From the NCBI GenBank assembly GCA_965203055.1, contig OZ241863.1:4000001-4064000 (forward strand): DNA of 64,000 nucleotides. The letters run 5' to 3'. Under the pieces are notes generated by a model, which saw only the letters and a program-made list of their open reading frames with translations, was not told the DNA's origin and searched no databases. Within the stretch, counting starts at the first letter, position 1. Every line of letters begins with the position of its first letter. The stretch is from Spirochaetia bacterium (GTDB lineage Bacteria > Spirochaetota > Spirochaetia > SZUA-6 > Bin103). The translations under genes and the position numbers were made by a program. Positions 1 through 64,000 of the stretch are shown in pieces.

Positions 1-423
1 CGAGACCAGCGCGCAGTAAGCCTTGTTCTCGGCGAATACCATTTGCGCGATCAGTCCTCCCATCGAGGTTCCGGTTACCTGCGGCTGCCGCGCGGAGCTG
101 CCCGGCAAGGCCATGACCGCGTCCAGCAACGCCGCGGCTTCCCGGCGGGTCCGGTCCATGGCCTGGCACACGAAGGCCCAGCCGTTGAAGCCGGCGCGGA
201 ACCAGGCGTCCGTAGCGCGCTCGCCGTGTTCGTAACAATCGGGCGCCACGATGAGAAAGCCGGCCGACGCCAGTTGCACCAGCGACCCATCGGGGTTGTC
301 GATGCTCCCCTTGCTTCCCCGCCAGCCATGATAGTGGACCACTACCGGAGCCGCGTCGAGGCGCAGGTCGCGCATTACGATACAGGGCAGGTCCGCAATC
401 TCGTAGCGCGCGATCTCAATCAT
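1..423 (-). CDS. alpha/beta hydrolase (esterase-like), 3' end runs off the window
   Basis: Not in the ORF track. Manual translation from ATG at 423 gives MIEIARYEIADLPCIV...VVVHYHGW...AGFLIVAPDCYEHGER...VTGTSMGGLIA, with an HG oxyanion motif and a GxSxG nucleophile elbow; the frame is open to base 1. Confidence 0.8.
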   Translation of the reverse strand, partial: MIEIARYEIADLPCIVMRDLRLDAAPVVVHYHGWRGSKGSIDNPDGSLVQLASAGFLIVAPDCYEHGERATDAWFRAGFNGWAFVCQAMDRTRREAAALLDAVMALPGSSARQPQVTGTSMGGLIAQMVFAENKAYCALVS

Positions 424-494
424 CGGTCATAGGTACCATAGATGGAGGGGCGGAGCGCGGCAAGCGTATTGCACGGCGCACGTTCGGCCAAGGG

Positions 495-1280
495 TCAGTC
501 GGGTGGGTCCGGGCTGACGAAGATCTCGGTGGCGTAGCTCTCCCGGAACCCTTTGCGGACCAGGTTCGCCAGCGAAATCGGCAGGAAGTCCATCGTTTCC
601 ACCAGCGCGATCCGGCACCCCTGGCGCCGCGCCTCGGTCACCCGCCGCGCGATCAACGCATTCTGGGCGCCGCGGCCGCGGTCCGCTTCGCGGGTGGCGC
701 CGAGGAACAGGTAGCCGGCTGACCCGGTGACGCAGAGCCCGCCCGCGGCCACCGGCCGGTCGCCGTCGAAGGCAAAGAAGGGGGTGCAGTCGCGGCGCCC
801 GCCGGTGGCAAGGTAGAGGCTGGCGTATTCGCCGTACAGCTCCAGCAGGAATCGCCAATGAGCGCTCAGCTCCGCCGCCGGCACGGCGCGAACCCGTAAC
901 TCGGTGCGATGCGGCGGCAGCTCGGCGGCGGGCCGCGCCAGGGTGAGGTAGCGCGCGCCGTCGAACGGGCGCAGCCCCAGTTCGCGCAGCCAGCCGCGCA
1001 GCTCGCCGGACTGGTCGCACGGGCTCAACCGGAAGAACCAACGCCCCACCCGCGCCGCGGCAAATCGCTCGACCACGGCTTCCAGGTCGCGCCGGCTGAC
1101 CCGCCTGACGACGCCGAGGAACTCCGCGCGGTTGGGATTGGTCGAGGGATAGGGCGTGACGGACCAGGGGTCGATCACCACGAATCCGCCGCCGATCTCC
1201 TGGGGCGCGGCGCCTCTGGCGCAGGTCGCAAGCATCCGCCGCGGGGCGGCAAGGCGCTGCGCGGCCTCGGCGGCGGTCAC
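495..1280 (-). CDS. GNAT family N-acetyltransferase
   Basis: C-terminal GNAT motifs: ATREADRGRGAQNALI (acetyl-CoA binding R/QxxGxA) and SLANLVRKGF. Confidence 0.8.
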   Translation of the reverse strand: MTAAEAAQRLAAPRRMLATCARGAAPQEIGGGFVVIDPWSVTPYPSTNPNRAEFLGVVRRVSRRDLEAVVERFAAARVGRWFFRLSPCDQSGELRGWLRELGLRPFDGARYLTLARPAAELPPHRTELRVRAVPAAELSAHWRFLLELYGEYASLYLATGGRRDCTPFFAFDGDRPVAAGGLCVTGSAGYLFLGATREADRGRGAQNALIARRVTEARRQGCRIALVETMDFLPISLANLVRKGFRESYATEIFVSPDPPD

Positions 1281-1286
1281 CTGCCG

Positions 1287-2003
1287 TCAGCCGCCGAGCT
1301 GCGCCGCCAGGTCGCGGAAGTCGCCCGCCACCAGGTCGAACGAAGCGCTCGTAATCCGCGCGGGCGGGGCCGCCGGACCGTGTTCCAGGGGACGCGACAC
1401 CAGCGCGGTCTTCAGGTCCAGGGCCGCGGCGGCCAGCAGATCGCCGGGATGGGCGGCCACCATCATCACCTGCTCCGGGCGCAGTCCCAGCAGCTCCACG
1501 GCGGTCAGGTAGACCCGCGGCTCCGGCTTGTAGGCGCGGGCCAGCTCCGCGCCCAGGATGCAATCCCAGGGCAGGCCGGCGTAGCGCGCCAGGTTGGTCA
1601 TCAGCGCCACGTTGCCGTTGGACAGCGCCGCTATGACGTAGCGCGCCTTGAGCCGGGCCAGTCCCGCGGGCGCGTCGGGCCACGCCTCCAGCCGATGCCA
1701 GGCCAGATTCAGGTCGGCCTTGGCGGCCTCGCCGGCGCCGGCGATTCCGAACTCCTCCAGCACTTCCTCCAGCGCCAGCCGATGCAGCGCGTCCAGGTTG
1801 GTCCACGGCAACTCCCCGCGGCGCACCTTGTCCATGAACGGGCGGTACTTGCCGCGCCAGGCGTCGGCCAACGCCGCCCAGTCCGCGGCGACGCCGGCGG
1901 CCTTGCCGAACGCCGCGGCCTCGCGGATCACCGAACTGCGCCAGTCCACCACGGTCCCGAACACGTCGAACAACAGGGCCTTGATCCCGGCGCCGGTCAT
2001 CAT
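1287..2003 (-). CDS. haloacid dehalogenase type II (HAD superfamily)
   Basis: FDVFGTVVDW, LSNGN, YKPEPRVY and MVAAHPGDL motifs; ATG at 2003. Confidence 0.92.
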   Translation of the reverse strand: MMTGAGIKALLFDVFGTVVDWRSSVIREAAAFGKAAGVAADWAALADAWRGKYRPFMDKVRRGELPWTNLDALHRLALEEVLEEFGIAGAGEAAKADLNLAWHRLEAWPDAPAGLARLKARYVIAALSNGNVALMTNLARYAGLPWDCILGAELARAYKPEPRVYLTAVELLGLRPEQVMMVAAHPGDLLAAAALDLKTALVSRPLEHGPAAPPARITSASFDLVAGDFRDLAAQLGG

Positions 2004-2068
2004 GAGAAGCAAGTATAGCCGCGCCGGCGCGGCGCTGGTAATGGTAGGGTGCGCTTAAGTGCGCCAAG

Positions 2069-3181
2069 ATGAATGAAGCGACTCGGCCGGGATCGTTCAC
2101 CGGCTGCGGCGCGCGCCTGCGGCGGGCGCTGGAGGAGCATGGCGCGGTAGCGCTGCGGAACCGAAAGTACCTCGGCTCGAAGGTGCGGCTGCTCGACTTC
2201 ATCGAGCGCGAGATCAGGCGCGCCGCCGGCCGCATCGAGTCGTTCCTCGACGGGTTCGCCGGCACCGGCGTGGTAGCCGAGCGGATGCGGGCGCATACCG
2301 GGCGCCTCACGCTGGTCGACAACCTGGCGAGCAACTATTCGATCAACCGCGCGTTCTTCGCGTCTCATGAAGCCAACGTGCGGATCGACTACCTCGCCGG
2401 CGCGCTACGCGACCTGAATCGCCTGCCGCCGGCGGACGGCTACGCCGCGGCGCACTACGCGGGCCGCTACTTCACGCCCGAAAACGCCGGGCTCATCGAC
2501 GCCGTCCGCGACCAGATCGAACTGCGGCGGCAGGCCGGCGACTGCAGCGAGCAGGAGCGCCACGTGCTGATCACCAGCCTGCTGTTTGCCGCCGACAAGG
2601 CCGCCAATACCGTCGGCCAGTACGACGCCTACCTGAAGAACCTGGGGGCCGCGAGCTACGACCGGAACGGCCGCCATCTGGTCGACTCGAACGTATACCG
2701 GCGCCTGCGCCTGCGCATGCCGGCGCTGCGCTTCATGGAGGGCGCGACCGTGCTGCGCGCGGACCTGAACGCGGTCGCCGGAGACCACGCGGCGGACGTG
2801 GTCTACCTGGATCCGCCCTACACCGAACGCCAGTACGTCGATTGCTACCACGTGCTCGAGAACATCGCCTCCTGGAAGAAACCGGCGCTCAGCGGCAAGA
2901 CGATGAAATTCGAACGCGAGTCGCTGAAGAGCGCGTATTCGCGGCGCGGCACCGCGCTGGCGGCCTTCGAGCAGCTGCTCGGGCGGATCAGAGCCCGCCT
3001 GATCGCCGTCAGCTACAGCAACGAAGGGATCATTCCGCTGGACGACCTCAGGGCGGCGCTGGCGGCGCGCGGCGCCACTACCATGACCGGCAGCGAGTAC
3101 GCGGTGTTCGGCAACGGAGCAGGCCGGTCGGTGCGCCGGCCGGTGGTCGAATACCTGGCCGTCTGCCGCGCCGACACCTGA
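2069..3181 (+). CDS. orphan N6-adenine DNA methyltransferase (D12 class, FokI/NlaIII-like)
   Basis: NRKYLGSK (motif X), FLDGFAGTGVV (motif I), ANTVGQYDAY, VYLDPPY (motif IV) and SYSNEG. Confidence 0.9.
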   Translation: MNEATRPGSFTGCGARLRRALEEHGAVALRNRKYLGSKVRLLDFIEREIRRAAGRIESFLDGFAGTGVVAERMRAHTGRLTLVDNLASNYSINRAFFASHEANVRIDYLAGALRDLNRLPPADGYAAAHYAGRYFTPENAGLIDAVRDQIELRRQAGDCSEQERHVLITSLLFAADKAANTVGQYDAYLKNLGAASYDRNGRHLVDSNVYRRLRLRMPALRFMEGATVLRADLNAVAGDHAADVVYLDPPYTERQYVDCYHVLENIASWKKPALSGKTMKFERESLKSAYSRRGTALAAFEQLLGRIRARLIAVSYSNEGIIPLDDLRAALAARGATTMTGSEYAVFGNGAGRSVRRPVVEYLAVCRADT

Positions 3182-3242
3182 AGGGCGCTCCCGCGGGCCG
3201 GCGGCGGCGCGGCGGTTGCGAACTCTATGGTACGGTCGGCGG

Positions 3243-4208
3243 GTGATCCGCATCGTCAAGCCGAAGGGATTCGGCAACATCCGGCTGCAGGATGCCCCGC
3301 TCCCCGAAATCACCGCCCGGCAGGTGCTGGTGCGCGCCGAGGCGACGCTGATCAGCCGCGGGTCGGAGCTGTTCCGGCGCTACGTCGAGGAAGAGGCGGT
3401 GCCGGCGCGCATCATGGGCTACTCATTGGCCGGCAGGGTGGAGCGGGTCGGCGCCGCGGTCACCGAGTACCGGGTCGGGCAGCGCGTATTCGTGACCGCG
3501 CCGCATGCCCAATACGCGGTCGGCGAGGTCGACTCGACCGACGGCCGGCTGGTGCCGCTGCCGGACGGAGTGAGTTGCGAGCAGGGAACGCTGCTGCGGC
3601 TGGCCATGGAGGCGGTGGCCTGGGCGGCGTCGTCGGGCGCCCGGCGCGGCGACACCATCGTGATCCTCGGCCAGGGCGTGGTGGGCAGCCTGATGCTGCA
3701 GATCCTGCGCGGCTACCAGCCGGCGCGCATCGTGGCCGTCGACCCGCTGCCGCTGCGCCGGAGGATGGCGCGCGAGCTGGGCGCGGAGCTGGTGATCGAC
3801 CCGGCGCAGGAAGAGCCGGTGGCCGCGGTGCGGCGGCTCACCGGCGGGATGGGCGCGGACCTGGTGATCGACTGCGTGGGCGGCTACGACGGCGTGCGCT
3901 CGTTCGAGCAGGCGCAGGAGATGGTGCGCCTGCGGGGCACCATTCAGCTCATCGCCGCCTATCAGCAACGCCCCCTGCCGCTGCGCACGCAGAAGATCAT
4001 GCACCGGCGCCTGGTGGCCGGCATCCTGGTGGAGGAACCGCTGTCACGGATCGCGCTGCGCGCCGCCGCCATGATCGAGCGCGGGGAGATCCGGGCGCAG
4101 CCCATGATTACCCATCGCTTTCCCTACACCAGGGCCAAGGAAGCGTTCGACTTCCTGTGGCACTCGCCGCAGGAGGCGCTCGGCGTGCTGCTGATCTGGC
4201 GCGAGTGA
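3243..4208 (+). CDS. zinc-binding alcohol dehydrogenase family (MDR) oxidoreductase
   Basis: LISRGSE, GYSLAGRV, Rossmann motif GQGVVG and GADLVIDCVG; GTG start at 3243 inferred. Confidence 0.85.
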   Translation: MIRIVKPKGFGNIRLQDAPLPEITARQVLVRAEATLISRGSELFRRYVEEEAVPARIMGYSLAGRVERVGAAVTEYRVGQRVFVTAPHAQYAVGEVDSTDGRLVPLPDGVSCEQGTLLRLAMEAVAWAASSGARRGDTIVILGQGVVGSLMLQILRGYQPARIVAVDPLPLRRRMARELGAELVIDPAQEEPVAAVRRLTGGMGADLVIDCVGGYDGVRSFEQAQEMVRLRGTIQLIAAYQQRPLPLRTQKIMHRRLVAGILVEEPLSRIALRAAAMIERGEIRAQPMITHRFPYTRAKEAFDFLWHSPQEALGVLLIWRE

Positions 4209-4283
4209 GCGCATCCCGCGCCACAGGATACAACTGAAATAGCGTACCGTTTGTGGATTTGTTCCTGGTATACTCGAAATGCT

Positions 4284-5522
4284 TTGGAAATAGCCCGCGC
4301 GCACTATCTCGCCCGGCTCCGTCAATTCCTCGACGCGCCCGTGATCACCGCGGTGGTGGGGCTGCGCCGGGTTGGCAAGAGCGTGCTGCTGCGCCAGTTT
4401 GCCGCCTCGCTCCGCGGCGAGCGGCAGGTCGTCTACGTGGACCTGGAGTCGCTCGAGTTCGATCAGGTGCGCTCGGCGCGGGACCTGACCGACCTGGTGG
4501 AAGATGCCACCCGGCCGGACCGGCCGCGGGTAGTGATCGTCGACGAGGTGCAGCAGGTTCCCGGCTGGGAGCGTGCGGCGGCGGCCCTGAACAGCCAGGA
4601 GCGCACCCAGGTGGTGATCTCAGGCTCCAATGCGCGGCTGCTCTCGGCGGAGCTCGCCACCCACATCGCCGGGCGGTACGTGACGCTGCAGGTGTTCCCG
4701 CTCACCCTGGCGGAGTTCGAGGAGTTGTACCGGCAACGCCCGGGGGCGGGCGCGGCGCCGGTGGACGCGGCGCCGACGGACGAAGCGGCGCTGCTTCGCC
4801 GGTACCTGCGCCTCGGAGGACTGCCGGGACTGCTCCACACCGACCTGAGCGATCTGGTCGTCGAGCAGATGCTCACCGACATCGTCAACACCATCTTCAT
4901 CCGCGACGTCATCCGCCGCCATCGGATCCGCGACGTTGCGCTGTTCGAGGCGATTGCGCGGTTTGCCGTGGACAGCGTCGGCAGTCTGGTGTCGGCGAAG
5001 CGCATCGCCGACTTCATGAAGAGCCAGCGGCGCTCGGCCGCGGTCGACACGGTGCTGAACTACCTCGCCCATCTCGGCGACGCCTTCCTGCTCAACGCCG
5101 TGCAACGCCAGGAGCTGCGCGGCAGGAAGCTGCTGCAGGTGAACCACAAGTACTACCTGGGCGACGTGGGGCTGCGCAACGGCATCGCCGGCTACCGGGA
5201 GAGCGACGTCGGCGGCGTGCTGGAGAACCTGGTCTATCTGGAGCTCAAGCGCCGCGGTTACCGGGTGACGGTGGGCGTGGCCGGATCGCGAGAGGTGGAC
5301 TTCGTGGCTGAGAGCGGCGCCGGGCGGTGCTACGTTCAAGTGGCCTATCTGCTGGACTCGCGCGCTACCATCGAGCGCGAACTGAGCGCCTTCGCGGCAG
5401 TGGCCGACGCCTACCCGCGCGTGCTGCTGACCCTCGACCCCTATCAACCCGCGGACTTCGCCGGGGTCAGCCACCGGTCATTGGCCGACTTCCTGCGCGG
5501 CGCCCCGCTGGTGGGCCAGTGA
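4284..5522 (+). CDS. AAA+ ATPase with DUF4143 (AAA_14/DUF4143 family)
   Basis: Walker A GLRRVGKS, Walker [32 protein letters not shown] and EVDFVA...YVQV; TTG start at 4284 inferred. Confidence 0.9.
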
Positions 5523-5658
5523 AGAAGCTGATCGAGGTGGCGCTGCCGCTGGACGCCATCAACGCCGCCGCCGCGCGCGAGAAGTCGATCCGCCACGGCC
5601 ACCCCACGGGCGCTGGATGCGGGAGGAGGCGGAGCGTCGCATCGGCAATCTTTACCCC
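5519..5658 (+). pseudogene. collapsed remnant of a DUF1156-family adenine DNA methylase
   Basis: GTG overlaps the upstream stop (GTGA). [29 protein letters not shown] is the characteristic DUF1156 N-terminus. It is joined out of frame to [17 protein letters not shown], which I recall as an internal segment of the same family; recognisable similarity then ends. Confidence 0.8.
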
Positions 5659-5684
5659 ACAGGTAACCTGCCGGGGGCAACTCG

Positions 5685-5934
5685 CTACTCGATCAAAACC
5701 GGTAGGGTGTACAAGGTCGCGGCACCGAGAGTGGCCGGCGGTTCACCAATTTTCTTGATGGAAAAGCGCCCCTCGCCGAAACGTTCGTGGCCAACGAGAT
5801 GAGCATCCCACCGGTCATTGTATACATTCACGAGGCTTCCCGCGTGAAGCAAGGCGAAACGACCGCTATTCGTACGTTCGAGTTCTTCTTTGTATTGCTT
5901 GGTATGCCTCGACGTTTCGCTTCAGTTCGTTCAT
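5685..5934 (-). pseudogene. small (~82 aa) DUF5678-like protein with a +1 frameshift
   Basis: ATG at 5934 reads MNELKRNVEAYQAIQ. Removing one base near 5890 continues [48 protein letters not shown] to TAG at 5685. The span of 250 nt equals 83 codons plus 1. Confidence 0.6.
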
Positions 5935-5944
5935 TGCTTCGTGC

Positions 5945-6754
5945 TTATACATGGTCCCGGACATGCAGCGCCCGCTTCTTGATCTCGCGACGGATGTAGT
6001 GCTTCTCCGGCTCATCCAGCCAGCGATTCAACCGGGACCCGCAAGTCATAAGCAACTTACCGTCCAACTGCGGTGGAATTGGAGAGTTCTGTTGGATCTC
6101 GGCCAGTTCCTCCAAATGATCTTCAACGAACTTGACCACACATTCCGCAAGCTTGTCCCGGACTTCCGCATGGACAGATTCGACATCCGAGGCCATACTG
6201 TCGCCAGCGTTGAATTCGCCCCTTTGAGCCATAAATGTCTCGACGTCCGCTTTATGCCACTCCACAGTAGTATCTGACTCCTGCTTGAGAGCCGCTGATT
6301 GGTTCTTGCTGCTCGTTGCAATCCCAACCAAATGTACGCGGACGCCAAAACTCTGGGCAATCTGTACGCCAATTCTTGTATCTTCGTCTCCAGACAGCAG
6401 GACGGCGTCCGAAACGGCGCGATTGCGGGCCAAGTCGATCAGATCCGTGACAACCAGGGAGTCCACACCTTTCTGCTTACCATGGGGAGTGACGACCCCG
6501 AGGCGCAGCTTTACATCATCAGCATCCGCGATGCGTCTATGCTCATTTGATAGCTGCCTCACTAAGGCGCCATCGTACCAATAGATGCGCAACAGCTTCG
6601 CGCCGTCGCTCAACGCGTTGGCCGCCTCTTTCAGTTTGTCGATCACAGCCGAAACGTCGAGTGATACGTTATCTCGAGGTAGTGTCTCGCCGAAACAGGC
6701 GGACGAGCCGGCCGCATACAAATATCCAGCGTCGACAAAGACAGCAACGCGCAA
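5945..6754 (-). CDS. NYN domain (LabA/DUF88, PIN-like) nuclease
   Basis: VFVDAGY, RIYWYDG, KQKGVD, LLSGDED and GVRVHLVGI; TTG start at 6754 with GAGG upstream; lower GC than flanks. Confidence 0.9.
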   Translation of the reverse strand: MRVAVFVDAGYLYAAGSSACFGETLPRDNVSLDVSAVIDKLKEAANALSDGAKLLRIYWYDGALVRQLSNEHRRIADADDVKLRLGVVTPHGKQKGVDSLVVTDLIDLARNRAVSDAVLLSGDEDTRIGVQIAQSFGVRVHLVGIATSSKNQSAALKQESDTTVEWHKADVETFMAQRGEFNAGDSMASDVESVHAEVRDKLAECVVKFVEDHLEELAEIQQNSPIPPQLDGKLLMTCGSRLNRWLDEPEKHYIRREIKKRALHVRDHV

Positions 6755-6775
6755 AGTATACCTCGTTAACGTAAG

Positions 6776-6798
6776 GAGGGTCCCCGCAGGGGACCCTC
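6776..6798. promoter_or_regulatory. perfect 10-bp hairpin in the 5' leader of the NYN gene
   Basis: GAGGGTCCCC-GCA-GGGGACCCTC, about 22 nt upstream of the TTG start. Confidence 0.5.
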
Positions 6799-6918
6799 TA
6801 TTGGGCCCACGCTCCAACCTAGGTATATTGCCGGGAGACGCTGGACTCTCATCAATATGCCCCACGACCGAACGGTAGTCAAGGGCTGGGCTGAGAACCT
6901 GACCTGACCATCTGCAGG

Positions 6919-7761
6919 TCAACTGCCGGTGGAGCTGTAGTGGCGGACGCCGACGTGCCAGAGCAGCAGGGCGGCGGCCAGGAACAGGGGCGCGGCCGCG
7001 GGGGCGGCCCAGCCGAACCAGTGCGGCGTGCCGAGCGGGTCGGGGCGGCCGAGGAGCGCTGCTACCGGGAAGTAGGTGACGGTGCCGACCGGCACCACGT
7101 AGAACAGGAAGCGGCGCAGGAAGCCGCGGTAGACGGTAGCGGGGTAGCTGCCGGCATCGACCGCGCCGTTGGTGACGATGGCGAACACCTCCAGCGACTG
7201 GATGGTCCAGAAGGTGATCGCCGCGGTGGCGACGAACACGCCCAGGAACAGCACGGTGACCGCGGCTGCGGTTTCCACCAGCAGCAGCGCCCGCGCCGGC
7301 GTCCACGGGATCGCCGCCGCGGCCAGGCCCCAGGTCAGGATCGCCGCCGCCTGCAGCCAGCGTCCCAGGCGCGCGAAGGCGAACTCGGCGCCCGCCACCT
7401 GCAGCACGGTGTTGCGCGGGCGCAGCAGCAGGCGGTCGAACTGGCCGCCGCGCACTTGGCGATGGAACATGTCGAAGCCGCGGCCGACCATCTCCGCGGT
7501 CGAGAAGCCGAGCATGACCAGCCCGTAGAGGATGGCGACCTCCGGCAACTCCCAGCCGCGTACGTTGCCGAACCGGCGCAGCAGCGCCCACACGCCCACG
7601 AACTCCACCGCGGTGATCAGCAGGGTTCCGGTCACCTGCAGGGCGAACGCCGCCGGGTACTGCAACTGCGCGCGGACCTGGGCGGCGACGTAGCGCCGGT
7701 AGAGCCGGCCGGCATCGCCCAGCGCCGCCCAGCCGGCAGGCAGCCGAGCGCTACCCGCCAA
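6919..7761 (-). CDS. ABC-2 family transporter permease
   Basis: Multi-TM protein with GQFDRLLLRP and a C-terminal YSSTGS typical of this family. Confidence 0.88.
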   Translation of the reverse strand: MAGSARLPAGWAALGDAGRLYRRYVAAQVRAQLQYPAAFALQVTGTLLITAVEFVGVWALLRRFGNVRGWELPEVAILYGLVMLGFSTAEMVGRGFDMFHRQVRGGQFDRLLLRPRNTVLQVAGAEFAFARLGRWLQAAAILTWGLAAAAIPWTPARALLLVETAAAVTVLFLGVFVATAAITFWTIQSLEVFAIVTNGAVDAGSYPATVYRGFLRRFLFYVVPVGTVTYFPVAALLGRPDPLGTPHWFGWAAPAAAPLFLAAALLLWHVGVRHYSSTGS

Positions 7762-8587
7762 GGATCACCACCCGGCGCAGGCCGCGCGCCAACAGCCAGC
7801 GCCCGAGCAGCACCAGCGCCGCCAGCCAGCCCAGTTGCAGGCCCAACCGCAGCAGCGCCGCGGCGCCCGCCAGGTGCCCGGTGTAGATGCGAAACGGAAT
7901 GTCCATCAGGCCGGCGAAGGGGAGGTAGCCGAGCACCGCGGCCAGGCCGTCCGGCAGCAGCGGCAGCGGCACCACCAGACCGCCGCCGAACCAGACGATG
8001 GCCGGCAGCACGTAGCGCGCGCCCTCCGAGGAGACGGTCCAGAACATCAGGCTCACCAGCAGCGCGGTGACCGCGACGCCCAGCAGCAGCGCCAGCGCGG
8101 TGGCGAACAGGTAGAGCAGCGCCGCCGGCGCGCCCGCCGGCGCGCCAAGCGCCCACTCCGGCAACCCCACCAGAGGCAGCACCACCACGGCCACCACCAG
8201 CATCAGCACACAGCGCGGCGCGGTCAGCGCCAGCCGCCACGCCACCATGCGCCAGAACCAGTAGGAATACAGATCGATGGGCCGCAGCAGCTCCCCGGCC
8301 ACCGCGCCGGTGCGCACGCTGTCGGCCAGCTCCTGGTCGAGGCGAAATGGAAACAGCCCCAGCAGCGCCTGCCCCAGCCAGACGTAGGGCACCACGTGGG
8401 CGAAGTCGAAGTGGGCGGCGCCGGCGGGTCCGGACTGGTAGAACGCGGCCAGCACCATCAGCCGCAGCAGTCCCCAGTAGAGCTGGGTGCCGAAGCCGGC
8501 GACCGCCGCCGCCCGGTACTGCAGCGTCTCGCGCCAGCGCGCCCGCAGCACCCCCCGGTAGGGGGCCAGGCGACGGGTCATCGTCAC
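7751..8587 (-). CDS. ABC-2 family transporter permease
   Basis: QYRAAA, RTGAVAGELLRPID, VPLPLLP, LPF and a C-terminal ILGG. Confidence 0.88.
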   Translation of the reverse strand: MTMTRRLAPYRGVLRARWRETLQYRAAAVAGFGTQLYWGLLRLMVLAAFYQSGPAGAAHFDFAHVVPYVWLGQALLGLFPFRLDQELADSVRTGAVAGELLRPIDLYSYWFWRMVAWRLALTAPRCVLMLVVAVVVLPLVGLPEWALGAPAGAPAALLYLFATALALLLGVAVTALLVSLMFWTVSSEGARYVLPAIVWFGGGLVVPLPLLPDGLAAVLGYLPFAGLMDIPFRIYTGHLAGAAALLRLGLQLGWLAALVLLGRWLLARGLRRVVILGG

Positions 8588-9615
8588 CGCTCCTCCAGCT
8601 CCAGGTCGCGGTACAGCCGCGCCACCAGCTCGTCGATCGGCTGCGGTTCGAGGTACAGGTCGCGCACCTCGTTGGCGCGCGCCACCTGCTCGATGAGGCG
8701 CGGCGCAGCGATGCGCGCGGGGTCGTAGCGCAGCACCACCCGCCGCCCGGCGGCGGACACCACCGTGGCCGAGGCGGCGCTGAAGTCACGCACTTCGTGC
8801 TCCAGATCCACCGTGAGGATGCGCTCGCGGTCGACGCCGGCGCGCAGCTCGGCCACCGACCCGTCGAACAGGATCGAGCCGGCGCCGATCACCAGCACCC
8901 GCGGACAGAGCGCCTCCACGTCGTCCAGATCGTGGGTCGTGAGGATGGTGGTGACGCCCTGCCGGTGGAGCCGGCGGATGATGTCGCGCACCGCCAGCTT
9001 GGCCACCGCGTCCAAGCCTATGGTAGGCTCGTCCAGGAACAGCAGCCGCGGGCGGTGCAGCAGCGCTGCCGCCAGCTCGCACCGCATCCGCTGCCCCAGG
9101 CTGAGCTGGCGCACCGGCACCGCCAGCAACGGGGCGATGGCCAGCAGATCCACCAGCTCATCGCGGGTTGCGCGGTAGGCGGCGGGCTCCAACCGATAGA
9201 TGTCGCGCAGCAGATCGAACGATTCCACCACCGGCAGGTCCCACCAGAGCTGGCTGCGCTGGCCGAACACCACGCCGATCGTCGCCACGTGGGCGGCGCG
9301 TTCGCGCCACGGCACGCGCCCGGCCACCTCGCAGCGACCGGCGTCGGGCACCAGAATGCCGGACAGGATCTTCACGGTCGTGCTCTTGCCGGCGCCGTTG
9401 GGGCCGATGTAGCCCACCAGCTCCCCCGCGGCAATGCGGAACGACACGCCGTCCAGCGCCGTCACCAGCTTGCGCCGCGCCAGCCACCCGCCACGCCCGC
9501 GGCCGGCGCCGGCGGACACCCGAAAGCGCTTGCTGAGACCGGCCACGTCGATCAGCGGAGGGCCGCCCTCGACCGGCGCGCGGCCCTCTGCCTCGGACGG
9601 AGTACTCATGCGCAA
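8584..9615 (-). CDS. ABC transporter ATP-binding protein
   Basis: GPNGAGKST, LSLGQRMR, FLDEPTIGLD and TTHD; start at 9615 or 9609. Confidence 0.93.
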   Translation of the reverse strand: MRMSTPSEAEGRAPVEGGPPLIDVAGLSKRFRVSAGAGRGRGGWLARRKLVTALDGVSFRIAAGELVGYIGPNGAGKSTTVKILSGILVPDAGRCEVAGRVPWRERAAHVATIGVVFGQRSQLWWDLPVVESFDLLRDIYRLEPAAYRATRDELVDLLAIAPLLAVPVRQLSLGQRMRCELAAALLHRPRLLFLDEPTIGLDAVAKLAVRDIIRRLHRQGVTTILTTHDLDDVEALCPRVLVIGAGSILFDGSVAELRAGVDRERILTVDLEHEVRDFSAASATVVSAAGRRVVLRYDPARIAAPRLIEQVARANEVRDLYLEPQPIDELVARLYRDLELEER

Positions 9616-9672
9616 GCGCCCAATCTACGGCAACCGGCGCGCCGGCGTCAATCCCGGGTTAGCATAAACATG

Positions 9673-9702
9673 TTGTAATACTACGACCCGATATGCTATA
9701 TT
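9673..9702 (+). promoter_or_regulatory. putative sigma70 promoter of the TA operon
   Basis: TTGTAA-18 nt-TATATT with an upstream TG, in an AT-rich gap. TAGCATA/TATGCTA inverted arms overlap it (possible operator). A GAGGAGG RBS follows. Confidence 0.45.
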
Positions 9703-9736
9703 TCTATTTATCATCACCGATGAGAGGAGGACGCTC

Positions 9737-10423
9737 ATGGCAATGAAGAGAAAGGACGGGCTGGCGGCCAAGGTCCGGTTCGTCGTGGAGTTGACCGCCG
9801 CGCGCAGCGTCACTCCGGCCGGCGCCGTCAAGAAGCTGCAGGAGCAATATCCCGAAAGCAAGCCCAGCTACCTGCGCACCGTGGTCTACGCCCACGCCCG
9901 GAAGGCCGGGGCGCGATTCGCCGAGACCCCTGCGGCGGCGCCGGAGCGGCATGGCCGTCCCCGCGCCGGCACCTGTTTCCGGCGGGTATGGGACCTTGCC
10001 GATCAGATAACCCAAGAGCAGGGCCGGCGCGCCACCCGGCGCGAAGTGCGGGAGCGCTACGAGGGCGAGGGCGGGCGCGGCGCCACCGCCGGCGCCGCGT
10101 ATCAATCCTGGAACAAGGCGCGGGAGGAGTCGTCCGCCGGGCACGCGCCGCCCCGCAGCCTCGAGCCGCGGCAGCTCGCGGTCACCGCCGACGGGCGCTG
10201 CGTGATCCCCCGTGAGCTGCGCGCCGCGATGCGCCTGCAGCCGGGAGACCGCGTGATCGCGCGCCTCGAGGCGGGTGAGCTGCGGCTGGTGTCGCCGGCG
10301 GTCGCCGTGGAGCAGGTGCAGGCCAGAATGCGCAAGTACGGCGCCGCCGGAGAAGGAGCCGCCGGGGAAGGAGTCGTGGACCGGTTCCTGGCGGAACGGC
10401 GCGCGCTCTGGGGCGAAGAGTGA
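9737..10423 (+). CDS. AbrB/MazE/SpoVT-family antitoxin with long N-terminal extension
   Basis: C-terminal DGRCVIPRELRAAMRLQPGD swapped-hairpin motif and a VVDRFLAERR tail; GTGA overlap with vapC. Confidence 0.85.
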   Translation: MAMKRKDGLAAKVRFVVELTAARSVTPAGAVKKLQEQYPESKPSYLRTVVYAHARKAGARFAETPAAAPERHGRPRAGTCFRRVWDLADQITQEQGRRATRREVRERYEGEGGRGATAGAAYQSWNKAREESSAGHAPPRSLEPRQLAVTADGRCVIPRELRAAMRLQPGDRVIARLEAGELRLVSPAVAVEQVQARMRKYGAAGEGAAGEGVVDRFLAERRALWGEE

Positions 10424-10800
10424 GCACCGTGTTCGACAGCTCCGCGCTGCTTGCCGTCGTCTTCCGGGAGCGCGGGTCCGAGGCCGCGGCGCGGGCCCTG
10501 AACGGCGCCATGATCTCGGCGGTAAACGCCGCCGAGGTGGTCTCCCGGTTGGTGGATTCGGGCACCGGCGCCGCCGCCGCGCGGGCGGTCCTCCTGGCGT
10601 TCGGCCTGACGATCCGGCCATTCGACGCGGCGCTGGCAATCGACGCCGGCCTGCTGCGGGCGGCGACCCGCGAACTCGGCCTGTCGCTCGGCGACCGGGC
10701 GTGCATGGCGCTGGCGCGGCGCGAGCGGGCCAGAGTGATTACCGCCGATCGATCGTGGGCGGCGCTCGATCTCGGGGTCGAAATAGCGCTGATCCGCTAG
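10420..10800 (+). CDS. vapC: VapC (PIN domain) toxin
   Basis: VFDSSALLA, ISAVNAAEV, LSLGDRACMALA and VITADRSW. Confidence 0.93.
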   Translation: MSTVFDSSALLAVVFRERGSEAAARALNGAMISAVNAAEVVSRLVDSGTGAAAARAVLLAFGLTIRPFDAALAIDAGLLRAATRELGLSLGDRACMALARRERARVITADRSWAALDLGVEIALIR

Positions 10801-10888
10801 CCGGAACGAACGCCGCAATTCCGCGCCGCGGCCGGTTGCCGCCGGCGCAGGGCGGTTCGTAACTTGCCGCCGCCGGAGGTCGGGACTG

Positions 10889-13162
10889 ATGGCGACGAGG
10901 ACTGCTGGCGAAGAAGGGGGGCTGACCCCGCGGCGGCTCCGCGCGGCGCAGCGCAGCTTCACGCTGTTCGCGTTCCTCAACATGATCTCCTTCCAGTTGC
11001 TCACCGGCAACGTCATTGCGCTGTACGCGCTCCGGCTGGACGCCGGCGAACCGCTGATCGGCGTGCTCTACTCCTTCATGCCCCTGGCGTACCTGCTGCC
11101 GCTGCTCGGCCGGGCGGTCGTGCGGCGCATGGGGACGGTGCGCACCATGGCGGTGTTCTGGATCCTGCGCCAGCTCCTGATGGTGCCGCTCCTGTTCGCG
11201 CCGCTGGCCGCGGCCCGCGGCCGGCCCGAGATCGGCATCTGGCTGATCGTCGTCAGCGTGGTCGGCTTCAACCTGGCGCGCGGCATCGCCATGACCAGCT
11301 TCAACGCCGTCGTCGGCGCCATCACCGCGCCCGCCGAACGCGGTTCGTTTCTGGCGCGCGTCCAGCTCGTCTCCCACCTGGGAGCGATCGCCGCCGGGCT
11401 GGCCATGGGTCTCCTGCTGCAGCAGCGGTCGCCGCTGTTCCTGTTCACGCTGGTACTGAGCCTCGGCGTCGTCACCGGCCTGCTGGCCGCCCGCGAGTTG
11501 TTTCGCCTGCCGGAGCCGGCGGCGCTGGCCCCCCGCGGCAGCTTCGGGCCGGCGCTGCGCGACGCGTTCCGCCGCCGCGGCTTCCCGCGCTTCCTCGTGG
11601 TGCTGGCGCTCAACAGCTTCGTGACCGCCATGGCGCTGCCGTTCCTGCTGGTCTACGTGAAGCGGGTTCACGGGCTGGGCGACAACACCGCCATCCTGCT
11701 CGCCGCGGTGGGCTCGGTCGGCGCCATCGTCATGGCGCTGGTGAGCAGCTTCGTCATCGACCGGGTAGGCGCCTCGCCGCTGCTGCCGCTGTTCAACATC
11801 GTGGTGACGGTCACCATGCTGCTGGTAGTGGCGGCGCCGCCGCTGGCCGGCCCGGGCGCGGCCTGGATCTATCTGGGCGCCATCTTCTTCTTCGCCACGT
11901 TCGCGGCGTTCGGCACCGAAAACACGCACAGCGTCTACTACCTGAGCCTGATCCGGGCGGAGGAACGCCTGAACCTGGGCATCTTCGACCTGGTGGTGAT
12001 CGGCCTCGGCGCCATGCTGGGGTCGCTCGCCGGCGGCGCGGCGCTGGGCCGCCTGGCCTCGCTGCCGGCTCTGGAAACGGCCGACGCGTACCGCATCTAC
12101 TACGGCGCCATGGTGGTGGCCTATACCGTCATCCTGCTGCTCACCATGCGGCTGGACCGGTTGGGCGCCGTCTCGTTTCCCAACGTGCTGGGCATCTTCG
12201 TGTCGCCCCGGCAACTGCGGGCGCTGGCGCTGCTCCACCGGCTCAAGGCCAGCCGCACCCCGGCAGCCGCCGAGTACCTGATCCAGCGCCTCGGCGAGGT
12301 GCGCTCCGACCTGGCGGCGCCGGACCTGCTGCGGGGGCTGCGTTCGCCGCGCTTCACGGTGCGCTCGGAGGCGCTCGACGCGCTGTCGGAGGTGCCGTTG
12401 AACGACGCGGCGCGGGCGGCGCTGATCGCCGAGGTCGAGGAGCAGCCGTTCACCACCGCCTACCAGGCGGCCGAGCTGATCGGGCGCCGGGAGATGCGCG
12501 AGGCGGTGCCGGCGCTGCGCCGCGGCCTGGAGTCGGACGACGTGTTCCTGGCCGGCAAGTGCATGGTGGCGCTGGCGCGCCTGGGAGACGAGGCCAGCCT
12601 GGCGACCGTCGAACGGATGTATCAGGAGACCGGCAACCCGCGCCTGCTGATCCACGGCGCGGCGGCGCTGGAACTGTTCGGGCGGCCCGCCTCGCTGGCC
12701 ATCCTGCTGGGGCCGCTGGAACGCAACCCCACGCCCTTCGCGCGGGACGAGATCATCCTGGCCGCGGCCGGCATCCTGCGCATCGCCGATACCTTCTATC
12801 CGCTCTATCAGGAGTTCCTGGCCGAGCCGCGGCACGGGCTGGCGCTGCTTTCCGACTTCCTGGAGGAACGGCAGGAGCTGCAGCCGCGCGCCGCGGCCGC
12901 ACCGGCGGGGCACGCCGAAGTCACGGCCCTGGCGCGGCTGGTCGACGCTCCCGGCGCGTTCCCGGAGGCGGCGGAACGCGCCCTGGCGGCGACGCCGGTG
13001 GCGGTCGAGGGGACCGACCTGAGCGCCGTGCTGCGGGAGGCGCTGGCGCGGCCGCGCACCGGCGCGCTGGCGCAGTTCCGGTTCCTCGTCGCCACCGCGG
13101 CGGCGTGCTTCACGTGGCCGGCCCGCCCGCGCAGCCGGCGCCGCCCGCAGCCGCCGGGCTGA
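10889..13162 (+). CDS. MFS transporter fused to C-terminal HEAT repeats
   Basis: About 12 hydrophobic helices over the first ~430 aa, then HEAT-like repeats (SPRFTVRSEALDAL, AVPALRRGLESDDVFL). Confidence 0.8.
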   Translation: MATRTAGEEGGLTPRRLRAAQRSFTLFAFLNMISFQLLTGNVIALYALRLDAGEPLIGVLYSFMPLAYLLPLLGRAVVRRMGTVRTMAVFWILRQLLMVPLLFAPLAAARGRPEIGIWLIVVSVVGFNLARGIAMTSFNAVVGAITAPAERGSFLARVQLVSHLGAIAAGLAMGLLLQQRSPLFLFTLVLSLGVVTGLLAARELFRLPEPAALAPRGSFGPALRDAFRRRGFPRFLVVLALNSFVTAMALPFLLVYVKRVHGLGDNTAILLAAVGSVGAIVMALVSSFVIDRVGASPLLPLFNIVVTVTMLLVVAAPPLAGPGAAWIYLGAIFFFATFAAFGTENTHSVYYLSLIRAEERLNLGIFDLVVIGLGAMLGSLAGGAALGRLASLPALETADAYRIYYGAMVVAYTVILLLTMRLDRLGAVSFPNVLGIFVSPRQLRALALLHRLKASRTPAAAEYLIQRLGEVRSDLAAPDLLRGLRSPRFTVRSEALDALSEVPLNDAARAALIAEVEEQPFTTAYQAAELIGRREMREAVPALRRGLESDDVFLAGKCMVALARLGDEASLATVERMYQETGNPRLLIHGAAALELFGRPASLAILLGPLERNPTPFARDEIILAAAGILRIADTFYPLYQEFLAEPRHGLALLSDFLEERQELQPRAAAAPAGHAEVTALARLVDAPGAFPEAAERALAATPVAVEGTDLSAVLREALARPRTGALAQFRFLVATAAACFTWPARPRSRRRPQPPG

Positions 13163-13269
13163 ACCGCTGCCGTCCGCCCGGCGCCGCCCGCCGGAGTCGG
13201 TTTGACAGCGGTCGCACGGTGTCGCTACCTTCTGTCGGCAGCGCTACTTTTGAAAAAGAAACGGAGGAA

Positions 13270-14604
13270 ATGCGCATGAATCGAGCACGCATACTGCTCG
13301 CCCTGGCGGCACTCTGCTGGTTCGCCGCCGCGCCGCTGTTCGCCACCGGTGAGGAGGAAGCGGCGACCGCTTCCGCCGCCGCGGACAACCCCTGGACCGA
13401 TGGTCAGGACCTGTCGGGGGCCGCGGTCAACGTCTTCGGCGCCTTCGTCGACGTGGACGCGGAACGGTTCGACGCGAGCATGGCGCCGTTCGAGGAACAG
13501 ACCGGCATCGACATCGTCTACGAAGGCTCCGGCGACTTCGAATCGCTGGTGGTGATCCGCGCCGAGGGCGGCGATCCGCCCGACATCGCGGCCTTCCCGC
13601 AGCCCGGCTTGATGGCCGACCTGGTGCGGCGCGGGTACATCACCGACCTGTCGGAGTCGTTCAGCATGGAGGACCTGCAGCGGCAGTACTCCGACGCCTG
13701 GATCGACCTGTCGCGCGTCGACGACGTGATCGCCGGGGTCTGGTACCGGGCCTCGTTGAAGAGCCTGGTCTGGTACGCGAAACCGGTGTTCGAGGCCAAC
13801 GGCTACGCCGTCCCCGAGACCTGGGACGAGCTGATCGCGCTCTCCGAGCGGATGGTCAGCGACGGCTACGTTCCCTGGTCGATCGGCATCGAGAGCTCCG
13901 GGGCGACCGGCTGGGTGGCCACCGACTGGATCGAGGACATCCTGCTGCGCACGGCGACGCCGGAGCAGTACGACGCCTGGACGCGCGGCGAGTTGCCGTT
14001 CGATTCACCGGAAGTGCGCCGCGCGATCGAGATCATGAGCGGCATCTGGTTCCGCGACGACTTCGTCCTGGGCGGCCGCAGCGCGATTCTGACCGTGCCG
14101 TTCGGCGACGCGGCGACGCCGCTGGTGCAGGATCCGCCGCGCGCCCTGATGCACCGCCAAGCCACCTTCATCGCCGGCTTCCTGCCGGAGAGCGCCCAGG
14201 AGCGGATCGGCGAGGTGATCGACGTCTTCTACCTGCCGCCGATCGATGCCGAGGAAGGCCGCGCGGCGCTCGGCGCCGGCGACATCTTCAGCGCCTTCAA
14301 CGACGATCCGGCGACCCTGGCGGTGATGCGCTGGCTGGCCTCCGGCGAGTCCACCCGCGTGTGGGCCGGATTCGGCGGCTTCGTGGCGCCGCACAAAGAT
14401 GCCAAAATCGAGTGGCACGGTTCCTACGTCGACCAGAAGGCGGCGGAGATCATCCAGAACGCCGACACCTTCCGCTTCGACGGCTCGGACCTGATGCCGG
14501 GGGTGGTGGGCGCCGGCACCTTCTGGACCGGCATGGTCGACTACGTCAGCGGCGAAGAGCTGGGGTCGGTACTCGGCAAGATCGACGCCTCATTCCCGCG
14601 CTGA
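13270..14604 (+). CDS. aglE: sugar (alpha-glucoside-type) ABC transporter substrate-binding protein
   Basis: GGAGG RBS, signal peptide, PPDIAAFPQPG, ATGWVATDWIED and FRFDGSDLMPG. Confidence 0.85.
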   Translation: MRMNRARILLALAALCWFAAAPLFATGEEEAATASAAADNPWTDGQDLSGAAVNVFGAFVDVDAERFDASMAPFEEQTGIDIVYEGSGDFESLVVIRAEGGDPPDIAAFPQPGLMADLVRRGYITDLSESFSMEDLQRQYSDAWIDLSRVDDVIAGVWYRASLKSLVWYAKPVFEANGYAVPETWDELIALSERMVSDGYVPWSIGIESSGATGWVATDWIEDILLRTATPEQYDAWTRGELPFDSPEVRRAIEIMSGIWFRDDFVLGGRSAILTVPFGDAATPLVQDPPRALMHRQATFIAGFLPESAQERIGEVIDVFYLPPIDAEEGRAALGAGDIFSAFNDDPATLAVMRWLASGESTRVWAGFGGFVAPHKDAKIEWHGSYVDQKAAEIIQNADTFRFDGSDLMPGVVGAGTFWTGMVDYVSGEELGSVLGKIDASFPR

Positions 14605-14698
14605 CGGAGGAGTTGCAACCCGCGCCTCGGACGCCGCCCGTTGCGGTGAACGCCTGACGGCCGGCGTCCGGGGCGCCTTCCCATGATGGCTGAGCGCG

Positions 14699-15811
14699 AT
14701 GGCTGAGCGAGCACGGGCCTCGCCGGTTCCGATCCTGCCGCTGCTGCGCGCCGCCGCGCTGTTCGGCGGCGTATCGGCGCTCATTCTCCTGGCCTTCCTG
14801 TTCATGCGGGACAGCCGGGCTCCGACCGCGCTGATCGCCGCGGTGGCCCTGATCATCGGCATCGGCGGGGTCTGGGGGATGTTCTACGCCGGCAACGGCG
14901 TGGTGGACGCCCTGCCGCGGCGCCTGCGGGACGCGGCCCGCCCCTGGCTGTTCGTGGGCCCCGCGATTCTCATCGCCGGTATCTACATCGTCTTCCCGGC
15001 GGTGCGCACGATCTGGATCAGCTTCTTCGACCGCACCTCGCGCCTGTTCGTGGGGTTGGCGAATTACGCCTTCATCTTCACCGACCCGGAGATGCTGCTG
15101 GTGCTCCGCAACACCCTGTTCTGGGTCCTGCTGGTGCCGTTCTTCTCGGTGGTGCTGGGACTGCTGATCGCGGTTCTGATCGACCGCCTCGGCCGGGTGG
15201 TGGAGCGGATCATCAAGGCGCTGATCTTCCTGCCGATGGCGATATCGTTCGTCGGCGCCAGCGTGATCTGGCGCTTCGTCTACTACTTCCAGCCGGCCGG
15301 CTACGAACAGGTCGGCCTGCTGAACGCCATCGTCACCGCCCTCGGCGGCGAGCCGCAGGCGTGGCTCACCCAAATTCCCTGGAATGCGCTCGGCGTCCCG
15401 TGGATGAACAACCTGTTCCTGATCTTCATCATGATCTGGCTGCAGACCGGATTCGCCATGGTGATCCTGTCGGCCGCGGTCAAGGGCGTGCCGCGGGAGC
15501 TGCTGGAGGCCGCCAGCATCGACGGCGCGGGCGAGATCCGGGTCTTCTTCCGCATCACCATCCCGCAGATCAGGGGGACGGTGCTCACCGTGTCCACCAC
15601 CATCCTGTTCCTGGTGCTGAAGATCTTCGACGTGGTGTTCGTCATGACCAGCGGCAACTTCGACACCGACGTGGTGGCGTCGCGCATGTACGCCGAGGCA
15701 TTTCGCTTCTTCGACTTCGGGCGTGGCAGCGCGCTGGCGGTGTTGCTGTTCATCATCGTCATCCCCTTCATGTTCCGCACCGTACGGCGCATGCGCAGGG
15801 AATCGGCATGA
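14699..15811 (+). CDS. aglF: sugar ABC transporter permease
   Basis: FLPMAISFVGASVIW and the EAA loop LLEAASIDGA. Confidence 0.85.
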   Translation: MAERARASPVPILPLLRAAALFGGVSALILLAFLFMRDSRAPTALIAAVALIIGIGGVWGMFYAGNGVVDALPRRLRDAARPWLFVGPAILIAGIYIVFPAVRTIWISFFDRTSRLFVGLANYAFIFTDPEMLLVLRNTLFWVLLVPFFSVVLGLLIAVLIDRLGRVVERIIKALIFLPMAISFVGASVIWRFVYYFQPAGYEQVGLLNAIVTALGGEPQAWLTQIPWNALGVPWMNNLFLIFIMIWLQTGFAMVILSAAVKGVPRELLEAASIDGAGEIRVFFRITIPQIRGTVLTVSTTILFLVLKIFDVVFVMTSGNFDTDVVASRMYAEAFRFFDFGRGSALAVLLFIIVIPFMFRTVRRMRRESA

Positions 15812-16653
15812 CGCCGGCGCGGCTGATCATCCGGGTATTCCTGGGTGGGCTGGTGATCATCTGGACCGCGCCCACGCTCGGGCTGCTGGTGAGCTCGTTC
15901 CGCGTTGCGGAGGCGGTCGCGAGCACCGGCTGGTGGACGGCGCTGGTGGAACCGTTCGCGTCCGGACAGTGGACCCTGCGCAATTACGAGCGGGTGATCC
16001 TGGCCGACAACATGGGCAACGCCTTCCTGAACAGCCTGCTGGTGACGCTCCCTTCCACGGTGATCCCGATCACGATCGCCGCGTTCGCTGCCTACGCGCT
16101 CGCCTGGATCGACTTTCCGGGGCGTCACCTGATCTTCATCGTCATCGTCAGCCTGTTGATCGTCCCGCTGCAGATGGCGCTGATCCCGGTGCTGCGGCTC
16201 TACACCGGCCTGCGGCTGAACGGCACCTTTCTCGGTATCTGGCTCGCGCATACCGGATTCGGCCTGCCGCTTGCCACCTACCTGCTGTACGGATACATCG
16301 CCACCTCCATCTCGGGGGAGATCATCGAGTCGGCGCATACCGACGGCGCGACCCCCTGGGTGATCTTCACGCGGCTCGTGCTGCCGCTCGCCACCCCGGT
16401 GGTGGCGTCGTTCGCGATCTTTCAGTTCCTCTGGGTGTGGAACGATCTGCTGGTGGCGCTGGTGTTCCTGGGAACCAAGGCGGAACGGGCGCTGGTCACC
16501 ACCCGGCTCGCCGAACTGGTCGGCTCCCGCGGGCAGGATTGGCACGTGCTGACTTCCGGCGCATTCGTGACCATGGTGATGCCGCTGATCATCTTCTTCT
16601 CGCTGCAGCGCTACTTCGTGCGCGGGATGATGGCCGGATCGGTCAAAGGGTAG
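15808..16653 (+). CDS. aglG: carbohydrate ABC transporter permease
   Basis: ATGA overlap; VPLQMALIP, FQFLWVWNDLLVAL and LQRYFVRGMMAGSVKG. Confidence 0.88.
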   Translation: MTPARLIIRVFLGGLVIIWTAPTLGLLVSSFRVAEAVASTGWWTALVEPFASGQWTLRNYERVILADNMGNAFLNSLLVTLPSTVIPITIAAFAAYALAWIDFPGRHLIFIVIVSLLIVPLQMALIPVLRLYTGLRLNGTFLGIWLAHTGFGLPLATYLLYGYIATSISGEIIESAHTDGATPWVIFTRLVLPLATPVVASFAIFQFLWVWNDLLVALVFLGTKAERALVTTRLAELVGSRGQDWHVLTSGAFVTMVMPLIIFFSLQRYFVRGMMAGSVKG

Positions 16654-16706
16654 CGGCCTCTCGCCGGCGCCGGGGATTCGGCAATGCGGTATGATTGGCA
16701 GCAGCC

Positions 16707-18029
16707 ATGAGTCACACCGAACCTCTGCGTGCAGCCGCGCCGCCGCGGCTTGCCATCTTCCTGGCGGCCGCGTGCCTGCTGTTGCTGGGGTGCACCGCAT
16801 CCATGCCGGCGCAGGACCCTGCGCCGGCTGCGCCGGACCCCGCGGACCCTGCGCCGGCTGCGCCGGACCCCGCGGCCCCTGCGCCGGCTGCGCCGGACCC
16901 CGCGGCCCCTGCCGGCGCGCCCAACCACATCGCCGAGCTCGCGGCCGCGGTCGAGATCTGCCGGGTGCCCAATCCGCATCACCCCGACTCCGCGTTCGAC
17001 GTCACCAAGTCCTCAAAGGACCGCCATGGCGACTACTACATGACGTGGCAATGCCGGGAACCGTGTGACGACTGGCGCCAGTGCCACGTAGAGGCGCGCG
17101 CCAAGCGCGGCACCGTGCGCCGGGCGCTGGCGTTCGTGGTCGACGGCATGGGCGGCCACGTGGCCTACACCACCAGCCAGCGCGGCGACCGGACGCTGCT
17201 GCTGCACGGCGGCATGGGCGGCACCAACTACCTGCAGCCCCTGGCCGAAGCGATCGAGCGGAATTCGGACGCCGGCACCGTCATGGTGCGCTGGGAGCCG
17301 GGCTTCGAGCGGGTCTGGGGCTGGTTCACCCGCACCTCGGCGGCAGCGTCGGGGATGCCGGCGGCCAACAAGCGCGTCGCCAGCGTCATCGCCTGGGTGC
17401 ACGAGCACCTGGCCGGGCCCGGCGAGTTCGGCACCGTCGGCTGCAGCATGGGCACGGTGGCCACGTTCGGCGCCGTCTACTGGCACGACGTGGACGAGGT
17501 GGTGGACTACCAACTGTTCAGCGGCGGCCCCGCCCTGTGGGACATCAACGCCGGCTGCGGCCTGCGCACCTACTCCGAGGGCCGGTGCGACGTGGACGCC
17601 GGCGTCACCTGCAGCACCGACGCCGACTGCAGCCAACTCGGGCCGGGCAGCCGCTGCGACGTGCCCCGTCCGATACCGCCGTTCCGGTTGTACCGGCAGG
17701 TGGTCAATCACGTGCACGCCACGCCGGCCTGCGCCATTCCGGGCGACGGCGAAGACTTCATCCCCTACGCCCCCTTCGACCGGAGCAGCTTCGCCTTCAG
17801 CGGCGGCGACTGGGACCTCGACCATCCGGTGGACTTCGCCATGGACGTGCGCGGCGGCGACGGGGACGAGAACTGGGCGTTGGGAGACACGATGCGCGTG
17901 TTCGAAGACATCCGGTCGGCGGCCGGACATGACAAGCGCTGGCACGCCACCGTCAACTCCAACCACTGCGCGGCGCTGTTCGACGGCACCGCGCTGGAGA
18001 TGATCCTGGAGCGCATGGACCTGCGCTGA
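16707..18029 (+). CDS. secreted lipoprotein with putative alpha/beta-hydrolase core and Cys-rich insert
   Basis: Lipobox-like LLLGC, Pro/Ala repeat linker, LLLHGG, VGCSMG and a C-terminal His (NHC). Confidence 0.6.
   Translation: MSHTEPLRAAAPPRLAIFLAAACLLLLGCTASMPAQDPAPAAPDPADPAPAAPDPAAPAPAAPDPAAPAGAPNHIAELAAAVEICRVPNPHHPDSAFDVTKSSKDRHGDYYMTWQCREPCDDWRQCHVEARAKRGTVRRALAFVVDGMGGHVAYTTSQRGDRTLLLHGGMGGTNYLQPLAEAIERNSDAGTVMVRWEPGFERVWGWFTRTSAAASGMPAANKRVASVIAWVHEHLAGPGEFGTVGCSMGTVATFGAVYWHDVDEVVDYQLFSGGPALWDINAGCGLRTYSEGRCDVDAGVTCSTDADCSQLGPGSRCDVPRPIPPFRLYRQVVNHVHATPACAIPGDGEDFIPYAPFDRSSFAFSGGDWDLDHPVDFAMDVRGGDGDENWALGDTMRVFEDIRSAAGHDKRWHATVNSNHCAALFDGTALEMILERMDLR
16814..16912 (+). repeat. 30-bp coding tandem repeat, about 3.3 copies
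   Basis: GG(A/C)CCCTGCGCCGGCTGCGCCGGACCCCGC at 16814, 16844 and 16874, with a partial copy at 16904. Confidence 0.9.
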
Positions 18030-18046
18030 GCGCCCGGCAGGCGTCC

Positions 18047-18991
18047 ATGACCTTCAACACGACCAACACCACCTTTCGCCAGTTGATGGGCAACGGGCTG
18101 AGCTATCGCGTGCCGCCGTTTCAGCGCGACTACTCCTGGGGACCCGACGAGTGGGACGACCTGTGGAACGACCTCGCGGAGCCGGCCCACTACCTGGGGT
18201 ACTTGGTACTGCAATCGACCGACAACCGGACGTTCGCGATCATCGACGGACAGCAGCGCATGACCACGCTCAGCCTGCTGATGCTGGCCGCGGTGGCGCA
18301 CCTCACCGAACTGGCCGCTCCGGACACCGCCGACGACCCGGAACTGCGGCGCGCCGCGCAGCTGCGCGCCAACTACCTGGGTTACCTCGACCCGGTGAGC
18401 CTGGTGCCGCGCTCCAAGCTGACGCTCAACCGCAACGACGACCGCTTCTACCAGGACTACCTGGTGCCGCTCGAACGCCTGCCGCAGCGGGGATTGAATC
18501 ACCACCTCGGCGGAGCGGCGGACACGATCAGGGAACTGCGCAGCGTCTACCCTGACGACGGCGAGTTCCGGGCGGCCTTCGCCGACAAGGAGCTGCGCAC
18601 CACCAGCAGCCGCAACCGCAAGGTGGCGCGGTATCTGCTGTTCCGGCTGGAACGCCACGTATCAGGAGAGGACTTCGACTTCGAGAGCGCGCAGTACGAC
18701 CTGGAGCACGTGCTGCCGGAGTGGCCCGGCGAAGCCTGGGAGCAGTTCGACGACCGGCAGCGCGAATCGTTCACCTACCGGCTCGGCAACCTCACGCTGC
18801 TGGCCGCGGCCGACAACCGCGCCGCGGGAAACGCCGACTTCGCCGCAAAGCGCCCCACCTACGGCGACAGCCGATTCGCCGTTACGCGCAAGATCGCGGG
18901 AGATTACGATGCCTGGACCGTCGACAAGATCGCCTCCCGGCAGCGCTGGATGGCGCGCCAGGCGACCAGCATCTGGCGCCTGGACTTCTGA
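18047..18991 (+). CDS. DUF262 + DUF1524 (GmrSD-like, HNH) protein, internally shortened
   Basis: VPPFQRDYSW, IIDGQQR, DLEHVLP and LGNLTLL; only 314 aa and no FxxxN motif seen. Confidence 0.82.
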   Translation: MTFNTTNTTFRQLMGNGLSYRVPPFQRDYSWGPDEWDDLWNDLAEPAHYLGYLVLQSTDNRTFAIIDGQQRMTTLSLLMLAAVAHLTELAAPDTADDPELRRAAQLRANYLGYLDPVSLVPRSKLTLNRNDDRFYQDYLVPLERLPQRGLNHHLGGAADTIRELRSVYPDDGEFRAAFADKELRTTSSRNRKVARYLLFRLERHVSGEDFDFESAQYDLEHVLPEWPGEAWEQFDDRQRESFTYRLGNLTLLAAADNRAAGNADFAAKRPTYGDSRFAVTRKIAGDYDAWTVDKIASRQRWMARQATSIWRLDF

Positions 18992-18996
18992 ATCCG

Positions 18997-21900
18997 ATGG
19001 ACGCCAGCGAGAAGTTTCAGCATCTGTTGCGGGAGCTCTTTCAGTTCGATTGCGCTGACCTGGATTTCGGCATCTACCGGATCATGAACCACAAGCGCGG
19101 CGTGATCGAGAATTTCATCGCCGAAGACCTGCCGCGCACTGTCGCGGACGAGCTGCAGCGCGGCCCGCTGGCCGATCAGGCGCAGGCCGTCGAGCGCCTG
19201 CAGGAGCTTGCCCGGCAGATCCGGGATGTCCTGGGCGGGAATGCGCTCGACGCAGACGGCAACTTGGCGGTGACGTATCGAGACACCCCTTTGGGCAGGA
19301 AATACCTTCGGGCGAAGCGGACCGGCGGCCTCAGCCGGGACACGCTCGAGGCAGCCATCTACAACCATCTGTATGCGTTCTTCAGCCGCTACTATCAGGA
19401 CGGTGACTTCATCTCGAAGCGGCGCTACTCCGGAAGCCAGCGCTACGCCATTCCCTACAACGGCGAAGAGGTCTATCTGCACTGGGCGAACAAGGACCAG
19501 TACTACGTAAAATCCGACGAGCATTTCCGCAACTACACCTTCACGCGGCAGGGCGTCAGCGTGCACTTCACGGTACGGAACGCGAACGTGGAACAGAACG
19601 ACGTCAAGGGCGACAAGCGGTTCTTCCTGCCGCAGGTCGCAGAGATCACCTGCGATGCGGAAGCCGGCCGTGTGCTGATCCCGTTCGAATACCGGCCCCT
19701 GACCGGCCGGGAGGAGACCGTCTACGGCCGCAGGAACCAGCAAGAAGCGATCATCCGCTCCGCCCTGACCGAGATTCCCCGACGGTTGCGCGGCGCCGAC
19801 GCGGCGGTAGCGGCGCTGACGGCCGAGCGCCACCGCAACGGCGAAGGCCGGCCGGTTGATTTCCTCGAGTACCACCTCCGCCGCTACACGCGGCGCAATT
19901 CCTCCGACTTCTTCGTTCACAAGAACCTGCGGGGGTTCCTCACACAGGAGCTCGATTTCTATCTGAAGAACGAGGTGCTCGACCTGGATGAAATCACCGC
20001 CGTCGGCGACGACGTGGCCGAAGGTTGGTTCCAGCTCATGCGGACGATCAAGGCGGTGGGCGGGCGCATCATCGAGTTTCTGGATCAGATCGAGAGCTTC
20101 CAGAAGATGCTGTGGGAGAAGCGCAAGTTCATCACCGAGACCCAGTACTGCATCACCATCGGCACCATCGACAGGAGCTTCTATCCCGACATCGCCGCCT
20201 GCGACCCGCAGTGGGCGGAATGGAAGGGACTGTTCCAAATCGACGAGGATGCGGTGAATCTGTTCAACTGCAATGGCGACCGCACTGACCGGCGCGTGTC
20301 CTTCCTGGAAACCCATCCGACGCTGGTACTCGATACCCGGCACTTCGATTCCGGCTTCGTGGATCGGTTGCTCAACGACGTGGATCACGTCGACGATCGA
20401 ACCGATGGTCTGTTGATTCACAGCGAGAACTTTCAGGCGCTCGGCCTGTTGCGCGAATCCTACCGCAACAGGGTCGAATGCGTATACTTGGATCCGCCAT
20501 ACAATACCGGTGACTCGGAGATTCTCTACAAGAACGAGTATCTTCTTTCTTCCTGGTTGACGATGATGGAAAACCGACTCTCTCTCATGATGGGATTACT
20601 CAACGAGGATCCCGTTCTATTCATCGCGATTGACGATTTTGAGATGGTCGATCTCTGTGGACTGATCGACAAGCACTATCCGTTCTTCCGTCGCGAGATG
20701 ATCATCGTCAATCACCACCCCCAGGGCGGCAAGGCGACGCTGTTGGCGAACACCCATGAGTACATGATCAGTTGCGTAAGCAAGGCTTCAGGTCGGACCT
20801 TGGTGGGACGTATCGCGAAAGACGGCGATGAACTTCGACCATTCAAGCGCAGCGGGACCGCTGCGAGCAATTTCCGCTACGCGCGGCCGAACAGCTTCTA
20901 CTCCTTACTGGTCGACCCGGAGACCAGGGCCGTCGTCGGCGCGGAGCCTCCTCCGGCAAGGAATAGTAACGAGTACCCGCGCGGCAATACCGAAGAAGGA
21001 TATGTCCGAGTCTATCCATTGGGAACTCAGGGTGAGGAGCGGGTCTGGCGCCGCTCGTATGAGTCGTGCCTGCCGCTGATCAGAAGCGGCAAGCTGCAGT
21101 GTAGCAACGGCATGACCATCTACCACCGCATCGAAGTGCAGGATCGCAGCGCCGCATTGTTCAGCAACTGGGTCGATTCACGATATAATGCCGGCACCTT
21201 CGGCGCCAATCTGCTTGGCGACATTATCGGAGCCAACAACTCTTTTTCCTACCCGAAGTCGGTTCACACCGTCGGCGACGCCATCTTCGGAGCAGGTATC
21301 GAAGACGACTCCTGTTGTGTCGATTTCTTCGCCGGATCGGGTACGACCGGGCACGCGGTAATCAATCTGAACCGTGAGGATGGCGGAGATCGCAAGTTCA
21401 TCCTGGTCGAGATGGGCCGCCATTTCGATACGGTATTGATGCCGCGCATCAAGAAAGTGACGTTCACCCCGGAGTGGAAAGATGGGAAGCCGGTGCGGAT
21501 GGCGACCCGGGACGAGGCTGAACGCGGCCCGCGCATCGTCAAGTACCATCGCCTGGAGAGCTACGAGGACGCGCTGAACAACATCGCTTTCGACGATGCG
21601 GCCGGTCAGCAGGCGCTGCGGTTCGACGATTACCTGCTCAAGTACCTGCTCAGGTGGGAGACGCGCACCAGCGCGACCCTGCTGAACGTGGAGAAGCTGA
21701 ATCGGCCGTTCGATTACCGGCTGGACGTCCATGCCGACGGCCGGCGTCACGAACGGGTAGCGGACCTGCCGGAGACCTTCAACTACCTGCTGGGCCTGCG
21801 CGTGCAAACGCGCCGCGTGCACCACGACGAAGGGCGCCGCTATCTGGTCTATCGCGGCAGCGTCGAAGACCGGACGACGGTGGTCATCTGGCGGGAGACG

Positions 21901-22068
21901 GAGGGCTGGCGGAAGGAAGAGCTGATTCGGGACAAGGAGTTCGTGACCGAACGGGACCTGACCGCCGGAGCGGACGCGGTGTTCGTCAACGGCGATTCCT
22001 TCATCCCGAACGCGAAGGCCCTGGAGCCGGTGTTCAAGGCGCGGATGTTCGCGCCGTTGGGAAACTGA
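18997..22068 (+). CDS. mod: Type III R-M methyltransferase subunit (Mod1)
   Basis: LFQFDCADLDFGIYRIMN N-terminus, YLDPPYN (motif IV), YPKS, DFFAGSGTTGHAV (motif I) and LESYEDALNN; lies upstream of res. Confidence 0.92.
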   Translation: MDASEKFQHLLRELFQFDCADLDFGIYRIMNHKRGVIENFIAEDLPRTVADELQRGPLADQAQAVERLQELARQIRDVLGGNALDADGNLAVTYRDTPLGRKYLRAKRTGGLSRDTLEAAIYNHLYAFFSRYYQDGDFISKRRYSGSQRYAIPYNGEEVYLHWANKDQYYVKSDEHFRNYTFTRQGVSVHFTVRNANVEQNDVKGDKRFFLPQVAEITCDAEAGRVLIPFEYRPLTGREETVYGRRNQQEAIIRSALTEIPRRLRGADAAVAALTAERHRNGEGRPVDFLEYHLRRYTRRNSSDFFVHKNLRGFLTQELDFYLKNEVLDLDEITAVGDDVAEGWFQLMRTIKAVGGRIIEFLDQIESFQKMLWEKRKFITETQYCITIGTIDRSFYPDIAACDPQWAEWKGLFQIDEDAVNLFNCNGDRTDRRVSFLETHPTLVLDTRHFDSGFVDRLLNDVDHVDDRTDGLLIHSENFQALGLLRESYRNRVECVYLDPPYNTGDSEILYKNEYLLSSWLTMMENRLSLMMGLLNEDPVLFIAIDDFEMVDLCGLIDKHYPFFRREMIIVNHHPQGGKATLLANTHEYMISCVSKASGRTLVGRIAKDGDELRPFKRSGTAASNFRYARPNSFYSLLVDPETRAVVGAEPPPARNSNEYPRGNTEEGYVRVYPLGTQGEERVWRRSYESCLPLIRSGKLQCSNGMTIYHRIEVQDRSAALFSNWVDSRYNAGTFGANLLGDIIGANNSFSYPKSVHTVGDAIFGAGIEDDSCCVDFFAGSGTTGHAVINLNREDGGDRKFILVEMGRHFDTVLMPRIKKVTFTPEWKDGKPVRMATRDEAERGPRIVKYHRLESYEDALNNIAFDDAAGQQALRFDDYLLKYLLRWETRTSATLLNVEKLNRPFDYRLDVHADGRRHERVADLPETFNYLLGLRVQTRRVHHDEGRRYLVYRGSVEDRTTVVIWRETEGWRKEELIRDKEFVTERDLTAGADAVFVNGDSFIPNAKALEPVFKARMFAPLGN
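19010..20370 (+). repeat. outer inverted repeat arm (mod1 5' conserved region), pairs with ~26925-28098
   Basis: Near-identical to the reverse complement of the mod2 5' region; includes a 62-bp perfect match (20166-20227 vs 27036-27097). Boundaries approximate. Confidence 0.9.
21451..22060 (+). repeat. inner inverted repeat arm (mod1 3' conserved region), pairs with ~25239-25828
   Basis: Perfect stretches of 53 bp (21517-21569) and 55 bp (21670-21724) versus mod2; identity ends at GCGCCGTTGG. Confidence 0.9.
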
Positions 22069-22070
22069 CG

Positions 22071-25000
22071 GTGCCCCGGCGAAGGGGCGTCAGCGGCGCC
22101 GCCCGCGAGTCCGGCGCGGCGCCGCACGTGAGGCTGGAACAGCGGCTGGTGCTGCTGTCCTGGCTGAACGGGCTGCTCGGCTACCGGAGCAACCGTGACC
22201 TGCTGCGCGATCTGAAGGAGGCCCCGGAAGGGTTCGACGCGGCCGGACGCAGCCATCTCTACCACCGGCTGACGGCGCGCGGCGAGCTGCAGGTGCCGGC
22301 GGCCGATCTGGCCCGATACGACGACAACGTCCGCGCGCACCTTGACGCCATGAACGCCCGCCGCTCCGAGCCGATCACGCTGCGCTACTTTCAGCACGCC
22401 GCGCTCCTCCATACCGAGCTGTTCCTGGATCGATACTTCCATGGCCGGGGTGAGCTGATCCGCTCGCTGAACCGGTTCGCGGCGGACCGGAACGCTACCC
22501 GGCCGTTCGCCGACCCCGCCCCGCGCGACGCCGACTTCACGCAATCGGACCTGAAGAAGCTGGCGTTCTGGATGGCGACCGGCAGCGGCAAGACGCTCAT
22601 CATGCACGTCAACTACCGCCAGTTCCTGCACTACCACCGCCGGCCGCTCGACAACGTCCTGCTGATCACGCCGAACGAGGGCTTGAGCGAGCAGCATCTG
22701 GCGGAGCTGGCCGCCTCGGACATCCGGTGCCGGAGCTTCGACCCGGACGAGAGCGGTCTCATGACGGCCGGGGAGGATGAGGTCCGGGTCATCGAGATCA
22801 CCAAGCTGGTGCAGGAGAAGCGCGGCGGCGGCGTGAGCGTGCCGGTGGAGGCCTTCGAGGGCAACAACCTGATCTTCGTGGACGAGGGGCACAAGGGCTC
22901 CGGCGGCGCCGCGTGGCGCAGCTTCCGCGACGCGCTGGGCGAGACCGGCTTCACGTTCGAGTACAGCGCCACCTTCGGGCAGGCGCTGAGCGCGGCGCGC
23001 AACGACCAGCTCACCGCCGAGTATGGCAAGTCGATCATCTTCGACTACTCGTACCGCTACTTCCACGGCGACGGATACGGCAAGGACTTCCACGTGCTCA
23101 ACCTGCAGGAGGAAGCGGCGGAGGATAGAACCGACCTGCTGCTGCTCGGCAACCTGCTCTCTTTCTACGAGCAGCGGCGGCTGTTTGCGCGGCAGGCGGC
23201 GGCGCTGCGCCCGTACCACCTGGAACGCCCGCTGTGGGTGTTCGTCGGCAGCACCGTGAACGCGGTCTACACCGAGTTCGGCCGGAAGCGCAGCGACGTG
23301 CTCACGGTAGTCCGATTCCTGCACCGCGTATTGGAGAACCGGCGGGGCTGGGTGGTCGGGGCCATCGAGGAGCTGCTCGCCGGCCGGAGCGGTCTGACCG
23401 CGCCGGACGGACGGGACGCGTTCGGCGATCGATTCAAGTATCTGCGCGAAGAATCCCTGTCGGCCGCGGCCGTGTACCGGGACCTGCTCGCTACGGTGCT
23501 GCACGCGCCGGCGGGAGGCGGCCTGCACCTGTGCGCCATCCGCGGCAGCGCCGGTGAGATCGGACTGAAGGCGAGCGGCGCCGAACACTACTTCGGACTG
23601 ATCTACGTCGGCGACGCCGCCGCCTTCAGGAAACTCGCCGCGGCCGACGACTGCGGAATGACGTTGGAAGAGGACGTGGTCAGCGGCTCGCTGTTCGACG
23701 CCATCGGCCGTCCGGCCACCACCATCGACGTGCTGATCGGGGCGAAGAAATTCATGGAGGGCTGGAACTCGTGGCGGGTGGCGAGCATGGGACTGCTCAA
23801 CATCGGCCGCAAGGAGGGATCGGAGATCATCCAGCTCTTCGGGCGCGGCGTGCGCCTGCGGGGCAGGGGACGCAGCCTGAAGCGAAGCGCGGCGCTGGCC
23901 GGCCGGCATCCGGCCCATCTCGGCCTGCTGGAGACGCTCAACGTGTTCGCCGTGCGCGCCAACTACATGACGCAGTTCCGCGCGTACCTGGAACGGGAAG
24001 GGATCGAGACCGAAGGTGACGTCGAGTTGCCGCTCGGCATCAGGACGAACCGGGACTTCCTGCGCCGGGGCCTGGTCGTACCTCGGGTGCCGGAGGAGCG
24101 GAACTTCGCCGCCGAGGCGTATCTCCTGCTGGAGCCGGAGCGGGACCTCCGGGTGCGCGTGGACCTGTCGCTCAAGGCGCAGTCCCTCGAAAGCGGCGCC
24201 GGCGGCCTCACCGCGGTTGCGATGCGCGGCGGCCGGGAGGTGGAAATACCGGACGAAAGTCTCGAGCTCGTCGATTGGCAGCGGGTCTACCTGGAGCTCC
24301 TCGAATACCGGGAACGCAGGGGCTACGCCAACCTCGTCATTCGGCCGGAAACGGCCCGGACGATCATGGAGACGTCCCACCCCGGCCGGCTCTACCGCCT
24401 GACCGCCGACGAGTCAATTGTCGCGCCGACTTCCTTCGCCGGCGCCGAACCGCTCCACGAGGCGGTGCTCTCCATCCTGCGGCACTACCTGGACCGGTTC
24501 TATCGCGTCCGCCGGGAGCGCTGGGAGGCGCAGCACATGGTGTACGCGGAGCTCGACGAGGAGCATGCGAACTTCCGGGACTACACCGTCCGGATCGCCC
24601 GCAGCGAAGTCGAGCTGATCGACGCGATTCAGAAGCTCATCGCCGAAGCGGACCGCATCTACCGGCAGGAGACGCAGGAGTTGCCGGCCGTTCACTTCGA
24701 CCGCCACCTGTACCAGCCGCTGCTGGTGGAGCGCGGCGCCAAGGTACGGAGCGACCCGCCGGGCCTCAACGAGGCGGAACGTCGGTTCGTCGAGGATCTG
24801 CGGCAGTACTGTTTGGCGGAGCGCGACGGATCGCTCGCCGGCAAGGAAATCTATCTCCTGCGCAACCTGAGCAAGGGGAAGGGGATCGGATTCTTCGAGC
24901 GGCGCGGCTTCTATCCCGACTTCATCCTGTGGATCAAGGCCGGCTCCGCGCAGCGCATCGTCTTCGTCGAACCGCACGGCCTGCTGCACGCCGAGGCGTA

Positions 25001-25265
25001 CCGGCATGACGACAAGGCGCGGCTGCACGAATCCCTGCCGGGACTGGCCGCGGCGATGGCGTCACGCACCACGCTGAAGAACGTGACCCTCGACTCCTTC
25101 ATCGTCTCCGCGACCCCCTACGAAGAGGTGCGCACCAGATATGATGACGGCACCTGGGACCGGGAGCGTTTCGGAGACCGGCACATCCTGTTCCGCGAAG
25201 CCGATCCCCGCGGCTACGTCGCCCGGATCGTCACCCCTCCAACGGCGCGAACATCCGCGCCTTGA
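22071..25265 (+). CDS. res: Type III R-M restriction subunit (SF2 helicase + PD-(D/E)xK-like nuclease)
   Basis: MATGSGKT, VDEGHK, YSATF, EGWN, QLFGRGVRL and FYPDFILW...FVEPHG; GTG start 2 nt after the mod1 stop (alternative 22128). Confidence 0.92.
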   Translation: MPRRRGVSGAARESGAAPHVRLEQRLVLLSWLNGLLGYRSNRDLLRDLKEAPEGFDAAGRSHLYHRLTARGELQVPAADLARYDDNVRAHLDAMNARRSEPITLRYFQHAALLHTELFLDRYFHGRGELIRSLNRFAADRNATRPFADPAPRDADFTQSDLKKLAFWMATGSGKTLIMHVNYRQFLHYHRRPLDNVLLITPNEGLSEQHLAELAASDIRCRSFDPDESGLMTAGEDEVRVIEITKLVQEKRGGGVSVPVEAFEGNNLIFVDEGHKGSGGAAWRSFRDALGETGFTFEYSATFGQALSAARNDQLTAEYGKSIIFDYSYRYFHGDGYGKDFHVLNLQEEAAEDRTDLLLLGNLLSFYEQRRLFARQAAALRPYHLERPLWVFVGSTVNAVYTEFGRKRSDVLTVVRFLHRVLENRRGWVVGAIEELLAGRSGLTAPDGRDAFGDRFKYLREESLSAAAVYRDLLATVLHAPAGGGLHLCAIRGSAGEIGLKASGAEHYFGLIYVGDAAAFRKLAAADDCGMTLEEDVVSGSLFDAIGRPATTIDVLIGAKKFMEGWNSWRVASMGLLNIGRKEGSEIIQLFGRGVRLRGRGRSLKRSAALAGRHPAHLGLLETLNVFAVRANYMTQFRAYLEREGIETEGDVELPLGIRTNRDFLRRGLVVPRVPEERNFAAEAYLLLEPERDLRVRVDLSLKAQSLESGAGGLTAVAMRGGREVEIPDESLELVDWQRVYLELLEYRERRGYANLVIRPETARTIMETSHPGRLYRLTADESIVAPTSFAGAEPLHEAVLSILRHYLDRFYRVRRERWEAQHMVYAELDEEHANFRDYTVRIARSEVELIDAIQKLIAEADRIYRQETQELPAVHFDRHLYQPLLVERGAKVRSDPPGLNEAERRFVEDLRQYCLAERDGSLAGKEIYLLRNLSKGKGIGFFERRGFYPDFILWIKAGSAQRIVFVEPHGLLHAEAYRHDDKARLHESLPGLAAAMASRTTLKNVTLDSFIVSATPYEEVRTRYDDGTWDRERFGDRHILFREADPRGYVARIVTPPTARTSAP

Positions 25266-28101
25266 ACACCGGCTCCAGCGCCTTCGCGTCCGGGATGAAG
25301 GAATCGCCGTTGACGAAGACCGCGTCCGCCCCGGCGGTCAGGTCCCGTTCGGTCACGAACTCCCTGTCCCGGATCAGCTCCTCCTTCCGCCAGCCCTCCG
25401 TCTCGCGCCAGATGACCACCGCGGTCCGGTCTTCGACGCTGCCGCGATAGACCAGATAGCGGCGCCCGTCGTCGTGGTACACGCGGCGCGTCCGCACGCG
25501 CAGTCCCAGCAGGTAGTTGAAGGTCTCCGGCAGATCCGCGCCGGCATCGACGCCCAGCCGGTAATCGAACGGCCGATTCAGCTTCTCCACGTTCAGCAGG
25601 GTCGCGCTCGCGCGCGTCTCCCACTTGAGCAGGTACTTGAGCACGTAGTCGTCGAACTGCAGCGCCCGCTGGCCTGCCGCATCGTCGAACGCGATGTTGT
25701 TCAGCGCCTCCTCGTAGCTCTCCAGGCGATGGTACTTGACGATGCGCGGGCCGCGTTCAGCTTCGTCCCGGGTCGCCGTCCGCGCCGGCTTCCCGTCCTT
25801 CCACTCCGGCGTGAACGTGACCTTCTTCATTCGCGGCAGGAGAATGGCATCGAACTGGCCGCCGACTTCGACCAGGACGAACCTGCGCCGCGCGCCGTCG
25901 TCCCGGTTCAGGCGCATGACCGCGTGGCCGGTCGTGCCCGAGCCGGCGAAGTAATCCAACACCAGGCCGTCGGTTCCGTCCGCGGCGGCGCCGATCAGGT
26001 CGGCGTAGAATGACACCGGGTGCGCGTAGGGGAAGTCGTTCAACCCGAGCGAATCGAGCTCCGATTTGCCCCTCCTCGCATCCTGAAGCACGGAGGGAAG
26101 CTGACGGCTCGATGATTCGCGCAGCAACCGTTTCTGGCGTGGCTGCGTACTCTCGTCCGCTCCGAACAGTATTTCTCCCTGCGCCATCATCTCGCGCAGC
26201 GTAGCCGGCGTTCTCGAGAAGCCGTTGGGCGGAACCGGGCACGGCCGGCCGGTCGCCGGGTGTATCAAGGGCTCGAAGAACTTGGGATCCGTTCTCGGTT
26301 CCGGCGCCCGCAGACTCACGCTCGTGTATACCCTGCCCTCGTCGTCGAGATAGCGATACGCCTTCTCGCCGCCGCTCAGGGCATCGTTCCGGCGTATCCA
26401 GTCGGCGAATTGCGCTCTTGCCTGCTGCAGGGAAGCGGGATACTTGCGCACCAACTCCTTCGCCCGGTCCAGAATCGACTGCGCGTGACTCGTCCGCAGG
26501 TTGAGCGCGCGGTCCGACTTCGTTCTCCATATGACGTACTCGTGCTGAATCGCAATCCCGCCGCCCCCGGTCATCGGATTCCTCTTGTCCCAGACGATCG
26601 TGCCGGCGTTGGGGATGCCCAGTCGCTCGAACAGCAGGTGGAGCCGTTCGTACTCGTTCTCGTCGATGTGGCAGACCAACGAACCGCGGTCGTTCAGGAG
26701 CGCCGCGGCGCGGCGCAGGTGCTGCTCCATCATCGTCAGCCAGCTCGAATGCCGGTATGCGTTCTTGTACAGAAAACCGCTCGTCTGCGTATTGTAGGGA
26801 GGATCGACGTGTATGCAGCTTATCGTTCTCCGGTATGCGGCGTGCAGCAAGCTCAGTGCCTGGGTGTTGTCGCCATGCATCAGCAGACCGTCCAGCACGT
26901 CGTCCAGATCGTCGATACTGCCGATCAGGCGGTCGACGAAGTCGGGCGCGAAATGCCGGGTGTCGAGTACCAGCGCCGGATGGGTTTCCAGGAAGGTCAG
27001 GCGCCGGGCCGTGCGGTCGTCGATGCGGAACAGCTCCTTCCATTCCGCCCACTGCGGGTCGCAGGCGGCGATGTCGGGATAGAAGCTCCTGTCGATGTTG
27101 CCGACCGTGATGCAGTACCAGGTCTCGGTGATGAACTTGCGCTTCTCCCACAGCATCTTCCGGAAGCTCTCGATCTGATCCAGGAACTCGATGATCCGCC
27201 CCCCGACCGCCTTGATCGCCCGCATGACCTGGAACCAGTCTTCGGCCCGGCTCTCCCCGGCGGCCGCCAGCTCGTCCAGATCGAGCACCTCGTTCTTCAG
27301 ATAGAAATCGAGCTCCTGGGTGAGGAACCCCCGCAGGTTCTTGTGGATGAAGAAGTCGGAGGCGTTGCGCCGCGTGTAGCGGCGGAGGTGGTATTCCAGG
27401 AAGTCGACCGGCCGCCCGTCGCCGTTGCGGTGGCGCTCCGCCGTCAGCGCTGCCAGCGCCGCGCCGGCGCCACCCAACCGCCGGGGAATCTCGGCCAGGG
27501 CGGAGCGGATGATCGCCTCCTGCCGGTTCCTGCGGCCGTAGAAGGTCTCCTCCCGGCCGGTCAGGGGCCGGTATTCGAACGGGATCAGCACGAGCCCGGC
27601 TTCCGCGTCGCAGGTGATCTCCTCGACCTGCGGCAGGAAGAACCGTTTGTCGCCCTTGACGTCGTTCCGTTCCACGTTCGCGGCCCGCACCGTGAAGCGC
27701 ACGGTGACGCCCTGCCGCGCGAAGGCGTAGTCGCGAAAGTGCTCGTCCGACTTGACGTAGTACTGGTCGTCGTTCGCCCAGTAGAGATAGACCTCTTCGC
27801 CGTTGTAGGGAATGGCGTAGCGCTGCCGCCTGGAGTAGCGCCGCTTCGAGATGAAGTCGCCGTCCTGATAGTAGCGGCTGAAGAACGCGTGCAGATGGTT
27901 GTAGATGGCCGCCTCGGGCGCCTGCGCCTGGCCGGCGAGCGGACCGCGTTGCAGCTCCTCCGCGATGGTGCGCGGCAGGTCCTCGGCGATGAATGCCTCG
28001 ATCACGCCGCGCCGGTGGTTCATGATCCGGTAGATGCCGAAATCCAGGTCGGCGCAGTCGAACTGAAAGAGCTCGCGCAACAGATCCTGGAACTTATCCA
28101 A
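25231..28101 (-). CDS. mod: second Type III Mod (Mod2), convergent with res, with a different target-recognition region
   Basis: Paralogue of mod1 with HVDPPYN, YAHP and DYFAGSGTTGHAV. Start uncertain (TTG 28101 or ATG 28137). The 3' end overlaps res by 35 bp. Confidence 0.88.
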   Translation of the reverse strand: MDKFQDLLRELFQFDCADLDFGIYRIMNHRRGVIEAFIAEDLPRTIAEELQRGPLAGQAQAPEAAIYNHLHAFFSRYYQDGDFISKRRYSRRQRYAIPYNGEEVYLYWANDDQYYVKSDEHFRDYAFARQGVTVRFTVRAANVERNDVKGDKRFFLPQVEEITCDAEAGLVLIPFEYRPLTGREETFYGRRNRQEAIIRSALAEIPRRLGGAGAALAALTAERHRNGDGRPVDFLEYHLRRYTRRNASDFFIHKNLRGFLTQELDFYLKNEVLDLDELAAAGESRAEDWFQVMRAIKAVGGRIIEFLDQIESFRKMLWEKRKFITETWYCITVGNIDRSFYPDIAACDPQWAEWKELFRIDDRTARRLTFLETHPALVLDTRHFAPDFVDRLIGSIDDLDDVLDGLLMHGDNTQALSLLHAAYRRTISCIHVDPPYNTQTSGFLYKNAYRHSSWLTMMEQHLRRAAALLNDRGSLVCHIDENEYERLHLLFERLGIPNAGTIVWDKRNPMTGGGGIAIQHEYVIWRTKSDRALNLRTSHAQSILDRAKELVRKYPASLQQARAQFADWIRRNDALSGGEKAYRYLDDEGRVYTSVSLRAPEPRTDPKFFEPLIHPATGRPCPVPPNGFSRTPATLREMMAQGEILFGADESTQPRQKRLLRESSSRQLPSVLQDARRGKSELDSLGLNDFPYAHPVSFYADLIGAAADGTDGLVLDYFAGSGTTGHAVMRLNRDDGARRRFVLVEVGGQFDAILLPRMKKVTFTPEWKDGKPARTATRDEAERGPRIVKYHRLESYEEALNNIAFDDAAGQRALQFDDYVLKYLLKWETRASATLLNVEKLNRPFDYRLGVDAGADLPETFNYLLGLRVRTRRVYHDDGRRYLVYRGSVEDRTAVVIWRETEGWRKEELIRDREFVTERDLTAGADAVFVNGDSFIPDAKALEPVFKARMFAPLEG

Positions 28102-28129
28102 ATTGACGTGTAGGGGCTGATATTGGGCT

Positions 28130-28153
28130 TTACACATCAACTTGGATGTATAA
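28130..28153. promoter_or_regulatory. AT-rich imperfect palindrome at the 5' end of mod2
   Basis: TTACACATC-AACTTG-GATGTATAA: 9-bp arms with 1 mismatch and a 6-bp spacer. Confidence 0.4.
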
Positions 28154-28227
28154 GCCGGGCGCGGGTCGTTGCCGCTCCTGCCGGCGGACGGGTCCGCCGG
28201 CAGGAGGGAAGATCAGCCGAGCGCCGG

Positions 28228-29118
28228 CTAGTCGGCGTGGAAGATGGAGAACATCATCCGCCGCGCGTGGCTCGACAGGGAGTCGTAGTTCTGCCAACCG
28301 CTGTATTGCTCGAGCTTGATGGACCCCGGCAGCGTAGCGATCAGCCCGAACACGGCGAACGGCCCGCCCTCTTCCTGCGCCTTCGTCATCTGCCCCATCA
28401 CTACGTCGTAGAGATCGTTGTAGTACTGGGCATTGTCACGCAGCACCTGCGGGTCGGTCGACACCGAGTGGGTGGTCAGGGCGTGTTCCAAATCCCATTC
28501 GCCGATGGTATTCAGAATCCTGCGGGTTCCGGTGAAGTTCTTGTCATCAACCCAGTCGGAGCCGGTGAGCGCCTGGTCCTCGTACAGGTCGGCGGTCAAT
28601 ACCACCTTCTGCCGCGGCAGGTACACCACGGTGGTCGCATCGCCGTCGCCGGGGCCGAGGTAGTGCAGTTCCACCGGCGTATCGCCGACCATGATCCGCT
28701 TGTAGTTGATGAAGCTCTCGAACGATTGCGGCACGTCATTGAACGGCGCCTCCGCCAGCGCGAATACCGGCCGGCAGTTGACGTGACAATGCACCGTCGC
28801 GTCCGGGAACAGACTGGTCCCGCCGGCGTGATCGAAATGCTCGTGCGTCAGCACGACGTGCGAGATCGGACTGTCGGTGAGCGTGCCGACGAAGTCCTGC
28901 AGCATCGGCCCCCGCAGGTTGTTTGCCGGCTCGGTCACCAGCACCTCCTCTCCCGAAACGACGACCAGGCTGCCGTAGCCCAGCGCGAACCAGTAGTATA
29001 CGCCGTCGGCAAGCTGGTTGGTGACCGGCGGCGGCATCTGCTGCGCGTGCAGGTTTACCGTCACCCCGGCCAGCGCCGCCGCCAACAAGGCGGCCCCTTT
29101 CTTGACTATCTTGGTCAC
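28228..29118 (-). CDS. secreted MBL-fold metallo-hydrolase
   Basis: Signal peptide; THEHFDHAGG (HxHxDH); GAGGAGG RBS before the GTG. Confidence 0.88.
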   Translation of the reverse strand: MTKIVKKGAALLAAALAGVTVNLHAQQMPPPVTNQLADGVYYWFALGYGSLVVVSGEEVLVTEPANNLRGPMLQDFVGTLTDSPISHVVLTHEHFDHAGGTSLFPDATVHCHVNCRPVFALAEAPFNDVPQSFESFINYKRIMVGDTPVELHYLGPGDGDATTVVYLPRQKVVLTADLYEDQALTGSDWVDDKNFTGTRRILNTIGEWDLEHALTTHSVSTDPQVLRDNAQYYNDLYDVVMGQMTKAQEEGGPFAVFGLIATLPGSIKLEQYSGWQNYDSLSSHARRMMFSIFHAD

Positions 29119-29231
29119 GATTCCGTCCTCCTCGATGTCCGATACGCGCCGCTTCCAACGGCGCTAGCCCGCAATGCTACCGCGTCCGGCCGCCGCGGTC
29201 AAACACATTTCCGCGGGCAGTCGGTAATTGC

Positions 29232-29825
<594 letters not shown>

Positions 29826-29850
29826 GCGTACTGCTCCATCGGCGCCGGGC

Positions 29851-32121
<2,271 letters not shown>

Positions 32122-32209
32122 AAGGCGCTGCATTGATAGCAGAATCCGCCGCGCGCGTCAATCCGCGTTGCTTCGGGAGTGCGGCAGTGACTACATTGGC
32201 GGCCTATCC

Positions 32210-34129
32210 ATGGCTACTTCCCTACCGCCGGCGCGGCCGCCGGGCGCCGCCCGAGAGTCGACCGCCTGGTGGCGCCTGCGGCTGCCGCCCGACATCGTGG
32301 CAACGCTCGAGGCCTCTCCCGAAGTGCTGGTGCCGCGCAGCCGCAATCAGCTCCTGAAGCTGTCCCTCGGGGAGACCGGCGGGCAGACCCAATTCGAAGT
32401 AGCCTACGAGGTACCGGGCCGCGGCCGGATCGTGGAGGCGGTGGTCACCCGCTGCCGCAACGGCGTGGCGGTGAACTACACCGAGCCCTACATGCGGCGG
32501 CGCGACCCCGACTGCATGGTGGTAGCCGACGAAGGACCGTCCGAAAAGCCGCGCTTCATCGACCGCTTCGACACCCCCTTCGCGCCGGTGCGCACCGAGA
32601 TCCTGCGTTGGCTCGGCGCGCAGGAACTGATCGCGCTGCCGTTCGTGTCCGGCGGGCGCGAGTTCGGCTACGACTCGCTGTTGATCGCTCCGCGCAACGC
32701 CGCCTTCTTCGCCGCCGCCCTGGCCGACCTGCAGGGGATGCTGCCCGGCATCGACATTGCCGACGGCTTCACGCCGCGCGCCATCATCTTCCTGGCGCCG
32801 CCGTTCCGCCACACCCACTGCGCCGGCCGCCAGGTGGTGGTCCACAACCGCATGGCGGACCGCCACGAAATCCACTCTCTCAACCTGTATCCGGGGCCGA
32901 GCGCCAAGAAGGGGGTATACGGCGTGCTGCTCACCATCGGCGAGAGCGAAGGCTGGATTACCGCCCACGGCTCGACGGTCGAGGTAGTCACCCCCTACGA
33001 CAACATCGTCACCATCATGCACGAAGGCGCCAGCGGCGGCGGCAAGAGCGAGATGTTGGAGCACGTCCACCGCGAAGCCGACGGGCGCCTGCTGCTGGGC
33101 CGCAACACCGTGACCGGCGAACGCCGCTACATCGCCATGGGGCAGACCTGCGCCTTGCGCCCGGTGACCGACGACATGGCGCTGTGCCACCCGGACCTGC
33201 GCAACGACAGCGGCCATCTGGCGGTGATGGACGCCGAAGAGGCGTGGTTCCTGCGCGTCAATCACATCGACCGCTACGGCATCGACCCCTCCTACGAGCG
33301 CCTGTCGATCCATCCCCCGGAGCCGCTGCTGTTCATGAACATGGCGGCCACCCCCGGCGCCACCTGCCTGATCTGGGAGCACGTCGAAGATGCGCCCGGG
33401 GTGCCGTGTCCCAATCCGCGGGTCATCGTGCCGCGGCGCCTGGTGGCCGGGATCGTGGACGACCCGGCGACGGTGGACGTGCGCGGCTTCGGCATCCGCA
33501 CGCCGCCCTGTACCGCCGGCGATCCCAGCTACGGCATCCCGGGCCTGCTGCACGTGCTGCCGCCGGCGCTCGCCTGGCTCTGGCGGCTGGTAGCGCCGCG
33601 CGGTTACTCCAACCCCAGCATCACGGTCGACAGCGGTCTGACCAGCGAAGGGGTCGGCTCCTACTGGCCGTTCGCCACCGGCCGGCGCGTGGTGCAGGCC
33701 AACCTCCTGCTGCGCCAGATCCGCAACACGCCGGCGACGCGCTTTACCCTGAGTCCCAATCAGCACGTCGGGGCGTGGCAGGTCGGGTTCATGCCGCAGT
33801 GGATCGCGCGCGAGTACCTGGCGCGGCGCAGCGGGGCGCGCTTTCGCCCGGACCAGCTCACCCCGGCCCGCTGCCCGCTGCTAGGTTACGCGCTGCGCTC
33901 GATGCAGATCGAAGGCGCCTTGATCCCGCAGGAGCTGTTGCAGGTGGAGCTGCAGCCGGAGGTGGGCGAAACGGGTTACGACGCCGGCGACGCCGAACTG
34001 CGCGCCTTCTTCGCCGCCACCCTGCGGCCCTATCTGAAGGAGTCGGACCTGGAACCGTTGGGGCGCAGCATCATCGAAGCCGCCCTCGATGAATGCAGCG
34101 TGGAGCAACTGGCCGCGTTCGACCTGTAG
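32210..34129 (+). CDS. DUF4914 family protein (P-loop, PEP-carboxykinase-like)
   Basis: YMRRRDPDCM, NLYPGPSAKKG, HEGASGGGKSEM, VTDDMA and SEGVGSYWPF. Confidence 0.8.
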   Translation: MATSLPPARPPGAARESTAWWRLRLPPDIVATLEASPEVLVPRSRNQLLKLSLGETGGQTQFEVAYEVPGRGRIVEAVVTRCRNGVAVNYTEPYMRRRDPDCMVVADEGPSEKPRFIDRFDTPFAPVRTEILRWLGAQELIALPFVSGGREFGYDSLLIAPRNAAFFAAALADLQGMLPGIDIADGFTPRAIIFLAPPFRHTHCAGRQVVVHNRMADRHEIHSLNLYPGPSAKKGVYGVLLTIGESEGWITAHGSTVEVVTPYDNIVTIMHEGASGGGKSEMLEHVHREADGRLLLGRNTVTGERRYIAMGQTCALRPVTDDMALCHPDLRNDSGHLAVMDAEEAWFLRVNHIDRYGIDPSYERLSIHPPEPLLFMNMAATPGATCLIWEHVEDAPGVPCPNPRVIVPRRLVAGIVDDPATVDVRGFGIRTPPCTAGDPSYGIPGLLHVLPPALAWLWRLVAPRGYSNPSITVDSGLTSEGVGSYWPFATGRRVVQANLLLRQIRNTPATRFTLSPNQHVGAWQVGFMPQWIAREYLARRSGARFRPDQLTPARCPLLGYALRSMQIEGALIPQELLQVELQPEVGETGYDAGDAELRAFFAATLRPYLKESDLEPLGRSIIEAALDECSVEQLAAFDL

Positions 34130-34175
34130 GCCGGCCGGTGCCCGCGCCGCGCGGGGGCGTGGTAGGCTGGGCGGC

Positions 34176-35627
34176 GTGCGACCGACCAACCTGCTGTTCC
34201 TGCTTTCCGACCAACACACCCGCGCCGGTCTCGGCTGCTACGGCGGCCCCGGCATCACCCCGCACCTGGACGCCCTGGCCCGGCGCGGCACCCGCTTCAC
34301 CGGCGCCTACACCAACTGTCCGATCTGCGTGCCGGCGCGCGCTTCCTTGGCCACCGGGCGCTACGTCCACGAGATCGGCTGCTGGGACAACGGCCTCCCC
34401 TACGACGGCAGCATTCCCGGTTGGGGGCATCACCTGCGCGCCGAAGGGGTCACCGTCGACGCCATCGGCAAGCTGCACTTCCGCAGCGCCGCGGACGACA
34501 ACGGCTTCGGCGCCGAAATCGAACCGCTGCACGTGGTGGAGGGGCTGGGCGACGTGCTCGGCTGCGTGCGCGACGATCCGCCGCCGCGCAACGCCCGCGC
34601 CGGCGTGCTGGGGGCGGGCCCCGGCCACTCTTCCTACCTGGCCTACGACGAGCGCAACGCCGCCAACGCCGTGGACTGGCTGCGCCGGCACGCCGCGGCC
34701 GCCGAGCCGTGGGTGCTGTTCGTGTCGTTCGTGTGCCCCCATCCGCCCTACGTCGGACCGGAGTCCTGGTACCGGCGCTACCGCCAACTGGGACCGCCGC
34801 CGATGCCGCAGTGGCAGCCGGAACAGTGGCCGCGGCATCCCGCCATCGCCGCCTTCCGGCGCTTCTTCAACGAGGAGGAGCCGTTCACCGAGGAGCAGCT
34901 GCGCAACCTCAGCGCCGCCTACTATGCCGCCTGCAGCCATCTGGACGCGCAGATCGGCCGCGTGCTGGCGGCGCTGGCCGAGCTGGAGCTGGCCGCCTCC
35001 ACCCGCGTCATCTACACCTCGGACCACGGCGAGTCGCTGGGCGCGCGCGGCCTGACCGGCAAGTTCACGCTCTACGACGAGTCGGCCGCGGTGCCGCTGA
35101 TCCTGGCCGGCCCCGATGTGCCGGCCGGGCGCGCCGTGAGCACTCCGGCCAGTCTGGTGGACTGCTACCCGACGGTGGTGGCCGCGGCGGGGGGCAGCCC
35201 CGCGCCCGGGTTGCCGGGAACCGACCTGTGGCAACTCGCCGCGGCGCCGCCGGCGGCGCGCACCGTGTTCAGCGAGTACCACGCGCTGGGCAGCAGCGCG
35301 GCCTCCTACCTGCTGCGCGACGCCCGCTACAAGTACCTCCACTACGTGGACGGGCCGCCGCAGTTGTTCGATCTGCAGGCCGACCCGGAGGAACGGCGCG
35401 ACCTGGCGGCGGCCGGGGACGCGCGCGCTCCGGCCCTGCTGCGCCGCTTCGAACGGGAGCTGCGCGAGCTGCTCGACCCGGAGGCGGTGGACCGCCGCGC
35501 CAAGGCGGATCAGGCGGCGCGGGTGGCGGCCTGCGGCGGGCGGGCGGCGGTGCTGGCGCGCGGCACCTTCGCCAACTCCCCGACGCCGGACGAGGCGCCC
35601 GCCTGGAGCCATCCGGGGGCGCGCTAG
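34176..35627 (+). CDS. sulfatase (choline-sulfatase-like)
   Basis: SDQH, CVPARASLATG (CxPxR formylglycine motif), GKLH and TSDHG. Confidence 0.92.
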   Translation: MRPTNLLFLLSDQHTRAGLGCYGGPGITPHLDALARRGTRFTGAYTNCPICVPARASLATGRYVHEIGCWDNGLPYDGSIPGWGHHLRAEGVTVDAIGKLHFRSAADDNGFGAEIEPLHVVEGLGDVLGCVRDDPPPRNARAGVLGAGPGHSSYLAYDERNAANAVDWLRRHAAAAEPWVLFVSFVCPHPPYVGPESWYRRYRQLGPPPMPQWQPEQWPRHPAIAAFRRFFNEEEPFTEEQLRNLSAAYYAACSHLDAQIGRVLAALAELELAASTRVIYTSDHGESLGARGLTGKFTLYDESAAVPLILAGPDVPAGRAVSTPASLVDCYPTVVAAAGGSPAPGLPGTDLWQLAAAPPAARTVFSEYHALGSSAASYLLRDARYKYLHYVDGPPQLFDLQADPEERRDLAAAGDARAPALLRRFERELRELLDPEAVDRRAKADQAARVAACGGRAAVLARGTFANSPTPDEAPAWSHPGAR

Positions 35628-35631
35628 CTAG

Positions 35632-37452
35632 CTAAATGCGCGCCTGATACTCGTACAGTTGCTGGTAGCGGCCGCCGGCGGCGATCAACTCGTCATGGCG
35701 CCCGCGCTCCACGATGCGGCCCTCTTCCACCACCAAGATCTGGTCCGCGCGGCGGATGGTGCTCAGACGGTGGGCGATCACCAGCGTGGTGCGGCCGGCC
35801 ATGAGCTCGGCCAGACTGTGCTGGATGAACGCCTCGCTCTCGTTGTCCAGGCTGGAGGTGGCCTCGTCCAGGATCAGCACCCGTGGATCCGCCAGGATGG
35901 CGCGCGCCAGCGCCACCCGTTGCCGCTGGCCGCCGGAGAGCTTGACCCCGCGCTCGCCGATCACGGTATCCAGCCCGGCCTCGAAGCGGTCGCTGAACTC
36001 GTCCACGTGCGCGGCCCGCACCGCCGCGCGCAGCGCTGCCTCGTCCGCGTCCGGGCGGGCGAACAGCAGGTTCTCGCGGATGGTGCCGGCAAACAGGAAC
36101 TCGTCCTGCAGCACCACGCCGAGGCGGCGGCGATAACTGTCCAGGACTACGGTGGTCAGGTCGTGGCCGTCGATGCTCACGACGCCGGAGTCGGGCACCA
36201 GAAACGAGGCCGCCAGCCCGGCGATGGTGGTCTTGCCGGACCCGGAGGTGCCCACCAGCGCGATCATGGTCCCCGCCGGCGCTTCCAGACTCACCTCGTG
36301 CAGCACCGGCGCGCCGGGGTGGTAGCCGAACGAGACCCGGTCGAAGCGAATGTCGCCGCGCACGCTCTCCAGCGCCACGGTGCGGCCCGGCTCCTCACCC
36401 TCCGGCTGCTGAGCCAATACCTCCTGCATCCGGTCCAGCCCGGCGAACGCCTCGGTGAGCTCGGTACCGATGCGGCCCATCTGGACGATCGGCGCAGTCA
36501 TGAATCCCAGGTAGAGGCTGAACGCCACGAAGTCGCCGACGGTCATCGCGCCGCGCAGAATCAGCGAGCCGCCCACGCCCATGATCAGCACGGCGCCCAG
36601 GCCCATGATCAGGGCGCCGGCGCTGGTTACCAGACTGGTGGCCGTAAGCGAGCTGCGCACCGTGGCGAAGATGCGTTCCACCCCGCGGGCAAACGCGCGC
36701 TCCTCGTGCGCTTCGGCGCGAAACCCCTTGACGACCCGAATGCCGGCCAGGGACTCGGTGAGGCGGCCGGTGACCTCGGCGGTGATGGCCCAGCGCCGGC
36801 GGTGGATCGGGCGCACCAGAGCGAACGTCCGGCCCGTCAGCAGGCCGAACACCGCCAGCGGAATCACGGTATAGAGGGTCATCGGCACGCTGATGCGAAG
36901 CAGCAGAATCACCGCCACCACCGCGGTGATTGCCCCGCCGGCCAGATGCACCAGCCCGGTGCCCACCAGGTTGCGGACCCCTTCCACGTCGGTCATCACC
37001 CGCGACACCAGCGCGCCGGTCTGGTTGTTATCGAAGAACGCCACCGGCAGGCGCTGCACGTGGCGCTGAATCCGCGCCCGCAGCACCGCGATGAGGCGTT
37101 GTCCCTGCACGCTCAACAGCCGGGTGAGCAGAAACGAGCTGCCCGCCTGGGCCAGCACCGCGCCCGCCACGGCAAGCAGCAGCACCGTGAGCAGGGCCGT
37201 ATTCCGGTTGCCGATCACGTCGTCGATCAGGTACTTGGAGGCTCCCGGCAACACCAGCCCGGCCAGGCGGTTGACGCCGATCAGGAACAATCCGAGGAGC
37301 AGCAACCAGCGCCGCGGCCAGACGACGGTGGTCAGGACGTGGCGGATGCTGACCGCGGCACCGGGGCGCGCCGCCTTGCGCGGCCCGTCCAGGGCGCCGG
37401 GCGGCGCGGCGGGCGAGGCCGTGGTGGGCGTGGTCGCGGAACGGCTGCTCAT
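35632..37452 (-). CDS. ABC exporter, fused permease/ATPase
   Basis: TM domain followed by GTSGSGKT, LSGGQRQR, LDEATSSLD and IAHRLST. Confidence 0.93.
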   Translation of the reverse strand: MSSRSATTPTTASPAAPPGALDGPRKAARPGAAVSIRHVLTTVVWPRRWLLLLGLFLIGVNRLAGLVLPGASKYLIDDVIGNRNTALLTVLLLAVAGAVLAQAGSSFLLTRLLSVQGQRLIAVLRARIQRHVQRLPVAFFDNNQTGALVSRVMTDVEGVRNLVGTGLVHLAGGAITAVVAVILLLRISVPMTLYTVIPLAVFGLLTGRTFALVRPIHRRRWAITAEVTGRLTESLAGIRVVKGFRAEAHEERAFARGVERIFATVRSSLTATSLVTSAGALIMGLGAVLIMGVGGSLILRGAMTVGDFVAFSLYLGFMTAPIVQMGRIGTELTEAFAGLDRMQEVLAQQPEGEEPGRTVALESVRGDIRFDRVSFGYHPGAPVLHEVSLEAPAGTMIALVGTSGSGKTTIAGLAASFLVPDSGVVSIDGHDLTTVVLDSYRRRLGVVLQDEFLFAGTIRENLLFARPDADEAALRAAVRAAHVDEFSDRFEAGLDTVIGERGVKLSGGQRQRVALARAILADPRVLILDEATSSLDNESEAFIQHSLAELMAGRTTLVIAHRLSTIRRADQILVVEEGRIVERGRHDELIAAGGRYQQLYEYQARI

Positions 37453-37562
37453 GGCGGCGTACTGCAAGTGTACTCATAACGCGCGCCGCGGACAGCGCCG
37501 CGGCGCTGCTTGATAGCCGCCCGGTTGCCAGCCGCCGGCGCCAGCCGTAGGCTGCCGGGACC

Positions 37563-38402
37563 ATGCAGTTCGTGATGTTCACCAAGCACCTCGCCGGCCT
37601 CTCCCTGGAGGAGTTGATTGGCGCCCTCAAGGAGGTCGGCGTCGCCGGCGCGGACTTGGCGGTGCGGCCCGGCTACCCGGTCAACCCCGATAACATGGCC
37701 GCCGAGCTGCCGCGCGCAGCGCAGCGGTTCCGCGCCGCCGGCCTGGAGCTTCCGCTGGTCACCGCTCCGACCTCCCTGACCTCCCCGGCCAGTCCCCGCG
37801 CCGAGGAGTTCTACGCCGCCTGCGGCGCCGCCGGCGTCGCGCATCTGAAGCTCGGCTACTGGCGCTGGGATCCCGAGCGGCGCTTCTGGGACCAGATCGC
37901 GGAAATCCGCGAGTGGTTGGCCACCTTTCAGGAGTGGTCGCGGCGTTACGGCGTCAAGACGGTGGTCCACAACCACTCCGGCACCTCGCTGGGGATGAAC
38001 TCCTCGCAGATGATGCACCTGGTGCAAGGCTTCGACCCGGCTCACGTGGGCGTGTTCGCCGACCCCGGCCACCTGGCGGTATGCGGGGAGCCGGTCGCCA
38101 TGGCGCTGGAGATGGTGCGCGGCTACCTGGCCTGCGTGGCCTGCAAGGATCTGCTGCGCGCGGCGCTGCCGGAGGCCGGCGGCTGGTGGGGGCGCGGCGC
38201 GCCCGCCCGCGTCTTCACGGTGCCGCTGGGCCGCGGCTTCGTGGACTACCCGGCCGCCCTGACCACCCTGCGCCGCATCGGCTTCGCCGGCACCATGAGC
38301 CTGCACAGCGAATATGACGAGCCGGTCGAGGACGTGGTGGCCATGACCCGCATCGACTTCCGCTACCTGCAGCGCCTGCTGGCCGACACCCCGCCGAACT
38401 GA
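37563..38402 (+). CDS. sugar phosphate isomerase/epimerase (TIM barrel)
   Basis: DLAVRPG, HNHSG, DPGH, VPLGRGFVDY and SLHSEY. Confidence 0.85.
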   Translation: MQFVMFTKHLAGLSLEELIGALKEVGVAGADLAVRPGYPVNPDNMAAELPRAAQRFRAAGLELPLVTAPTSLTSPASPRAEEFYAACGAAGVAHLKLGYWRWDPERRFWDQIAEIREWLATFQEWSRRYGVKTVVHNHSGTSLGMNSSQMMHLVQGFDPAHVGVFADPGHLAVCGEPVAMALEMVRGYLACVACKDLLRAALPEAGGWWGRGAPARVFTVPLGRGFVDYPAALTTLRRIGFAGTMSLHSEYDEPVEDVVAMTRIDFRYLQRLLADTPPN

Positions 38403-38454
38403 CGCGGCGCCGCTTTCGGTTGCCGGGAGTGGGGCAACCTCATAGGATAGGGGC

Positions 38455-39225
38455 GTGATCCTGCGGCTGGCTGACCTTACCCGCGAGCGGGTCGGCGAAC
38501 TGGCGCCCCATCGCCTGGCGGTGCTGCCCACGGCGTCGATCGAGCAGCACGGCCCGCATCTGCCGGTCGGGACGGATACCTTCCTGTGCGAAGCGGTGGT
38601 GACCGGCGCCGCGCAACGGGCGGCAAGCGAGATCGTGGTGGCGCCCACCCTGCGCTACGGCGACTCGGCGCACCACTTCCCGTTTCCCGGGGTGATTACC
38701 CTGTCCAGCGCCAGCTATGCGGCCGCGGTGGGCGAGTTGTGCGACTCCCTCTGGCGCTCCGGGTTCCGGCGCCTGGCGGTGATCAACGGCCACGGCGGCA
38801 ACGACCCCGGCAACGAGATCGCCGCCCGCGACCTGGTGCACCGCGGCGAACGCGAGGTCACGATCGGCGCGGCCGCCTACTGGGATATTGCGCGCCCCGC
38901 GCTGGTGGCGGAAACTGACCTGCCGAGTGCGCTGATACCCGGCCACGCGGGCCGCTTCGAAACTGCGCTGATGTTGGCAGTGCGCCCCGAGCTGGTGGAC
39001 GAGACCGCGCTGGCGCAACTTGGCGCCGGCGGCGATACCGCCGGGGGCCGCTTTCGGGGGGTAGGCGGCGGCGCCGGCGCGCGAGTCCGGGCGGCCGGCG
39101 GCTGGGAAGCGGGCGGCGGCTTCACCGACCACCCGGCCGCGGCCGACCGCGCCGCCGGCGCGCGCTACCTGGAGGTGGTGACGCGCGAGGTGGCGGCGTT
39201 TCTGGACGCCCTGGCGACCCGCTAA
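38455..39225 (+). CDS. creatininase family amidohydrolase
   Basis: SIEQHGPHLPVGTD, NGHGGN and HAGRFET. Confidence 0.92.
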   Translation: MILRLADLTRERVGELAPHRLAVLPTASIEQHGPHLPVGTDTFLCEAVVTGAAQRAASEIVVAPTLRYGDSAHHFPFPGVITLSSASYAAAVGELCDSLWRSGFRRLAVINGHGGNDPGNEIAARDLVHRGEREVTIGAAAYWDIARPALVAETDLPSALIPGHAGRFETALMLAVRPELVDETALAQLGAGGDTAGGRFRGVGGGAGARVRAAGGWEAGGGFTDHPAAADRAAGARYLEVVTREVAAFLDALATR

Positions 39226-39234
39226 AACGACGAC

Positions 39235-40104
39235 GTGAGGACTGAGGTGAAGAAACCTGACCTGGACCAAGGGGCGCGGGTACGCGCCGCCGTGACCCTG
39301 AGCCTGGTGCCGGAGGTGCGCGGCGGGCCGTTCGTGTTTTGGGACGAGATTGCGCCCGCCTGCGCCGCCGCGGCGCGGATCGGCTTCCACGGCATCGAGC
39401 TGTTTCCGTCCGCCGCGGCGGCCGTGCCGGCCGCGGAAGTGCGCGCGGCCCTGGCCGCCAACGGGCTGGCGCTGGCGGCCGTGGGCACCGGCGCGGGCGG
39501 GGTGGTGCACGGCCTGTCGTTGGCGCACCGCGACGCGGCGCAGCGGCAACGCGCCGTCGCCTTCGTACGCGCCATCATCGAGCTGGCGGCGCCGTTCGAC
39601 GCGCCGGCCATCGTCGGCTCGATGCAGGGCCGCGCCGCCCCCGGGGAGCCGCGCGGCGAAGCGTTGGCGCGCCTCGCCGACAGTCTGGCGCAGCTCGCCG
39701 AGCACGCCGCCGCGGCCGGCGGACGGGTGCTGCTGGAGCCCCTCAACCGCTACGAGACCGACCTGTGCAACACCCTGCGGCAGGGCAGCGAGCTGCTGGC
39801 CCGGGTCGGCAGCGAGCGCCTCGCGCTGCTGGCCGACCTGTTCCACATGAACATCGAAGAAGGCGACCTCGGCGCGGCCTTGGGCGCGGCCGCGGCGCGG
39901 CTCGGCCACCTGCACTTCGTGGACAGCAATCGGCGCCCGGCGGGGTGCGGGCACCTCGCCTACGGCCCCATCGCCGCGGCGCTGCGCGCGGCCGGCTACC
40001 GCGGCTGGGCCTCCGCCGAGGCGCTTCCCTACCCCGACCCGGAGGCCGCGGCATACCAGACCATCCACAGCTACCGAGCCTACCTGGAGGGATTGAACCG
40101 ATGA
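39235..40104 (+). CDS. sugar phosphate isomerase/epimerase (ketose 3-epimerase-like)
   Basis: EPLNRYE, DLFHMNIEE and HFVDSNR...GHL; exact start uncertain. Confidence 0.88.
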   Translation: MRTEVKKPDLDQGARVRAAVTLSLVPEVRGGPFVFWDEIAPACAAAARIGFHGIELFPSAAAAVPAAEVRAALAANGLALAAVGTGAGGVVHGLSLAHRDAAQRQRAVAFVRAIIELAAPFDAPAIVGSMQGRAAPGEPRGEALARLADSLAQLAEHAAAAGGRVLLEPLNRYETDLCNTLRQGSELLARVGSERLALLADLFHMNIEEGDLGAALGAAAARLGHLHFVDSNRRPAGCGHLAYGPIAAALRAAGYRGWASAEALPYPDPEAAAYQTIHSYRAYLEGLNR

Positions 40105-41123
40105 AGGCGATCAGTCTGCGCGAACCCGAGCGGTTCGAGATGATCGAGATCGACCCGCCGGCGGCGCCGGCCGCGGGCGAAGCGCTGGTGCGGGTGCGCC
40201 ACGTCGGCATCTGCGGCACCGACGTCAGCGGCTACTTCGGCAAGATGCCGCTGATGTCCTACCCGCGCATCCTCGGCCACGAGCTGGGCGTGGAAGTGCT
40301 GGCGGTCGGCGGCGGGGTGAGCAACGTGGCGACCGGCGACCGCTGCGCGGTGGAGCCCTACCTGAACTGCGTGGACCGGTGCATCGCGTGCCGGCGCGGC
40401 GCTCCCAACTGCTGCGCCACCCTGGAGGTGCTGGGCGTGCATACCGACGGCGGCATGCGCCCGCAGTTTCTGATTCCGGCGCGCAAGCTGCACGTTTCGA
40501 AGCGCCTCGACTGCGAACAACTGGCGCTGGTGGAGACCCTGGGCATCGGCGCCCACGCCGTGGACCGCGGCGCCCCCACCGCGGCCGACGCGGTATTGAT
40601 CATCGGCGCCGGTCCCATCGGCCTGGCGACCTTCGAGTTCGCGCGCCTGACCGGGGCGGTCACCATCTTCATGGACCTCAACGAGGAGCGGCTGCGCTTC
40701 GCGCGCGAGGTGATGCGCTGCGACCACACCGTGACGGCGCACGGCGACGTCGCCGGGAAACTGCGCGGCCTGACCGGCGGCGACCTGCCCAACGTGGTGT
40801 TCGACGCCACCGGCTCCAACGTATCGATGTCGCAGGCCGTCAACTACGTGGCGCCGACCGGCTGCCTGGTGTTCGTGGGCCTCACCGCGCGCGAGCTGAC
40901 GTTTCCGCACATGGCGCTGCACCGGCCCGAGCTGACCCTGCGCGCCACCCGCAACTCGCTGCCGGACAACTTCCGGCGCATCATCTCGCTGATCGAGGAG
41001 GGCCGCATCGACACCGCCCCGTGGATCACCCACCGGAGCGCGTTCGGCGACCTGATCGCCGACTTCCCCACCTACACCCGCCCGGAGAGCGGCGTCATCA
41101 AAGCCGTCGTCGGCCTCGACTGA
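40101..41123 (+). CDS. zinc-dependent dehydrogenase (sugar-acid dehydrogenase-like)
   Basis: GICGTD, GHELG, structural-Zn cysteines and GAGPIG; ATGA overlap with the upstream gene. Confidence 0.9.
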   Translation: MKAISLREPERFEMIEIDPPAAPAAGEALVRVRHVGICGTDVSGYFGKMPLMSYPRILGHELGVEVLAVGGGVSNVATGDRCAVEPYLNCVDRCIACRRGAPNCCATLEVLGVHTDGGMRPQFLIPARKLHVSKRLDCEQLALVETLGIGAHAVDRGAPTAADAVLIIGAGPIGLATFEFARLTGAVTIFMDLNEERLRFAREVMRCDHTVTAHGDVAGKLRGLTGGDLPNVVFDATGSNVSMSQAVNYVAPTGCLVFVGLTARELTFPHMALHRPELTLRATRNSLPDNFRRIISLIEEGRIDTAPWITHRSAFGDLIADFPTYTRPESGVIKAVVGLD

Positions 41124-41145
41124 CGCGCGGCGCGCCAGAGGAGAA

Positions 41146-43029
41146 TTGTCTTTGCAACCGCCCCGCAACGAATACCCGCGCCCGCAGTTCGCCCGCGAGG
41201 ATTGGCTCTGCCTCAACGGTTCCTGGCAGTTCGAGATCGACCAGGGAGACAGCGGCCTGGAGCGCGGGCTGCCGGAGCGCGATCTGAACGCCGTCATCAC
41301 GGTGCCGTTCTGTCCCGAGTCGCGGCTGTCGGGCATCGAAAACCACGACTTTCTCAACGCGGTCTGGTACCGGCGCCGCGTGACCATTCCGCCCGCCTGG
41401 GCGGGCCGGCGCGCGCTGCTGCACTTCCAGGCGGTGGACCACGACGCCACCGTGTGGGTCAACGGCGTCGAGGCCGGGCGCCACCGGGGCGGGTTCTCGC
41501 CTTTCAGTTGCGACCTGAGCGGCGTGGCCGCGGCCGGGGACGAGGCGGTGATCACGGTGCGCGCCCGCGACACCCGCGAGCGGCCGCAGCCGCGCGGCAA
41601 GCAGGCGCGGGATTACGCCCCGAGCGGCGCCATCTACGCGCGCACCACCGGCATCTGGCAGACGGTATGGATGGAGCCGGTGCCGGACCTCGCGCTACGC
41701 CGGCCGCGGTTGACGGCGGACTTGGCCAACGGCGTCATCCGCCTGGAGCAGCCGATCACCGGCAACGCGCCGGGCCTGCGCCTGCGCGCCACGCTGAGCG
41801 ACGCGCAGGGCGAAGTCGTCACCGCCGAGTGCGCCGCCGACCTGGACCTGGCGCCGCGTCTGGACCTGCCGGTCCCGGCCGCGCGGCGCCGGTTGTGGGC
41901 GCCCGGCACGCCGCATCTCTACGACGTGGCCATCGCCCTGCTCGATGGTGACGGCAACCTGGTCGACGCCGCGGCCTCGTACAGCGCCCTGCGCGCCGTG
42001 AGCATTGACGGCAAGGCGATCAAGCTCAACGGTGAAGTGGTGTTTCAACGTCTGGTGCTGGATCAGGGCTACTATCCGGACGGCATCATGACGGCGCCGT
42101 CGGACGCGGCGCTGCGCCGCGACATCGAATTGAGCATGGCGGCCGGCTTCAACGGCGCGCGCCTGCACCAGAAGGTGTTCGAGGAGCGCTTCCTCTACCA
42201 TGCCGACCGGCTCGGCTACCTGGTGTGGGGTGAGTTCGGCGACTGGGGCTGCCGCGGCGAAGGGCCGCTCGACGGCGAGCATCAGCAGCCGGGCGCGGAC
42301 TACGTTACCCAGTGGCTGGAGGTGCTGGAGCGGGACTATTCGCATCCGTGCATCGTCGGCTGGTGCCCGCTCAATGAGACCTGGCAGGCGCTCGGCGACC
42401 GTCTCACGGTACTGGACGACGTGACCCGCGGCATGTTCCTCGCCGCCAAGGCGATCGACACCAGCCGGCCGGTGCTGGACGCCTCCGGCTACGCGCACCG
42501 CGTCCCGGAGGCCGACGTCTACGACAGCCACGACTATTCCCAGGACCCGGACCAGTTGGCGCGGAACCAAGCCGGGCTGGCGCACGGCGCGCCCCACCGG
42601 AACAGCGCCGCCGCCTGGGGCATGCCGGCGCGGACCGCGGCGCGGCTGGCCGGCGCGCTGCAGTGGTCGATCGCCTACCGCGGGCAGCCCTACTTCGTCA
42701 GCGAGTTCGGCGGCATCTGGTGGAACCCGGATCTGGCCGCCGGCGAAGAGTCGTGGGGCTACGGCGAGCGCCCGCAGACCATCGAGGAGTTCTACCTCCG
42801 GTTCGAGCGGCTGTGCGCGGTGTTGCTCGACAATCCGGACATGTTCGGCTACTGCTACACCCAGCTCACCGACATCTACCAGGAGCAGAACGGCATCTAC
42901 AAGTTCGACCGTTCCGGCAAGTTCGACCTCGCGCGCCTGCGCGCCGCCCAACAGCGCCCGGCGGCCATCGCGCGGCGCGGCGCGGCGCCGCCCCGCGCCC
43001 CGCGCGCATCGGATATGGTCACCCCATGA
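41146..43029 (+). CDS. glycoside hydrolase family 2 (beta-galactosidase/glucuronidase-like)
   Basis: YPRPQF, LNGSWQF, LDQGYYPDG, WCPLNE and SEFGG. Confidence 0.9.
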   Translation: MSLQPPRNEYPRPQFAREDWLCLNGSWQFEIDQGDSGLERGLPERDLNAVITVPFCPESRLSGIENHDFLNAVWYRRRVTIPPAWAGRRALLHFQAVDHDATVWVNGVEAGRHRGGFSPFSCDLSGVAAAGDEAVITVRARDTRERPQPRGKQARDYAPSGAIYARTTGIWQTVWMEPVPDLALRRPRLTADLANGVIRLEQPITGNAPGLRLRATLSDAQGEVVTAECAADLDLAPRLDLPVPAARRRLWAPGTPHLYDVAIALLDGDGNLVDAAASYSALRAVSIDGKAIKLNGEVVFQRLVLDQGYYPDGIMTAPSDAALRRDIELSMAAGFNGARLHQKVFEERFLYHADRLGYLVWGEFGDWGCRGEGPLDGEHQQPGADYVTQWLEVLERDYSHPCIVGWCPLNETWQALGDRLTVLDDVTRGMFLAAKAIDTSRPVLDASGYAHRVPEADVYDSHDYSQDPDQLARNQAGLAHGAPHRNSAAAWGMPARTAARLAGALQWSIAYRGQPYFVSEFGGIWWNPDLAAGEESWGYGERPQTIEEFYLRFERLCAVLLDNPDMFGYCYTQLTDIYQEQNGIYKFDRSGKFDLARLRAAQQRPAAIARRGAAPPRAPRASDMVTP

Positions 43030-43859
43030 AGTCACTCGACGATCACTTGGCCGAGTTCAAGCGCGACGGGTTCACGCTGTTCCGGGGGCTGTTCGACACG
43101 GCGTGGGTAGAGGAGTTGCGGGCGGCGTTCGACGAGCTCGCCGGCCGCATCCCCGGCGCCGACGGCAGCCGCCCTTCGGTCGTGGTGGACGTGCTGGAAC
43201 ACAAGCCGGAGCTGGTGCTGCCGGCGTTGTCCAACGTCCGGCTGCTCGATTTCGCCGAGCTGGTGGTCGGCCCCCACGTCCAGCTCGAGTCGATCACCTA
43301 CCGGCGTACCGCGCCGCAGAGCGCGGCCGACGGCGACGTGTTGGGGTTCCATCGCGACATGTTCGCGTTCTTCCCCGAGGAGGGCGTCTATCACCGCCCG
43401 CTGCTGTTCAACGCCTTGACCTACCTGCAGGATCTGACCGACGAATCCGGGCCGTTGCGGATCATTCCGGGCTCGCACATGCGCGCCATGCGCATGACCC
43501 GAGCGGAGGCGCGGCGGCCGCATCCCGAGGAGGTGATCGTCTATCCGCAGGCCGGTGACGCCGCCGTGTTCCACTGCAGCATGCTCCATTCCGGGACCGC
43601 CAACCGCTCCCGGGACTACCGCTACCTGTTCTTCCTGACGCTCAACCATTCGTGGCTGAAGCACCGCGCGAACTACCGGGGACCGGTGTCGCAGGCAGTG
43701 ATCGCCGGAGCGCGGGCGCGCAACGACCGGCGCCTGCTGCGCCTGCTGGGGGTCGACGATCAATTCGTCCAGCGCGCCAATTGCGGCTTCCTGGAGCCGG
43801 ACGAGGAGAACTGGAAGCGCTGGATCGCCGACGACGCCGCGGCCCGCGCCGCGCCGTGA
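43026..43859 (+). CDS. phytanoyl-CoA dioxygenase (PhyH) family Fe(II)/2OG oxygenase
   Basis: FKRDGF, FHRD (HxD), IPGSH and LHSGTAN. Confidence 0.88.
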   Translation: MKSLDDHLAEFKRDGFTLFRGLFDTAWVEELRAAFDELAGRIPGADGSRPSVVVDVLEHKPELVLPALSNVRLLDFAELVVGPHVQLESITYRRTAPQSAADGDVLGFHRDMFAFFPEEGVYHRPLLFNALTYLQDLTDESGPLRIIPGSHMRAMRMTRAEARRPHPEEVIVYPQAGDAAVFHCSMLHSGTANRSRDYRYLFFLTLNHSWLKHRANYRGPVSQAVIAGARARNDRRLLRLLGVDDQFVQRANCGFLEPDEENWKRWIADDAAARAAP

Positions 43860-44099
43860 GTCAGCTTTGCCGGGCACTGCCACACGCTTCGTCCCGCCCC
43901 GGTCCTTTCGTTCGCCCTGGACGCGAACGAAAGCGCCCGGTACCATTAGCCAGCAGCCACCCTGAGGAGACCTTCGATGATTCGTTACATCGACACCGCT
44001 CGTACCATCAGCCTGCTCGCGGGATGGCCGTTCGTCGCCGGCCAGACCAAGAGGCTCCAAGGCTGGTTCGCGCGCGGCGCCCGCCGCCACGATAGGCGG

Positions 44100-44183
44100 G
44101 AGTATCAGGAGTCGCCGGTGCTGGTGGCCAGGGTGGCAGCGGGGGATCTGCCGCTGGTGGAGGAGCGGCTGCCAGCGGACCCG
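44100..44183 (+). pseudogene. fragment of a family-5 ABC substrate-binding protein gene
   Basis: EYQESPVLVARVAAGDLPLVEERLPADP resembles the E.P.L...V.AG.LPPVEERLP..P N-terminal motif of such proteins; no continuation is seen. Confidence 0.55.
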
Positions 44184-44282
44184 GCGGCGTGCGCGCCCCG
44201 GTGGAGGAGTCAGCACCTAACGGCGAACGGCCGACAGCCCGGAAAACTGGACATCGGCTAAACAGTTAGATCACTGACGGAG

Positions 44283-45068
44283 ATGATAGTTTTCAACAAT
44301 CCACCAGTAAGTGAAGTTGTAACAGCTACCTACTTTAGGCAACCTATAGTTGACTTAAGGAGCCAGCATGTCGGTCTTTTCTGGCAACGTATAAGGAATC
44401 TCTTTCCTGTCGCTCACCAGCAATTGCCGGTAGGAATAGGAGCTGACATCGGTCCTGACGAGCCATTTCCTATGCCTCGTTATTGGTTCATATCTGACGA
44501 TGATATCAGCCTTTTACAGATCCAAAAGAGTGCTTTCATTTTCAATTGGCGTCGTCGCGGTGACAATAGATATCCGCATTTCAACAAATCTATAAAGCCC
44601 ACATTCGACAGGCTCTATAGTGAATTTGAATCCTTTCTTGCGAAGGACATCGGCACACCTGATGTCCCTATAGATCTATGCGAATTGACATATGTAAACA
44701 CAATAGAGCAGTGTGACTACTGGACCGGACCGCGAGACACCGCCAAGGTGATTCCGTCGTTCGCCGCTGTCTATCCTGGTATAGAGGGTGTTTTCTGTTC
44801 AGACTTCAATTGCTTCTATACCTACAGCATCGATTCTGACCTACATCTTGGCATAGCCGTTCGTAGCGGGGTGGCGTCACGACCACCCAACGAACCGGTG
44901 CTTGTTTTTGAGATCAAAGCGAGCGCCAGGCTCGGCGGGGTTCATAAATCCGAAGCATATCGTTGGTTTGAACGCGCACACAGCAGCGTGTTCAAGTGTT
45001 TCGTGAAAATAACGCAAGAACAAGTCCAATATGATCATTGGGGACGTCGAGAACTGGAGGAAGAATGA
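44283..45068 (+). CDS. TIGR04255 family protein
   Basis: FNNPPVSEVV N-terminus, RYWF, LLQIQ...FNWRR, YPHF, ELTYVN and a C-terminal WFERAH...F; low GC. Confidence 0.85.
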   Translation: MIVFNNPPVSEVVTATYFRQPIVDLRSQHVGLFWQRIRNLFPVAHQQLPVGIGADIGPDEPFPMPRYWFISDDDISLLQIQKSAFIFNWRRRGDNRYPHFNKSIKPTFDRLYSEFESFLAKDIGTPDVPIDLCELTYVNTIEQCDYWTGPRDTAKVIPSFAAVYPGIEGVFCSDFNCFYTYSIDSDLHLGIAVRSGVASRPPNEPVLVFEIKASARLGGVHKSEAYRWFERAHSSVFKCFVKITQEQVQYDHWGRRELEEE

Positions 45069-45778
45069 CGACTGCGACGGCCGAGATCATTGCACCGCAA
45101 CACAGGCCTATCGGTTGGTCTATCGACCAAGCCTCCGATCGAAAGTCTATTCAGATCGAGAGTTTTTCAATGGGTCGTGCTCCAGATACTTATGTATATT
45201 TTGATCCCGTTACATGGTGCTTGACTCGTCCCACAGCAGAAGGATACGCCTCTGCGGACATACACACTTCACCGTTAGAGGCTAGCGTCCGCCGAAGCTA
45301 CTGGCGCTCATCGTCGCTTTCACAGATTTTCTCCGATCGTGTGACGGAGGAACTTGGGAAACGGACAGAGCCTCACCGGCAATTCATCGCGGAAGTTATA
45401 AATAGAAACCGGATGGCTTGGCGTAACCGTCGAGCTTACGAGTGTCGGATCGATGCACTAAGAGCCGATGCTGAACTTGACGATCTTACGATCAACGCAC
45501 ACTCCGAGCGGGATTTCTGGGACTTCATGAGGTCAGCATACGACCTGCCAAAAGCTATGCTTGCGCTAATGGAAAATGGTGATATTCGCGCCGTCTGGAA
45601 GGGAAGTGATTCGAGTCATATCGGTCTCCACTTCCTCGGACATGGCGAGGTCCAATACGTGATTTTCAAGCGTCGCTTATATAGCAGAAGAGTGTCACGC
45701 GTGGCCGGTATCGATGATTTCGGAGGGATCAAAAGGCAGATTGTGGCATTTGACGTCATCGCATCGATGAACCGATGA
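45065..45778 (+). CDS. hypothetical protein, second gene of the TIGR04255 operon
   Basis: GGAGG RBS and ATGA overlaps at both ends; 237-aa ORF in low-GC DNA. Confidence 0.75.
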   Translation: MTTATAEIIAPQHRPIGWSIDQASDRKSIQIESFSMGRAPDTYVYFDPVTWCLTRPTAEGYASADIHTSPLEASVRRSYWRSSSLSQIFSDRVTEELGKRTEPHRQFIAEVINRNRMAWRNRRAYECRIDALRADAELDDLTINAHSERDFWDFMRSAYDLPKAMLALMENGDIRAVWKGSDSSHIGLHFLGHGEVQYVIFKRRLYSRRVSRVAGIDDFGGIKRQIVAFDVIASMNR

Positions 45779-46218
45779 CTGGCAAAGACCTTCCGGACAC
45801 TGATCACGTTGTTCGATACGTGAAGTCCCGCGACATTCTCGAGGACGGCAACCTTAACTGTTCCGCCTTTCAACTGCGGCCAGGTGAATCCGGTTTGTCA
45901 GTGAATTGGATCGAGTACTTCAAGAATCTTACTAAGCCAGAGCAGATACATCAAATCAGGGGGCTGATTCGACTTAGCATGAGACCGAGTGGCCGACTCG
46001 CGGAGCTGAATGTGGGCGAGACTCGGCGGCACGTTGATTGCGCCCTCGGATTTGTTCACAGTCCTTTGCCTGCCGAGGATGCCTATGCCGCGGATCCTTC
46101 ACACAGTGAGGTCATAGGTTTGCCTGCAGGTGATTCCGCAGACGCGGAGTTGATTGGAGACATGATCGCCGAGTGTGTTGTTGCCGTTCACCCTGCAGTG
46201 GAACATGCTGCACAGTGA
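45775..46218 (+). CDS. hypothetical protein, possible ADP-ribosyltransferase-like fold
   Basis: ATGA-coupled; motif pattern VVRYV...SAF...GLSVNW...DPSHSEV. The fold is inference only. Confidence 0.7.
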   Translation: MTGKDLPDTDHVVRYVKSRDILEDGNLNCSAFQLRPGESGLSVNWIEYFKNLTKPEQIHQIRGLIRLSMRPSGRLAELNVGETRRHVDCALGFVHSPLPAEDAYAADPSHSEVIGLPAGDSADAELIGDMIAECVVAVHPAVEHAAQ

Positions 46219-46254
46219 TTTCGGGCGGTCGTTCCAGTGGAGCGAGCCTACGGA

Positions 46255-48495
46255 TCAGGCGCCGGGGCGCACGGTCACGAGGTATTCGTTGGCGGACACC
46301 GGCTGATCCGCGGCCTCGAGGCGCAGCCGGATCGTGTACCGCTCGGCGGCGCGTTCCGGGATCTGCCATGCCACCGCTCCCACTTCGGCGATGCCGTTCT
46401 CGGCGATGCCGCAGGCGATGCGGTCGCCGGCCAGCGCGCGGCCGGCGTCGTCGGTGACCTGCCAGTGCACGGCGAGCGCGCCGTACGGACGGGGAAAGTC
46501 GTTCACCACGTGCAGCGGCTTGCGCAACGCCGCGCCCGGCGTCTCGCCCTCCAGGTCGGGCCATTCCATCATCACGTGCAGCGGGCTGAACGCCTGCTTG
46601 AGGGTGTAGTACGCCTTCTTCTTCACGCCGTAGTAGTCCACCACCGACGCGGTGATCGCCGGCCAACAATCCTTGAAGTGGAAGAACAGGCAGCCGTTGC
46701 AGGGATCGAACTTGCGCCGGCGGTAGAATTCGACGTGGTACTTGTACAGGAACGCCTGATAGTCCTGGCTGTCGTCGATCAACTGCTGCAGGCTGCGCGG
46801 CTCGGGGATCCAGCGCCGCAGGATCTCGCCGTGCAGACAGCGGCGTTCCAACGCCTTCCAGTCGAGCGGCCATAGCTCTTCCTCAGACAGGAACTTGCGC
46901 AGCGACCCCAGGTTCGGCAGCGACTCCGGGGGGCCGAACTCGCCGATGAACTCCAGCAGGCGCCGCTTCTTGATGCGCAGGTCGGCCACCGAACCGCCCG
47001 CCGGCCCCTCGGAATCGGGCAGGGTGCGGAACGGCTTGATCAGATAGTTCATGTCGGGCGGGAACCAGCCGCACAACAGGTGGTAGTCGATCGGCCAGTC
47101 GTACTTGGTCGTGGCGGTCTCCCACTCCCACACGCAGGCGCCCTGCTGCAGGAACCTCGTCGAGTCCTCTTCACCGGCCGCGGTCACCAGCGCCAGGCAC
47201 AACTTCTCGAAGTTCTCCAGGCTCGGCTGCTCGCCCAGCGCCCAGGTAACGATCGACGGGTGATGATAGAGCTGGTTGACCATGTCGCGCGCCTGCGGCA
47301 CCGCCCGCCGGACCATGGCGCCAGAGTCGCTCAACGGCCCCTGCGCCGGAAAATCCTGCAGCACCAGCAGGCCGAGCTCGTCACAGACGTCATAGAACTC
47401 CTCCTTCTCCACCACGCAGTACACCCGCACCATGTTCATGTTGGCCTCGCGCATGAGGCGCACGTCGGCTTCGTACTTGGCGCGCGTCATGTTGGACTGC
47501 AGTTGCTCGGAGAGGTAGTTGGGCCCGCGGCAGAAGAGGCGCTTGCCGTTGAGGTAACATTCCCAGGTGCCCGGCACCTGCCGCAGGTGGCGCAGGCCGA
47601 TCCGGTCGCTCACCTCGTCCAGCACCTGGCCGCCCGCGCTGGCGGTGACGCGCACCTGATAGAGGTGCTGCGCGCCCAGGTCCCAGGGCCACCACCAGCG
47701 CGGTTCGGCCACCTCTACCCATAGCTCGTGCTCGGAGACACCCGGAACGAGGTCGACGCTCCCCGCCGCGGCGCCGCTTTCCGGCCCGGTGAAGTTGTCC
47801 GGCGCAACGCCGGCGCGCAACGCCACCCGCTTCGGCTCGCGGTCGGGGTTCACCAGCCTCACCTTGCAATGCACCCGCGCGCGGCCCGCCGGCACGTCGA
47901 CGTAGGGGGTGGCCTTGAGCCGGTCGATGGCTATCTCCCGGCTCTCCAGCAGGCGCACGTCGGCGAATATGCCGCCGGGATTGACGTCGAGGTTGTTGCA
48001 GTCCCAGTCCTGCAGCGCGCCCTTGACCACGTTCTTCTCGACGGGGCCGACCTTCACGTTGGCGTCCCGGGGAGACTCCACGCGCACTACCAGCAGATTC
48101 TCGCCGGCGCGGATCCAACGCGACGCGTCAAACGTGAAGTGATTGAAGAACCCTTCGTGGGAGCCGAGGTAGTAGCCGTTGATCCAGGCGTCGGCAAAGT
48201 AGTCCACGCCCTGGAAGTGGAGCCGCACTACCGCCGAGCGGCCGGCGCGGTAGTCGAACCGGGTCCGGTACCAGGCCACGCCGTTGTAGCGGTGTCCCTC
48301 CGCCTGCCAGCACGCCGGAACGGTAATCTCGCCCCAGTGCCGGTCGTCGAATTCCGGGGCGAAGAACTTGCACTCCTGCTGCGTGGCGCCAATGGTATTC
48401 CGCACCACGTCGGGGGAAACGTCGCCCATGCCGTCGGGATCGGTCTTGAACTTCCACCTCCCGTTCAACGAAATCTGCCGCCGGTGTCGTCTCAT
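46255..48495 (-). CDS. glycoside hydrolase family 2 (beta-mannosidase-like)
   Basis: ISLNGRWKF, GVDYFADAWING, RGPNY, NMNMVRV, HPSIVTW, GEFG and VVDYYG. Confidence 0.88.
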   Translation of the reverse strand: MRRHRRQISLNGRWKFKTDPDGMGDVSPDVVRNTIGATQQECKFFAPEFDDRHWGEITVPACWQAEGHRYNGVAWYRTRFDYRAGRSAVVRLHFQGVDYFADAWINGYYLGSHEGFFNHFTFDASRWIRAGENLLVVRVESPRDANVKVGPVEKNVVKGALQDWDCNNLDVNPGGIFADVRLLESREIAIDRLKATPYVDVPAGRARVHCKVRLVNPDREPKRVALRAGVAPDNFTGPESGAAAGSVDLVPGVSEHELWVEVAEPRWWWPWDLGAQHLYQVRVTASAGGQVLDEVSDRIGLRHLRQVPGTWECYLNGKRLFCRGPNYLSEQLQSNMTRAKYEADVRLMREANMNMVRVYCVVEKEEFYDVCDELGLLVLQDFPAQGPLSDSGAMVRRAVPQARDMVNQLYHHPSIVTWALGEQPSLENFEKLCLALVTAAGEEDSTRFLQQGACVWEWETATTKYDWPIDYHLLCGWFPPDMNYLIKPFRTLPDSEGPAGGSVADLRIKKRRLLEFIGEFGPPESLPNLGSLRKFLSEEELWPLDWKALERRCLHGEILRRWIPEPRSLQQLIDDSQDYQAFLYKYHVEFYRRRKFDPCNGCLFFHFKDCWPAITASVVDYYGVKKKAYYTLKQAFSPLHVMMEWPDLEGETPGAALRKPLHVVNDFPRPYGALAVHWQVTDDAGRALAGDRIACGIAENGIAEVGAVAWQIPERAAERYTIRLRLEAADQPVSANEYLVTVRPGA

Positions 48496-48559
48496 TTACC
48501 TACTATTCGTTTCGCGAGCGGTTCTTGTCAAACCTGCTCCGGCGGTGCAGACTGACGGC

Positions 48560-48865
48560 ATGACGGCGAGCCCACCGGCGCGCGGCACGCTCCGGCAGAA
48601 GCTGCTGGTGCTGTACACGGCCAACTCCAGTCCCGATACCGAGGTGATCGCCTGGTCGCTCTACGACGGGGCCAGCGACCGGACCTACGAAGCCGCCGGC
48701 GACGCCGTGCCTCCCTACGCCAGCGTCCTCGCTGCGATGCGCGACGGCTGGCGGGTGATCAAGTACCCTGATCTGCGGCCGCCGAGTCCCGGCCAGGAGT
48801 ACGATCTTTCCTACCTGGAATTCGAATTCGTGCTCGAGAAACTGGAGTCGATCGATGACCAATGA
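48560..48865 (+). CDS. small hypothetical protein coupled to PhyH dioxygenase
   Basis: RQKLLVLY...WSLYDG...PPYASVLAAMRDGWRVI...EFVLEK; overlaps the next gene by 11 bp. Confidence 0.72.
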   Translation: MTASPPARGTLRQKLLVLYTANSSPDTEVIAWSLYDGASDRTYEAAGDAVPPYASVLAAMRDGWRVIKYPDLRPPSPGQEYDLSYLEFEFVLEKLESIDDQ

Positions 48866-49721
48866 TCCCGCTGACCACGCCTCCGGCGACCTGCGGCTGA
48901 CCAGCCGCGAGATGGCGCGCTTCGTCCGCGACGGGTTTCTGCGCTTCGACGACCTGGCGCCGCGCGACTTGTGCGCCGCGGCGTTGGCCGAGATCGAAGC
49001 CGGCGACCACCGCGCCCGGGCCCAGGCCGGGGCGCCGTTCCGCGAGCTCTGGACTGCGCCCGAGTCGGCGCTGGGGCAAGTGTTCCGGCTGCCGCGCGTG
49101 GCGGCGATCATCACCAGCCTGGTGGGGCCCGACCCGCGCTACGACCATCATGCCGCGCACCTGACCCCGGCGCACACCCGGATGGGCGCCAACCTGCACC
49201 AGGACGCGGAGTACGACGTGCGCCGCCTGCACTTCGACCTGCAGATCTCCTTCTTTCCCGCCGACACCCCGGCGGCCGCGGGAGGCACGCTGTTCCTGCC
49301 CGGCAGCCAGTTCCGGCGGGTGTACGAGTCGACCACCCGCCGCTACCAGGACGTGCTCGGCCAGGTGCAGGCGGTGTGCGGCGCCGGCGCCATGTTCTTC
49401 TGGCATACCAACGTGTGGCACGCGGCGCGCAGCAATCACACCGACCGCGACCGCTACATGTTCAAGCTGCGCCTCAACCCCACGGTGCGCCAGCAGCGGC
49501 TGTGGAATACCAGCGACCTGGAAGATACCCGGACCCGGAACGACGTCGCGCAGATCCTCAGCGAGTCGATCCCGTGGCACGGCCAGCGGCACCGCATCGA
49601 GGTGATGAACCGCATCCGGCTGTGGCGCTACCTGACCGGCGACCCCGACTTCGACGTCGCCTTCTGGTGGTCGCGGATCGAGAACACCCCCGAGACCCTC
49701 TACCGCGGCCAGCGCGCCTGA
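48855..49721 (+). CDS. phytanoyl-CoA dioxygenase (PhyH) family protein
   Basis: FVRDGF, LHQD, GGTLFLPGS and WHAARSN. Confidence 0.85.
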   Translation: MTNDPADHASGDLRLTSREMARFVRDGFLRFDDLAPRDLCAAALAEIEAGDHRARAQAGAPFRELWTAPESALGQVFRLPRVAAIITSLVGPDPRYDHHAAHLTPAHTRMGANLHQDAEYDVRRLHFDLQISFFPADTPAAAGGTLFLPGSQFRRVYESTTRRYQDVLGQVQAVCGAGAMFFWHTNVWHAARSNHTDRDRYMFKLRLNPTVRQQRLWNTSDLEDTRTRNDVAQILSESIPWHGQRHRIEVMNRIRLWRYLTGDPDFDVAFWWSRIENTPETLYRGQRA

Positions 49722-49746
49722 CCTTGAGGCCCGGCCGGCGCCGCCG

Positions 49747-50646
49747 CTATCCGCCGCCGGCCGCGGCCGGGCGCCGGTCCCGGAATCGTTCCAGCGGATA
49801 GTACTCGTAGAGCATGGTAATGGCTCCCAGGTCGGGCGGGACGTCCCAGCCGAGGCGCAGCACTACCGGCAGTTGCCGCTCCTCCCCCGGCGCGAAGGTG
49901 TCCTCGAAGAAGCAGAAGCACTGCAGCAACTCGGCATGCAGGTACGCCGCGGGGGGCTCCAGCAGGTGGCCGGCCTTGGCCGTGATCGTGTCCGCGGAGA
50001 GGTTGCGGACGTGGAATACGGCGGACCCGGTCTCGCCCGGTTTCAGGGTGACGTGATCCGGCTCCACCGAGAACGCGAAGGGCAGCTCCTCGCGCACTTC
50101 GGCGCGGAACTGAATCACGTAGCCGACGGCCCAATCCAGGAACACCTTCCAGCGCTCCTGCTCGCGCACCAGCTCCACCGGTTCGCTGAACTCGATCACC
50201 GGCAGCGCGCCGGCGCGGCCGCGGCGGCGCAGCTCGGCGCGGCGCGCGCGCAGCGTGGCGGCGGCGGCATCGCCGGCGCCGTGCAGCAGGCCGCGGAGCT
50301 CGGGATGATTCGCGTTCGGCGCGGCGCCATGCACGGTAACGACGCCGCTGCTGCCTTGCAGGTCGCTGTCGACGCTGCGGATCTCGATGAACCGGGCCAG
50401 CTCGCCGATCAGTTCCCGGAACTCGGCGGGCAATTGCGGGTGGCTGGCCAGATGCTGCTCACGCGTGCGCCAGCGGCGATCGGCGGCGGACGCCAAGTCA
50501 TACACCGCCGCCGCATCGTTGACGTAGCGCGCGCGCAGCAGCCGGGTCGCCACCTGTTCGGCGGACGGCGCGCGCACCGCCAGAAAGGCGCCGCCGCCGG
50601 CAGCCAATACCACAGCGGCCGCCGCTATGGGGAGCAGTCGATTCAC
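49747..50646 (-). CDS. cytochrome c oxidase assembly protein CtaG/Cox11-like with extra N-terminal domain
   Basis: C-terminal LQCFCFFE copper-binding motif and ITMLYEYY; N-terminal membrane anchor; GTG start at 50646 inferred. Confidence 0.75.
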   Translation of the reverse strand: MNRLLPIAAAAVVLAAGGGAFLAVRAPSAEQVATRLLRARYVNDAAAVYDLASAADRRWRTREQHLASHPQLPAEFRELIGELARFIEIRSVDSDLQGSSGVVTVHGAAPNANHPELRGLLHGAGDAAAATLRARRAELRRRGRAGALPVIEFSEPVELVREQERWKVFLDWAVGYVIQFRAEVREELPFAFSVEPDHVTLKPGETGSAVFHVRNLSADTITAKAGHLLEPPAAYLHAELLQCFCFFEDTFAPGEERQLPVVLRLGWDVPPDLGAITMLYEYYPLERFRDRRPAAAGGG

Positions 50647-50761
50647 GCCGCCCCCTATGATACGGCATTCCCGCCGCCGGCGTCCGTCTCGACCGAGGAA
50701 GGACGGTTCGTTGACGGCGGTTCGGGGGGGTTGGTACAGTGCCGGGACCTGGGAGGCGCCA

Positions 50762-51586
50762 ATGCTGTTGTACCGCACGCGGCGCGGCGTAATTGCCGCC
50801 ACCGGAAACGACTTCGTACTGCTGGCCGAGAGTTGGGACAGCCTGGTCGGTCCGCCCGGCCTGCCCGAACGGATCGACCGGCTGGTGGCGCAAGGCACCG
50901 CGCATGCCGCATTCGAGCCGCATGAGGCCCTGGTGCCGCTGGTGGCGCAGGAGGTGTGGGCCGCCGGCGTGACCTATTACCGCAGCCGCGACGCGCGCAT
51001 GGCCGAGTCGGAGCAGGCCGGCGGCGGCAGCTTCTACGATCGGGTGTACACCGCCGCGCGGCCGGAACTGTTCTTCAAGGGCAGCGCGCGCACCGCGGTG
51101 GGCAGCGGACAGGAGATCGCGCTGCGCTCGGACGCCGCCTGGAACGTCCCGGAACCGGAACTGGTGCTGCTGGCCGATGCCGGCGGTGAGCTGATCGGCT
51201 GCACCATCGGCAACGACGTGAGCTCCCGCGACATCGAGGGCGAGAACCCGCTCTACCTGCCGCAGGCCAAGGTGTACGACGCAAGCTGCGCCCTGGGGCC
51301 GGCGCTGCTGGTCGGCGCCGCGCCGCTGCCCGCCGCCACCGCCATCAGTCTGGCGATCGAGCGCGGCGGGGAGACGGTGTTCGCCGGCAGCACTACCCTG
51401 GCCGAACTGAAGCGCTCGCCGCAGGAACTGCTCGGCTACCTGTACCGCGACAACAGCTTCCCGCATGGCTGCTATCTCATGACCGGCACCGGAATCGTAC
51501 CGCCGGACGGCTTCACGCTGGCTTCCGGCGACACGGTGGCGATCACCATTGCGCCGATCGGCACGCTGACCAACCGGGTCGCCTGA
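50762..51586 (+). CDS. fumarylacetoacetate hydrolase family protein (XylX/KdaD-like 2-keto-3-deoxy-pentonate dehydratase)
   Basis: [45 protein letters not shown] and MTGTGIVP. Confidence 0.88.
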
Positions 51587-51593
51587 CCACTCC

Positions 51594-53672
51594 GTGAGCA
51601 CGACCGAGCAGCCCCCGCGCGCCCGCGATTCGCGCGGCCCCAACCGCGAGCCGCCGCTGCGCGTCGCCGGCAGCGATGAGATCCTCGGCTTCCACGGCCT
51701 GGGCGCCGATTCCCGCGCCGCGGACGGCGGCGCGGCGGAGGCCGGCGCGGCGCTGCGCACCATGGGCGAGGCGCCGGCCGGCGTCCTGCCGCTCACCGCC
51801 GAGATGCTGCGCGAGGAACCGAGCGGCAACCTGTTCGGGCTCACCCACAACGTAGCCATGGGCTGGCGCCCCGAAGAGACCACCCGCCCCGCGTTCATGA
51901 TCCTCAGCACGCAGGGCGGGGTGCGGGCGCCGGATGGGAAGCCGGTCGCCCTCGGCCTGCACACCGGCCACTGGGAGGTAGGATTGCTGGTGCAGGCCGC
52001 GGCCGACACCCTGCGCGCCGCCGGCTGCATCCCGTTCGCCGCCTTCTGCACCGATCCCTGCGACGGCCGCTCGCAGGGCACGCCGGGCATGCTGGACAGC
52101 CTTCCCTACCGCAACGACGCCGCCATCGTGCTGCGCCGGCTGGCGCGCTCCCTGCCGACGCGCAGCGGGGTGCTGGGCGTGGCCACCTGCGACAAGGGGC
52201 TGCCGGCCATGCTGCTGGCGGTGGCCGGCCTGGGCGCCGAGCCGGGAGTGATCGTCCCCGGCGGCGTGACCCTGCCGGCGCCCGACTCCGAGGATACCGG
52301 TCTGGTGCAGACCATCGGCGCCCGCTTCGCGCACGGCCTGATCACTCTGCAACACGCCCAGACCATGGGTTGCCGGGCGTGCGGCAGCGCCGGCGGCGGC
52401 TGCCAGTTCCTGGGCACCGCGGCCACCGCGCAGGTGGTCGCCGAAGCCCTCGGCCTGACCCTGCCGCACGCGGCGCTGGCACCGTCGGGCGAGCCGGTAT
52501 GGCTGGACATGGCGCGGCGCTCCGCGGCGGCCCTGGTGAGCCTGGCGGTGGCCGGAGCGCGCACGCGCGACCTGCTCACCGCGCACGCCGTGGACAACGC
52601 CATGGTGGTGCACGCCGCCTTCGGCGGCTCCACCAACCTGCTGCTGCACCTGCCGGCCGCGGCCCATGCCGCGGGTTTGCGAGTCCCCACCGTCGAGGAC
52701 TGGGCGCGAGTGAACCGCAGCACGCCGCGGCTGGTGGACGCGCTCCCCAACGGCCCGGTCGGCCACCCCACCAGCCAGGTGTTCGCGGCCGGCGCGGTGC
52801 CCGAGGTAATGCTGCACCTGCGGCGCGCCGGGCTGCTGCATACCGCGGCGCGCACCGTCAGCGGGCTCACCGTGGACCAGGTGCTGGACGCCTGGGAGCA
52901 GAGCCCGCGCCGCGCCCAGGCGCGGGCCGCGTGCGCGGCCGGCGGGGCGCCGCCCGATCAGGTAATCATGGATCCCGACGCCGCCCGGGCGCGCGGCCTC
53001 ACCAGCACGGTGGTGTTCCCGGTCGGCAACCTCGCGCCCGAAGGGTCGGTGATCAAGGCCACCGCCATCGATCCCGGCGTGGTGGACGCCGCCGGCGTCT
53101 ACTGCCATCGCGGCGCGGCGCGGGTGTTCACCAGCGAGGCCGCGGCCATCGCCGCCATCAAGGGCGCCGCCGGGACGCGGCCGGTCCGGGCGGGCGACGT
53201 CGTGGTGGTGATGGGCATTGGCCCGGCCGGCACCGGCATGGAGGAGATCTATCAAATTACCTCCGCGCTCAAGTACCTGCCCTGGGGCAAGACGGTGTCG
53301 GTGCTCACCGACGCGCGCTTCTCCGGCGTGTCCACCGGCGCCTGCATCGGCCACGTCGGGCCGGAGGCGCTCGCCGGCGGGCCCATCGGCAAGCTGCGCG
53401 ACGGCGACCTGATCGAGATCCGCATCGACCGCAACCGGCTGGAGGGGCGCGCCGCCCTGGTGGGCACCGCGCACGGTCCGCTCAGCGAGGAGGCCGCGGC
53501 GGCGTTGTTGCGGCGCCGGGCGCCGCACCCGGAGCTGGCCCCCAACCCGGAGCTGCCGGCGGACACCCGGCTATGGGCGGCCCTGCAGGCGGCCAGCGGC
53601 GGCACCTGGCGCGGCGCCGTCTACGACGTGGAGCGAATCTGCGCCGCGCTGCAGGGCGCCGGCGGCTCCTGA
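51594..53672 (+). CDS. yjhG: YjhG/YagF family D-xylonate dehydratase (IlvD/Edd family)
   Basis: [46 protein letters not shown] and [11 protein letters not shown]. Confidence 0.9.
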
Positions 53673-53688
53673 AGGAGCGCGCCGCAGA

Positions 53689-54690
53689 GTGTCCCCGGAA
53701 CCGTTTCTCAATGCCCTCGGAGCCGGGCTCGCGGCGCGGGCCGGGGGAGCGGCCCGCCTGCCCGGCAGCGGCGCGGGGGACGCACGCCTGGACCCCTACT
53801 CCCGGGCCGTGATCGAGGCGGTGGACGCCGTCGCGCCGGCGGTGGTGAACCTGGAAACCGCGCAGGGAGCCGCCTCCGGGTTCATCTTCACGCCCGACGG
53901 CTTCATCCTTACCAACAGCCACGTGGTGGCGAACGCGGAGCAGCTCACGGCAACCCTGGCCGATGGCCGCCAGTTCGGCGCGCAGGTGGTGGGCGCCGAC
54001 CCGGACACCGATCTGGCGGTGCTGCGCATCTGGGGCGACGACCTGGCGGCCGCGCCGCTTGGCGATTCCTCGACCATCCGGGTAGGGCAACTGGTGGTGG
54101 CGATCGGCAACCCCTACGGGTTCCAGTACACGGTGACCGCCGGCGTGGTCAGCGCCCTGGGGCGCACCCTGCAGTCGGACGCCGGGCGCCAGATCAACGA
54201 CGTGATCCAGACCGACGCCCCGCTCAACCCCGGCAACTCCGGCGGACCGCTGGTGACCTCCTGCGGCGAGGTGGTGGGGGTGAATACCGCGGCCATCGTG
54301 CCGGCGCAGGGGATCTGCTTCGCCACCGCCATCAACACCGCCAAGTACGTCACCGGTCATCTGCTGCGCGAGGGCCGGGTGCGGCGCAGCTACATCGGCA
54401 TTGGCGGTCACACCGTGTCGATCGCGCGCCGCGTAGTACGCCAGCTCCAACTGCCGGTGGACGCGGGGGTGATGGTCGAGTCGGTGGAGGGGCGCGGCCC
54501 CGCGGGCCGCGCCGGAGTGCAGCGCGGCGACGTGATCGTGGCCTTCGCCGGCGCGCCGACCGGCGCGATCGATCAGCTCGACAAGCTGTTGGACGAACGC
54601 GCGGTCGGCCGCGCCACGCCGATGACCGTCCTGCGCCGCGCCCGGAAGCTGGAACTCACCATCACGCCGGGCGAGTACGGCAGCGGCTGA
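53689..54690 (+). CDS. HtrA/DegP-like trypsin serine protease with PDZ domain
   Basis: TNSHVV, DLAVL and IQTDAPLNPGNSGGPL; C-terminal PDZ. Confidence 0.92.
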   Translation: MSPEPFLNALGAGLAARAGGAARLPGSGAGDARLDPYSRAVIEAVDAVAPAVVNLETAQGAASGFIFTPDGFILTNSHVVANAEQLTATLADGRQFGAQVVGADPDTDLAVLRIWGDDLAAAPLGDSSTIRVGQLVVAIGNPYGFQYTVTAGVVSALGRTLQSDAGRQINDVIQTDAPLNPGNSGGPLVTSCGEVVGVNTAAIVPAQGICFATAINTAKYVTGHLLREGRVRRSYIGIGGHTVSIARRVVRQLQLPVDAGVMVESVEGRGPAGRAGVQRGDVIVAFAGAPTGAIDQLDKLLDERAVGRATPMTVLRRARKLELTITPGEYGSG

Positions 54691-54735
54691 CACCTGCTGA
54701 CAGCGCCGGCCGCGCCGCGCATAATGGTGCGCGCC

Positions 54736-55026
54736 ATGGCGAACATCATTCCCCTGCGGACCCGGAAGCTGGCTCCGGACTGCTACGTCTACAAGCACTC
54801 CACCGCGTGTCCGATCTCCGCCGCGGCGGCGGAAGTGGTGCGCGCGTACGCCTTCGACCGGCCGCTGTACTGGGTCAACGTGATCGAACAGCGGCGGTTG
54901 TCCAACTGGATTGCCGCCGCCTACGAGGTGCGCCACCAGTCGCCGCAGCTCCTGAAGATCACCGGCGGGGCGCTGGAGCGGCAGTGGAGCCACTTCGCCA
55001 TCACCGCCGCCAACCTCACCGAGTAA
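54736..55026 (+). CDS. brxC: monothiol bacilliredoxin BrxC/YtxJ family protein
   Basis: KHSTACPIS, LSNWIA...VRHQSPQ and WSHFAIT. Confidence 0.85.
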   Translation: MANIIPLRTRKLAPDCYVYKHSTACPISAAAAEVVRAYAFDRPLYWVNVIEQRRLSNWIAAAYEVRHQSPQLLKITGGALERQWSHFAITAANLTE

Positions 55027-55047
55027 CCGGCGCCCCGGCGGGCGCCG

Positions 55048-56208
55048 CTACCAGGAAAAGGCGCCGCTCCAGAGTTCGCCCAGGAACGTGCGCCAATGCA
55101 GGAGGCGGATGCCGTCGCCGGTACGCCGGTCCAACTCGTCGAAGGAAACCAGAAACGACGCCGCGCCGGGGCGTTCTTCGGCCAGGGCGCGCAGACCGCG
55201 CAGGTCGCGGTCGGACACCCGGCTCGACGCCTTTACCTCGACGGCCGCTGCCGAGCCGACCAGGAAGTCCACCTCGAGTCCGCTCTGCGTGCGCCAGTAG
55301 GTGAGCTCGCTCCGTACGCGCCGGTAGGAGAGATAGCTGCGCAGCTCCATGGCGATGAAGTGCTCGAACGCGACGCCGTATTCGCTGCTGTTCCGGTTCA
55401 GCGCGCGGATGCCGCGCAGGAAGTTGGCCACGCCCACGTCGAAGAAGTAGAACTTGGCGGTCGCCGCGGCCTTGCGCCGGCGGGAGCCGCGCCAGGGTTG
55501 CAGCAGGAACCCGATGAAGGTGTCCGCGAGGATGTCGAAGTAGGACCGCACCGAGGTGGCGGGTACCCCGGTGTCGCGCGCCACGTTCGCGAAGTTGAGC
55601 TGCTGGCCGTTGGAAACCGCGGCGACGTTCAGAAACCGGGAGAAGTGAACGAAGTTCCGGACCAGCGCCTCGCCGCGGATCTCTTCGGCCAAGTAGGTGT
55701 TGACGTACGCGTCGAGCTCCTCCTCCGGGTACGCGGCGCCATAGACCTGCGGCAGCCCGCCGTGCAGGAGGTAGCGGCCCAGGTCCAGCTCCGGCACCTC
55801 CGCGCTCGTCAGCGGGAACAGGTTGGCCTGCCACGCGCGGCCGCCCAGCAGGTTCACGCCGCCGCGCGTGAGCTTGCGGCCGCTGGAACCGCTCAGCACG
55901 AAGTGGATCCCCTTCGTCTCGATCAGGTCATGCACCTCGTCGAGCAGCCGGGGCAGCTTCTGGATCTCGTCGATGACGACGACCGGCGCGCCGGCCGCGG
56001 CATCGACGCGGCCTTCGGCCACTACCTCGCGCAGGCGCGAGGGATGCTCGGCGAGCGGCAGGTATACGCTGCTGCGCAGGAGATCCAGGATCGCGCGCGG
56101 GTCGAACTGCGCGCGCAGCAGCGTGGTCTTGCCGGTGCTGCGGGGACCGAACAGAAACAGCGACTTGCGGGCGGCGAGCTCCCTGACATCCAACGCTCGG
56201 GCGTACAC
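55048..56208 (-). CDS. AAA+ ATPase with DUF4143
   Basis: GPRSTGKTT, IDEIQK, SGSS, GGLP, KFYFFDVG, YWRT and EVDF...VEVKAS; GTG start at 56208. Confidence 0.9.
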   Translation of the reverse strand: MYARALDVRELAARKSLFLFGPRSTGKTTLLRAQFDPRAILDLLRSSVYLPLAEHPSRLREVVAEGRVDAAAGAPVVVIDEIQKLPRLLDEVHDLIETKGIHFVLSGSSGRKLTRGGVNLLGGRAWQANLFPLTSAEVPELDLGRYLLHGGLPQVYGAAYPEEELDAYVNTYLAEEIRGEALVRNFVHFSRFLNVAAVSNGQQLNFANVARDTGVPATSVRSYFDILADTFIGFLLQPWRGSRRRKAAATAKFYFFDVGVANFLRGIRALNRNSSEYGVAFEHFIAMELRSYLSYRRVRSELTYWRTQSGLEVDFLVGSAAAVEVKASSRVSDRDLRGLRALAEERPGAASFLVSFDELDRRTGDGIRLLHWRTFLGELWSGAFSW

Positions 56209-56247
56209 CGTCCCCGGAGTGTACGGACCCGCATCCCTGGAAATCAA

Positions 56248-56290
56248 CGGTACGGCCGCTGATTTTCCCGTAAAATCAACGGCCGTACCG
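56248..56290. repeat. 19-bp-arm inverted repeat upstream of the AAA/DUF4143 gene
   Basis: CGGTACGGCCG-C-TGATTTT-CCCGT-AAAATCA-A-CGGCCGTACCG. Confidence 0.7.
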
Positions 56291-56364
56291 CGCATCTGCA
56301 CATTCCCGCACTTCCCGCTCCGCGGCCGGTAGCCGCGGGCGCCGCGGCCACCTACACTGCGGGA

Positions 56365-57672
56365 ATGATGAGCGCCGCCGCCATTCTCGCCGTCTGGATC
56401 GTCTGGTACGTGGCGCACCAAGCCTGGGAGGCGCTTCTCACCCTGCTGAACCTGCGCCACGCCGCCCGCAACCCGCAGCCGCCGGCGGAGCTGCGCGGCG
56501 TGCTGGAGCAGGCCACCATGACCCGCTCGCGCGCCTACTTGGCGGCGCGCAGCCGACTCGACCTGGTCAGCCGCGGGCTGCGCGCCGCGCTGGTCCTGGC
56601 GGTGGTCGCCGGCGGGGTTCTCGGGGCGCTGGATCAGTGGCTGGCGCACTGGCTGCAGGCGCGCGGAATCGCTTCGCCGCTGCTCGCCGGCACCCTGTTC
56701 GTCCTGGTGCTGGTGTGGGCGAGCAACCTGCTCACCCTGGGGCTGCGCCTGTACGGACAATTCGTGATCGAAGCGCGCTTCGGCTTCAACAACATGACTT
56801 GGCGCACCTTCGCCCTGGATCAGGTGAAGAGCGCCGCCTTGACGGCCGTCCTGGGGATTCCGCTGCTGCTGGGCCTGTTCTGGTTCATGGCCGAGACCGG
56901 AACCCGCTGGTGGCTCTACGCGTTCTGCTTCATCGCCGGCTACCAGCTCCTGGTGACCTACCTGTACCAGCCGCTCATCGCGCCGCTGTTCAACAAGTTC
57001 CAACCGCTCGCCGGCGGCTCCCTGCAGCGGCGGCTGGTGGAGCTCGCCGCGCGGCTGCGGTTCCGCGTGCGTTCGATACTGGTCATGGACGGCAGCCGCC
57101 GTTCGCGCCACAGCAACGCCTACTTCGCCGGGTTCGGCCGCGCCAAGCGCATCGTGTTGTTCGACACGCTGCTCTCCGCCCTGGACGAGCCCCAGGTGGA
57201 AGCAGTCCTGGCCCACGAGATCGGCCACGAAAAGCGCCGCCACGTGACCAAGCACCTCGCCCTGAGTCTGCTGCTCACCCTGGCCGGGCTGTGGCTGATG
57301 AGCGTGCTCCTGCACCAGCCGGCGCTGTTCGCGGCATTCGGGTTCCACCTGGCCGGGACCGGCCAGCCCGGCTCCCACGCCGCGCTCGTCATCCTGTCGC
57401 TGCTGACCGGGCCGGCCGCGCTGGTGGTGCAGCCGCTGGCGAGCGCGTGGATCCGGCGTCACGAATATGAGGCCGACCGCTACGCGGTGGCCGCGGTCGG
57501 CGGCGCCGAGGCGCTGGCCGAAGCGCTGATAACCCTCAGCCGCGACAACTTGAGCAACCCCAACCCGCATCCCTGGTACAGCGCCTATCACTACTCTCAC
57601 CCGACCCTGGCGGAACGGCTGCGCGCGATGCGCCGCCATGCGGCTACGCCGGCGCCGGCGCCGGATGGCTGA
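56365..57672 (+). CDS. M48 family (Ste24/CAAX-type) membrane metallopeptidase
   Basis: PLFNKF, MDGSRRSRHSNAYFAG, AHEIGH, HEYEAD and YSHPTL. Confidence 0.93.
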   Translation: MMSAAAILAVWIVWYVAHQAWEALLTLLNLRHAARNPQPPAELRGVLEQATMTRSRAYLAARSRLDLVSRGLRAALVLAVVAGGVLGALDQWLAHWLQARGIASPLLAGTLFVLVLVWASNLLTLGLRLYGQFVIEARFGFNNMTWRTFALDQVKSAALTAVLGIPLLLGLFWFMAETGTRWWLYAFCFIAGYQLLVTYLYQPLIAPLFNKFQPLAGGSLQRRLVELAARLRFRVRSILVMDGSRRSRHSNAYFAGFGRAKRIVLFDTLLSALDEPQVEAVLAHEIGHEKRRHVTKHLALSLLLTLAGLWLMSVLLHQPALFAAFGFHLAGTGQPGSHAALVILSLLTGPAALVVQPLASAWIRRHEYEADRYAVAAVGGAEALAEALITLSRDNLSNPNPHPWYSAYHYSHPTLAERLRAMRRHAATPAPAPDG

Positions 57673-57772
57673 CCCGCGGCGTAGCGGGGTTGCGGGTTGC
57701 GTTTTGCGGATGCTGCTTGCGTTTTGCCGGTAGCAACCAAGTATATTGTCCGGGTAGCATACCGGCTTCAGC

Positions 57773-57846
57773 GGGCCCATAGCTCAGTCGGTTAGAGCAG
57801 CGGACTCATAATCCGCGTGTCCAAGGTTCAAGTCCTTGTGGGCCCA
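57773..57846 (+). tRNA. tRNA with CAT anticodon, most likely tRNA-Ile2 (lysidine); CCA not encoded
   Basis: Cloverleaf: GGGCCCA/TGGGCCC acceptor, GCTC/GAGC D stem, GCGGA-CTCATAA-TCCGC anticodon arm, CAAGG-TTCAAGT-CCTTG T arm. The paired G1:C72 excludes initiator tRNA; C4:G69 and C5:G68 fit TilS identity. Confidence 0.93.
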
Positions 57847-57884
57847 GGCAGCGTTTGCGCGCCCGCGGTCGCGCAGGAGGTTTC

Positions 57885-58583
57885 ATGGCAGTGGTAACCA
57901 TTTCCCGGCAACTCGGCAGCGGCGCCCGGGCGATCGGCGAGCGCGCGGCGGAGCTGCTCGGCTATGAGGTCGTGGACAAGGCGCTGATTACCGAGGTCGC
58001 CGATCAGGCGCGCGTCGACGAAGAGGAAGTGGCCGAGATCGACGAAGTGGAGGAGCCGGGCGTGCGCGGGTTCCTGAGTCGCTGGTTCACCATGGAGAGC
58101 GCGGCCAGCGTGCCCTCATCGTCGTTGGTGGATCTCTCCTACCACGGTCCCGGCGGGATCTTCGTGCCGCCGGTGGACGCCGACACCAGCGAGGAACTGC
58201 ACTACCTCGACCGGCGGCAGTATCATCGGTTGATTCAGCAGACCATTCAGCGCCTGCGCGACCGGGGCAAGGTGATCATCGTCGGGCGCGGCGGCATGAT
58301 CGTGCTGCGCGACGATCCCAATACGCTACGAGTGCGCATCGTGGCCTCCGAGGAGGCGCGCGCCGAGCGCCTGGCCGGCGAAGAAGGGACGAGCTTTCGC
58401 GACGCCCTGCAGCAGGTACGTCTCAGCGACCGGCGCCGGGCCGCCTTCGTGCAGCGCAATTATCACGTCAGTTGGAACGACACCGCTCTCTACCACCTGG
58501 TCATCAACACCGAAGTCACCGCCACGGCGATGGCGGCCTCCGCCATCGCCGCCGCGGTCGGCGCCATGAAGCCGGTGGCATGA
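57885..58583 (+). CDS. cytidylate kinase-like family protein
   Basis: AGGAGG RBS; VTISRQLGSG, IIVGRGG, SDRRR and YHLVINT. Confidence 0.88.
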   Translation: MAVVTISRQLGSGARAIGERAAELLGYEVVDKALITEVADQARVDEEEVAEIDEVEEPGVRGFLSRWFTMESAASVPSSSLVDLSYHGPGGIFVPPVDADTSEELHYLDRRQYHRLIQQTIQRLRDRGKVIIVGRGGMIVLRDDPNTLRVRIVASEEARAERLAGEEGTSFRDALQQVRLSDRRRAAFVQRNYHVSWNDTALYHLVINTEVTATAMAASAIAAAVGAMKPVA

Positions 58584-58596
58584 CCGCGGCGCGCTA

Positions 58597-61092
58597 CTAG
58601 TCGCGGCTCGGAAGGTGCAGAATCTCGCGCGGTTTGCTGCCGTTGGCCGGACCGACGATGCCGCGCTGCTCCATCTCTTCGACCAGACGCGCGGCCCGGT
58701 TGTACCCGATCTTGAGCTTGCGCTGCAGGTAGGAGGCGGATGCCTTGCCGGCCCCCGCTACCACTTCCAGCGCCTGATCCATCAGCGGATCGTTGCCGCC
58801 CGGTTCCAGCCGTAACTCCGACTCCTCGTCGTCGAACAGCATGTCCTCGTCGAGGTAGTCCGGTTCGCCCAGCTCGCGCACCTTCTCGGTGACCAGTTCC
58901 ACCTCGTCTTCGGTGAGCAGCGCTCCCTGGATGCGCAGCGGGTTCGCATCCCAGGCCGGCACGAACAGCATGTCGCCGCGGCCGAGCAGCTTCTCCGCGC
59001 CCACGGCGTCGATGATGATGCGGGAGTCGAACTTGCTGGCCACCATGAAGGCGATGCGGGAGGGTATGTTGGCCTTGATCAGACCGGTTATCACGTCGAT
59101 GGAGGGGCGCTGGGTGGCGAGCACGATGTGGATGCCCACGGCGCGCGCCATCGCCGCCAGCCGCGCCAGGGTAGCTTCCAACTCTTTGCCGGTGGTTGCC
59201 ATCAGGTCGGCGAACTCGTCGATGACGATGATCAGGTAGGGCAACGGCCCGGCCGTTACCCGCTCGGCGCGCGCCGCCAGCTTGCGGTTGTAGGAGTTGA
59301 TGTCGCGCACGCCGAGATTGTCCAGCAGGGCGTAGCGGCGCTCCATCTCGTAGAGGCAGTACTGCAGGGCCTGGAACGCGCGTTTGGGATCGGTGATGAC
59401 CGGCGTCAGCAGGTGCGGCACGTCGTTGTACAACTTGAGCTCGACGATCTTGGGGTCGATCAGCAGCAGGCGCACCTGCTCCGGGGTGCGCGAGTAGAGC
59501 ACCGAGCAGATCAGGGCATTGACCAGCACCGACTTGCCGGCGCCGGTTGCGCCGGCAATCAGCAGATGAGGCGTGGCGGTGAGATCGATCACCTGGGCCT
59601 CGCCGGTGATGTCCTTGCCGAGCACGATCGGCACGCCGGCCGGCAGCCCCTGGGGGTCGGGCGTGAACTGCGGCTGGCTTACCATCTCGCGGAACGAAAC
59701 CACCGCGCGCCGCCGGTTCGGCACTTCGATGCCCACCGCATGCTTGCCCGGTATCGGCGCCACGATCCGCACCCGGGAGGCCGCCAGCCGTAGCGCGATG
59801 TTGTCCGCCAGATTGACGATGCGGGAAATCTTCACCCCCGGCGCCGGCAGCAACTCGAACATGGTGATCACCGGACCACGCCGAATGCCGGTGACTTCGG
59901 CGTCGATCTTGAACTCCGCCAGGGTGGCCATCAGGGTGGCGGCCGCTTCGCGGGTGTCGCTGTCCACTTGCCACGCCGCTTCCGGTTCATAGGGATTGAG
60001 AACCTCCAGCGGTACCTGGTAGCCGCGGCGCGGCGGTTGCCTGGCGGCGGCGGATACGGGAGGCGGCGGAGCTGCGGGCTGCGGGGCCTCCGGGCCGGCC
60101 GCGGCGGCGGCCGGCGCCGGCTCGGCGCTGACCGGCGCTGTCTCGGCGCGGGCCGGCGCGTCGTCCGGCAAGCCGGCAGCAGTCGTGCCGGGGGGCAGCC
60201 TCAGCTCCGCCAGCGGGTCGGGGCCGGCGGCCGAGCTCTCCGGCGCGGGCAACTCGAAGGCGCTCTCCGGCACCGGGATGTCAGGCGCGGCGGCAGCGCC
60301 ATCCTCGACCGCGGCCAGCGGGTCGTCATCTTCGACCGCGGCCGCGAACGAGGGGCCGGCGCTGCCGTTCGCCGCTACCGCAGGCAGCGCGCCGTTGCTG
60401 CCGTCAATCGGCCGCGCGGGCGGCGCCGGCGGAAGAACCGGGGCGCCAGGCTGATCGAGGGCGCTTTCCGGCGCCGCCATGCCGAACGCGGCGGCGACCG
60501 GGGGAGCGCTGCCGTTCGCCGTTACTGCCGGCAGCGCGCCGTTGCTGCCGTCAATCGGCTGCGCGGGCGGCGCCGGCGGGACCAGCGCCCGGATCGGAGC
60601 CGCGGCGCGCGCGCCGCGGCGCCAGCGCTGCGCCAGCGCGAAGCCGGCGACGCCTTCGAGCACCAGGATCAGGATCAGGAGGGTGGCCGCCGGCACCCGG
60701 CCGAAGGCCGCCACCAGCATCACCGCGGCCAATGCCCGGTCGGTGCCGGCAATGACGTGGGCCAAGGTACTCAACACCGGCAATACCAGCCCCGCCGCCG
60801 CCAGGGCGGCCATCACTTCGCGGGTCACCCGGTTGCTGAACAGCGCGAACACGTAGGCGTAGCAGAGCGCGGGAATCAGGAGCGCGAACCAGAGAAAGGA
60901 GTCGAACAGGAACCACGCCGGCGCGTACAGCACGTTCAGCGGGAACGCGGCGCCGGCGGGGCGGCCGGCCGCCACGAACGGGATCAGCGAGGCGAGGGCC
61001 AACGTGCCGACCGCCGTCAGCGCGACGGCGCACCACTGCTGCGGACCGCTGCCCGGAAAGCCCCGGCGGTGCGGCTCCCATGGTATCCTCAT
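58597..61092 (-). CDS. ftsK: DNA translocase FtsK
   Basis: N-terminal TM helices, Pro/Ala linker, PHLLIAGATGAGKSV, IDEFADLM, ATQRPS and gamma domain LQRKLKIGYNRAARL. Confidence 0.96.
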   Translation of the reverse strand: MRIPWEPHRRGFPGSGPQQWCAVALTAVGTLALASLIPFVAAGRPAGAAFPLNVLYAPAWFLFDSFLWFALLIPALCYAYVFALFSNRVTREVMAALAAAGLVLPVLSTLAHVIAGTDRALAAVMLVAAFGRVPAATLLILILVLEGVAGFALAQRWRRGARAAAPIRALVPPAPPAQPIDGSNGALPAVTANGSAPPVAAAFGMAAPESALDQPGAPVLPPAPPARPIDGSNGALPAVAANGSAGPSFAAAVEDDDPLAAVEDGAAAAPDIPVPESAFELPAPESSAAGPDPLAELRLPPGTTAAGLPDDAPARAETAPVSAEPAPAAAAAGPEAPQPAAPPPPVSAAARQPPRRGYQVPLEVLNPYEPEAAWQVDSDTREAAATLMATLAEFKIDAEVTGIRRGPVITMFELLPAPGVKISRIVNLADNIALRLAASRVRIVAPIPGKHAVGIEVPNRRRAVVSFREMVSQPQFTPDPQGLPAGVPIVLGKDITGEAQVIDLTATPHLLIAGATGAGKSVLVNALICSVLYSRTPEQVRLLLIDPKIVELKLYNDVPHLLTPVITDPKRAFQALQYCLYEMERRYALLDNLGVRDINSYNRKLAARAERVTAGPLPYLIIVIDEFADLMATTGKELEATLARLAAMARAVGIHIVLATQRPSIDVITGLIKANIPSRIAFMVASKFDSRIIIDAVGAEKLLGRGDMLFVPAWDANPLRIQGALLTEDEVELVTEKVRELGEPDYLDEDMLFDDEESELRLEPGGNDPLMDQALEVVAGAGKASASYLQRKLKIGYNRAARLVEEMEQRGIVGPANGSKPREILHLPSRD
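60359..60579. repeat. two ~74-bp direct repeats (147-bp period) in the FtsK linker
   Basis: 60359-60432 and 60506-60579 both encode PPAPPA(Q/R)PIDGSNGALPAV(T/A)ANGSA. Confidence 0.85.
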
Positions 61093-61191
61093 CCGGCTGC
61101 GCGGCTCGGGCTGATAACCATATACCAGAGTATCGGCAGGGCAGCCCCAGGGGCGCAGCGCCGCCGGCCTGCCCCGGTGGAGGGCCGTATC

Positions 61192-62016
61192 TCAGACAGG
61201 CCGCAGGACGAACAGTCCGAGGAGGCCCGCGGGGATCAGGTACAGGGCGAACAAATGCAGCCGGCCGCGCCGTACGATGCGCAACAGGAGGGTGAGCGCC
61301 AGCCAGCCGACCGCGAACGAGGCGAGCAGTCCGCCGGCGATGGCCGGCGCGCCGACCGCGCCGCCAAGGGCGGACGCCTCCGGCAATGACACCGCCAGCG
61401 CGCCGAGGATTGCCGGCACCGCGGCCAGGAACGAAAACTCGGCTGCCCGCTCGCGGTCCGCGCCGGCCAGCACCCCCGCGGCGATCGTCGCGCCGGACCG
61501 CGAGATGCCCGGCACCACCGCCACCCCCTGCACGATTCCCACCAGCAGCGCCCAGTGCCAGCGCGGCTGCCAGGCCGGCCGCGGCAGCGCTGCGCCGCGC
61601 AGCAGCCGGGCGGCGATCAGGGCCGCCGCGGTGACCAGCAACATGAGGGCCGCGGCGCGCGGTTCCCGCGGCAGTCCCAGCCGTTGCAGCGCCATCCCCA
61701 CGCCGCCGGTCGCCAGACTGGCAAGCGCCAGCAACAGCAGGAGCCGCCGATCGGCGCCATGTTCGGCGCGGCGCCGCGGCGGCGGCCGCAACAGGTCCGC
61801 GGCGGCGCCGAACAGGCCCGCCAGCCGGCGCCGGAACACTACCCCCACCGCGGCCAGCGTCGACAGGTGCAGCAGGACGTCGAACAGCAGCGGCACGTCG
61901 CCCACGCCCAGTATCTCGCGCAGCAATACGAGGTGGCCGGAGCTGGAGACCGGCAGGAACTCGGTGGCCCCCTGCAGCGCGCCGAGCAGCGCCGATTGCC
62001 AGAGGTTCAGGGTCAC
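61192..62016 (-). CDS. uppP: undecaprenyl-diphosphate phosphatase
   Basis: QGATEFLPVSSSGHL, PGISRSGATI and AAEFSF. Confidence 0.95.
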   Translation of the reverse strand: MTLNLWQSALLGALQGATEFLPVSSSGHLVLLREILGVGDVPLLFDVLLHLSTLAAVGVVFRRRLAGLFGAAADLLRPPPRRRAEHGADRRLLLLLALASLATGGVGMALQRLGLPREPRAAALMLLVTAAALIAARLLRGAALPRPAWQPRWHWALLVGIVQGVAVVPGISRSGATIAAGVLAGADRERAAEFSFLAAVPAILGALAVSLPEASALGGAVGAPAIAGGLLASFAVGWLALTLLLRIVRRGRLHLFALYLIPAGLLGLFVLRPV

Positions 62017-62699
62017 CGCCGCGCTCCGCAGGCGCTGCCGGCCGCCGTCCGGAGCAGGATCAGGTGGCGCTGCGCCTTCAGAAAGGGCACCGCGAGGGGC
62101 ACCACCTGCGCCTGCAGCTCCGCGCCGGCGAGCTCGCGGCCGGCCGCCAGCTCCCGTTGGACGGTGGCCGCGGTGCCCTGGTACAGGGCTACCGTGGAGC
62201 CGCGGTGCAGCACCGGGCGCAGCTCCGGCAGCAACCGCGCCAGCGGCGCCACGGCCCGCCAGGTCACCACGTCGAACGGCGCCAGCCGGGCCTCCGCCAG
62301 CGGCTGGCCGACGATGGTCAGCTCCGGCAGCGCCAGCTCGCGCCGTACGTGGTGGAGAAACGCCGCCCGCCGCGCGCTGCGCTCCACCAGGGTGACCCGG
62401 GATTCGGGCAGCGCCAGGGCCAGCGGCACGCCGGGCAGGCCGGCGCCGCTGCCCACGTCCAGCAGCGTGGCGCGCGGGTCTACCTGCCGCAACGCCGGAA
62501 CCGCGGCCAGGCTGTCCAGCAGATGGTGGGTTACCAGCCGCCGGCGGTCCGCGCGGACCAGTCGGTAGACCGGGTTGGCGGCGTCGATCAGATCGACGAA
62601 CCGGGCCAGTGCCGCTTCCAACGCGCCGTCCCGATCCAGCCCCAGGCAGCGCAACCCGCGGCGCAGCAGCTCGTACGCCGCGGTCGGTGCGCTATCCAA
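62013..62699 (-). CDS. rsmG: 16S rRNA m7G527 methyltransferase
   Basis: HLLDSL, LDVGSGAGLPGVPLA and TWRAVA. Confidence 0.92.
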   Translation of the reverse strand: MDSAPTAAYELLRRGLRCLGLDRDGALEAALARFVDLIDAANPVYRLVRADRRRLVTHHLLDSLAAVPALRQVDPRATLLDVGSGAGLPGVPLALALPESRVTLVERSARRAAFLHHVRRELALPELTIVGQPLAEARLAPFDVVTWRAVAPLARLLPELRPVLHRGSTVALYQGTAATVQRELAAGRELAGAELQAQVVPLAVPFLKAQRHLILLRTAAGSACGARR

Positions 62700-62730
62700 A
62701 GCGCCGGACCATTCCTATCATGGCGCTGCG

Positions 62731-63186
62731 ATGGATGACACCGACCTCAGCGGCCTCGACCCGGCGGCGGCGCGGGAATACGTTCACGGGTTCCTGACCA
62801 CCTATCGGCTCACTGTCAAGCGGCGCCAACAACTCGACGGCGAGCGCCGCACCTGGGAGGCGCGGGTGGCGCGCGCGGCGGCGGCCGGCGACGACCGGCT
62901 GCGGGACGCGGCGCGCGCCGAGCTGAGCCGGGTGCAGAGCGACTTCGGCCGGGTGGCCGCCGAGGAGGCGGAGCTCAGCGCGCAGGTCGACGTGCTGCAG
63001 CGCCATCTGCGCCAGCTCCGCGCCAGCGCCGCCCCGACCGTCGATACCGACCAGCTCCTGGCGCAACTCCGGGAGCTGGTCGGGGAGGATGCCGGCCTGC
63101 GGGCCGAGCTCGACCGCCTGTCCGCCGAACGACGCGCCGCCGCGGAACTGGAGGACCTCAAGCGCCGCATGGGCCGGGAGCAATAG
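62731..63186 (+). CDS. coiled-coil hypothetical protein (PspA-like character)
   Basis: Helical, WEARVARA...LRDAA and a C-terminal ELEDLKRRMG. Confidence 0.7.
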   Translation: MDDTDLSGLDPAAAREYVHGFLTTYRLTVKRRQQLDGERRTWEARVARAAAAGDDRLRDAARAELSRVQSDFGRVAAEEAELSAQVDVLQRHLRQLRASAAPTVDTDQLLAQLRELVGEDAGLRAELDRLSAERRAAAELEDLKRRMGREQ

Positions 63187-63188
63187 GG

Positions 63189-64000
63189 TCACAGCGGTTC
63201 CCGCGCGGGCGCGGCGGCGATCCAACGGCCCGGCCGGGCGCCGGCGTCCGCGCCGCCGCGCAGCACCAGAGTGACGGCGCCGCGCGCTGCGGCCGGGCCG
63301 GCGGGAGCGCCCTCACGGCCGGCGCCGTCCAGCTCGGCTTCGGGGTCGAGCACCATCAGGTCGGCATCGCAGCCCGGATAGAGGCGGCCCTTGCCGGGCA
63401 GTCCGAGCAGCCGCGCCGGCTGCCCGCAGAGCAAGCCCGCCAGCTCCTCCAGAGTCACCCGGCCGGCGGCGACTCCGGCCCACCACAGGCGCGCGGTGAG
63501 CTGCGTTCCGGCACCGGGTCCGACACTCACCGCGGCGACGACGCCGGCGCGCACCTCCCGCCACCAGGCGGCGGCCGCCTCCCCCGCGCCCAGCAGCAGC
63601 TCGCCCGGGACCGCCACCGCAACGCCGCCGCCCGGCCCCCCGCTGCGGCGCGCGGCGGCCACCGCCCGCCGCATGCCGCTCGCGCCGGCCGGAGCCAGCA
63701 ACACCCGACAGCCGTCCCGCGGCCGCGGCCGGCCACCGACTCCCGTCTCCATGGTGCGCGCCCGGTCGCTGAACAGGATCAAGGTTGCCCCGCAGTGACC
63801 GAGCACCCGCACCAGCACCTCGGCCTGATGGCCGGGCCGCGCGCCGGCGAAGGCGCTGTCGTCGGCCGCGAACGCCGCGCACCCGTTACCGAATACGGCC
63901 TCGGGCAGCGCATCGAGCTCCCGCTCCAGGGCAGTCAACAGCGGCACCGGCACCGCGTCTACGCCGGGCGGCGCGGCTCCGCGCGCCGCCGCGCCGTCCA
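63189..64000 (-). CDS. amidohydrolase-family protein C-terminal part (degenerate-looking), start probably outside the window
   Basis: QPARLLGLPGKGRLYPGCDADLMVLDP is the typical amidohydrolase C-terminal motif. Confidence 0.6.
   Translation of the reverse strand, partial: DGAAARGAAPPGVDAVPVPLLTALERELDALPEAVFGNGCAAFAADDSAFAGARPGHQAEVLVRVLGHCGATLILFSDRARTMETGVGGRPRPRDGCRVLLAPAGASGMRRAVAAARRSGGPGGGVAVAVPGELLLGAGEAAAAWWREVRAGVVAAVSVGPGAGTQLTARLWWAGVAAGRVTLEELAGLLCGQPARLLGLPGKGRLYPGCDADLMVLDPEAELDGAGREGAPAGPAAARGAVTLVLRGGADAGARPGRWIAAAPAREPL

Follow-up and report, generated by a model that had tools for sequence, protein, structure and literature searches.

A Type III restriction-modification locus with one res gene between two inverted mod paralogues in a sponge bacterium

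According to the available portions of two reviews (PMC13076061 and PMC7394358), phase variation in restriction-modification systems of Type III is ON/OFF and due to simple repeats, and specificity switching by recombination is a Type I trait. In a bacterium of the class Spirochaetia, the host being a sponge bacterium, a 64,000-nucleotide stretch of contig OZ241863.1 (the window) carries one Type III res gene between two inverted mod paralogues with different target recognition domains (TRDs). A sequence-only reading of the window proposed that the locus is an invertible specificity switch. Does the locus change specificity by inversion, or do two Mods in fixed orientation share one Res?

Two Mods and one Res

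The order of the locus is mod1(+)-res(+)-mod2(-), and the open frames of all three genes and the inverted arms of the mods confirmed the geometry that had been proposed (Table 1). Both Mods had PADLOC MTase_III as their best match (E values of 5.7e-188 for mod1 and 4.8e-212 for mod2), and both were beta class, with DPPY before the TRD and FAGSG after it; mod1 also matched Pfam N6_N4_Mtase and was 92% identical to the Mod of the related genome G011. The res product contained GSGKT (Walker A), DEGH (Walker B), and a C-terminal PD...EPH, a form of the nuclease motif present in 97 of 143 Res homologues. The mod1 stop (22068) and the res GTG start (22071) place mod1, and not mod2, directly upstream of res. 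NCBIfam profiles gave no match above the cut-off, and a plasmid search gave only distant Res matches, below 60%. Elsewhere in the genome are a second long-Mod locus (G000:1557900-1564033) and other methylases. Positions 17901 to 28300 were scanned for simple sequence repeats, and no tract was found in either mod, the only one being (GCG)4 within res. The methylation, expected from the sequence-only reading to be m6A, could be m6A or m4C (PMC8259958). We conclude that each Mod is, by prediction, an intact Type III methyltransferase and that the recognition domains of the two are unrelated.

Table 1. Features of the locus and its flanks, by position in the window
Feature	Position	Strand	Remarks
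GmrSD/DUF262-family gene	18047-18991	+	Pfam GmrSD_N and GmrSD_C; 732-bp in-frame internal deletion at 18496
mod1, long-form Type III methyltransferase	18997-22068	+	1023 aa; DPPY at 20491, FAGSG at 21328
Outer (5') arm of mod1	19009-20373	+	Inverted partner 26923-28098; 19195-19342 partnerless
TRD1	20629-21246	+	91% and 82% identity to TRDs of G011 and G012 modA
Inner (3') arm of mod1	21322-22060	+	Inverted partner 25239-25956
res, Type III helicase-nuclease	22071-25265	+	Pfam ResIII; PADLOC REase_III, E 1e-144
res/mod2 junction	25228-25238		10- to 11-bp microhomology around mod2 stop codon
mod2, Type III methyltransferase	25231-28137	-	968 aa; DPPY at 26805, FAGSG at 25950
Inner (3') arm of mod2	25239-25956	-	Inverted partner of mod1 inner arm
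TRD2	26008-26637	-	81-82% identity to modB of G010 and G012; alignable with EcoP15I Mod core, including TRD
Outer (5') arm of mod2	26923-28098	-	Inverted partner of mod1 outer arm
hipBA upstream-region relic	28096-28175	+	9-6-9 palindrome (28130-28153) overlapping mod2 upstream ATG
GC-rich hairpin, no T-run	28175-28206		Between mod2 and the gene upstream of it
Metallo-beta-lactamase-fold gene	28228-29118	-	Pfam Lactamase_B; upstream of mod2, same strand; flank only

The outer arms consist of three inverted segment pairs, 19009-19194/27913-28098 (88% identity), 19343-20246/27017-27920 (90%), and 20270-20373/26923-27026 (82%), and the inner arms consist of two, 21322-21739/25539-25956 (87%) and 21760-22060/25239-25539 (95%); the three longest runs without a mismatch measure 62, 55, and 53 bp. 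The TRD intervals of mod1 and mod2 share 33% DNA identity, which is background. Thus, the TRDs are unrelated, as had been claimed for the interval from DPPY to FAGSG, but the variable module is wider and comprises the entire catalytic core with the TRD (mod1 aa ~443 to 820). mod2 is a mosaic, its arms being of mod1 lineage and its core of modB type, with crossovers just ahead of the catalytic core and just past FAGSG. Relative to mod1, it has three in-frame deletions of 52, 11, and 7 aa, overlooked in the sequence-only reading, which in a structural model of mod1 are predicted to fall in a helical hairpin, a loop, and a hairpin tip and to touch none of the invariant columns.

Origin of the inverted layout

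Among related genomes, G012 carries a tandem modB(TRD2)-modA(TRD1)-res operon with the same two TRDs as here, and G010 carries a tandem modB(TRD2)-modA-res operon with another TRD in modA. Tandem mod pairs were present in 3 of the 79 related loci with room upstream, and none of the 143 that reach the 3' end of res, 118 of them extending 1 kb or more beyond it, had an opposite-strand mod. The search for conserved synteny that had been suggested for the switch thus found the mod-res-inverted mod arrangement in none of these loci. In G011, a truncated hipA lies divergently upstream of the mod.

The res and mod2 genes overlap by 35 bp, which had also been missed. Compared with G010, G011, G012, and G015, res has lost its native last codons, and its final ~8 codons and stop are antisense of mod2. 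We infer that positions 25228 to 25238 are an inversion breakpoint; the junction pattern had no match in viral contigs. At the other end of mod2, the hipBA relic aligned at 34 of 46 nt, against a background of at most 28, and the rest of the genome contains just one further copy, situated upstream of a gene pair encoding an HTH protein and HipA (G000:2288533); a HipB-like protein is encoded at G000:2288062-2288415. The palindrome within it is a candidate HipB-type operator; the palindrome was also considered as a recombinase site, which was dropped, as it is unpaired at the locus and its sole other copy is the one upstream of hipBA. None of 23 family genomes revealed where the AT-rich stretch came from. 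On the mod1 side, full-length copies of the GmrSD/DUF262 gene occur elsewhere in G011 and G012, and at 18496 contigs of X1 and X14 continue into extra sequence; the gene appears to have been placed beside mod1 by rearrangement, and its 732-bp loss had likewise escaped the sequence-only reading. The lactamase-fold gene has no restriction-modification genes beside it in G010 and G011.

The inverted layout most likely arose by a single inversion of the mod1-res block, because tandem relatives exist, the joint has microhomology, and the hipBA relic identifies mod2 as formerly the first gene. The ancestor would have been a tandem operon, with a divergent hipBA followed by mod2, mod1, and res, and the block would have inverted once, with the short microhomology linking the mod2 stop to the 3' end of res in antisense. 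Counting against a one-step origin, the res tail expected at the reciprocal gmrSD/mod1 breakpoint is missing, and therefore a second event must be assumed.

Fixed dual specificity versus switching

Exchange between the arms was assessed from close alleles: P0001 to P0003, which carry TRD2, and P0121, which carries TRD1, all representative proteins that stand for 4 of the 28 sequences of their clusters. Polymorphic sites in the alleles were more frequent in the arms (57 of 571) than in the core (15 of 352; p 0.0015), and at 22 of 51 sites the mod1 residue was carried by one allele alone (18% expected; p 3e-5). P0001 and P0121 have in common a private substitution and a 1-aa insertion although their TRDs differ, and the inner arm of mod1 contains a mod2-type patch around aa 820 to 840. 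Within the window, a Sawyer-type test gave a weak signal, with p values of 0.03 (5' arm) and 0.5 (3' arm), not above that for mod1 and G011; divergence between the arms is 10%, and shared derived sites are not in excess (6 versus 16 and 9). Synonymous divergence (dS) was 0.226 between mod1 and mod2, 0.219 between mod1 and G011, and 0.208 between mod2 and G011. We conclude that recombination of the arms is shown at the allele level, with short patches moving in both directions between the paralogues, and that the arms are not homogenised, their mutual divergence equalling that from the relative's gene.

The locus is probably a fixed dual-specificity locus, in which two Mods share one Res and RecA exchanges patches; sharing of one Res had been offered as the alternative to the switch and is the better fit. 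By analogy with EcoP15I-type biology, mod1-res would be the main unit, mod2 would be read from the opposite side, probably more weakly, and Mod2 would methylate a second motif and could use the same Res in trans. Homologous recombination, presumably by RecA, shifts patches between the arms; the flanks would mostly not be exchanged, such that the orientation would stay as assembled. A crossover between inverted copies would invert rather than delete DNA, and the pair would therefore be shielded from the loss seen in tandem relatives. With orientation deduced from protein state markers, the assembled state was indicated for 4 of 4 TRD2 alleles (mod2 and P0001 to P0003) and 2 of 2 TRD1 alleles (mod1 and P0121). 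For the four proteins from outside the window, this has a chance of ~1 in 256 under even mixing, if they are independent. Counting against a fixed orientation, a flip followed by a flip back at different points would likewise leave patches, and assemblies report the majority form of an allele. Even in the absence of flipping, the locus remains an unusual means of keeping two specificities on one Res without deletional loss.

One way in which the locus could nevertheless switch is by slow, RecA-driven inversion, which we regard as unlikely. Crossovers in the arms would bring TRD1 or TRD2 to the expressed site and move res, and subpopulations would differ in methylome and restriction specificity. 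Crossovers placed in all 10 perfect stretches tested left the genes in frame and produced the four states expected from nested arms in the sequence-only reading. Its inner crossover relocates res as described, but the inner flip alone leaves specificity unchanged; with only the outer flip, TRD2 would be expressed and res would sit behind a weak start, which would make a safe intermediate. Bidirectional recombination of the arms and perfect tracts of up to 62 bp favor such a switch, as does the weak-looking mod2 start, comparable to the silent second hsdS in the accessible part of PMC7394358. As had been anticipated, the searches yielded no dedicated invertase, and RecA is the possible agent: PF00589 and PF00239 profiles, run against the genome (96% complete), found only two adjacent XerC/XerD-like genes with the former and none with the latter, and recA is intact. 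This limited set of recombinases also counts against switching, as do the assembled state of all six close alleles, the divergence of the arms without excess shared derived sites, and the unrepeated layout in 143 loci, and none of the 15 joints listed, of 37, proved an inverted state. Joints 20150/25953 (X14) and 21763/25916 (X15) were considered as inverted states and rejected, as their sides are short, their middles are unseen, and they fit other alleles. A single past inversion suffices to explain the layout, and the claim that the locus acts as a switch is not supported.

A switch in the making may be entertained as a minor possibility, in which accidental inversion of a tandem two-Mod operon would have created a recombinase-free, RecA-driven four-state switch. 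Equally tentatively, TRD1 and TRD2 would alternate at the expressed site, with the parked copy held by the captured HipB-type operator and a Res-off state permitting safe re-methylation. If true, the locus would provide the first demonstration of a Type III system that alters its specificity by inversion; a Type III inversion switch was not found in print.

A reading of mod2 as a spare cassette that is silent or decaying, with mod1-res alone working and mod2 at most a donor that can replace TRD1 by gene conversion, is quite unlikely. The three deletions and a replaced native start point that way: the ATG at 28137 gives 968 aa, a TTG at 28101 is closer to the start of homologues, no ribosome-binding site was apparent for mod2, and the sole promoter-like match on its strand is upstream of the flanking gene. 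A possible repressor operator covers the ATG, and decay is frequent nearby (gmrSD here and mod in G015 have both been gutted). In the arms, nonsynonymous and synonymous changes numbered 38:32 in mod2 versus 12:34 in mod1 (p 0.004), indicating relaxed selection on the mod2 arms; this, and the lack of apparent expression signals for mod2, also count against dual specificity. Yet in the four TRD2 alleles the frame is open, DPPY and FAGSG are intact, and the core is 97 to 98% identical; dN/dS was 0.18 to 0.19 for the core versus orthologues and 0.36, well under 1, on the mod2 branch. Short Mod N termini arose independently at other loci (L026, L028, L033, and L034), and no protein with the mod1 start and TRD2 was seen. 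Inheritance of the short mod2 N terminus with modB of G010 or G012 was also considered and dropped, as the breakpoints differ and the flanks are mod1 type.

The layout mod1(+)-res(+)-mod2(-) is real. Its joints are crossed by contigs from other sponge metagenomes: res is joined to the inverted mod end on one contig (X1 record 5; 24102-25268, 21 other letters), the mod2 5' end to the lactamase-fold gene in X14 record 16, X1 record 7, and X15 record 22, and gmrSD to mod1 in X19 record 27. Moreover, near-identical mod2 proteins are encoded in three other assemblies, and P0001 to P0003 have the junction-derived N terminus of mod2 in common. A fusion of the loci of two strains in assembly, for which an unspanned res-mod2 junction had been named as the sign, is thus largely refuted and very improbable, even though the genome derives from a sponge community of mixed composition in which homologous alleles are numerous and no single metagenome contig covers the whole locus, contigs breaking at repeats. 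In run X19, depth was ~2 over gmrSD-mod1-res and zero over mod2, a hint of, and not evidence for, a mod2-less strain.

Relation to known systems

The locus resembles EcoP15I-type systems (Mod2Res1; PDB 4zcf) in its beta-class Mod (DPPY, TRD, FAGSG) followed by a Res with Walker A/B and nuclease motifs, and the mod2 core aligns with EcoP15I Mod, TRD included (E 1.7e-39). Unlike in EcoP15I, each Mod has ~1000 aa, including a long additional N-terminal part, and there are two, the second inverted behind res. Several Mods with conserved ends and different TRDs also accompany one res in Mycoplasma, where, in the portions of the sources available, M. bovis Mbo45V has three mods and M. agalactiae 5632 two tandem mods; those loci are described as switching ON/OFF by (GA)n repeats, whereas here neither mod has such a tract and one copy is inverted.

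Geometrically, the locus fits Type III specificity switching, its origin from a tandem operon can be reconstructed, and arm exchange can be measured, which makes it a direct test case for the beginnings of invertible specificity loci. Invertible Type I hsdS loci (SpnD39III, S. suis, and P. gingivalis), as described in the accessible part of Atack 2020 (PMC7394358), likewise have opposite-strand specificity duplicates, inverted repeats, and a poor second start. Here, in contrast, the system is Type III, the repeats are gene arms of 82 to 95% identity, the locus has no recombinase, and no alternative state was observed in contigs or six close alleles. Programmed inversions in BREX PglX, DISARM DrmMI, and Type II Cj0031-like methyltransferases (Milman 2023, PMC9881135) also involve specificity regions flanked by inverted homology, some without a nearby recombinase, but in those cases intraspecies variation and long reads provided confirmation, unlike for the locus here; "Type III" appears in that text only within a reference. 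TRD movement among H. pylori Type III systems (Furuta and Kobayashi 2012, PMC3467074) is alike in its mosaic mod and conversion-like exchange, but it joins distant loci via short motifs rather than adjacent paralogues with kilobase arms. The Eco86II/BspHIV m4C group has an extra helicase-like ATPase gene 5' of mod, which, judged by gene neighbourhood, is absent here; the genes upstream of the two mods are the GmrSD remnant and the lactamase-fold gene.

Gene layout and junction support

One res gene between two inverted mod genes, as the sequence-only reading had placed them, was recovered by annotation, and all three are open reading frames.

Genes of the Type III locus, in window positions
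Gene	Position	Strand	Assignment
mod1	18997-22068	+	Type III methyltransferase (Pfam, PADLOC)
res	22071-25265	+	Type III restriction subunit (Pfam, PADLOC)
mod2	25231-28137	-	Type III methyltransferase (Pfam, PADLOC)

The outer (5′) and inner (3′) arms common to mod1 and mod2 are 82 to 95% complementary with perfect tracts of up to 62 bp, and the target-recognition domains, TRD1 of mod1 and TRD2 of mod2, are unrelated (33% DNA identity). The genome is a single 4.56-Mb contig, and junctions were checked in contigs from 4 of 19 listed metagenome runs (four studies), which are blind to rare orientations. The reading had named an assembly chimera as the alternative if nothing crossed the res-mod2 junction, and that junction was bridged by record 5 of run X1 (24102-25268, 21 differing letters), which reached from res 31 letters into the end of inverted mod2, just at the bridging limit. 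Moreover, the mod2 5′ end was joined to the lactamase-fold gene in X14 record 16, X1 record 7, and X15 record 22, and X19 record 27 bridged the gmrSD-mod1 joint. Support from X14 is not independent, because its bridging records show zero differences and X14 may be the source sample. None of the contigs from the four runs covered the whole locus in one piece. We conclude that the mod1-res-mod2 layout is not an assembly chimera.

The window sequence occurs mainly in sponge and marine metagenomes, a 95% identical Res is found at another locus from a Spirochaetia bacterium, and the host is thus probably a sponge-associated spirochaete. In X19, gmrSD-mod1-res contigs (window 18460-23189) were 99.8 to 100% identical to the window and flank contigs only ~90 to 96%, at a depth of ~2, which hints at recent transfer. 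The GmrSD/DUF262 gene (18047-18991) has lost 732 bp in frame, a strain-level deletion because contigs of other strains appear to retain the full gene. A lipoprotein-like gene (16695-18029; 444 amino acids [aa], no Pfam match, PAAPD-type repeat at 16814-16912) has homologues in four relatives (G010, G011, G012, and G015). GC content is low at 6001-7000 (57%) and 44001-46000 (51 to 53%) in a genome of 69% GC.

Origin of the inverted arrangement

Among 60 relatives searched, G012 carries a tandem modB(TRD2)-modA(TRD1)-res, G010 carries modB(TRD2)-modA(another TRD)-res, G011 pairs a single mod (TRD1) with res, and in G015 the mod is gutted. The window res tracks the G011 gene to 25237 and then reads on as mod2 antisense; the res/mod2 overlap matches the end of G010 modB at 10 of 11 bases, and the mod2 stop lies at the ancestral place. 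A hipBA upstream region has left a relic 5′ of mod2, the sole other copy in the genome preceding an HTH and HipA pair, and in G011 a truncated hipA lies divergent and upstream of mod. Together, the tandem relatives, the junction, the relic, and the G011 hipA suggest that mod2 once headed a tandem operon and that a single inversion of its mod1-res part produced the present layout. The second breakpoint lacks the expected res tail, and thus a further event would be needed. Gene order is scrambled across the family, as gmrSD, the lactamase-fold gene, and an upstream hypothetical gene are each placed elsewhere in relatives. Compared with same-family genomes, the order in this genome is shuffled nearly gene by gene, and eight further matches between inverted paralogues, each 300 bp or longer, occur within 20 kb (e.g., 1336219-1347134, 96%).

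Synteny of mod, res, and inverted mod in related genomes, to which the reading had looked for support, did not appear. The survey comprised 169 loci (L026-L195; L186 was left out as a duplicate of L027). The scans covered the best 80 of 590 and best 80 of 226 matches. The res 3′ end was present in 143 of the surveyed loci (118 with at least 1 kb downstream), none with an opposite-strand mod, and tandem mods occurred in 3 of 79 loci with room upstream. An Accumulibacter locus (L148) is an independent tandem with two Mods and one Res, both mods beginning nearly alike. G015 joins a mod 5′ end in frame to a res 3′ end, with nearly the whole locus deleted (L029:9132-9839). G010 has a 1-kb insert between its tandem mods (L026:10291-11321; 52% GC, open frame of ~249 codons) and, after res, a convergent AAA_21 ATPase gene with a small partner.

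Orientation and arm exchange

The locus probably is fixed, with two specificities and ongoing patch exchange. Arm dS between mod1 and mod2 (0.226) equals that against G011 (0.219 and 0.208), and the two arms showed no excess of shared derived sites (6 versus 16 and 9), such that the arms have not been homogenized over the long term. In mod2, arms of the mod1 lineage flank a core of modB type (aa ~443 to 820), making the gene a mosaic. Of 120 listed proteins, only P0001 to P0003 are at least 97% identical to the mod2 core, and their arms vary more than the core does (57/571 versus 15/352 sites; p 0.0015). Of 51 informative sites, 22 have the mod1 residue in one allele alone, whereas 18% would be expected with four alleles (p 3e-5; sites non-independent), and mod1-private residue pairs turn up in P0001 and P0003. 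Moreover, a substitution and a one-residue insertion are common to P0001 (TRD2) and P0121 (TRD1; the only such protein at 95% among 120 listed) and are found in none of 7 other aligned proteins. Window mod1 in turn bears a mod2-type patch near aa 838. Short-term patch exchange between the arms is clear from these alignments.

A slow inversion switch is unlikely. The four states predicted by the reading were reproduced in silico, crossovers at 10 perfect tracts leaving frames intact every time; every inner crossover exchanged the last residues of the Mods and every outer crossover their N termini. Of the proposed effects, an altered specificity would require the outer flip together with a weak mod2 position; an inner flip alone would only change the transcript carrying res. 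As cluster representatives of majority assemblies, all four TRD2 proteins keep the start and end of mod2 and both TRD1 proteins (mod1 and P0121) those of mod1, the assembled state, which argues against free switching and leaves the switch claim unsupported. A search of the genome for PF00589 and PF00239 found two adjacent, probably XerC/XerD-like genes and no serine resolvase, and recA is intact.

Activity of mod2 and related systems

That mod2 is a silent spare is likewise unlikely. Its arms are under relaxed selection (p 0.004), no ribosome-binding site was evident for mod2, no promoter-like match was found between the flanking gene and mod2, and a candidate operator, presumably HipB type, covers the upstream ATG. 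Against this, DPPY and FAGSG are intact in four alleles, core dN/dS is 0.18 to 0.19, and the mod2 deletions, which take out one helical hairpin, one loop, and the tip of a hairpin in the predicted mod1 model (pLDDT 77), leave every invariant column in an alignment of 93 sequences untouched. The relic at 28096-28175 contains a 9-6-9 palindrome across that ATG, and an intact Fic-hipB-hipA cluster 1.7 Mb away (G000:C1:2286764-2289841) could regulate mod2 in trans.

EcoP15I is an m6A enzyme whose core can be aligned with TRD2 of this locus, and the methylated motifs may be m6A or m4C. Because Type III complexes have a Mod2Res1 architecture (PMC8259958) and the 3′ arms are 87 to 95% identical, Res is predicted to be usable in trans by either Mod.

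The locus was compared with PMC8259958, PMC3467074, PMC9881135, PMC7394358, PMC9465063, PMC13076061, PMC11868660, PMC10028968, and 10.64898/2026.05.01.722158. Within these, multi-mod Type III loci are already known in Mycoplasma (PMC9465063; preprint 10.64898/2026.05.01.722158) and TRD exchange in H. pylori (PMC3467074). A literature search that covered a minority of subscription journals turned up no Type III locus that has its second mod inverted or switches by inversion; one supplementary file of PMC9881135 gave no match, and candidate tables of that paper could contain Type III cases. The arrangement is real and apparently an undescribed layout of a known kind of system. Elsewhere in the genome lies another Type III mod-res pair with a long Mod, more distantly related (G000:C1:1557900-1564033, L035; 36% identity), and shorter homologues of mod occur at 43005-44093 and 1192106-1193170.

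Follow-up and report, generated by a model that had tools for sequence, protein, structure and literature searches.

Two Inverted Mod Paralogues around a Single Res Gene in a Spirochaetia Bacterium: A Candidate Two-Specificity Type III-like Locus

Introduction

When a single res gene lies between two mod paralogues in inverted orientation, does the locus work as an invertible switch, or does it serve two fixed specificities? The question is raised by a locus of a Spirochaetia bacterium (GCA_965203055.1), found in a stretch of 64,000 nucleotides (OZ241863.1:4000001-4064000; hereafter the window, with positions counted from its first letter). An earlier note on this DNA proposed a switch, in which crossovers between the similar arms of the two mods would exchange the target-recognition domain (TRD) placed before res and so change the methylome. 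Its alternative was that both Mods are expressed and use one common Res. No description of phase variation by inversion in Type III systems was found in the literature searched and, as far as that literature shows, an inverting Type III system would be the first. The locus belongs to a large Type III-like family present in many phyla, with Mods of ~1000 aa and Res of ~1060 aa, of which no studies were found in the same literature.

Organization of the Locus

The layout mod1(+)-res(+)-mod2(-) given by the note stands, and all three open reading frames are intact. The features are as follows.

18047-18991, + strand: GmrSD-like gene (DUF262 + DUF1524), 5 nt ahead of mod1
18997-22068, + strand: mod1, 1023 aa, a Type III-like DNA methyltransferase of the beta class, with a long N-terminal arm and TRD1
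22071-25265, + strand: res, SF2 helicase-type Type III restriction subunit of 1064 aa
25231-28137, - strand: mod2, second Mod paralogue, 968 aa from its ATG, with a short N-terminal arm and TRD2, convergent with res
28172-28204, - strand: strong G+C-rich hairpin, flanked by the start of mod2 and by the stop (28228) of an MBL-fold hydrolase gene upstream of it

As in Type III operons, a mod gene is adjacent to res on its upstream side: mod1 stops at 22068 and, after 2 nt, res begins with a GTG at 22071. This is taken as the true start because homologues begin with MPRRRG, and their alignment also fixes the C-terminus. At its other end, the last 35 nt of res overlap the 3′ end of mod2 in antisense; for mod2, a TTG at 28140 is a further possible start. 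Two mod paralogues with different TRDs are therefore found beside a single res, since tblastn identifies one res in the window and no second res fragment near mod2.

The possibility that the res/mod2 junction is an assembly chimera was rejected on two grounds. The arms differ in sequence, and a Res from an independent assembly (P0004, 98% identical) has the same C-terminal tail, encoded antisense to a mod 3′ arm; hence the junction is not an artefact.

The GmrSD-like gene, which matches Pfam GmrSD_N (3.2e-22) and GmrSD_C (1.2e-29), probably opens the mod1-res operon. Its match to the PADLOC HEC-06/Orf5 profiles is restricted to the two ends (residues 2-151 align with profile positions 6-162, residues 157-313 with positions 405-561 of ~560). 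No homologue of this gene adjoins any of 80 related loci searched by tblastn.

The Res protein contains a ResIII helicase domain (Pfam, 1.7e-10) and matches PADLOC REase_III PDLC03654 (1.7e-144), with neither a Pfam nuclease domain nor a PDB sequence match; a PD..E.H-like stretch (YPDF...VEPHG) was recognised by eye alone. It has 7827 homologues at E<=0.001, and the nearest locus, 79% identical in Res, is in a Spirochaetia MAG (hereafter L001).

The Mod Proteins and Their Variable Cores

Both Mods have DPPYNT followed by FAGSGTTGH, which is the beta-class order of motif IV, TRD, and motif I, with DPPY and FAGSG intact in mod2. Matches to Pfam N6_N4_Mtase (6.2e-19 for mod1, 5.5e-26 for mod2) and to PADLOC MTase_III (PDLC03646, 5.7e-188 for mod1; 4.8e-212 for mod2), together with PDB sequence matches of mod1 to three solved Type III Mods (6k0w, 7dsu, and 4zcf; Mods of H. 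pylori, Mbo45V, and EcoP15I), bear out the assignment of the interval between the two motifs to the TRD. The two proteins had been described as mostly unrelated in this interval, and they are indeed 27.8% identical there (72/259 aa).

20374-21321, + strand: variable core of mod1 (DPPY to FAGSG, TRD1), G+C 52-60% against 69% for the window
25957-26922, - strand: variable core of mod2 (TRD2), 98% identical to P0244, P0245, and P0246

In L001, three genes on one strand follow each other: modA (TRD2, short arm), modB (TRD1, long arm), and res. The TRD core of mod1 is 81.2% identical to that of modB (dN/dS 0.11) and the core of mod2 is 80.3% identical to that of modA (dN/dS 0.18). Of the informative sites of the TRD region in the comparison of L001 with the window, 111 favor orthology and 0 favor grouping within genomes. 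Judged against these orthologues, both cores are under purifying selection. In mod2, such selection also preserves the C-terminal arm, the methyltransferase core, and the greater part of the N arm (arm dN/dS 0.2-0.3).

Upstream of the methyltransferase motifs, the Mods carry an N-terminal domain of ~450 aa with no Pfam match; for residues 1-460 of Mod1, the nearest clusters in the ESM Atlas are also without a Pfam family. The mods hold no simple-sequence repeats beyond two weak ones (12 nt, 2 copies), which sets them apart from repeat-driven phasevarions.

A Long-Mod/Short-Mod Pair Conserved among Relatives

The occurrence of the same TRD pair in tandem before one res in L001 shows that two Mods with one Res form a conserved module, the long-TRD1/short-TRD2 pair being found in both genomes. 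P0127 and P0250, presumably from a common genome, make a third long/short pair, with arms 92% and 95% identical. The locus thereby defines a conserved long-Mod/short-Mod pair. Among 197 full-length Mod matches, the short arm is confined to TRD2-type cores (P0244-6, P0247, and P0250, together with two very divergent proteins, P0334 and P0350), and none of the matches of the TRD1 search has it. Most related loci are simpler. Where a mod is seen ahead of res, 68 of the 69 loci have a single Mod, and in 33 of these 69 the gap between mod and res is <=150 nt. A tblastn search of plasmids with Mod1 matched 128 records, each in one place, with no two-Mod locus.

These observations lead us to prefer, with a probability of roughly 55%, the alternative of the earlier note: a chromosomal Type III-like locus that is fixed, in which two functional Mods with different TRDs share one Res, mod2 presumably being expressed and Res presumably serving both. 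In such a system, mod1 would be cotranscribed and translationally coupled with res behind the GmrSD-like gene, and mod2 would be a separate convergent gene. Both Mods would be made, each methylating its own asymmetric motif and each recruiting the single Res, which would give the cell two restriction specificities at once. The long-arm TRD1 Mod and the short-arm TRD2 Mod would be an inherited module, tandem elsewhere, and a rearrangement in this lineage would have put mod2 in inverted orientation downstream of res, in a layout stable since then. The likeness of the arms would reflect common ancestry plus occasional gene conversion, with no sign of programmed inversion.

Some features of mod2 count against this reading. 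The minus strand of 28130-28235 folds at -60.2 kcal/mol (z = -7.1; 0/200 shuffles as good), and the hairpin within it, which has no U-tract, might act as a terminator. As it leaves only ~34 nt before the mod2 ATG, expression of mod2 could be poor or dependent on read-through. A scan of 17900-28400, with a model that may not be that of the host, tells little: it gave 0 sigma-70 promoters, none for mod2, and 2 terminator-like sites, both within the arms, whereas shuffled sequences had more of the latter.

It is unlikely, though conceivable, that mod2 is a Res-independent methyltransferase, in which a loss of 52 residues in the N arm is the sign of a Mod that has ceased to assemble with Res and serves for protection or regulation only, or is the remnant of a system that lost its res. 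A loss conserved in the second Mod could indeed mean that this Mod works unlike an ordinary one: among lineages with two Mods, only the second has the short arm, mod2 in the window has no transcriptional coupling to res, and the boundaries of the deletion lie ~8 residues apart between the clades of the window and of L001, so that the segment could have been lost twice. However, the short Mod heads the modA-modB-res string in L001, purifying selection extends over most of the remaining protein, and the window lacks the res fragment that a decayed second system might have left near mod2.

Similarity between the Inverted Arms

The fixed two-Mod reading has also to account for the arms, which are as follows (percentages are DNA identities).

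19009-20373, + strand: mod1 5′ arm, an inverted pair with 26923-28098, comprising I4, I1, and I5; dS 0.31-0.35
19009-19194 / 27913-28098: inverted repeat I4, 186 nt, 88%
19343-20246 / 27017-27920: inverted repeat I1, 904 nt, 90%
20270-20373 / 26923-27026: inverted repeat I5, 104 nt, 82%
21322-22060, + strand: mod1 3′ arm, an inverted pair with 25239-25956, comprising I2 and I3
21322-21739 / 25539-25956: inverted repeat I2, 418 nt, 87%
21760-22060 / 25239-25539: inverted repeat I3, 301 nt, 95%

The five segments make two nested arm pairs that bracket alternative specificity modules, which is the geometry of an inverting switch. Both arms reported in the note are thus real, although the 3′ arm begins ~130 nt earlier than was given there. 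Relative to mod1, mod2 has deletions of 52 codons and 11 codons in the 5′ arm and of 7 codons in the 3′ arm.

The repeats of inverting hsdS loci are identical or nearly so, whereas the arms of the window are 82-95% identical, with an overall dS of 0.19-0.35 and no near-identical core for crossing over. Perfect stretches of 53-62 bp had been pointed out, and the longest are of 62, 55, and 53 bp. When mismatches are shuffled within codon positions, these runs are not over-long for 90% identity (P=0.09 and P=0.17 for the 5′ and 3′ arms, respectively). With a divergence of 8-13% and no unusually long identical core, the arms look unlike repeats that recombine often. Diverged repeats invert rarely in an experimental system: in lambda (PMC2327257), RecABCD-dependent inversion between inverted repeats falls from 3e-4 for identical repeats to ~1e-6 at 22% divergence, the diverged oxa pairs of the assay having 800 bp of partial homology, and a 1000-fold drop at 4% divergence is cited there for the E. 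coli chromosome.

Some exchange has nevertheless left its mark. The arms of the window are 84-90% alike in amino acids, against 77-79% for the tandem arms of L001, and within the 3′ arm identity is higher over the res-proximal 301 nt (94.7%) than over the 417 nt next to the TRD (86.8%; Fisher P=0.0005). Hence some recombination between the inverted arms, by gene conversion or crossover, has taken place.

The timing of this exchange may be read from the arm trees. W_mod1 groups with P0124 (support 100/98 and 98/94 in the N-arm and C-arm trees) and W_mod2 with P0244-6 (100/99 and 95/95), both groups lying within a joint clade (98/98 and 96/94). Among the close database relatives, arms of the mod1 and mod2 types are therefore reciprocally monophyletic. 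It follows from this grouping by TRD inside a joint clade that homogenisation of the arms preceded the split of these strains and that no swap has followed. Smaller exchanges are found in the relatives, as P0244 has mod1-type stretches and P0245 has an 11-aa segment absent from mod2; hence exchange continues at some rate. In P0252, TRD2 is joined to arms like those of L001 modB and P0128 (88-92% identical), which is a TRD swap. Taken together, the evidence points to rare recombination between the arms.

Would Inversion Switch the Methylome?

In the switch model, the nested repeats recombine, by RecA or by a trans-acting enzyme, often enough to create subpopulations that differ in res, in GmrSD-mod1 promoter context, or in arm-TRD combinations, as a Type III counterpart of the inverting hsdS loci. 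Its topology holds: inner, outer, and double inversions made in silico from the two nested repeat pairs produce, with the present layout, four configurations, and each inversion yields two in-frame full-length mods (973-1018 aa), one per TRD, with an identical res in all products. This viability of the three alternative arrangements speaks for the model, as do the closeness of the window arms and of their res-proximal 301 nt, the mosaic patches in P0244 and P0245, and the swap in P0252. A further point in its favor is that spnIII is described as inverting without any known site-specific recombinase (PMC6620402).

The same simulations weigh against its consequence. In all four configurations both mods are complete open reading frames with their own starts, so that there is no silent copy; no configuration silences either TRD, and the methylome would therefore stay the same under inversion alone. 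As had been noted, no recombinase gene is seen in the window: a Pfam scan of 53 ORFs (14 + 39) gave no domain of a recombinase, integrase, or transposase. Diverged inverted repeats, moreover, seldom invert under RecABCD (PMC2327257). None of the 4 close cluster representatives to which this test was confined (P0124 and P0244-6) has the predicted chimeric arm/TRD combinations, and the mod-res-inverted-mod synteny that was to be sought in related genomes is seen only in the window, being found in 0/64 related loci with >=3 kb downstream of res. In L001 the same pair is tandem, an arrangement in which inversion between the arms is impossible. The proposal of a switchable methylome is thus unsupported, and we regard the model as rather improbable. 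Homologous inversion between the arms is physically possible though presumably rare, and would leave the encoded TRDs unchanged. For inverton scans this is a caution: inverted paralogous specificity genes with similar arms are insufficient, and silent-copy logic and near-identical repeats count too.

A long and a short Mod might instead join in a Mod(long)-Mod(short)-Res complex with two TRDs, of composite specificity or with a division of labour, as the recurrence of the pairing, directly in the window and L001 and by inference in P0127/P0250, would allow; but this is quite doubtful, given that long-arm TRD1-type and TRD2-type Mods also occur as the sole Mod beside res, nearly all loci being single-Mod, and each type is therefore self-sufficient elsewhere. 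Equally doubtful is a recombinase-independent inverting system, where crossovers of rare to moderate frequency would flip res and the TRDs between the GmrSD-coupled site and a weaker, hairpin-insulated site, so that the specificity able to restrict, and the one serving mainly for protection, would vary between subpopulations.

Comparison with Known Systems

The fixed two-Mod system preferred here has its closest parallel in mycoplasmas. M. bovis PG45 has three mods and one res (Mbo45ORF167P; 10.64898/2026.05.01.722158), and in M. agalactiae 5632 one res follows two tandem mods (M1/M2.Mag5632ORF1570P; PMC9465063). As described in these accounts, the loci share with the window several Mod paralogues that vary in a central TRD and are conserved on its 5′ and 3′ sides, beside one res that the last mod touches or overlaps. 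In the mycoplasmas the mods are tandem, of ~65 kDa, and switched on and off by AG/GA repeats, whereas those of the window encode proteins of ~1000 aa, are free of such repeats, and include one in inverted orientation downstream of res. The mycoplasma loci are read as giving several specificities at once through a common Res, which by analogy each Mod of the window could use. If this reading is true, the design of several Mods with one Res extends from mycoplasmas to the large Type III-like family.

The inverting Type I hsdS loci (SpnD39III/spnIII, S. suis, E. faecalis, and others) resemble the window in having inverted paralogous specificity genes with conserved repeats around variable TRDs, and in both cases recombination between repeats would shuffle the parts (PMC7394358). 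In the description given there, these loci have one expressed hsdS, silent partial copies, and usually a recombinase of their own, in contrast with the two complete genes of the window, where no recombinase was found.

Type III enzymes are Mod2Res1 complexes that hemi-methylate an asymmetric motif and, with ATP, cleave DNA bearing two unmethylated sites in inverse orientation. The canonical EcoP15I and EcoP1I share with the window the order mod then res, a beta-class Mod (DPPY, TRD, FxGxG), and an SF2 helicase Res; the window Mod matches the chain 4zcf_A of this type at 2.1e-13. They differ from the window, which has two Mods, a long extra N-terminal domain, and a Res with no sequence match in the PDB. 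Type III mods of Helicobacter, Haemophilus, and Neisseria also have conserved arms and a hypervariable TRD, exchanged by homologous recombination ("domain movement" and allelic TRD diversity), according to the accounts cited (PMC3467074, PMC3077401, PMC3983042, PMC1557822). The swap in P0252 is of this kind, and in those accounts the exchange is evolutionary and between alleles, not a switch acting at the locus.

A distant relative of mod1 is found on the E. coli plasmid pEC316_2 (32.7% identity over 99% of the query), in a string of genes for an HTH protein, an SNF2-related protein, a DNA methyltransferase, and a DEAD/DEAH helicase. By description, this string resembles the three-gene layout of the Eco86II/BspHIV type, which has an extra 5′ gene for a helicase-like ATPase (Murray et al. 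2021, PMC8259958). The window departs from that layout, as the position of the SNF2 gene is taken by the GmrSD-like gene.

The Two-Mod Locus

The window has a G+C content of 68.9% and contains no N. Its Type III-like restriction-modification locus comprises two paralogous methyltransferase genes (mod1 and mod2) and a single res, arranged with their neighbors as follows.

Genes and features at the mod1–res–mod2 locus
16695–18029, lipoprotein-like gene
18047–18991, GmrSD-like DUF262/DUF1524 gene
18997–22068, plus strand, mod1 (1023 aa)
22071–25265, plus strand, res (1064 aa)
25231–28137, minus strand, mod2 (968 aa)
28172–28204, strong hairpin, very stable by RNA folding
28228–29118, minus strand, MBL-fold hydrolase gene

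The start of res is placed at 22071 because its homologs begin with MPRRRG. The two Mods have Pfam N6_N4_Mtase and PADLOC MTase_III matches, and a PDB sequence search matched Mod1 to three Type III Mods of known structure, 6k0w, 7dsu, and 4zcf. For Res, the matches are Pfam ResIII and PADLOC REase_III, and the PDB sequence search gave none; the Res family is very large and well conserved (7827 proteins at E ≤ 0.001, with 66–80% identity across several phyla). Only ~34 nt part the hairpin from the mod2 ATG, and expression of mod2 is therefore uncertain. The tails of res and mod2 overlap by 35 nt (25231–25265) without an intervening terminator, so that convergent transcription could couple their expression; the DNA coding for the C-terminal 8 residues of Res is antisense to the mod2 C-terminus.

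Inverted Arms and Simulated Inversions

The earlier note had described the mods as similar inverted arms around unlike cores, with perfect stretches of 53–62 bp, and both points hold. A repeat search found five inverted-repeat segments, which together make two arm pairs.

Inverted arm pairs
19009–20373 versus 26923–28098, inverted, 5′ arms (outer pair), 82–90% identical
21322–22060 versus 25239–25956, inverted, 3′ arms (inner pair), 87–95% identical, with a 7-codon deletion in mod2

The 5′ pairing is interrupted by two deletions in mod2, of 52 and 11 codons. Between the DPPY and FAGSG motifs, the cores, which hold the target-recognition domains (TRD1 in Mod1, TRD2 in Mod2), share 27.8% protein identity. 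The longest perfect runs between arms measure 62, 55, and 53 bp. When mismatches were shuffled within codon positions, a run at least as long as the observed longest arose in 9% (5′ arm) and 17% (3′ arm) of trials; hence, there is no specially preserved crossover core. The TRD1 region (20374–21321) has a G+C content of 52–60%, versus 62–65% for the TRD2 region (25957–26922) and 69% for the window, a hint that TRD1 was acquired more recently from a foreign source.

Crossovers simulated in the 55-bp run (inner pair), in the 62-bp run (outer pair), and in both bear out the four configurations that the earlier note expected from two nested repeat pairs. Every product has two in-frame mods of 973–1018 aa, one per TRD, and an unchanged 1064-aa res, which lies on the opposite strand after one crossover and on the plus strand again after two. 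Neither TRD is removed or truncated in any configuration, and the switchable methylome that had been proposed does not follow from inversion alone, as both TRDs stay whole throughout. In inverting hsdS loci, switching works since only one site is expressed, according to PMC7394358; a methylome switch here would need a large expression difference between the two mod sites. The earlier note had stated that no recombinase gene is present, and a Pfam scan of 53 window ORFs found no recombinase domain; the mods contain no simple repeats.

An Inherited Pair of Mods

Scanning genomes with Res yielded 80 related loci, which were searched by tblastn with the Mod arms, both TRDs, Res, and GmrSD. A mod precedes res on the same strand in 69 loci; in the remaining 11, the contig breaks off at res or no more than ~1.1 kb upstream of it. 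These searches found no mod downstream of res in the 64 loci having at least 3 kb there, and neither an opposite-strand mod match nor a GmrSD homolog in any of the 80. Among plasmids, Mod1 matches 128 records, once each. Two mods occur at exactly one of the 80 loci, L001 (Spirochaetia MAG; Res identity 79%), and there they are in tandem.

Genes at locus L001, all on the same strand
3910–6816, modA
6886–9963, modB
9968–13129, res

Inversion between arms is impossible in L001. Its modA shares TRD2 with mod2 (80.3% identity) and also lacks the 52-residue segment of the N-terminal arm, with deletion boundaries offset by ~8 residues; its modB shares with mod1 both TRD1 (81.2%) and the long arm. Of the informative sites in the TRD region, 111 favor orthology and none favors grouping within genomes. 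Among 197 full-length Mod matches from two TRD-directed searches, the short arm is restricted to TRD2-type cores (P0244-6, P0247, P0250, and two very divergent proteins) and is absent from all TRD1-search matches. Orthology and this distribution together indicate that a long-TRD1 Mod, a short-TRD2 Mod, and one Res form an inherited module. A third genome with the pair is suggested by two database Mods, P0127 (long arm with TRD1) and P0250 (short arm with TRD2), whose arms are 92% and 95% identical. Core dN/dS against orthologs is 0.11 and 0.18; therefore, selection maintains both mod genes. A further homolog, P0252 (1044 aa), combines TRD2-type specificity with arms 88–92% identical to the arms of L001 modB and P0128, both of which carry TRD1: a clean exchange of TRDs on a single arm background.

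Old and Rare Exchange between Arms

The C arms are 89.9% identical within the window versus 75–78% to their L001 orthologs, and the N arms 84.5% versus 75–82%; informative sites favor within-genome grouping by 15:2 and 12:9, respectively. Trees of 18 Mods group the window-clade arms of both TRD types in a single clade (98/98, 96/94), and mosaic patches are present in relatives. Within the 3′ arm, the res-proximal 301 nt are 94.7% identical versus 86.8% in the remainder (P = 0.0005). Hence, the paralogs have exchanged sequence. This exchange is old and rare: arm dS is 0.19–0.35, and within the joint clade mod1-type (W_mod1 of the window, P0124) and mod2-type (W_mod2, P0244-6) arms are reciprocally monophyletic (support 95–100%).

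Readings and Precedents

The reading we favor, with a probability of about 0.55, is that of a fixed Type III-like system with two specificities; the two Mods would share the single Res, and descent plus sporadic gene conversion would keep the arms alike. The closest precedents described are the several-mods, one-res mycoplasma loci of M. bovis PG45 (10.64898/2026.05.01.722158) and M. agalactiae 5632 (PMC9465063), whose mods, by these accounts, are tandem and repeat-switched. A second methylase acting independently of the one Res is unlikely. Inversion switching at a low rate is somewhat less likely still. In lambda, RecABCD-driven inversion between inverted repeats is put at 3e-4 for identical copies and ~1e-6 at 22% divergence, the diverged oxa pairs having 800 bp of partial homology (PMC2327257); a 1000-fold drop at 4% divergence on the E. 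coli chromosome is cited there. All four close cluster representatives keep parental linkage (N-terminus, 52-aa indel, TRD, 7-aa indel, C-terminal tripeptide), and the chimeric lengths and ends predicted from simulated crossovers were not found among the listed Mod matches. A literature search (including PMC9881135, PMC7394358, and PMC7672463) found neither inverted mod paralogs around res nor inversion-driven Type III switching, though supplements could hold cases. A long/short Mod heterodimer is the least probable.

Variation in Related Loci and Neighboring Genes

The mod–res gap exceeds 1 kb in 18 of the 69 related loci. The one such gap scanned, in L008 (6045–9974), carries a HepT-like gene together with two Fic-domain genes, so the R-M operon has taken up cargo there. 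In L011 (2018–4635) and L061 (5772–8049), the mod N-terminal arm lies 2.3–2.6 kb from the remainder of the gene, in what looks like a disrupting insertion. On Klebsiella and E. coli plasmids, as on the E. coli plasmid pEC316_2 (L081, NZ_CP018955.1 26873–41992), distant Mod relatives (32.7% identity over full length) occur in a string of HTH regulator, SNF2-related protein, DNA methyltransferase, and DEAD/DEAH helicase, bounded by IS30 and IS26. The string resembles the Type III arrangement of three genes described by Murray et al. 2021.

In the window, the GmrSD-like protein has only 314 aa and aligns to the first ~160 and last ~160 positions of the ~560-residue PADLOC HEC-06/Orf5 profiles, as would be expected if it lacked the central ~240 residues. 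The lipoprotein-like gene has high GC3, no Pfam match, a signal peptide ending in LLGC, PAPAAPD-type repeats, and a 30-nt tandem repeat (16814–16912; 3.3 copies, 98% match). A D12-class (Dam-like) DNA methyltransferase gene (2069–3181), an AAA_14/DUF4143 ATPase gene (4251–5522), and a minus-strand ORF with low GC3 (0.58) and an NYN domain match (5945–7591) may together be another defense-related patch. Three successive plus-strand ORFs without Pfam match (44283–46218), with GC3 of only 0.46–0.54 versus ~0.9 in adjoining genes, may be a small foreign island.
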